DNA of 15,642 bases from IMG/VR virus record IMGVR_UViG_3300029700_000039, positions 1-15,642 of that record, one strand, 5' to 3'. Within the stretch, counting starts at the first letter, position 1, and each line of letters opens with the position of its first letter. The position numbers and the translations under genes were made by a program. Shown piece after piece: positions 1 through 15,642 of this stretch. This DNA comes from a virus. The notes beneath the pieces are model-generated. The model did not search any database, was not told the DNA's origin, and saw nothing but the letters and a program-made list of their open reading frames with translations.

Positions 1-84
1 CTGGCCAGCCATGAACCTTTGTTCGGACACCGCCGCGGGAAGACCGTCTTCCTGGTCTTTATGAAATCTACAACCCCCAACTGA
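1..84 (+). CDS. 3' end of an upstream CDS running off the window (hypothetical)
   Basis: Frame 1 is open from base 1 to TGA at 82-84 (...GKTVFLVFMKSTTPN*), which is 12 nt before the next start. No recognisable motif. Confidence 0.3.
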   Translation: MASHEPLFGHRRGKTVFLVFMKSTTPN

Positions 85-96
85 CACTTTTTTGAT

Positions 97-864
97 ATGG
101 CCGGAGACTGGATCAAGGTGGAACACACGACACCGGACAAACCCGAAGTGGTGAAGCTGGCCGGCATCCTTGGAATTGATCAGGATGCCGTTGTCGGCAA
201 GCTGCTTCGCCTCTGGATTTGGGCTGATCAACAATCCGTTTCTGGTAACGCCATTACCGTTACAAATTCGTTTCTCGACCGTCTCGTATTCTGCCCCGGC
301 TTTGCTGCTGGGCTTGTCAAAGTCGGCTGGTTGAATGGACGCGAGGGCCTCCTTTCAATCCCCAATTTTGACCGCCACAACGGCCAATCCGCCAAGAATA
401 GGGCCAATACGAACCGCCGTGTTGCGAATAGCAGAAAAGCTCATCATGAGCGAGTTGCAAAAACATGTAACGAAAATGTAACGCTCGAACCGTTACAAAA
501 ACCGTTACCAGAGAAGAGAAGAGAAGATAATACTACTACTACAACTACAACCGGGCGCGAGGTTTGCCAATTTCCGAAGGACGTTTCCGAGGTTGACCGT
601 TTTATGGACGCCCAGGTTCTGCACCCGCTTGGAGACGAGCTGACCCGGTGCGCGGAACGGTTTTTCAACGAACAGTCCGCCGTTGGATGGCGAAACCGGC
701 ACGGCGTCCCCCTGGCGGACTGGCGGCCCATGGCTCGCCAATACGCTGCCACCTGGGCCCGGAACAATGCGGACGCGCCCGGTCTGAAACCCGCCAATAC
801 CGTGGGAACCAAGCCAAAATCAACGACTAAACCATCAAGAAGAGATGACCTCTGGAAAGATTGA
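97..864 (+). CDS. Phage replication initiator / replisome-organiser-like protein (lambda O-like architecture)
   Basis: 255-aa ORF with an ATG start. The N-terminal ~110 aa (WIKVEH...LRLWIWADQQ...VKVGWL...IPNFDRHNGQSAKNRA) resembles phage replisome-organiser/DnaD-like N domains. A low-complexity linker (EKRREDNTTTTTTTG) separates a Trp/Arg-rich C domain. A DnaC-like loader lies directly downstream and overlaps it. Family assignment is from memory, not searched. Confidence 0.6.
   Translation: MAGDWIKVEHTTPDKPEVVKLAGILGIDQDAVVGKLLRLWIWADQQSVSGNAITVTNSFLDRLVFCPGFAAGLVKVGWLNGREGLLSIPNFDRHNGQSAKNRANTNRRVANSRKAHHERVAKTCNENVTLEPLQKPLPEKRREDNTTTTTTTGREVCQFPKDVSEVDRFMDAQVLHPLGDELTRCAERFFNEQSAVGWRNRHGVPLADWRPMARQYAATWARNNADAPGLKPANTVGTKPKSTTKPSRRDDLWKD
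245..263. repeat. Inverted hexamer pair GTAACG-N7-CGTTAC inside the initiator gene
   Basis: GTAACG at 245-250 and CGTTAC at 258-263. The 7-nt spacing is the same as in the central pair at 478-496. Confidence 0.6.
465..552. repeat. Iteron-like cluster plus polypurine/TAC low-complexity tract (candidate ori)
   Basis: ATGTAACG at 465-472 and 476-483 (11-bp phasing). AACCGTTAC at 489-496 and 501-508 (12-bp phasing, opposite orientation). Then (GAGAA)x3-GATAA at 511-530 and a TAC/AAC repeat at 531-552. All of it lies in the codons for the inter-domain linker. Confidence 0.5.
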
Positions 865-1585
865 CGAACCCATTAAACCCCAGGGAGGACTGAAAGGAGT
901 TAATCTTGAAAGCCTCTTGGAATCCATCACCCTGCTTGCCGAGGACGACGGAAGAAGCATTGAAGAGCTGGAAGCGGAAGCGCTGGCTGCTGAAAAGCAG
1001 CGGGAAGAAGAACGCCGGGCGGCATACGAACGCCTGGGCCTGATTGATCGCGGCTTTCCCCGACGCGCTATTGATTGTCTCGACGAAGTAACTGGGGATC
1101 CATGGAAGAAAGCCCTCCGTGACTCCTACCGCCTCGTTTTAACCCCTGGGAGCATCATTGTGCTGAACGGTCGATACGGCACCGGGAAAACGGTATTGAG
1201 CACGTTTCTTGGACGCATCATGTACAGGCGAAAGAAGCGCGTACTCTATACCAAGGCCTATGATTACACGATGGCCTTGAGAGAGACGTTTAACGGCAAC
1301 GGCTTAGAATCCGATGTCATGAAGCGATACAAGGCGCCGTATCTTCTGGTGCTGGACGAGTATCACGAGGTCAAGGACACGGACTTTGCAGGCGCTGCGC
1401 TGGAACGGCTCATTGACTACCGGCACCAGAACGGCAAACCGACCATCATCATCGCCAACTACAGCCCCGCCGCCCTTGAAGATCGACTCGGGCCGGCCAT
1501 TGTTTCCCGCATCCACCTTTGCGGCACCATCATTACCTGCAATTGGACATCCTACCGCGAAATCAACTACCATCCCCGGGAATAG
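845..1585 (+). CDS. DnaC/IstB-like AAA+ helicase loader
   Basis: 246-aa ORF. Walker A is GRYGTGKT, Walker B is YLLVLDEY. The C-terminal IIIANY...VSRI region is typical of DnaC/IstB ATPases. It overlaps the initiator gene by 20 nt. Confidence 0.85.
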   Translation: MTSGKIDEPIKPQGGLKGVNLESLLESITLLAEDDGRSIEELEAEALAAEKQREEERRAAYERLGLIDRGFPRRAIDCLDEVTGDPWKKALRDSYRLVLTPGSIIVLNGRYGTGKTVLSTFLGRIMYRRKKRVLYTKAYDYTMALRETFNGNGLESDVMKRYKAPYLLVLDEYHEVKDTDFAGAALERLIDYRHQNGKPTIIIANYSPAALEDRLGPAIVSRIHLCGTIITCNWTSYREINYHPRE

Positions 1586-1619
1586 CCCTGGAATCTCGTA
1601 TACCCTGGAATCTCGTATA
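1586..1619. repeat. Perfect tandem duplication of 17 bp (CCCTGGAATCTCGTATA x2)
   Basis: Copies at 1586-1602 and 1603-1619 are identical. A degenerate third copy (CCCCGGGAATAG) lies just upstream over the stop codon. The repeat fills nearly the whole 37-nt gap between the convergent genes. Confidence 0.95.
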
Positions 1620-1622
1620 GGT

Positions 1623-1823
1623 CTATTCGTCCGGCAATCCGTGACGGGTGATTAGCTCCATCAACAGCTCCATGGAAGGACTCGTTTTTCTGGACCCGCC
1701 CAACCATTGCCACACCGCCATTTCCGTCACACGCAACATTTGCGCAGCCTTTTTGACCGCAGAAGTTTTGGATCGCAAATGGTATCTGGACTGCACCCAA
1801 TCAACAAATTCTTGAATAGTCAT
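1623..1823 (-). CDS. Small helix-turn-helix DNA-binding protein (Cro/YdaS/Aca-like)
   Basis: 66 aa. The segment KKAAQMLRVTEMAVWQWLGG fits an HTH (helix, turn, recognition helix with W). Its start ATG overlaps the stop of the upstream gene (ATGA at 1820-1823). Confidence 0.7.
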   Translation of the reverse strand: MTIQEFVDWVQSRYHLRSKTSAVKKAAQMLRVTEMAVWQWLGGSRKTSPSMELLMELITRHGLPDE

Positions 1824-2185
1824 AGCTGTGCCAGGGCGGCATGCACCGCCCTGGAATCATGGTTAGAGGGCTTCAACGCGGCGGAGTCCTGGAACCAGTT
1901 AAGGTTTTCCGGGTCTATCTCTTCACCTTTCACCTGCGTGAAAGTCATGAAGATTTCCACGGGGTTTCCGTTTTCGTCGTATCCGGGCGCGGAGTATTCC
2001 TCGGTGTATTCGTCCCCGTCTTCCGCGTCGTTGTAGCATCCGGCAAAAAGACGATTGGTTAATTCCATTTGGCGAGCAGCATAGTAGGTGTGTCCTTCAA
2101 AATCATAGCTACCGAATTCGCGTTCAAGCGCGCTCAGATTGATTTCTTCGCCGTCTTCCGTGGTGATGATTTTGTTGTCGTTCAT
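1820..2185 (-). CDS. Strongly acidic small protein of unknown function (121 aa from ATG 2185)
   Basis: The ORF track gives 1820-2269, but that start sits inside the palindrome/promoter. The internal ATG at 2185 (MNDNKIITTEDGEE...) is preferred. Hand count gives 26 Asp+Glu against 7 Lys+Arg. No recognisable catalytic motif. Confidence 0.65.
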   Translation of the reverse strand: MNDNKIITTEDGEEINLSALEREFGSYDFEGHTYYAARQMELTNRLFAGCYNDAEDGDEYTEEYSAPGYDENGNPVEIFMTFTQVKGEEIDPENLNWFQDSAALKPSNHDSRAVHAALAQL

Positions 2186-2255
2186 TGTCTTGTTCTTTCT
2201 GATTTGGTTTTGGATTGTGTCTTCGTTCGGTCCCTTACCTCCCGTCAACAAGGTC

Positions 2256-2284
2256 AATATACTAAACAATGTTTAGTATAGCAA
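2256..2284 (-). promoter_or_regulatory. Sigma70-like promoter with embedded 23-bp perfect palindrome (operator)
   Basis: On the minus strand: TTGCTA (2284-2279), 17 nt, then TATATT (2261-2256). The palindrome TATACTAAACA-A-TGTTTAGTATA occupies 2258-2280, covering the whole spacer and overlapping both promoter hexamers. Confidence 0.55.
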
Positions 2285-2469
2285 GAGAAAAAATGAAAAA
2301 AGAAGATTTTTTTCGTTGTCGTCCTCCATCAAAAAATGATAGGAGGAGGCGTTCTTTCTGAACGTTCAGCCCTTCGGGGCTGTGGATTAAAACGATCGCA
2401 AGATCATCCGGGCGGCAACGCCCATTTCCCTTAAAAAGGGGCGGTTTTTTTCGAAGCCGCCCCTTTTTT
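2270..2469 (+). ncRNA. Candidate structured small RNA (unknown class)
   Basis: Plus-strand hairpins: 2322-2347; 2367-2382 (CAGCCC-UUCG-GGGCUG); 2394-2405 (GAUC-GCAA-GAUC); 2410-2423 (GGGCG-GCAA-CGCCC). A terminator stem at 2438-2444/2457-2463 is followed by U6. A possible promoter is TTACCT (2235-2240), 17 nt, TATACT (2258-2263). The 5' end is a guess. Confidence 0.3.
2433..2469. terminator. Bidirectional rho-independent terminator
   Basis: AAAAA, then GGGGCGG (2438-2444), a 12-nt loop, CCGCCCC (2457-2463), then TTTTTT (2464-2469). It sits directly after the stop of the minus-strand zinc-ribbon gene (TAA 2470-2468), and a U-tract is available on both strands. Confidence 0.75.
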
Positions 2470-2983
2470 ATTCCGGGACGGATGGAGCCTCCAGGATCCG
2501 CCATCCGGCCCCCGTGCCTCTTCCCGATTTGCGGAAACGGGAGGCGGCGCAGGTCAAGAGTTTATAAATCTTTTTGCCTTCGGTTTCGCCAAAACGGGTG
2601 ACCATGTACAGCTTGAGATTGCGCGCCGTTACCTCTTCTCCTTCCGGCGACTCCACGCGCCATACTTTGGCGTGGCAATTCGTCTCAAATTTCCCGGTCC
2701 TCGGATGCTTGCGAGGTCCCCAAACGCCACGATGACGGCAGGCCTCCAAAAACGCTGCGGACGTGATTTTTCTCCCTCGCTGGGCGCGGTTGGCGCACTC
2801 CGCAGAGCAGTATTGACGGCGCCACAGTTTTTGGGCCCGGAATACGTTCCCGCACACAGGGCATGTGAGCGTTTCCCAGGCCTCCGCATAGTGAGCCTGG
2901 AGGCAGGCCCGGGAACAGTACACGCTGTCGCGCTTGCCCGCGCGGGGAGGAACATCCTTGCCGCAGATAGGACATCGTTTCAT
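2468..2983 (-). CDS. Double zinc-ribbon protein with a homing-endonuclease-like C-terminal DNA-binding module and no evident nuclease motif
   Basis: ATG at 2983 gives MKRCPICG.... The track's 2992 start is a GTG three codons upstream. Two CPxCG...YCSxxC modules are present. The C-terminal VWRVESPEGEEVTARNLKLYM...GWRI resembles the W-x-SP-x-G...NL...GW module of free-standing phage endonuclease-like proteins (from memory). Confidence 0.65.
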   Translation of the reverse strand: MKRCPICGKDVPPRAGKRDSVYCSRACLQAHYAEAWETLTCPVCGNVFRAQKLWRRQYCSAECANRAQRGRKITSAAFLEACRHRGVWGPRKHPRTGKFETNCHAKVWRVESPEGEEVTARNLKLYMVTRFGETEGKKIYKLLTCAASRFRKSGRGTGAGWRILEAPSVPE

Positions 2984-3035
2984 ACGCCCCACAGTTTGAA
3001 AAATGAGCGTTGCGAATCAAGAACAAACAACGCGC

Positions 3036-3065
3036 TTGAATTGGATATCCGTTGCCTCCTATAAT
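3036..3065 (+). promoter_or_regulatory. Near-consensus sigma70-type promoter upstream of the packaging/late operon
   Basis: TTGAAT (3036-3041), 18 nt, TATAAT (3060-3065). The 8-bp palindrome GGATATCC (3043-3050) lies in the spacer. Confidence 0.5.
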
Positions 3066-3133
3066 AGAGCCGCAGGAAAAATAAACCTATTACCAAAAGA
3101 AAACCGGGGCGGCCGAGCCTCTACACCGAAGAA

Positions 3134-3583
3134 TTGGCCGCCGAAATAGCCTCCCGCCTTGCCAACGGAGAAACCATGAAATCCATCTGCTCCGATGACC
3201 ACATGCCGGATGTTTTAACTGTCTGGAGATGGAGACACGAGCGGGAAGATTTTTGTAAACTCATTCAACGCGCGCGGGAAGCGCAGTCGGAAGCTATGAT
3301 TGACGCCTGTCAGGAGCTGGCCGACGAAGCCGCGAAAGTCGCCCTTGACCCGGAATGCGGCTCCGCCTCCGTCGCCGCGAAGAAGCTCGCCATTGAAACC
3401 CGGCTGAAAGTCGCCGCCCGCTTCGCGCCGGAGAAATTCGGAGACCGGGTCCGCCAGGATGTCGCCGGCGTTCCCGGCGCGCCGCTGGAACGGAAAATCA
3501 CGCTGGACCCTGAGCAGCTCGCCCAGCTGCAGGAAGACGAGAAAACCGCGCTGGAAACCATCGCCGGCAAACTCCATCCCTAA
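3134..3583 (+). CDS. terS: Terminase small subunit (HTH type); coding probably extends upstream to about 3089
   Basis: The first canonical start is TTG at 3134. The in-frame upstream translation ITKRKPGRPSLYTEEL continues the typical GRPS-YT-EL-A--I---LA-GE----IC N-terminus of this terS family. After that come W-W and a basic/acidic helical region. Confidence 0.8.
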   Translation: MAAEIASRLANGETMKSICSDDHMPDVLTVWRWRHEREDFCKLIQRAREAQSEAMIDACQELADEAAKVALDPECGSASVAAKKLAIETRLKVAARFAPEKFGDRVRQDVAGVPGAPLERKITLDPEQLAQLQEDEKTALETIAGKLHP

Positions 3584-3616
3584 CCCGTCAGGACACGAAT
3601 CCCCGTCAGCTTCTTC

Positions 3617-4963
3617 TTGCGCCATATCCTCCGCCTTGACCCCTATCCATGGCAGGTGGAGTCCATCAAGGCGTTGTCCCTGGGTAAGCTGACCCTGGGA
3701 GGGAAAAGCGTGGCTCTGGTCGCTCCTAACGGATCCGGCAAGACAAGCAACTGCATCGCTCCCGCCATCCTGTACTTTCTCACCTGTTTTCCGCGGGGAC
3801 AGGTCCCCGTTACGTCCTCATCGTGGATGCAGGTGGAAAAGCAGCTCTTTCCCGCGCTCCGCCGCTACATGGACAATCCTTTCTTTTCCGGCTGGACCTT
3901 CAACAAGACGGAGATCCGCACGCCGGAGGGAGGCTTTGCCGTGGGTTTCTCCACCGACAACGCGGGACGTGCGGAAGGATGGCATCCAAAAATCTCGCCC
4001 GACGTGGATCCTGTCTTTTACGTCCTGGACGAGGCCAAAACCATTCCGGACTCCATCTTCACCGCCGTTTCCCGCTGCACGCTCTTTCACGCGTTCATCA
4101 CCTCGTCGCCGGGCGCCGATTCCGGCACCTTCTACGACTGCTTTCACAAAAATTCATCGCTCTACTACAAAATCCGCGTCAAATACGAGGATTGCCCGCA
4201 CATTGAAATCAACGACCCGGGCAAGGCCGAACGCCTGAAAAAAGAATATGGTGAGCAGTCCTCCTTCTACCGCTCGGCCATCCTTGGTGAATTCACCGAC
4301 CTTGACGGACAATCCGTCATTTCCCGCCGCGCTCTCATGGAGCTGGTCAACAACCCGCCTCCCTTCCTGGACACCGGAGAGACCTGCGGCGGCTTCGACT
4401 TTGCCGCGGGAGGCGATGAAAACGTCTTTGCGGCCGGGCAGGGCAACCGTTTTTTCATCGCCGACCACTGGTCCGACCCGGACACCGTAGGAGCGCGCGG
4501 ACGTTTCCGCCGGAAGGCCGCCGAACTCGGCATCTCTGCCGACCGCATCTTTGCCGACGGCGACGGCCTAGGGCTCCCCATCATTGATGACTTCCGCGCC
4601 GAGGGCTTTCCGGTGCACTCCTACCGCGGCGGGTTTCCGGCGGATGACACACAAGCCTTTGTCAATCTGCGAGCCCAGGCATGGCGGGCTCTCGCCCGCG
4701 CCATCGAAGAAAAAGAACTCATCCTCGACATTGACGAGGATACGATTGAGCAGCTGGTTGCTCCACGACTCCAAACCGACGCAATAGGCCGCGTCCGCAT
4801 TGAAAGCAAAGAAGATATGGCAAAGCGGGGCGTTCGTTCCCCAGACCGGGCCGACGCCCTTGTGATGGCCTGGCACGCGCGCCGGAACAGCGGACTGGCG
4901 CGGACGCTGGGAGCCTGGTACGCCCGTCCCGTGTCATCAAAACGCGCTTACGGGAGATATTAG
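3617..4963 (+). CDS. terL: Terminase large subunit
   Basis: 448 aa with a TTG start. Walker A is APNGSGKT, Walker B is VFYVLDEA. The C-terminal nuclease-domain signature is ...ESKEDMAKRGVRSPDRADALVMAW. Confidence 0.9.
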   Translation: MRHILRLDPYPWQVESIKALSLGKLTLGGKSVALVAPNGSGKTSNCIAPAILYFLTCFPRGQVPVTSSSWMQVEKQLFPALRRYMDNPFFSGWTFNKTEIRTPEGGFAVGFSTDNAGRAEGWHPKISPDVDPVFYVLDEAKTIPDSIFTAVSRCTLFHAFITSSPGADSGTFYDCFHKNSSLYYKIRVKYEDCPHIEINDPGKAERLKKEYGEQSSFYRSAILGEFTDLDGQSVISRRALMELVNNPPPFLDTGETCGGFDFAAGGDENVFAAGQGNRFFIADHWSDPDTVGARGRFRRKAAELGISADRIFADGDGLGLPIIDDFRAEGFPVHSYRGGFPADDTQAFVNLRAQAWRALARAIEEKELILDIDEDTIEQLVAPRLQTDAIGRVRIESKEDMAKRGVRSPDRADALVMAWHARRNSGLARTLGAWYARPVSSKRAYGRY

Positions 4964-4965
4964 GG

Positions 4966-5005
4966 TTGACAACATATCAAGATATCAATATATGACGATA
5001 TGTAA
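4966..5005 (+). promoter_or_regulatory. AT-rich island with a promoter-like hexamer pair and four tandem ATAT-octamers
   Basis: TTGACA (4966-4971), 17 nt, TATATG (4989-4994). The octamers are ATATCAAG, ATATCAAT, ATATGACG and ATATGTAA at 4974-5005. The island lies in the 53-nt gap between terL and the portal gene. Confidence 0.4.
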
Positions 5006-5016
5006 GCAATCGCAGG

Positions 5017-6465
5017 GTGGTGAAACGGTATCACGCGGGGTTCCTGTCCCCGAATCGAAGGTCCAACTCCTTCCCCTGCAACCACCTTTTCTTTAGCCTC
5101 AGGTTTAACGCCGTCAAAAATATCCTCAACGCCCCGAAGCTGGTAGCCCAACAGGAGACCAGAATCAAGGAGCTTGAAACGGACCTGGCCCGGCGAGCGT
5201 TGACGGAACAGAGCCGGAAGCCTAACCAGCCTCAATGGTACGAATATTGGGACCCGTTACAGGGCGCCGACCTGCAAACCCTGATTGACGCCCGGAACGA
5301 AGCGCGGCGTGGAGCCTTTGCCCGCCAAATGCTCATTTGGGACGAGGTCATCTACTCGGACGGCTTGATGGGCATGCTCTATTCCCGGCTCATTGAAAGC
5401 GTCTCCATGCAGGGATGGAAGATTGACGCCGCGGACGACAGCCCGGAAGCCCAGCGTCAGCAGAACGCGCTGGAAGAATTCTATCACTCCGTCACCGGAC
5501 TTCAACAGGCCTTTGGGCAGTTGGCCTCCGCTATGTTTTACGGGTACGCCCACCTCCAATACATCGAAGATTCCTGGGGCCGCCGCTTTGAATTCATCCC
5601 GCAGCGATACTGGGTGCGGCCCGGAGAGCTGAACGAATGGCAGTTTAATCCCCAGTGCTACATCGGGGTCGACACGGGCGAGAGCGTAGAGGAAGAAACG
5701 CTCGTGGTCATGGAGCACCGGAACCCCATTCTTTTTCCGGCAACCCGCGCCTCTTTTGAGCGGAATCACGCCAAAGTTACGTGGGACAACCATATGGACC
5801 GCTACGGGAGCGCCCCGGTCATCATCACGGCGCCCAAGGACGCGAGCGCCGCCGTCATGGACGCGCTGGAACGGGCCTGTGAGGAACTCAAATCGGGAGC
5901 CTCCATTGTGCTTCCTCCCGGCTGCACCGCCGAACCGTTGAAAGCCTCCAACATCAACGAAAACTATTTCCTATCCCGAATCAACATGTCCGACAAGGAC
6001 CAGGTGCGGTTTGTAATGGCCGGCACTCTGACCGTCCTGAATGAATCAGGATCCGGCACGCTGGCCGGGGGAGCGCACACGGATAGCTGGAATTCGGTCG
6101 TCTCCGCGGTCTGTTCCAAGGTCGCCGAAGCTTTTAACGCCGCCATCAGCCCGCTTGTCCTGGGAGACGGCGAACCGCTGGCCCGCCTCCACATCACTTT
6201 TGACACCGTCCAGACCCCGCTGCAGAAAGCCGAGGAAATCGCCGCGCTTGCCGACGGAGGCGTCCGCCCCGAGAAGACCGAGATTGAAGAAAAGATCGGC
6301 ATGTCGATCGAGGACACGCAGGACCCCGTTCCGGTGACGGCGGCGGCCAACAGGGAACCGGAAAAAGCACTCATTCCGCCCGATGCTTATGAACAGCTTC
6401 AGCAAATGATTTACGCCGGACTCATGAAAGGATTTACCGATGATCAGCACGAAACAAATCAATGA
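5017..6465 (+). CDS. Portal protein, Mu gp29 / DUF935-like
   Basis: 482 aa with a GTG start (an alternative in-frame TTG is at 5200). It sits directly after terL. The region ARRGAFARQMLIWDEVIYSDGLMGMLYSRLIESVSMQGWKI matches my memory of the DUF935 N-terminal core. The start is uncertain. Confidence 0.75.
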   Translation: MVKRYHAGFLSPNRRSNSFPCNHLFFSLRFNAVKNILNAPKLVAQQETRIKELETDLARRALTEQSRKPNQPQWYEYWDPLQGADLQTLIDARNEARRGAFARQMLIWDEVIYSDGLMGMLYSRLIESVSMQGWKIDAADDSPEAQRQQNALEEFYHSVTGLQQAFGQLASAMFYGYAHLQYIEDSWGRRFEFIPQRYWVRPGELNEWQFNPQCYIGVDTGESVEEETLVVMEHRNPILFPATRASFERNHAKVTWDNHMDRYGSAPVIITAPKDASAAVMDALERACEELKSGASIVLPPGCTAEPLKASNINENYFLSRINMSDKDQVRFVMAGTLTVLNESGSGTLAGGAHTDSWNSVVSAVCSKVAEAFNAAISPLVLGDGEPLARLHITFDTVQTPLQKAEEIAALADGGVRPEKTEIEEKIGMSIEDTQDPVPVTAAANREPEKALIPPDAYEQLQQMIYAGLMKGFTDDQHETNQ

Positions 6466-7552
6466 CCTGTCCCGACCCGCCAACGGCTGGTTCCACGTTG
6501 AGAAAAGCGGAGACCATGACGTTGACTACGGCGAGGGTCCCGCCGTGTTGCGCATCGACGAGCAGGCGATCCGGGACATGGTGGACGACTTCAACGCCCG
6601 CACCTTTGACGGCCCGGGCATGCTCATCGACGGCGACCACCTGAGCCACGACCTTTCCCGCGATACTCGGGCCCTCGGATGGCTCAAGAGGCTGGACACC
6701 TACCGCGACCCTTCCGGCACGCTGGAACTCTACGGGTTCATCGAATGGACGCCGCGCGGCCTGAAGATGCTGCAGGACAAGGAATACACGCAATCATCCA
6801 CCGAATATGGCGAAGGCATGACTTTGACGGACGGCGTCTACCGCCCGTCGCGTCTGACCGGCTTCGCTCTGACCAACCGGCCGCGCATCAAGGGAAAGCG
6901 GCCTCTGGTCAACCGACAGACTTCCCCCGCCTCCGACGAGGCCGGGGGCGACCCCAAAAGCCCCGAAGAGGGGGAAACAACCCAGAAAACCAATATGGAA
7001 AACGACGATAGAGAATATCCGTCCAAGGAGATGGACAAGGCCCAGCGGGCCCTGTTCGACTCCCTGCTTGACAAGCTGGATGTCGAATTTGACGGCACCG
7101 ACGACATGAGCAGGGCGATCCTCGGACGCCTTGATGAACTGCTCTCGCTGGAAAAGCGTGAGAAAGACCACGTGAACGCCGAAGTGGACGACGCCGTCAG
7201 CACGTACGAAAACGCGCTGGACGAGGAAGAACGCGAGGAATTCACGGAAGAACGCCGGGAAGAGCTGAAAAACTCTCTCCGGGAAAGCCCCGCCGCGCTG
7301 AACGCTTTTATCCGTGCGCTCAACCGCCAGACTCCGCCCAAAAAACCGGATCAGGAGGAAAAGAAGGAACTGCCGAAAAGGACGCCTCTGAACCGCCGCG
7401 CGACGCTGAATCCCCCTGACCCATTCCGCAAGAAGGAATCCATTGACGGATTCAACAACCGCGTCAACGAACTGATCAAGGACGGCATGAAGCGCTATGA
7501 CGCCTACCAGAAAGCGACCGAAGAAGGCTTCATCGTCTCCGCCAACCGATAA
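6440..7552 (+). CDS. Head maturation protease / scaffold fusion, Mu gpI-like
   Basis: 370 aa. The N-terminal domain (GWFHV...LIDGDHLSHD...ALGWLKRL...GFIEWTPRG...YTQSSTEY...LTGFALTNRPRIKG) follows the Mu-like prophage protease I pattern. The C-terminal half is acidic and helical (scaffold-like). Confidence 0.8.
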   Translation: MISTKQINDLSRPANGWFHVEKSGDHDVDYGEGPAVLRIDEQAIRDMVDDFNARTFDGPGMLIDGDHLSHDLSRDTRALGWLKRLDTYRDPSGTLELYGFIEWTPRGLKMLQDKEYTQSSTEYGEGMTLTDGVYRPSRLTGFALTNRPRIKGKRPLVNRQTSPASDEAGGDPKSPEEGETTQKTNMENDDREYPSKEMDKAQRALFDSLLDKLDVEFDGTDDMSRAILGRLDELLSLEKREKDHVNAEVDDAVSTYENALDEEEREEFTEERREELKNSLRESPAALNAFIRALNRQTPPKKPDQEEKKELPKRTPLNRRATLNPPDPFRKKESIDGFNNRVNELIKDGMKRYDAYQKATEEGFIVSANR

Positions 7553-7570
7553 CTTAACCCATATCAACCA

Positions 7571-8002
7571 ATGCCATCACTCAACGTAACCCAGAAAAGC
7601 GCCATCGTCTATTTCAACGCCCCTGAAGGCGTTGACCTGTGCGGACAGGAAGGAACCGTCGTGGCGCTGACCGCCAATCCTGACATCCCCGAATTTGTCG
7701 GAACTCCGTTGTCCGCCATCCCCACGCAGACGCAGCTGCTCGGCGTCGTCCTGCAGGGACAGCCCAACAAGGGAACCTGCGTCGCCGCGCTCGTCGGAAT
7801 GTATGCCGGCCTGATCAAGGCGGCTCTATCCGACACGCCCGGAACCATCAACGCCGGAACGCCCGTCACCATCACGGCCAACGGGACATGGAAGGCCGCC
7901 GCCAGCGGCGACACCGTCTATGCCCGCGTTATTCATGCCCAGTGGGAACAGGGCCTTGTGGAAATCGGCTTCGTTCCGTCCTACCAGGTCGCCGCAGCCT
8001 AA
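7571..8002 (+). CDS. Small head protein, DUF2190-like (possible decoration/cement protein)
   Basis: 143 aa, Gly/Ala/Val/Thr-rich beta-type sequence lying between the scaffold and capsid genes. Resemblance to DUF2190 is an impression only. Confidence 0.5.
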   Translation: MPSLNVTQKSAIVYFNAPEGVDLCGQEGTVVALTANPDIPEFVGTPLSAIPTQTQLLGVVLQGQPNKGTCVAALVGMYAGLIKAALSDTPGTINAGTPVTITANGTWKAAASGDTVYARVIHAQWEQGLVEIGFVPSYQVAAA

Positions 8003-8222
8003 CTATTAACCCCAACCAACAGAAAGACCAAGAACAAGGGCTACTCCATTTTGCTCCGCCGTTCAGTTCACCGATGTCCTGACCTCCTATTCCGCGGGGT
8101 CCGGGAACACCGAAGAGAACTCCATCATCAGCCGCATCGCTCCGATCGTCCCGGTCTATGACCTGAATTTCCAGTACAAGGTCTGGGACACGGAATCGGC
8201 CTTCACCGTCCAGCCCATCCAG

Positions 8223-8963
8223 GTGGGGCCGGGCGAACCTCCCCGCCAGACCGTCCTGCGCGGAAGAAACGAAACCGACACCCTTCAGGGCTACGGCTTG
8301 ACGCTGCCCATCCCTGACGCCTTGCTGGGCGTCAACCGGGAAAAGGCGCAGGCCATCACCCTGGCGGAATACAAACTCATCGAATCCCAGTTTGTGACGT
8401 CGTACGAATACGAACGCGCCAAGCTTCTGATGAGCCAGCTTCCGGCCGCTTCCGGGATGGGTGACTGGGCCAACCAGCAGAAAAACCCGTTGGCGGATCT
8501 GGACCAGGCGATCCTGTCCATCAACGCCGCAACCGGACACATGCCGAACACGATTGTCTTCGGCATCAACGCATGGCAGCTGCTTCGCTCCAACACGCTC
8601 GCGCGTCAGGTGGTTTCCTTCAACAGCGTCGGCCTGTTCAACGAAGACCTTCTTCGCATGGCTCTGATCCGGCCCATCCGGGATATTTACATCGCCTCCA
8701 TGCCGTACCGCGACGCTTCCGGCGACGCGAAAACCATCATGGAAAACGAAGTCTATGTCCTGTACAAGGAAGACTCCCCGACGCAGTTCGACGCCTCCGC
8801 CGTCAAGACCTTCGGTCTTTCCGGCAAGCTTCGCCGAGAAGTCATTACCGAATACAAGCCGACGCCGGCCTTGACGCTCGTCACAAACCGCGTCTACTCG
8901 CTGACCAAGTTGACGAACCCCAGCGCCATCGTCCGCATCGACGCGACGGCCACCGGCGATTAA
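8223..8963 (+). CDS. Major capsid protein (lambda gpE / Phage_cap_E-like); coding clearly extends upstream of 8223
   Basis: The coordinates give the first canonical start (GTG 8223). The frame is open from 8010, and the upstream part (...SIISRIAPIVPVYDLNFQYKVWDTESAF...) looks like the conserved N-region of gpE-like capsids (compare lambda YVSPIV). Also compare NTIVFGINAWQLLRSN with lambda IIVFDPKGWALFRS. Confidence 0.8.
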   Translation: MGPGEPPRQTVLRGRNETDTLQGYGLTLPIPDALLGVNREKAQAITLAEYKLIESQFVTSYEYERAKLLMSQLPAASGMGDWANQQKNPLADLDQAILSINAATGHMPNTIVFGINAWQLLRSNTLARQVVSFNSVGLFNEDLLRMALIRPIRDIYIASMPYRDASGDAKTIMENEVYVLYKEDSPTQFDASAVKTFGLSGKLRREVITEYKPTPALTLVTNRVYSLTKLTNPSAIVRIDATATGD

Positions 8964-8983
8964 CCCTAACGCCCGCCTCCATC

Positions 8984-9460
8984 ATGTCCGCCTTTCCTGC
9001 CTGGTCCACGATTTCCACCGACGAAGCCGATCGGCTGCTCGGTCTCAACACCGCCGAACGCGATGCCCTGGTAACAGCCGGGGAACAGCGCAGCCTGGAC
9101 TACCGGGATGTCATGATGGAGGCGGTCAACGATGTCTGCATGACCATCCGCGGGGCGCTGGCCAACAACCTCGCCCTGCGGCAATCGCTCCAGAACAGCG
9201 GCATGTACGACATTCCGCAAAGCATGCGGTCCCTGGCATGGCCGCTGATCATCCGGCAGCTCTACCTGCGCTACCAGCTTAACCTGACCGAGACGCGCCA
9301 GAAGGCCGCCGAATCGGCGGACGCGATGCTGGCGCTCTACGCCAAAGGGGACATGCTGCCGGAAAGCGTGGACGGCTCCGCGCCCGCGGATCCCGCCTAC
9401 ATGATGCCGCGCTACACGCGCCGCCCCTGGTTCAACCCCATGCGAAGCACCTACCGATGA
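8984..9460 (+). CDS. Head-tail connector/adaptor-like protein (DUF1320 / Mu gp36-like impression)
   Basis: The internal ATG at 8984 (MSAFPAW...) of track ORF 8573-9460 lies 21 nt after the capsid stop. 158 aa, helical. Its stop overlaps the next start (ATGATGA). Confidence 0.5.
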   Translation: MSAFPAWSTISTDEADRLLGLNTAERDALVTAGEQRSLDYRDVMMEAVNDVCMTIRGALANNLALRQSLQNSGMYDIPQSMRSLAWPLIIRQLYLRYQLNLTETRQKAAESADAMLALYAKGDMLPESVDGSAPADPAYMMPRYTRRPWFNPMRSTYR

Positions 9461-10593
9461 TGACCGCCGCCCAAATGGAGATGATCGCCAACGACTACGC
9501 CGAACGCGCCTTCTTCGTGTCCGGGGTGGAACCCGGCGTCATCCTGTCCGATTTTGAGGACAAGGCGTCCCAGGTCGCCTCGGGGGCCTTGAGCTACGAG
9601 GAAGCGCAGCGGGCCATCCGCGAAGCCCTGCGCCAGCAGGGCTACCGCCCCCCGGCGACGGGGCAGGGAGGCATTCAGGATTTGTCCTCATGGGTCCGCA
9701 TCCAGGTCGTCATGGAAACTAACGCGGCCATGGCTCACGGCTACCGGAACTGGTATAACTGGATGCAGGACGAAGACACGGCCGCCTTCAAATTTTACCG
9801 CTCCCAGGGGCGGGAAGACCCGCGCTATTGGGCCGAACGCTGGAACCGTGCCCGGGCCGGGCTGGAAGAAGAAGCCACGGAAGCGGTATCATCCGGCTTC
9901 ATCCGCGGGGAAATCGTCGGCTATGCGCTGGCGGCCTCCGATATCTGGATCCGCCTTTCGCGCTTTGGCACGCCTTACCCGCCCTTTGACTACCTGTCCG
10001 GCATGAACATTGCCCCCGTGGGCGCCGAAGAAGCCCGCGCGGCCGGGCTGGCCGTGTCGCGCGTCCGTCCCGCTCCCCCCAGCTTCAACGCAACCTTGGA
10101 AAGCAACGCCAAAGGCGTGACGGAATCCAACAGGAACAAGATCCGCCGCATCCTGAAAGACGCCGTGCGCGTCAAGACCGGGAACGACGGCAATACCACC
10201 TTTGCCTACACGGACCCGAACGGCACGCGCCCTTACACGGACGCGGAACTGGCGGACGTCCTGTCCGGGGATTTCCCGGAAGAGATCCCCTTGCGCCAGG
10301 CCCAGGCCTTCAGCCTGGCGGCAGCCGGGGGAGCCGTGGCCGGAACGCTGGCGGCCCTCTACCTGGACCGTCTGCTGGACCGCCTGTCCTCCGAGCCGGA
10401 AGGCGTCTGGTACGCCCGGCCCGCAGACGTGGCCGCCGCGACCTCCCGCCAGTATATCCCCGTTTCCCCAAAGGAAGAGGGGGAATTCACCTGGCGCCTT
10501 AATTCCGGGCACGTCAAGAAAGTGGAAGACGTTGCCGGAGCCCTCCGCGTGGAACTGCCTACCCCTTACGTTTTACCCTCCAAATGGCTGTAA
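9457..10593 (+). CDS. Minor head protein, Phage Mu F / SPP1 gp7-like
   Basis: 378 aa. The motifs VRIQVVMETNAAMAHGYRNW and FGTPYPPFDYLSGMN parallel the R-TE---A-N-G and PP-H-NCRC regions of the Mu F family (without the Cys pair). Confidence 0.65.
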   Translation: MMTAAQMEMIANDYAERAFFVSGVEPGVILSDFEDKASQVASGALSYEEAQRAIREALRQQGYRPPATGQGGIQDLSSWVRIQVVMETNAAMAHGYRNWYNWMQDEDTAAFKFYRSQGREDPRYWAERWNRARAGLEEEATEAVSSGFIRGEIVGYALAASDIWIRLSRFGTPYPPFDYLSGMNIAPVGAEEARAAGLAVSRVRPAPPSFNATLESNAKGVTESNRNKIRRILKDAVRVKTGNDGNTTFAYTDPNGTRPYTDAELADVLSGDFPEEIPLRQAQAFSLAAAGGAVAGTLAALYLDRLLDRLSSEPEGVWYARPADVAAATSRQYIPVSPKEEGEFTWRLNSGHVKKVEDVAGALRVELPTPYVLPSKWL

Positions 10594-11249
10594 CCGTCCA
10601 TATTGACCAAACCGCGATTGACCGGGCGTTTGCCGACATGGAGCCGTCCGCGGCCCGGCACAAAACCGCCATCCGCAAGGCCGGCGTCGCCCTGAGCCTG
10701 CTTATCCAGGAAACCCTGCGCCAGCAGGGCAAGGACTACTACGACGGCGCGGCGGACGCCACCACCATGGAAGAAACCGCCGAGGGCGTCAGCGTCTCCA
10801 TCGCCTGGCGCGGCATCGGTCTTCACTGGATCGGCACGCAGGGTTATCTGGGCGGCCCGCTCCGGCCCACGGGGCGCACCTCGGAAATCACCGGGAACCC
10901 GATCCGGAACCTGGCCATCCCTACCATCAACGCCCCCCGCGGCCATGGCGGGGCCCGGAGCATTTACAGCGCCGGCTTCCGCCGAGAGGACTTGCAATTC
11001 ATCCCCTCCAAAAACGGAGGACGCAACGGCAATGTGACCGGCGTCCTCATCCTCAAGACGGCACAATCATCTACCGGAAAGAAAGCGGCCCGCAAGCTGT
11101 TCCGGCAGGGAGCCAGAACAGGCGACGTGCTCTACGTGCTGTGCCGCGAAGTCACGATCCCGCCCACGCCGGGAATTCTCCCGACGATGGACCGGATGGC
11201 GCAGCGCGCCGCGGAAACCTACCTCGCCAACATCGGAAACGAACCATGA
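10584..11249 (+). CDS. Virion morphogenesis / neck protein (function tentative)
   Basis: 221 aa. Translationally coupled on both sides (10-nt overlap upstream, ATGA downstream). Weak resemblance to Mu G-type morphogenesis proteins. Confidence 0.45.
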   Translation: MAVTVHIDQTAIDRAFADMEPSAARHKTAIRKAGVALSLLIQETLRQQGKDYYDGAADATTMEETAEGVSVSIAWRGIGLHWIGTQGYLGGPLRPTGRTSEITGNPIRNLAIPTINAPRGHGGARSIYSAGFRREDLQFIPSKNGGRNGNVTGVLILKTAQSSTGKKAARKLFRQGARTGDVLYVLCREVTIPPTPGILPTMDRMAQRAAETYLANIGNEP

Positions 11250-11776
11250 TCCCTTCCATCGACCAGACCATGTGCCGGCGCATCATTGAGCGCCTGAAGA
11301 ACCTGGGAGCCCTGAACTGCCACATCTTCGAACGTCCCTTTGACCCACAGTACGCCGCCAACGACATCATCATGTCGGCGATGGGCAACAACGGCGTTGT
11401 TCTGGTGTGCCCCGGGGACGCGGCAGAATACCAGGACGGGCACGGACAAACGGAAGCGCCGACGATGTGGCGTCAGTATTTCATCATCGCCTCCATTTAT
11501 CACAACGCGTCCCTGTTCCCGGCGGCATGCCTGACGCCTGATTATTATCTTCGGGCGGTGGGGGACGTGATTGAAGAAGCCCTGTGGAACTGGAATCCTC
11601 TTCCCTTTTCCGCACCGGCGATGATGAAACCCAAAATCAAAGGCCGTTTTTCCTCCTCTGCCATCATTGACGGCGAGAAGCGGCAAATGAACGTTTTGAC
11701 CGTGGATTACCGTGTCCCGGTTAATATTAACATGAGAACCAAGCAAGAATTCTATGAACAAAGCATCAGCAACTGA
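11246..11776 (+). CDS. Structural/neck protein (Gp37/DUF1834-like impression)
   Basis: The internal ATG at 11246 (MIPSIDQTMCRRIIERLKNL...) overlaps the preceding stop (ATGA). 176 aa. Confidence 0.45.
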   Translation: MIPSIDQTMCRRIIERLKNLGALNCHIFERPFDPQYAANDIIMSAMGNNGVVLVCPGDAAEYQDGHGQTEAPTMWRQYFIIASIYHNASLFPAACLTPDYYLRAVGDVIEEALWNWNPLPFSAPAMMKPKIKGRFSSSAIIDGEKRQMNVLTVDYRVPVNINMRTKQEFYEQSISN

Positions 11777-12020
11777 CAAGAAGGCCGTGCGGAAGAGCGC
11801 CCCGAAGCCGGACGAATCTTCCGAAACCGCCGGCAAAACGCCGTCCGCACCGGACGAGAAGAAGAAAACAACTGACAAGAAGGCCGTGCGGGTCATTCGC
11901 ACCCGTGCCGAACTGGACGGAGGGCTGGTGATCAGCCTCTCCATGAAAACCGACACCCCGGAACTTCCCGCGACCATCGCGGAAGCTCTGGCAACCCTCA
12001 ACCTTGTTGACATCAAATGA
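11754..12020 (+). CDS. Small Lys-rich protein with an internal TDKKAVR duplication
   Basis: 88 aa. The N-half looks disordered and basic. Its stop overlaps the next start (ATGA at 12017-12020). It contains the 23-bp direct repeat at 11770-11792 and 11869-11891. Confidence 0.55.
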   Translation: MNKASATDKKAVRKSAPKPDESSETAGKTPSAPDEKKKTTDKKAVRVIRTRAELDGGLVISLSMKTDTPELPATIAEALATLNLVDIK

Positions 12021-12214
12021 GCAAAGCAGCTGCAGCCAACACCGAACCGGAGAAGAAGACGGAGCAGGCCGCCGTCATCAACACGAACATCCTCATTCTG
12101 TCCAAAGAAGTGAGGATAGGGCGCTCAACGTTCTTGAAAGGAGCGCATATTCGTGTTACGAAAGAACTCGCCGATAAGCTGGAAGCCGACGGCAAGGCAA
12201 CAATCATCTACTAA
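12017..12214 (+). CDS. Small hypothetical virion-module protein
   Basis: 65 aa with a coupled ATGA start. A short disordered N-terminus is followed by a compact beta-like C-terminus. Confidence 0.55.
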   Translation: MSKAAAANTEPEKKTEQAAVINTNILILSKEVRIGRSTFLKGAHIRVTKELADKLEADGKATIIY

Positions 12215-12321
12215 CCGTTTCAAGCACCAGGGCAACTACATACGATCCCACATTCACGAACCGCAACGTCACGCCGCAGATTACCGGCGTTCTGGCTATT
12301 TTCCTCCCCGACGGCATCAAG

Positions 12322-12879
12322 GTGACCGAAGACGAGGGAGCTTCTTACGTCACCGGGCCGGACCAGTTTCCGACGCCTCCGACGTCTCCGCCAACGGATC
12401 CGACCGCCGGGCCTGAACAGCCCTGGGTGAGCTTCGGGCTGCTGGGAGCGTTCCAGTCCGTCGCCACCCAGGTCGAAGGGGAAGTGACGCGCTTTTACGG
12501 CGGTGCGCTGGGATATCGCCAGCAGCGCAAGAACACCACGACCGGCAAGCGGATGACCTTCACCACGCCGGACATGTCCCCCGAATGGTTCCAGCTTTCT
12601 TTCGCCTTGGGAGCGCCTCCCGCCAACGGCGAGGAATCGACCACCGTCGGACATGGCGGCGACAATAAGATTGAGGGGTATCTTCACTTCTGGTATCAGA
12701 ACGACGTGGGTACTATCTATCTGGTCGGAACGGCGCATGGCGCCTTGCGCCTCCTGCAGGATCCCGAACACACCACGGCGATTGCTTCACCCCAGTTCGA
12801 GTTCGAAATGGATTATCGCGGCAAGTACCAGTTCACGCCCTCCAATGTGCAGGACGTGACGCCGGCGCCGGGTTCCTGA
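12322..12879 (+). CDS. Abundant structural protein, possibly a major tail/tube-like protein
   Basis: 185 aa from the first canonical start (GTG 12322). The frame is open from 12178. A Pro/Thr linker (PTPPTSPPTDPT) precedes a beta-rich domain. A terminator-like hairpin follows. Function is tentative. Confidence 0.5.
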   Translation: MTEDEGASYVTGPDQFPTPPTSPPTDPTAGPEQPWVSFGLLGAFQSVATQVEGEVTRFYGGALGYRQQRKNTTTGKRMTFTTPDMSPEWFQLSFALGAPPANGEESTTVGHGGDNKIEGYLHFWYQNDVGTIYLVGTAHGALRLLQDPEHTTAIASPQFEFEMDYRGKYQFTPSNVQDVTPAPGS

Positions 12880-12891
12880 CGCGTTTCACCA

Positions 12892-12924
12892 GGGGGCGCG
12901 CTGCGCCCCCGCATCCTCTTTTTT
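12892..12924 (+). terminator. Probable intrinsic terminator/attenuator after the 185-aa structural gene
   Basis: GGGGGCGC (12892-12899), loop GCT, GCGCCCCC (12903-12910), then GCATCC and TCTTTTTT (12917-12924). The U-tract is displaced 6 nt from the stem. Confidence 0.5.
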
Positions 12925-12993
12925 CCCAGGCAGCAGGCAGGCAAATACGATATCCGGACCGTCACGGGGCTGAACCAGTCGCTGGTCGTCCGT

Positions 12994-14811
12994 GTGGTAG
13001 ATTTTCAGGGGGATCCCGTCGACATGAGCGGCGTCACCCTCCGCGGCGCTGTCCGTCTCAAGACAGGCGTCGCCGAGTTCGGCTTTTCCCGCGACGATGA
13101 GGGTAACGGCGTGCTTTCCTGGGCTTCGGTGCCTGCGGGCAGGTGGTCCTACGACGTCTTCATGGACGACGGAAACGAGGAAAGACCGCTGCTCTACGGA
13201 TGCTTTGTTTCTGCGGGCCGTGTAACGCCTGACTTGCCGGACGAACAGCAGGCCGTGGCGGGCGCGGTCGTCGTGCAGCTGCCGGAAGGAAGCGGCTGCG
13301 TGCAGGTCATGCTTGACAACGCGTCCAGCGCCGCCTGGTATGCGGAGCAGGCCAAGAAGTACGCCACCAATGCGGGCAATTCCGAAGTAAGTGCGGCCAA
13401 TTCCGCAGCCGCTGCGGCTTCTTCCGCTACCGACGCGGCTGCGTCTGCAGCCAGTGCCGCGTCCTCGTCTTCGGATGCGGCCCATTCCGCCGCAAACGCG
13501 GCGTCCTCGGAAGCCAAGGCGGCCAGCTCCGAAGCCAATGCCATGAGTTCTGCAACCGCAGCCGCCGCTTCTGCTTCTAATGCGTCCATGTCCGAAGCCA
13601 ATGCCGCGTCCTCTCAATCCTCCGCCGCTGCGTCTGCTTCTGATGCCGCGTCTTCCTCCGCATCCGCGTCCACGTCTGCCCATAATGCCGCCGCATCCGA
13701 ATCCTCTGCTGAAAGTTACGCAGCCGCGGCATCCAAGTCGGTCTCCGATGCTGCGACATCCGCCACAAGTGCGGCCAATTCCGCGACGGCGGCGGCTAAC
13801 GCCCTGGCGGCCATGCCGCAGGTGGACGCATCCGGCAACATGACGCTGGCCGGAGGTCTTACGGCGGCGGGGGCTATTAACGCCAACGGCGGCGTCAACA
13901 TCCCGCTGGCTGTGGGCGCGCCGACGGATACGTCAGCGGTCAATCGCCTGCATGCCGCAGGCTTGGCCGGAGTGACGGACATTTTTTCCCAGCACGCCTA
14001 CCTCAACACGGGCAGCATTACGGCGACAGGGACGGCGGCAACTACCGTTCTCATTCCCGGCCAGTATGCGCAGGTTAGAGTGCCTGCCGGGACTCACAGC
14101 ACGATTGTCTTTCCCTTCACAGGGCCTAACGGTCAACATAATTATTCCAACTTTGCGGGATTCTCCATTCCGTGGCGCATACTCGGCGCAGGCAAAATTA
14201 CCATAGGCATCGGACGAGGCAGCAAAACGACAAGATCTGATTTAACGCTGGATTCTTACAGCGTCATCCCCGGTAACAATCTGGCCCACAACAGCGGCGA
14301 AATTCTGGACATTACCTTTGATAATATCAGAGACACACAGCGCAACGGCTATACGGTGCGAGTGCGTGAGATTTACGCGCTGACAGCCGCAGATGGCTGG
14401 AAAGTGAAAACCACAACCAGCTTTATTCCGGCCTCCCATAACGAGCCTATACCTTCAATCGTTAATAAAATTATCTATCATCAACGAACCCAGTACAAAT
14501 TCGAGAGCGAATATATTTCGTACGGCAGCCTCTATTTGCTGACGGGCGGAGGGCAGACGGTGCAGCTGCATAAAATTGCGGCGGTGCGCGGCGTTAATGC
14601 CTTTGAAACGGGCGTAGGGATTAGTTCGATAGTTACTGATTTGCCGGGGAACGCGAGCGGGGATGTGTACATGCAGGTGGGGTCTGCGGTGCGCACCCTC
14701 TACCAGCCCGGCAACATCAATCCCGTTTATTACGCGCTGGAAGCATTGGCAAGAAACGATATTGAAGCCGAAGAAACGGCAGATTTTGTGGACATTAACA
14801 TACCCCTCTAA
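12994..14811 (+). CDS. Tail fibre protein
   Basis: 605 aa from GTG 12994 (frame open from 12880). A ~150-aa Ala/Ser-rich periodic segment (SAANSAAAAASSATDAAASAASAASS...) is typical of side-tail-fibre shafts such as lambda Stf-like proteins. The C-terminal domain is distinct and lower in GC. Confidence 0.8.
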   Translation: MVDFQGDPVDMSGVTLRGAVRLKTGVAEFGFSRDDEGNGVLSWASVPAGRWSYDVFMDDGNEERPLLYGCFVSAGRVTPDLPDEQQAVAGAVVVQLPEGSGCVQVMLDNASSAAWYAEQAKKYATNAGNSEVSAANSAAAAASSATDAAASAASAASSSSDAAHSAANAASSEAKAASSEANAMSSATAAAASASNASMSEANAASSQSSAAASASDAASSSASASTSAHNAAASESSAESYAAAASKSVSDAATSATSAANSATAAANALAAMPQVDASGNMTLAGGLTAAGAINANGGVNIPLAVGAPTDTSAVNRLHAAGLAGVTDIFSQHAYLNTGSITATGTAATTVLIPGQYAQVRVPAGTHSTIVFPFTGPNGQHNYSNFAGFSIPWRILGAGKITIGIGRGSKTTRSDLTLDSYSVIPGNNLAHNSGEILDITFDNIRDTQRNGYTVRVREIYALTAADGWKVKTTTSFIPASHNEPIPSIVNKIIYHQRTQYKFESEYISYGSLYLLTGGGQTVQLHKIAAVRGVNAFETGVGISSIVTDLPGNASGDVYMQVGSAVRTLYQPGNINPVYYALEALARNDIEAEETADFVDINIPL

Positions 14812-15218
14812 TGATGAACGACGCAGAAATACAAATTCAGTTTCCGAAGCCTGGAACATGGCAGGAATTCACTCTGACGCCCATTTATCAGGACAAGGGC
14901 GGATATAGACCTCCGGCACGCTATACGCAGGACGAGATACCGGCGGAGCAGGCACCGGCCATGCAGGCCGTTGTTGCCGCGCTGGTTGGACTGGCGGAAC
15001 CGTGGCAGGCGGTGCAGGTGTGGGCAAGGCTGGGAAAAGATGTCCTGACCCTTGCGGAGGATGGTGCCTATACAATGATTGATGCGGTGTCTTTGACCGT
15101 TGAGGCCGTCCATGCGGAGACCAAAGGCCGCAGGATTTTTACAGTCTCGGACTACCCGGTTTTTGTCCTCACGGACCCCGCCGCCGTGGAGTTTTTCAAG
15201 CATTTCACTAAACAATAA
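14811..15218 (+). CDS. Hypothetical protein downstream of the fibre (possible fibre accessory/chaperone)
   Basis: 135 aa. Its ATG overlaps the fibre stop (TAATG). No motif recognised. Confidence 0.55.
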   Translation: MMNDAEIQIQFPKPGTWQEFTLTPIYQDKGGYRPPARYTQDEIPAEQAPAMQAVVAALVGLAEPWQAVQVWARLGKDVLTLAEDGAYTMIDAVSLTVEAVHAETKGRRIFTVSDYPVFVLTDPAAVEFFKHFTKQ

Positions 15219-15221
15219 ACC

Positions 15222-15500
15222 ATGAACATCAATAAACAAGACATTGAAAAGGCCCAGCAGGCGGCATCCGCCCGCTGGGGGAATTGGGTCAAGTACGTCA
15301 TCGGTGCCATTATCGGGGCGTTGGCCGCTGCTGGCTATATCACCGTAACTGGCTGCGGGCACTCCGTGGACGTCACCCCGGACCGCACCGAGGTATGCAA
15401 GGACGGCTCCTGCCTGGTGCTGGAACCGGGGCATATCTCCTACAGTCAGGCCCAGCCTGTTACGGACGTTCCGCCCATCGTGCAAACACTCAAGAAGTAA
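15222..15500 (+). CDS. Small membrane-anchored protein / putative lipoprotein
   Basis: 92 aa. The hydrophobic stretch WVKYVIGAIIGALAAAGYITV is followed by a lipobox-like VTGC (Cys45). The mature part is short with 3 more Cys and a Pro-rich tail. Confidence 0.55.
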   Translation: MNINKQDIEKAQQAASARWGNWVKYVIGAIIGALAAAGYITVTGCGHSVDVTPDRTEVCKDGSCLVLEPGHISYSQAQPVTDVPPIVQTLKK

Positions 15501-15504
15501 AGGC

Positions 15505-15642
15505 ATGTGTAAGCTCTCCGAAGTACCGGCACGTTTCCTGGATTTTGCCGAGGCTTCCCCCGTGTTTGCCTGCGTCCTGATGTCGCTGACGATATGCGGC
15601 GGGGCATGCTTGTACATCGGGGAGGTGGTCAGCCACCACAAT
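15505..15642 (+). CDS. Partial CDS (5' end), small membrane protein
   Basis: ATG at 15505 is open to the window end: MCKLSEVPARFLDFAEASPVFACVLMSLTICGGACLYIGEVVSHHN. It has one clear hydrophobic helix. It is absent from the ORF track because it is truncated. Confidence 0.4.
   Translation, partial: MCKLSEVPARFLDFAEASPVFACVLMSLTICGGACLYIGEVVSHHN

Follow-up and report, generated by a model that had tools for sequence, protein, structure and literature searches.

A minus-strand cassette of an Akkermansia phage that pairs a strongly acidic protein with a putative HTH autorepressor, and its candidate role in anti-defence

The window, a stretch of 15,642 nucleotides of virus DNA (IMG/VR record IMGVR_UViG_3300029700_000039, positions 1 to 15,642), contains a real two-gene cassette of an Akkermansia phage, in which a gene for a strongly acidic protein is followed on the minus strand by a gene for a 66-aa HTH protein. 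The reading put forward here, with confidence just short of even, is that of an accessory operon, Aca-like and repressing itself, which is carried by a temperate Akkermansia phage, with the acidic protein as a new candidate anti-defence effector that would act as a stoichiometric inhibitor. The layout of the operon is typical of phage counter-defence genes, and an anti-defence role and an inhibitor mechanism are suggested for the acidic protein through association only. No description of this acidic protein/HTH locus was found in literature searches.

Anatomy and setting of the cassette

The anatomy of the cassette was established from the window and its comparison with related loci (Table 1). 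Both genes are antisense to the replication genes (97-1585, plus strand) and to terS/terL (3134-4963, plus strand), in agreement with the first-pass annotation, which had placed them opposite to the flanking modules. The TTGCTA-N17-TATATT element is the only good minus-strand promoter match in a consensus scan. As also annotated before, the promoter carries a perfect palindrome (11+1+11), which fills the 17-nt spacer and overlaps both hexamers; one palindrome of such size is observed, versus 0.03 expected from shuffles. No second copy is present in the 15.6-kb window at up to 3 mismatches, and the operator is unique within each related locus as well (~10 kb per relative). The conserved block in the 5' leader is kept across sequence-divergent Akkermansia clades, and an initiation region identical to that of the acidic gene is also found 5' of extra genes inserted in relatives. 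A 149-aa ORF initiated at a TTG (2269) was rejected: it would begin within the promoter, and the conserved leader accounts for its N-terminal "extension".

Table 1. Features of the cassette and its surroundings, in window coordinates
Feature	Position	Strand	Details
HTH gene (Cro/YdaS-like), putative autorepressor	1623..1823	-	66 aa, basic, pI 9.4
Acidic protein ORF as read in the window	1820..2185	-	121 aa, C-terminus frameshifted
Intercistronic GC-rich hairpin	1831..1854	-	CCAGGGCGG / CCGCCCTGG; RNAfold -20.9 kcal/mol
1-nt deletion (missing A)	1881..1882	-	global alignment with L008, three-frame translation, protein alignment
5' leader, ~70 nt	2186..2255	-	conserved block TTGTTGACGGGAGGTAAGGGACC and translation-initiation region CAGAAAGAACAAGACAATG
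11-nt direct repeat, proximal copy	2192..2202	.	GTTCTTTCTGA; borders the ~159-nt promoter/operator segment
Sigma-70-like promoter	2256..2284	-	-35 TTGCTA (2284-2279), 17-nt spacer, -10 TATATT (2261-2256)
Palindrome, putative operator for the HTH protein	2258..2280	.	perfect, 23 bp, TATACTAAACA-A-TGTTTAGTATA
11-nt direct repeat, distal copy	2351..2361	.	other border of the ~159-nt promoter/operator segment
Upstream block, conserved	2362..2468	.	hairpins CAGCCC-TTCG-GGGCTG and GGGCGGCAACGCCC; terminator-like bidirectional hairpin

As read in the window, the acidic protein has 26 D/E and 7 K/R (pI 4.1), a composition that confirms the earlier count. The annotated length of 121 aa and the ATGA overlap with the HTH start are likewise present in the window, but both are products of a private 1-nt deletion. 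Over 1586-2300, a global alignment with the related locus L008 shows identity save for one missing A. The deletion swaps the last conserved beta-strand (DRVEAL) for an unrelated 20-aa tail, while ...RVEAL* is found in the +1 frame. Of the 42 homologues, nearly all have a length of 107 aa and ...DRVEA[RL] at the C-terminus. In its intact 107-aa form, the protein contains 27 D/E and 6 K/R, with a net charge of about -21. The stop codon of the acidic gene in relatives is a TAA (1865-1863 in the window), which is followed by a spacer of 39-48 nt with a GC hairpin and then by the HTH start. As the overlap is due to a private frameshift, translational coupling through ATGA was rejected as a designed feature. 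The window's copy may be impaired, because the frameshift removes the last conserved beta-strand. The frameshifted ORF also runs through the intercistronic hairpin. Divergent relatives keep this hairpin in place with other stem sequences, and it is followed by a T-run in L028 and L031.

Upstream of the cassette, the terminator-like bidirectional hairpin (2433-2468) closes a Zn-ribbon gene. The whole upstream block is also found with the cassette in L003, which is a different mobile element. In Rfam, no family reached the gathering score for this block, and a scan of 1400-3200 gave only sub-threshold matches driven by the terminator hairpin. L003 has a single copy of the 11-nt repeat; the entire promoter/operator segment is missing there and both cassette genes are kept.

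The cassette is dispensable and accessory, as demonstrated by phage DTMo-2021a, which has 10 kb of late genes in common at 86% identity and no cassette, and by L003, in which the cassette lies in a different element beside a methyltransferase and an integrase. Since related phages are without it, the cassette is not a core switch. The dip in GC content noted in the first-pass annotation is genuine (43% in 2041-2220, compared with 58.7% for the window), but the neighbouring genes are at 54-61% and not at the claimed 60-67%. The whole acidic gene has 52% GC and the HTH gene 50%.

The HTH gene and its putative operator

The assignment of the second gene to the HTH proteins stands on profile matches that are all sub-threshold, with support from its sequence pattern and from the HTH-family matches of longer relatives that contain the same domain. 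The sub-threshold matches include YdaS_toxin (E 0.015; 15.6 bits versus a cut-off of 30), P22_Cro (E 0.03), a PHROG repressor family (0.005) and HTH_23, together with weak MqsA or spr1629 antitoxin-like matches. A PDB search with the HTH profile gave no match. The linkage of the two genes is firm: the HTH gene is paired with the acidic gene in every Akkermansia locus having enough downstream DNA, and the four Akkermansia loci without it end 348-749 nt past the start of the acidic gene.

Covariation between the HTH protein and the palindrome was observed in a comparison of about 30 related Akkermansia phage loci. Among these, the palindrome changes symmetrically, in step with one residue of the recognition helix (Q, K or E). 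Relatives have perfect palindromes at the same position, either GTTACTATAAA-T-TTTATAGTAAC or ATCATT-G-AATGAT. There are three operator types, each palindromic and each matching one helix variant (VWQWL, [VI]WKWL or VWEWM), and the K type is found in three protein architectures, of 66, 311 and 434 aa. The TTGC.. and TA..TT hexamers and their 17-nt spacing are constant in all three types, while the spacer sequence varies. Binding of the HTH protein to the putative operator can be strongly inferred from these sequence comparisons, and the HTH protein most likely represses its own promoter; autorepression is supported because the palindrome and the recognition-helix residue change together. The arrangement proposed in the first-pass annotation, an acidic gene and then an HTH gene behind an operator-bearing promoter, was in this way supported and STRENGTHENED by the covariation and the single operator site.

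This arrangement resembles that of anti-CRISPR operons such as acrIF1-aca1 of Pseudomonas phage JBD30 and acrIF8-aca2 of Pectobacterium phage ZF40. In acr-aca operons, anti-CRISPR genes are followed by a gene for an HTH protein, Aca, which represses the acr promoter via inverted repeats (PMC9765179). The cassette shares with them one or more small acidic genes in first place and a small HTH gene in last, co-oriented and dispensable on a mobile element, as well as an inverted repeat embedded in the promoter, here a putative operator recognized at the sequence level. The gene and domain content upstream of the HTH gene varies among the Akkermansia relatives, with extra small genes or domains inserted in the same operon. 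The HTH gene is inherited together with the acidic gene. Unlike in acr-aca operons, the effector and the HTH protein co-diverge as a pair, and the effector is unrelated by sequence or fold to known Acr proteins. The 66-aa HTH protein is under the threshold for every Aca-related Pfam family. One known Aca family matches YdaS_antitoxin (PMC9765179), which is not evidence of membership for the 66-aa HTH protein.

Breadth and neighbourhood of the acidic protein family

The acidic protein is proposed to be the Akkermansia founding member of a widespread, uncharacterised, beta-rich domain of ~85 aa. The breadth of the family is evident from its profile, which matches about 170 clusters (50% identity), and acidity is conserved within it, with a mean net charge of -12.6 in 84 stand-alone members. 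No above-threshold family was found in Pfam, PHROG, NCBIfam or PADLOC for the acidic protein or for 60 diverse relatives, and a PDB sequence profile search gave nothing but a spurious lectin match. Using tblastn, the sole match in isolate phages is the hypothetical protein BN12_31 of Paenibacillus phage BN12. No match was obtained in the plasmids of PLSDB, so that in this collection the family is not represented among plasmid leading-region genes. A metagenome scan for the family returned one short contig.

Two AF2 models (pLDDT 81 and 89) predict a beta-rich fold with a long hairpin. With Foldseek, neither had a neighbour in the PDB (best E 0.12 and 0.37, TM <=0.28); for the model with a pLDDT of 89.4, the best E was 0.37 and TM <=0.27. 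One model was also compared with BFVD, where only uncharacterised phage proteins were retrieved, the best from Salinivibrio phage SMHB1 (TM 0.55).

Ocr, ArdA and Arn are DNA-mimic anti-restriction proteins, and Qnr and MfpA are DNA mimics built of pentapeptide repeats. The acidic protein is similar to these mimics in its charge for a protein of 107 aa and in the conserved acidity of its family. In addition, one relative is fused in frame to a domain of pentapeptide repeats (PF00805, E 4e-24), and another lies two genes from ArdC (PF08401, 2e-30, and MPTase-PolyVal, 2e-45) and a DUF1281_C protein. In contrast to the mimics, the beta-rich predicted fold has no PDB Foldseek neighbour, and none of the solved mimics is therefore structurally related to the acidic protein. 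The likeness to Acr, Ocr, ArdA or DNA mimics that had been suggested for it was not recovered: no sequence or fold similarity was found to Acr, Ocr, ArdA, Arn, Ugi or other mimics.

The genes around family members follow recurring patterns. Members are followed by the small HTH gene in the Akkermansia loci or elsewhere by a small RHH-like gene, and the partner proteins of distant relatives give weak BrnA, HicB or Antitox_RHH-type matches. In some members, an RHH-like domain is fused N-terminally to the acidic domain; in P0097 this domain matches DUF7557 above the cut-off and RHH_10 just under it (E 2.5e-5). Other members adjoin Dam or N6_N4 (orphan) methyltransferases. In six unrelated phage contexts, the acidic gene lies at or near the start of an operon divergent from terS/terL, and in L003, L036 and BN12 it adjoins integrases or sits at prophage ends. 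L038, L048 and L033 are stand-alone members without a DNA-binding neighbour; the L033 homologue lies alone beside a LysR gene on a bacterial-looking contig, without phage context. The fused members recall AcrIIA1 and AcrIIA13-15, self-regulating fusions whose N-terminal DNA-binding domain represses their own promoter while the C-terminal domain inhibits Cas9. Distant family members similarly consist of an N-terminal RHH- or HTH-like domain and the acidic domain, which follows the logic of a regulator encoded by its own gene; unlike in those Acr proteins, the fused domains are mostly RHH-like, and a significant Pfam match is present in P0097 only.

Proposed mechanism and alternative readings

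In the proposed mechanism, transcription would start at the sigma-70-type promoter and proceed through the leader, the acidic gene, the intercistronic hairpin and the minimal Cro/YdaS-like HTH gene. The HTH protein, probably as a dimer, would bind the 23-bp palindrome and switch the operon off once enough product has accumulated, which would amount to Aca-like negative autoregulation. The intercistronic hairpin probably reduces the output of HTH protein relative to acidic protein. The acidic protein, with its conserved strong negative charge, would be the payload. It most likely inhibits its target stoichiometrically, either at an early stage of infection or when expressed from the prophage. 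It would bind to a basic surface with which a host protein contacts nucleic acids; the most plausible target is a component of restriction-type or other defences.

Guilt by association is a weak argument for the anti-defence role, because phage early regions often contain methyltransferases and small acidic ORFs. Counted against the main reading as a whole are the occurrence of both genes in L003 without the promoter/operator segment, the homologue of L033 outside a phage context, and the co-inheritance of the acidic gene with the HTH gene, which is thus no anchor for interchangeable partners. A broader version is possible and is held with less assurance than the reading of the cassette itself. 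It takes the family, with its ~170 clusters in several phyla, as new and structurally novel phage anti-defence effectors, which would travel with a plug-in self-repressing HTH or RHH module, separate or fused, at the first-expressed end of the genome. The cassette would then be the first of this kind for Akkermansia phages.

Of the alternatives, a regulatory pair without a separate payload survives best, and it is considered unlikely. The acidic domain would here be the sensor, co-repressor or anti-repressor of its cognate DNA-binding domain, for example through operator mimicry, as in CarS, which mimics the operator to bind CarA; it would modulate repression by the HTH protein of this promoter, and possibly of other targets. 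The recurrent position of the acidic domain beside small RHH/HTH domains, or fused C-terminally to them, is reminiscent of the two-domain repressor NikR, and co-inheritance of the two genes and an acidity that would suit contact with a basic DNA-reading surface also speak for such a pair. However, the operon in the window holds nothing else to regulate, and no copy of the operator other than that at its own promoter is present in the window or in the ~10 kb of each relative. Moreover, the stand-alone members are many and have no DNA-binding neighbour, and the fold of the partner varies between HTH and RHH while the acidic domain is conserved, which is unexpected for a mimic of one domain.

Slightly less probable again is a moron expressed from the prophage with another role, such as superinfection exclusion, lysogenic conversion or inhibition of a housekeeping DNA-binding protein of the host, or else a part of phage developmental control. 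The cassette's own promoter, its reverse orientation and the terminator-like hairpins at its flanks are classic moron traits, to which the GC content below that of the flanks and the position of the gene near integrases or prophage ends can be added. Developmental control sits poorly with related phages that have no cassette, and exclusion proteins usually have a membrane or secretion signal, which is absent here. The early-operon start in distant, lytic-looking contigs fits the infection stage better than the lysogen stage.

A toxin-first type II toxin-antitoxin or abortive-infection module of the HigBA, BrnTA or HicAB kind, an alternative already raised in the first-pass annotation, is weakened and now appears improbable. 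The HTH protein would be the autoregulating antitoxin, and the module would stabilise the prophage or exclude other phages. In gene order, gene size, co-transcription, the DNA-binding second gene and the palindromic operator in the promoter, the cassette is similar to these systems, and the weak antitoxin-like matches of the HTH protein and of the distant partners point the same way. Yet the first protein is strongly acidic; among 60 diverse members there is no match to a toxin family (Pfam, NCBIfam) or to PADLOC, and no conserved catalytic-type set of His, Lys or Arg is evident except for one Arg. At 48-66 aa, the partners are essentially bare HTH or RHH domains, which would seem to leave no room for a neutralising segment. 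Homologues can be solitary, and a "toxin" would hardly be expected to carry an RHH or pentapeptide domain at its N-terminus. Neither the frameshifted nor the internally deleted alleles speak for or against this reading. A lysis-lysogeny switch, the other alternative named earlier, is weakened by the single operator and by related phages without the cassette.

Should the acidic domain prove to be an anti-defence effector, the known counter-defence proteins would gain a new fold and a new family, one that Pfam, PHROGs and Acr screens based on structure do not see. The conflict between phage and host could then also be approached in Akkermansia muciniphila, a gut bacterium of therapeutic relevance for which few genetic tools exist. 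That the domain is repeatedly paired with or fused to minimal HTH/RHH domains offers a concrete guilt-by-association anchor in the search for more effectors. Whatever the function, the three pairs of operator and recognition helix form a natural specificity series, which could give orthogonal repressor-operator parts for Verrucomicrobia.

Genomic setting and state of the acidic gene

The cassette is best supported as an Aca-like, self-repressed accessory operon, with a new conserved acidic domain as its putative payload. The window originates from an Akkermansia phage or prophage and aligns with Akkermansia phage DTMo-2021a (86% identity across 67% of the window length). The cassette is absent from this related phage. 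Compared with window positions 101-3070, DTMo-2021a (CP084202) has the initiator, DnaC, cassette and zinc-ribbon block swapped for a different module, which encodes ORFs of 174 and 378 aa, and the late genes are retained at 86% identity. The difference is a modular exchange of the replication region. The 174-aa zinc-ribbon protein, divergent from terS, has two CxxC...CxxC motifs and partially matches PHROG 1271 ('HNH endonuclease', E 3e-11) in the zinc-finger region only. Its gene is kept in cassette-bearing relatives and ends at a bidirectional terminator-like hairpin.

Features in and around the cassette
Feature	Position	Strand	Match or motif
Replication initiator	97-864	+	PHROG 2509
DnaC-like loader	845-1585	+	
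17-bp tandem repeat	1586-1619		CCCTGGAATCTCGTATA
66-aa HTH gene	1623-1823	-	
Acidic ORF	1820-2185	-	
76% copy of 17-bp unit	1849-1865		
11-nt direct repeat	2192-2202, 2351-2361		TCAGAAAGAAC (coding strand)
Promoter	2284-2256	-	TTGCTA-N17-TATATT
Palindrome	2258-2280		
Upstream hairpins	2362-2430		CAGCCC-CGAA-GGGCTG; GGGCGTTGCCGCCC
Terminator-like hairpin	2433-2468		
174-aa zinc-ribbon protein gene	2468-2992	-	
terS	3134-3583	+	PF20901
terL	3617-4963	+	

The first-pass annotation described a very acidic 121-aa ORF, read against the flanking modules. A recount confirmed the composition (26 D/E, 7 K/R, pI 4.1), and the opposite orientation is present in the window. The length is not native: nearly all of 42 homologues have 107 aa, with ...DRVEA[RL] at the C-terminus, and RVEAL* is encoded in the +1 frame of the window. 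Across 1586-2300, the sole difference from related locus L008 is one A missing from the window between 1881 and 1882. The ATGA overlap between the acidic stop and the HTH start exists in the window but is likewise not native: in relatives, the acidic gene stops at TAA, followed by a 39-48-nt spacer with a GC-rich hairpin and then the HTH start codon. With the deletion, the final beta-strand of the predicted fold, which contains the near-invariant R103 and E105, is replaced; therefore, the window copy may have impaired function, or the missing base may reflect a sequencing error. Degraded alleles may be frequent, since one common allele, P0014, 93 aa long and present in 19 contigs, NCBI genomes among them, has lost residues 57-70, 14 aa that include part of the central hairpin, and P0001 (121 aa), from another assembly, reaches the same extended C-terminal frame via different frameshifts. 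The low GC content was real, at 43% in 2041-2220, but the dip was smaller than claimed, with neighbouring genes at 54-61% (acidic gene 52%, HTH gene 50%, whole window 58.7%).

The acidic protein family

Scans of Pfam, PHROG, NCBIfam and PADLOC gave no match for the acidic protein or for any of 60 diverse relatives, and a PDB sequence-profile search with the 60-member alignment returned nothing relevant. About 170 clusters match the profile among 1.84 billion representative proteins. The family core of ~85 aa reads FG..f.Gk.Y.L..qAe.TNR.F.G...DA.eGE.Y..EwsA...D..Gn...V.WqF...KGeE.epe...W, and acidity is a trait of the whole family (mean net charge -12.6 among 84 stand-alone members). The AF2 model is beta-rich with a long central hairpin, consistent across runs, and its pLDDT rose from 81 with a shallow alignment to 89.4 (pTM 0.76) once remote members were added. 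Profile and Foldseek checks found no likeness to DNA mimics or Acr folds: no solved structure came close to either model (best E 0.12 and 0.37; TM 0.28 or less), and matches in BFVD were limited to uncharacterised phage proteins. The protein is thus structurally unrelated to every solved Acr and DNA mimic. In the libraries searched, neither the candidate effector family nor its fold has been described; the operon type is already known.

Promoter, putative operator and regulator

The perfect 23-bp palindrome reported in the promoter was recovered and takes up the spacer of the one good promoter match on the minus strand. Palindromes of this size are expected 0.03 times in shuffled windows, and no second copy occurs in the window with up to 3 mismatches allowed. 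About 30 related Akkermansia loci were used for the regulator comparison. The HTH gene lies 3' of the acidic gene in every locus with enough downstream DNA; the four loci without it run out 348-749 nt past the acidic-gene start. The promoter hexamers and 17-nt spacing are kept, and the spacer takes three forms, all palindromic, that track one residue (Q, K or E) of the putative recognition helix: TACTAAACA-W-TGTTTAGTA with VWQWL (type 1), TACTATAAA-T-TTTATAGTA with [VI]WKWL (type 2) and ATCATT-G-AATGAT with VWEWM (type 3). The K-type operator accompanies a 66-aa HTH, a 311-aa protein of four HTH units, where the K-type helix is in the C-terminal HTH, and a 434-aa multi-HTH protein, where it is in the N-terminal one. 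Since the operator changes symmetrically at a fixed promoter position and matches the reading helix, as predicted for a cognate repressor-operator pair, the HTH protein most likely represses its own promoter through the palindrome. Each related locus has one operator, always at the cassette promoter; this, together with the absence of the cassette from DTMo-2021a, argues against a phage lysis-lysogeny switch.

The long repeated-HTH proteins replace the 66-aa HTH behind the same operator in L019 (5366-6670) and L018 (5367-6302). Both are relatives of the window HTH, the 434-aa protein having about 8 repeats of LLGK.PD.EIA..G.S...V...R.KLGI and the 311-aa protein a Cro-like unit four times. Such architectures are unusual.

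The intercistronic hairpin is retained among relatives despite differing stem sequences, with a T-run after it in two loci (L028 and L031), which points to either partial termination or a stabilised mRNA 3' end. This would favour the product of the first gene.

Possible function and operon variation

In Akkermansia phages, the operon is a plug-in site. In L010, L016 and L017, the leader and the acidic gene are separated by an inserted 85-aa gene; L005 and L012-14 carry a fused unknown domain of ~95 aa; and L009 (4605-5324) has a pentapeptide-repeat domain (PF00805, E 4e-24) in-frame with the acidic domain. The L009 fusion reads through the translated leader (predicted ~239 aa) and may be a genuine polyvalent protein, or else two genes run together by loss of a stop codon. 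Among distant members, one precedes a 48-aa BrnA-like RHH gene, with a pentapeptide-repeat gene four genes further downstream, and another precedes a 60-aa RHH-like gene (assigned by eye; no Pfam match). Several carry a fused N-terminal RHH-like domain, significant in P0097 and sub-threshold in the rest. Of the other members, one has ArdC and a DUF1281_C protein encoded two genes away, one lies directly 3' of a Dam methylase and one beside a serine integrase.

Four features tentatively make an anti-defence role the leading candidate function, at slightly below even odds: the operon architecture; regulators that are fused or adjacent, in parallel with AcrIIA1 and AcrIIA13-15; the fusion to a pentapeptide-repeat domain; and the presence of ArdC and methyltransferases nearby. 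A regulator/anti-regulator pair is unlikely, another kind of moron function slightly more so, and a toxin-first toxin-antitoxin module more unlikely still. Against these rivals stand the single operator with no further cargo in the operon, solitary homologues, the lack of a toxin signature and DNA-binding partners that are minimal domains. Of the proposed Acr-Aca-like or DNA-mimic locus, the acr-aca architecture was confirmed, but no structural relative among known DNA mimics was found for the model. The cassette is accordingly filed, by analogy, as working like an acr-aca operon, outside any named Acr or Aca family. In the window, the P0193 contig, L032, L034, L038 and L048, an operon diverging from the terminase genes has the acidic gene among its first genes; speculatively, early expression after DNA entry could explain this position.

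The 11-nt repeat brackets a ~159-nt promoter/operator segment in the window. In L003, the cassette pair belongs to another element, where an N6_N4 methyltransferase and an integrase come next; it has a single repeat copy (5990-6000) there and no such segment, so the segment looks like a portable promoter module inserted or deleted via recombination at the repeat. The repeat doubles as the translation-initiation region reused by every operon insert. The hairpins 5' of the promoter (L003 5935-5990), common to unrelated cassette-bearing elements, matched no Rfam family at gathering score and could act at transcript ends or in processing. The tandem 17-bp copies, both perfect, lie in the 37-bp gap that separates the convergent DnaC-like and HTH genes, starting directly behind the DnaC stop codon; the 76% copy sits beside the intercistronic hairpin. 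These copies may serve as iterons or binding sites, and their apparent number varies, with two in L005 and seemingly one in L009, L010 and L031.

Follow-up and report, generated by a model that had tools for sequence, protein, structure and literature searches.

The hairpin-rich intergenic gap of 282 nt (positions 2186–2467) in the window, i.e. the whole 15,642-nt stretch of Akkermansia phage DNA under analysis, is best explained as the gene of an RNA anti-CRISPR of the Racr or Cracr kind that would hijack the type I-C Cas proteins of the host, a reading to which we assign a probability of roughly 0.6. It draws directly on the repeat-like sequence and structure of a unit within the gap, and on that unit's strand, conservation, solitary state, phage location and synteny. 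The gap extends from the minus-strand ATG of a gene for an acidic protein (2185) to the stop codon of a zinc-ribbon gene (2468), and would encode a plus-strand RNA of ~190–210 nt built around a functional core that imitates a type I-C CRISPR repeat.

A first-pass annotation of this DNA had described a series of hairpins in the gap, and its figure of 282 nt between the two genes was right on re-measurement. Every element it had listed is present: UCCUCC (2322–2327) pairing with GGAGGA (2342–2347), CAGCCC-UUCG-GGGCUG (2367–2382), GAUC-GCAA-GAUC (2394–2405), GGGCG-GCAA-CGCCC (2410–2423), a G+C stem with a U run (2433–2469), and a 22-codon ORF running from an ATG at 2293 to a TGA at 2361. The minimum free energy structure of the plus strand between 2286 and 2469 contained all of the named hairpins and, at −81.1 kcal/mol, was much more stable than shuffled sequences (−49.1 ± 4.7 kcal/mol; z = −6.9; none of 200 as good). 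The minus strand of the same segment folded almost as stably (z = −6.2), so folding energy alone does not allow a choice of strand. With respect to known RNA families, an Rfam scan of the window brought only tRNA to its gathering score, and every match within 2150–2550 lay far under its family threshold; sub-threshold matches at E ≤ 10 (GibS, Xoo2 and similar) were set aside as noise driven by the terminator. That the RNA was not recognised as any known family is not borne out, since its conserved core reads as a mimic of type I-C CRISPR repeats, for which solitary repeat units, Racrs and Cracrs are described precedents.

This core, a solitary type I-C CRISPR repeat-like unit (psiR; 2364–2393, plus strand), reads GTTCAGCCC-TTCG-GGGCTG followed by the handle TGGATTAAAAC, that is, GTT, a stem of CAGCCC (2367–2372) and GGGCTG (2377–2382) around the loop TTCG (2373–2376), and 11 nt of handle (2383–2393). 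Written as GTTCAGCCCTTCGGGGCTGTGGATTAAAAC, it displays the type I-C layout of a GTC-like start, a G+C stem and a 3′ handle of the GTGGATTGAAAC/T type. A covariance model (R1), which scores sequence and structure jointly, was built from 15 repeats of real I-C arrays, and its best match in the window was to 2365–2393 on the plus strand (19 bits, rough E ~1e-3), a modest score to which the handle contributes in a partly circular manner, since most of the training repeats had been retrieved with a pattern derived from the unit's own handle. Both the stem-loop and the handle agree with the type I-C class, and published I-C repeats have the handle in common with the unit. Compared with real repeats, the unit is shorter (30 nt versus 32–33), as are its stem (6 bp) and loop (4 nt), and one handle base is A where most repeats, as well as the unit of the relative L043, have G.

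The unit is also alone. It is the single R1 match with E < 0.05 in the window (the next has E = 0.057), and the R1 search of the window returned no second repeat after the spacer-like part, where a mini-array would have one. There are no cas genes nearby; the neighbours are phage replication, HNH-like and terminase genes. Its carriers are mobile elements: more than 20 IMG/VR contigs contain it, as does a prophage in an Akkermansia MAG. The latter (L073; a 283-kb Akkermansia muciniphila MAG contig) holds the unit internally, between the same flanking genes as in the phage, and was the only homologous locus among 30 matches of a genome scan with GGGGCTGTGGATTNAAAC; the other matches inspected lacked the hairpin or lay amid unrelated genes, as chance predicts. 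The window as a whole aligns with Akkermansia phage DTMo-2021a over 67% of its length, at 86% identity. In that phage a different module replaces window positions 102–3069, and a search of the phage GenBank collection with the gap in distant mode gave no match.

Conservation was assessed in 15 distinct related sequences, in which the unit varies at just two sites, the second base of the loop and one base of the handle (A or G). Together with the next 13 nt it forms the best-conserved stretch of the gene island, with 39 of 43 positions retained versus L011, L043 and L073; the same comparison gives 73% for the HNH-like gene, 75% for the acidic gene and 58–68% for the HTH gene. In the comparison of relatives that the first-pass annotation had called for, the repeat, GAUC and GGGCG stems pair in all 15 distinct sequences; the first hairpin and the ORF are lineage-specific. 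R1 finds one to three units in related loci: three at the same genomic spot in L096 and L100, two in L097, and three between a consensus promoter and a terminator in L114. Other phages join such units with Cas12a-type repeat units.

Downstream of the handle lies a nearly invariant 13-nt segment, GATCGCAAGATCA (2394–2406, plus strand), the start of a spacer-like psiS, in which only positions 5 and 6 vary (GC, AC or GT) across lineages whose neighbouring proteins are 56–75% identical. The segment can fold as the weak hairpin GAUC-GCAA-GAUC; because the GAUC stem never varies, it is uninformative on structure, for or against. The GNRA-capped hairpin GGGCG-GCAA-CGCCC (2410–2423, plus strand), by comparison of lineages, carries compensatory changes: of its five base pairs, two have A-U in place of G-C and a third turns into G·U, with pairing intact in all sequences and the loop always GCAA or GAAA. 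It is followed by a bidirectional intrinsic terminator (2433–2469; A run, GGGGCGG...CCGCCCC, T run), seen in the folds of both strands, which is predicted to end both the plus-strand RNA and the minus-strand zinc-ribbon gene. The resulting order of psiR, short psiS (2394–2406/2409), hairpin and terminator is that of the Cracrs. In the fold of the processed RNA, the GGAU of the handle paired with AUCC at 2406–2409, a pairing that we discarded, as other lineages do not keep it.

Several of these features distinguish the strands. The orientation bias of the tetraloops pointed out previously is maintained in the relatives, with UNCG loops (UUCG, UCCG, UGCG) and, in the third hairpin, GNRA loops (GCAA, GAAA) retained on the plus strand. 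G·U pairs that are possible on the plus strand only, being A·C on the other, occur in hairpin 2410–2423 of L043, in one repeat unit of L096 and in the terminator of the second lineage, whose stem GGGCGGTTC-TTCG-GGGCTGCCC requires three of them; in L077 the loop of the terminator is inverted. The repeat unit, too, points in the direction in which real type I-C arrays are transcribed.

The portion upstream of the unit behaves differently. This A/U-rich leader (2281–2363, plus strand) is weakly conserved, with indels and substitutions throughout, and contains the first hairpin, the ORF and a further hairpin, CGTTC-TTTCT-GAACG; its conserved parts are limited to GCAAGAGAAAAAATGAAAAAAG and GTTCTTTCT. 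The second lineage lacks the Shine-Dalgarno/anti-Shine-Dalgarno hairpin at 2322–2347, and L006 and L077 have it in degraded form. In these last two sequences the ATG of the putative 22-codon leader peptide is gone, and frameshifts disrupt the ORF in L007, L009 and L017. We therefore reject the leader-peptide or attenuator reading, the ORF not being conserved among relatives.

Ahead of the leader, a palindromic operator-like site, TATACTAAAC-AAT-GTTTAGTATA (2258–2280), was read from the sequence. It occupies the −35/−10 spacer of a sigma-70-like promoter that a promoter scan placed on the minus strand at 2256–2284 (−35 TTGCTA, 17 nt, −10 TATATT), driving the acidic-protein/HTH operon, and the layout TTGCnn-17-TAnnTT is, judged by eye, retained in other lineages. 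At the same position these lineages carry different palindromes (GTTACTATAAA/TTTATAGTAAC, GAATAC/GTATTC and GTGCAC/GTACAC), and the palindrome changes in step with divergence of the HTH protein (94–100%, 55–66% and 37% identity). As to the plus strand, the proposal of an RNA divergent from the acidic-protein operon is in line with the conserved elements and the terminator that would end it, but a convincing promoter was not found, none at the gap scoring above the scan threshold. A weak and uncertain candidate picked out by eye (TTACCT, 17 nt, TATACT; 2235–2263) falls under that threshold; its −10 is identical to that of the L114 promoter (TTGACT-17-TATACT), and its spacing is not kept in other lineages.

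The divergent operon is probably the protein anti-defence partner of the RNA and controlled by its own helix-turn-helix (HTH) protein. Its first gene (1820–2185, minus strand) encodes an acidic orphan protein of 121 aa (pI 4.1), an anti-CRISPR candidate by virtue of its context. Neither Pfam nor PHROG offers a family for it, a sequence comparison with the PDB gave no match, and no fold matched its AlphaFold model (pLDDT 70) at E ≤ 0.001; its relatives amount to only 42 protein clusters, all of them close. Other small genes take its place in L077, and further domains are fused to it in L004 and L007. The second gene (1623–1823, minus strand) encodes the 66-aa HTH protein, a candidate Aca-like repressor whose residues 23–51 show weak but concordant matches to P22 Cro, YdaS, HTH_23, phrog_35 (transcriptional repressor) and PDB 2a6c. 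That its ATG overlaps the stop codon of the acidic gene (ATGA) is due solely to a 1-nt deletion near 1881/1882 in the window. Wherever a related locus extends far enough, the HTH gene lies beside the repeat unit. This arrangement is reminiscent of acr-aca operons, with one or more small, fast-evolving, swappable protein genes, then a small HTH gene, and an inverted repeat inside the promoter. Unlike in such operons, homology to a known Acr or Aca family could be demonstrated for neither protein, the acidic protein finding none in Pfam, PHROG or PDB and the HTH matches being weak and generic, so that the assignment comes from context alone.

Type I-C systems do occur in the host genus of the phage (PMC9241678), and in two Akkermansia species ~85% of the genomes carry spacers against relatives of the phage (PMC13596890). 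One published Akkermansia I-C repeat was found, GTCGCTCTCCGCAAGGAGAGCGTGGATAGAAAT, which matches the window unit at 18 of 30 positions, with 3 of the 11 handle bases differing, and related units at up to 23 of 29; the literature supplements searched yielded no Akkermansia repeat. Compared with viral contigs, the published repeat identified one array end (L161), on a contig with 42% G+C and next to the integrase of a prophage, and among homologues of this integrase no array was found. A metagenome scan for arrays bearing the handle of the unit returned 57 loci of real arrays (L104–L160), of low G+C, among them arrays with near-identical repeats, e.g. GTCAGCCTCTGCGATGGGGCTGTGGATTGAAAT at a period of 66–68. 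In one of these (L107), a complete type I-C operon (cas3, cas5c, cas8c, cas7/csd2, cas4, cas1c and cas2, all above NCBIfam cut-offs) is followed, in the same direction, by 56 repeats ending in CTGTGGATTGAAAT, so that the repeats are read in this orientation. The arrays with the closest repeats lie on contigs of 41–51% G+C and 0 of 579 array spacers match the phage, so that neither composition nor spacers tie these arrays to the phage's host.

For transcription, Cas5c processing, sequestration and an anti-CRISPR effect, we infer the following course of events. The RNA would be made during infection or from the prophage, from a promoter overlapping the palindromic operator, and would end at the terminator (2433–2469). 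Host Cas5c, the type I-C pre-crRNA nuclease, would bind the hairpin at 2367–2382 together with the handle and cut at the 3′ base of the stem, giving rise to a crRNA-like product composed of the 11-nt handle UGGAUUAAAAC, the conserved 13–16 nt, and the GNRA and terminator hairpins. Cas5c, Cas7 and Cas8c would then load on this decoy rather than on real crRNAs, leaving fewer surveillance complexes in a Racr-type sequestration. In addition, the conserved short segment may direct the hijacked complex to a host promoter in the manner of a Cracr.

Racrs are solitary repeat units that act as RNA anti-CRISPRs and include RacrIC1, which lies beside AcrIC5 (Camara-Wilpert et al. 2023, PMC10651486). The present unit resembles them in being a single repeat-like hairpin with a handle, borne by phage or prophage, lacking cas genes and located beside small anti-defence-like genes, and shares subtype I-C with RacrIC1. 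Whereas RacrIC1 is transcribed together with acrIC5, which ends 11 nt upstream of it, the unit described here is divergent from the protein operon and has only the operator region in common with it. It further differs from Racrs in host phylum (Verrucomicrobiota) and in its conserved tail of 13 nt plus a covarying hairpin, and Racrs were chosen by near-identity to the host repeat, against 18 of 30 positions shared here with the one published Akkermansia repeat. In the portions of the Racr supplementary tables that were available to us (PMC10651486), searches for GGGGCTGTGGATT and for the contig numbers gave no entry.

A layout of single psiR, psiS and terminator has been described for CracrVA1 and CreR (Liu et al., bioRxiv 10.1101/2024.10.29.618823), and the likeness to Cracrs, CreR and CreA comprises the psiR, the short psiS, the rho-independent terminator, the arrays of two or three units in relatives and the co-encoded anti-defence proteins. 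A Cracr is, however, defined by a cas or creT promoter in the host to which at least 9 PAM-proximal positions match, whereas the segment here gave no PAM-flanked match in the type I-C and phage loci searched; their single-repeat form has been described for type V-A, with type I examples having flanking repeats; and their survey covered Pseudomonadota, Bacillota and Actinomycetota, with Verrucomicrobiota falling outside its scope (bioRxiv 10.1101/2024.10.29.618823). With repeats of I-C arrays (e.g. GTCGCACCCTTCACGGGTGCGTGGATTGAAAC; L104–L160), finally, the unit shares the GT(T)C start, the G+C stem-loop, the 11-nt 3′ handle UGGAUU(A/G)AAAC and the transcribed orientation, and differs in being solitary and shorter.

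Akkermansia muciniphila is a probiotic under development whose phages have been little studied, and published work counts this phage group among the foremost targets of CRISPR spacers in Akkermansia. If the RNA anti-CRISPR reading is true, a repeat mimic combined with a swappable anti-defence operon would explain the persistence of these viruses both as prophages and as free phages, and RNA anti-CRISPRs would reach a new phylum. As a small and well-delimited RNA (~87 nt when processed), it would offer a test case for the hijacking of type I-C Cas5c and Cas7, while the orphan acidic protein family and a pentapeptide-repeat protein are candidates for anti-CRISPR or anti-defence functions. Since Rfam does not flag CRISPR repeats, hairpin-rich intergenic small RNAs of phages merit comparison with them.

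Among the other readings, a Cracr-type guide would refine rather than oppose the RNA anti-CRISPR. The hijacked I-C complex would be steered to the cas operon promoter of the host, or to that of a toxin that guards CRISPR, and shut it off through partial pairing by the 13–16 nt after the handle; the expected target is 5′-TTC-GATCNNAAGATCA with at least 9 PAM-proximal matches near cas or toxin promoters. We regard this as possible, if clearly on the less probable side. Besides the layout shared with CreR and CracrVA1 and the shortness of Cracr spacers in general, it would account for the 13 nt being conserved in sequence without covariation, when the hairpin that follows is conserved in structure. 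The spacer-like parts of L114 likewise have their first bases in common (TAAGGCAATA, TAAGATAGTA and TAAGGCAGTA), and the first such part differs between L096 and L100 at positions 6 and 12, i.e. at positions that are not read in type I pairing. Against a guide, the 333 kb of type I-C loci and the phage loci contained no PAM-flanked match to any psiS, one seed position of the segment (position 5) differs between lineages, and the variable positions 5 and 6 would equally fit the loop of the GAUC hairpin.

A more elaborate version, which we put forward as speculative, is a compact type I RNA anti-CRISPR made of a repeat mimic, a fixed 13–16-nt guide and a cap, the GNRA hairpin and terminator replacing the 3′ repeat. 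Here a shortened I-C complex would silence a host defence promoter, and a co-evolving operator-repressor pair would be shared with the back-to-back protein operon. Such a system would be the first in Verrucomicrobiota and in phages of a next-generation probiotic, with modular arrays in its relatives and mixed-type (I-C plus V-A) arrays in other gut phages.

An absence of any RNA gene is unlikely. The hairpins would then be just the terminator and 3′ UTR belonging to the zinc-ribbon gene, together with control DNA of the acidic-protein operon, and the likeness to a repeat a relic or chance, which would suit the nearly equal fold of the minus strand, the use of the bidirectional terminator by the minus-strand gene and the lack of a plus-strand promoter that passes the scan. 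Yet the best-conserved stretch of the island is the repeat unit, ~40 nt past the terminator when read from the minus strand, and L077 keeps the unit although the zinc-ribbon gene is absent. The tetraloops and G·U pairs, moreover, suit the plus strand only, and one to three copies of the unit recur in other phages with clear promoters and terminators.

It is very improbable that the unit is a working one-spacer CRISPR element with which host Cas proteins would cleave a gene of the host or a rival phage or plasmid. Mini-arrays have been described in phages (cited in PMC10651486), and relatives carry two or three units, but here the single repeat has none behind its spacer-like part, and that part is conserved and highly structured instead of variable and finds no match in the phage GenBank collection, the I-C loci or the phage loci. 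We give just as little credence to the original proposal of a CRISPR-unrelated, trans-acting base-pairing sRNA or leader-peptide attenuator: stable stacked hairpins with a terminator and the pairing within 2322–2347 speak for it, whereas neither ORF nor that hairpin is conserved, no Rfam family matches, and the conserved portion coincides exactly with the repeat-like unit. An attachment site for phage integration into the host CRISPR array, an idea raised for solitary repeat units (PMC10651486), is rejected on the evidence of the L073 prophage, in which the unit lies inside the element and not at its junction.

The conserved core of the gap (2364-2393, plus strand) reads GTTCAGCCC-TTCG-GGGCTG-TGGATTAAAAC, i.e. 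a G+C stem-loop followed by the 11-nt handle UGGAUU(G/A)AAAC (2383-2393), which is how type I-C CRISPR repeats are built; in the relative L043, the variable handle base is the canonical G. Both layout and handle are common to the I-C-typed repeats in the supplement to the paper on Racrs, RNA anti-CRISPRs of the solitary-repeat kind (PMC10651486), and to two gut repeats (PMC8530359). Scanning metagenomes for tandem CTGTGGATTNAAAY returned 57 loci of real arrays (for example GTCAGCCTCTGCGATGGGGCTGTGGATTGAAAT, period 66-68; up to 56 copies). At one of these, L107, the array lies 3′ of a full cas3-cas5c-cas8c-cas7-cas4-cas1c-cas2 operon whose genes all score above the NCBIfam cut-offs and run in the direction of the repeats, and this settles the subtype as well as the direction of transcription. 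We trained a covariance model, R1, on 15 such repeats; its best match in the window was 2365-2393 (plus strand; 19 bits, E roughly 1e-3; next-best match E = 0.057), a score that is partly circular for the handle, as most training repeats were retrieved by a handle pattern derived from the unit itself, and independent of this for the hairpin, the 5′ parts and three literature repeats. The first-pass annotation had assigned this RNA to no recognised family, and an Rfam search of the gap region returned none; repeat layout, arrays and model match together replace that view with a solitary mimic of a type I-C CRISPR repeat, which is, as judged from sequence, a candidate RNA anti-CRISPR within an anti-defence island. 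The element would be of a known kind, in a new host phylum.

The window shares 86% identity with Akkermansia phage DTMo-2021a (L001) across 67% of its length and is, by sequence similarity, DNA of an Akkermansia phage. Between 102 and 3069, a segment spanning replication initiator through zinc-ribbon gene, DTMo-2021a carries unrelated DNA instead (L001 3103-4825); a mosaic hot spot here separates the replication module from the packaging module. The replication initiator (97-864, plus) and a DnaC-like loader (845-1585, plus) are followed by minus-strand genes for a 66-aa HTH protein (1623-1823) and an acidic 121-aa protein (1820-2185), the gap (2186-2467), and a minus-strand zinc-ribbon gene (2468-2992), whose product has several CxxC motifs and matches an HNH-endonuclease family (phrog_1271, E = 3e-11). 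The latter sits just upstream of the small (3134-3583, plus) and large (3617-4963, plus) terminase genes, with a tRNA-Arg(CCT) (5011-5084, plus) directly 3′ of the large one. Using the two proteins flanking the gap as queries, we retrieved more than 20 IMG/VR contigs of the same gene order; one prophage relative (L073) comes from an Akkermansia muciniphila metagenome-assembled genome, in which its contig measures 283 kb.

The hairpins initially listed for the gap (2322-2347, 2367-2382, 2394-2405, 2410-2423 and 2438-2469) are all present at these positions and within the minimum-free-energy fold. The plus strand folds at -81.1 kcal/mol versus -49.1 in shuffles (z = -6.9), and the minus strand nearly as well (z = -6.2), so that folding energy alone does not choose the strand. 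The proposed plus-strand RNA is supported by features of the unit that are specific to this strand and by the terminator stem of a second lineage, which needs three G.U pairs possible on the plus strand only. As a separate observation, the L077 terminator (~3040-3086, GGGGCGG-CTTCGAAAAAA-CCGCCCC) carries the loop of its window counterpart (2433-2469, GGGGCGG-TTTTTTTCGAAG-CCGCCCC) inverted, as if flipped between the inverted stem arms.

Alignment of 15 distinct gap versions indicated covariation and conservation for part of the stems. The 5′ half proved unstable: the second lineage has no UCCUCC/GGAGGA hairpin, L006 and L077 have a damaged one, and the 22-codon ORF has lost its ATG in L006 and L077 and its frame in L007, L009 and L017, which leads us to reject the leader-peptide reading. 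Positions 2364-2406, in turn, are almost invariant, 39 of 43 being kept in comparison with L011, L043 and L073; the adjoining genes keep 73% (HNH-like), 75% (acidic) and 58-68% (HTH) of their nucleotides. The 2410-2423 hairpin covaries: two of its G-C pairs are replaced by A-U through compensatory change, one pair is G.U, and the shape is kept, with a GCAA or GAAA loop in every version. That the hairpins serve purely as terminator or 3′ UTR of the zinc-ribbon gene, an alternative noted from the outset, is contradicted: the conserved unit lies beyond the terminator, has plus-strand-specific features, recurs in other phages, and persists in L077, which lacks that gene. A working mini-array is contradicted by R1, which finds no second repeat in the window, and an attachment site by the position of the unit inside the L073 prophage.

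The repeat mimic belongs to a family of single- and multi-unit versions. R1 detected three units each in L096 (1135-1363) and L100 (2874-3102, minus), at the same genomic spot as the window unit and behind the same conserved upstream block, three in L114 (7247-7400, minus), preceded by a consensus promoter (TTGACT-17-TATACT) and followed by a terminator, two in L097, and none in phage Chantilly or the examined stretch of DTMo-2021a. Where several units occur, the spacer-like parts are short and begin with shared bases, and the first such part differs between L096 and L100 at positions 6 and 12, which is guide-like behaviour. The single unit of the window leads into conserved GATCGCAAGATCA, after which come the covarying hairpin and the terminator. 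Other IMG/VR phages carry hybrid arrays, in which one or two I-C-like units directly precede a Cas12a (type V-A)-like unit AATTTCTACTATYGTAGAT, a short segment and a terminator (L097 7337-7440, L199 1938-2040, L210 2617-2730; also L186, L194 and L202); one RNA would thereby aim at two CRISPR types.

We propose that a plus-strand RNA would run from near the operator to 2469, presumably from a weak promoter, no convincing plus-strand promoter having been found at the window locus. Host Cas5c would recognise and cut the repeat mimic. Cleavage by Cas5c/Cas5d leaves an 11-nt handle, and the product would comprise this handle, 13-16 conserved nt, the hairpin and the terminator. In type I-C systems, crRNA processing is done by Cas5, and Racrs were shown to compete with real crRNAs (PMC10651486); by analogy, the product may load Cas5c, Cas7 and Cas8c and compete likewise. 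It might additionally direct the complex to a promoter of the host, in the manner of Cracrs, viral crRNA-like regulators with psiR and psiS (bioRxiv 10.1101/2024.10.29.618823).

CRISPR systems of types I-C and II-C are present in Akkermansia (PMC9241678), and DTMo-2021a-like phages are spacer targets in ~85% of the genomes of two Akkermansia species (PMC13596890), a setting that fits an RNA anti-CRISPR mechanism. The sole published Akkermansia I-C repeat found matches the window unit at 18 of 30 positions and, within the 11-nt handle, differs at 3 bases. The closest repeats come from arrays on contigs with 41-51% G+C; the 579 spacers of these arrays included no match to the phage. Separately, L161 (1-430) holds an array trailer end whose repeat is the published "Akkermansia" one, GTCGCTCTCCGCAAGGAGAGCGTGGATAGAAAT; an integrase gene and a prophage junction are ~100 nt away. 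The low G+C content of this contig, 42%, suggests that the repeat type is present outside Akkermansia too.

Only 42 clusters, all without annotation, make up the family of the acidic protein (pI 4.1), which matched nothing in the PDB by sequence or fold. The 66-aa protein encoded downstream has weak, concordant HTH matches to Cro, YdaS, phrog_35 and 2a6c. Their operon promoter, TTGCTA-17-TATATT, holds a perfect palindrome in its spacer (2258-2280). The palindrome at this position differs by lineage (window, L011, L096 and L100), and its change tracks HTH protein divergence (94-100%, 55-66% and 37% identity); at the sequence level, the two look like a co-evolving operator-repressor pair. The neighbouring block GGTCCCTTACCTCCCGTCAACAAGGTCAAT (2226-2257) hardly varies in any lineage, not even in the distant L096 and L100, and exceeds the flanking genes in conservation; it may serve as 5′ UTR to the acidic operon or form a piece of a plus-strand promoter.

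Behind the same promoter and HTH gene, the cargo varies (L077 1877-2868 and 3210-4103; L004 2521-3324; L007 2704-3309). In L077, a pentapeptide-repeat protein and a 102-aa ORF replace the acidic gene, HTH gene and repeat unit are kept, and a second acidic-plus-HTH fusion protein is present as well; L004 and L007 have other domains fused to the acidic domain. These swapped or fused genes are candidate anti-defence genes, and the pattern of swappable cargo plus HTH gene resembles acr-aca loci by context, not homology. In the window itself, the acidic gene lacks one base at ~1881/1882 that L003-L009 have. This deletion shifts the last codons, giving 121 aa versus the family's usual 107 and replacing the ending ...DRVEAL, and is the only reason why the acidic stop codon overlaps the HTH ATG.
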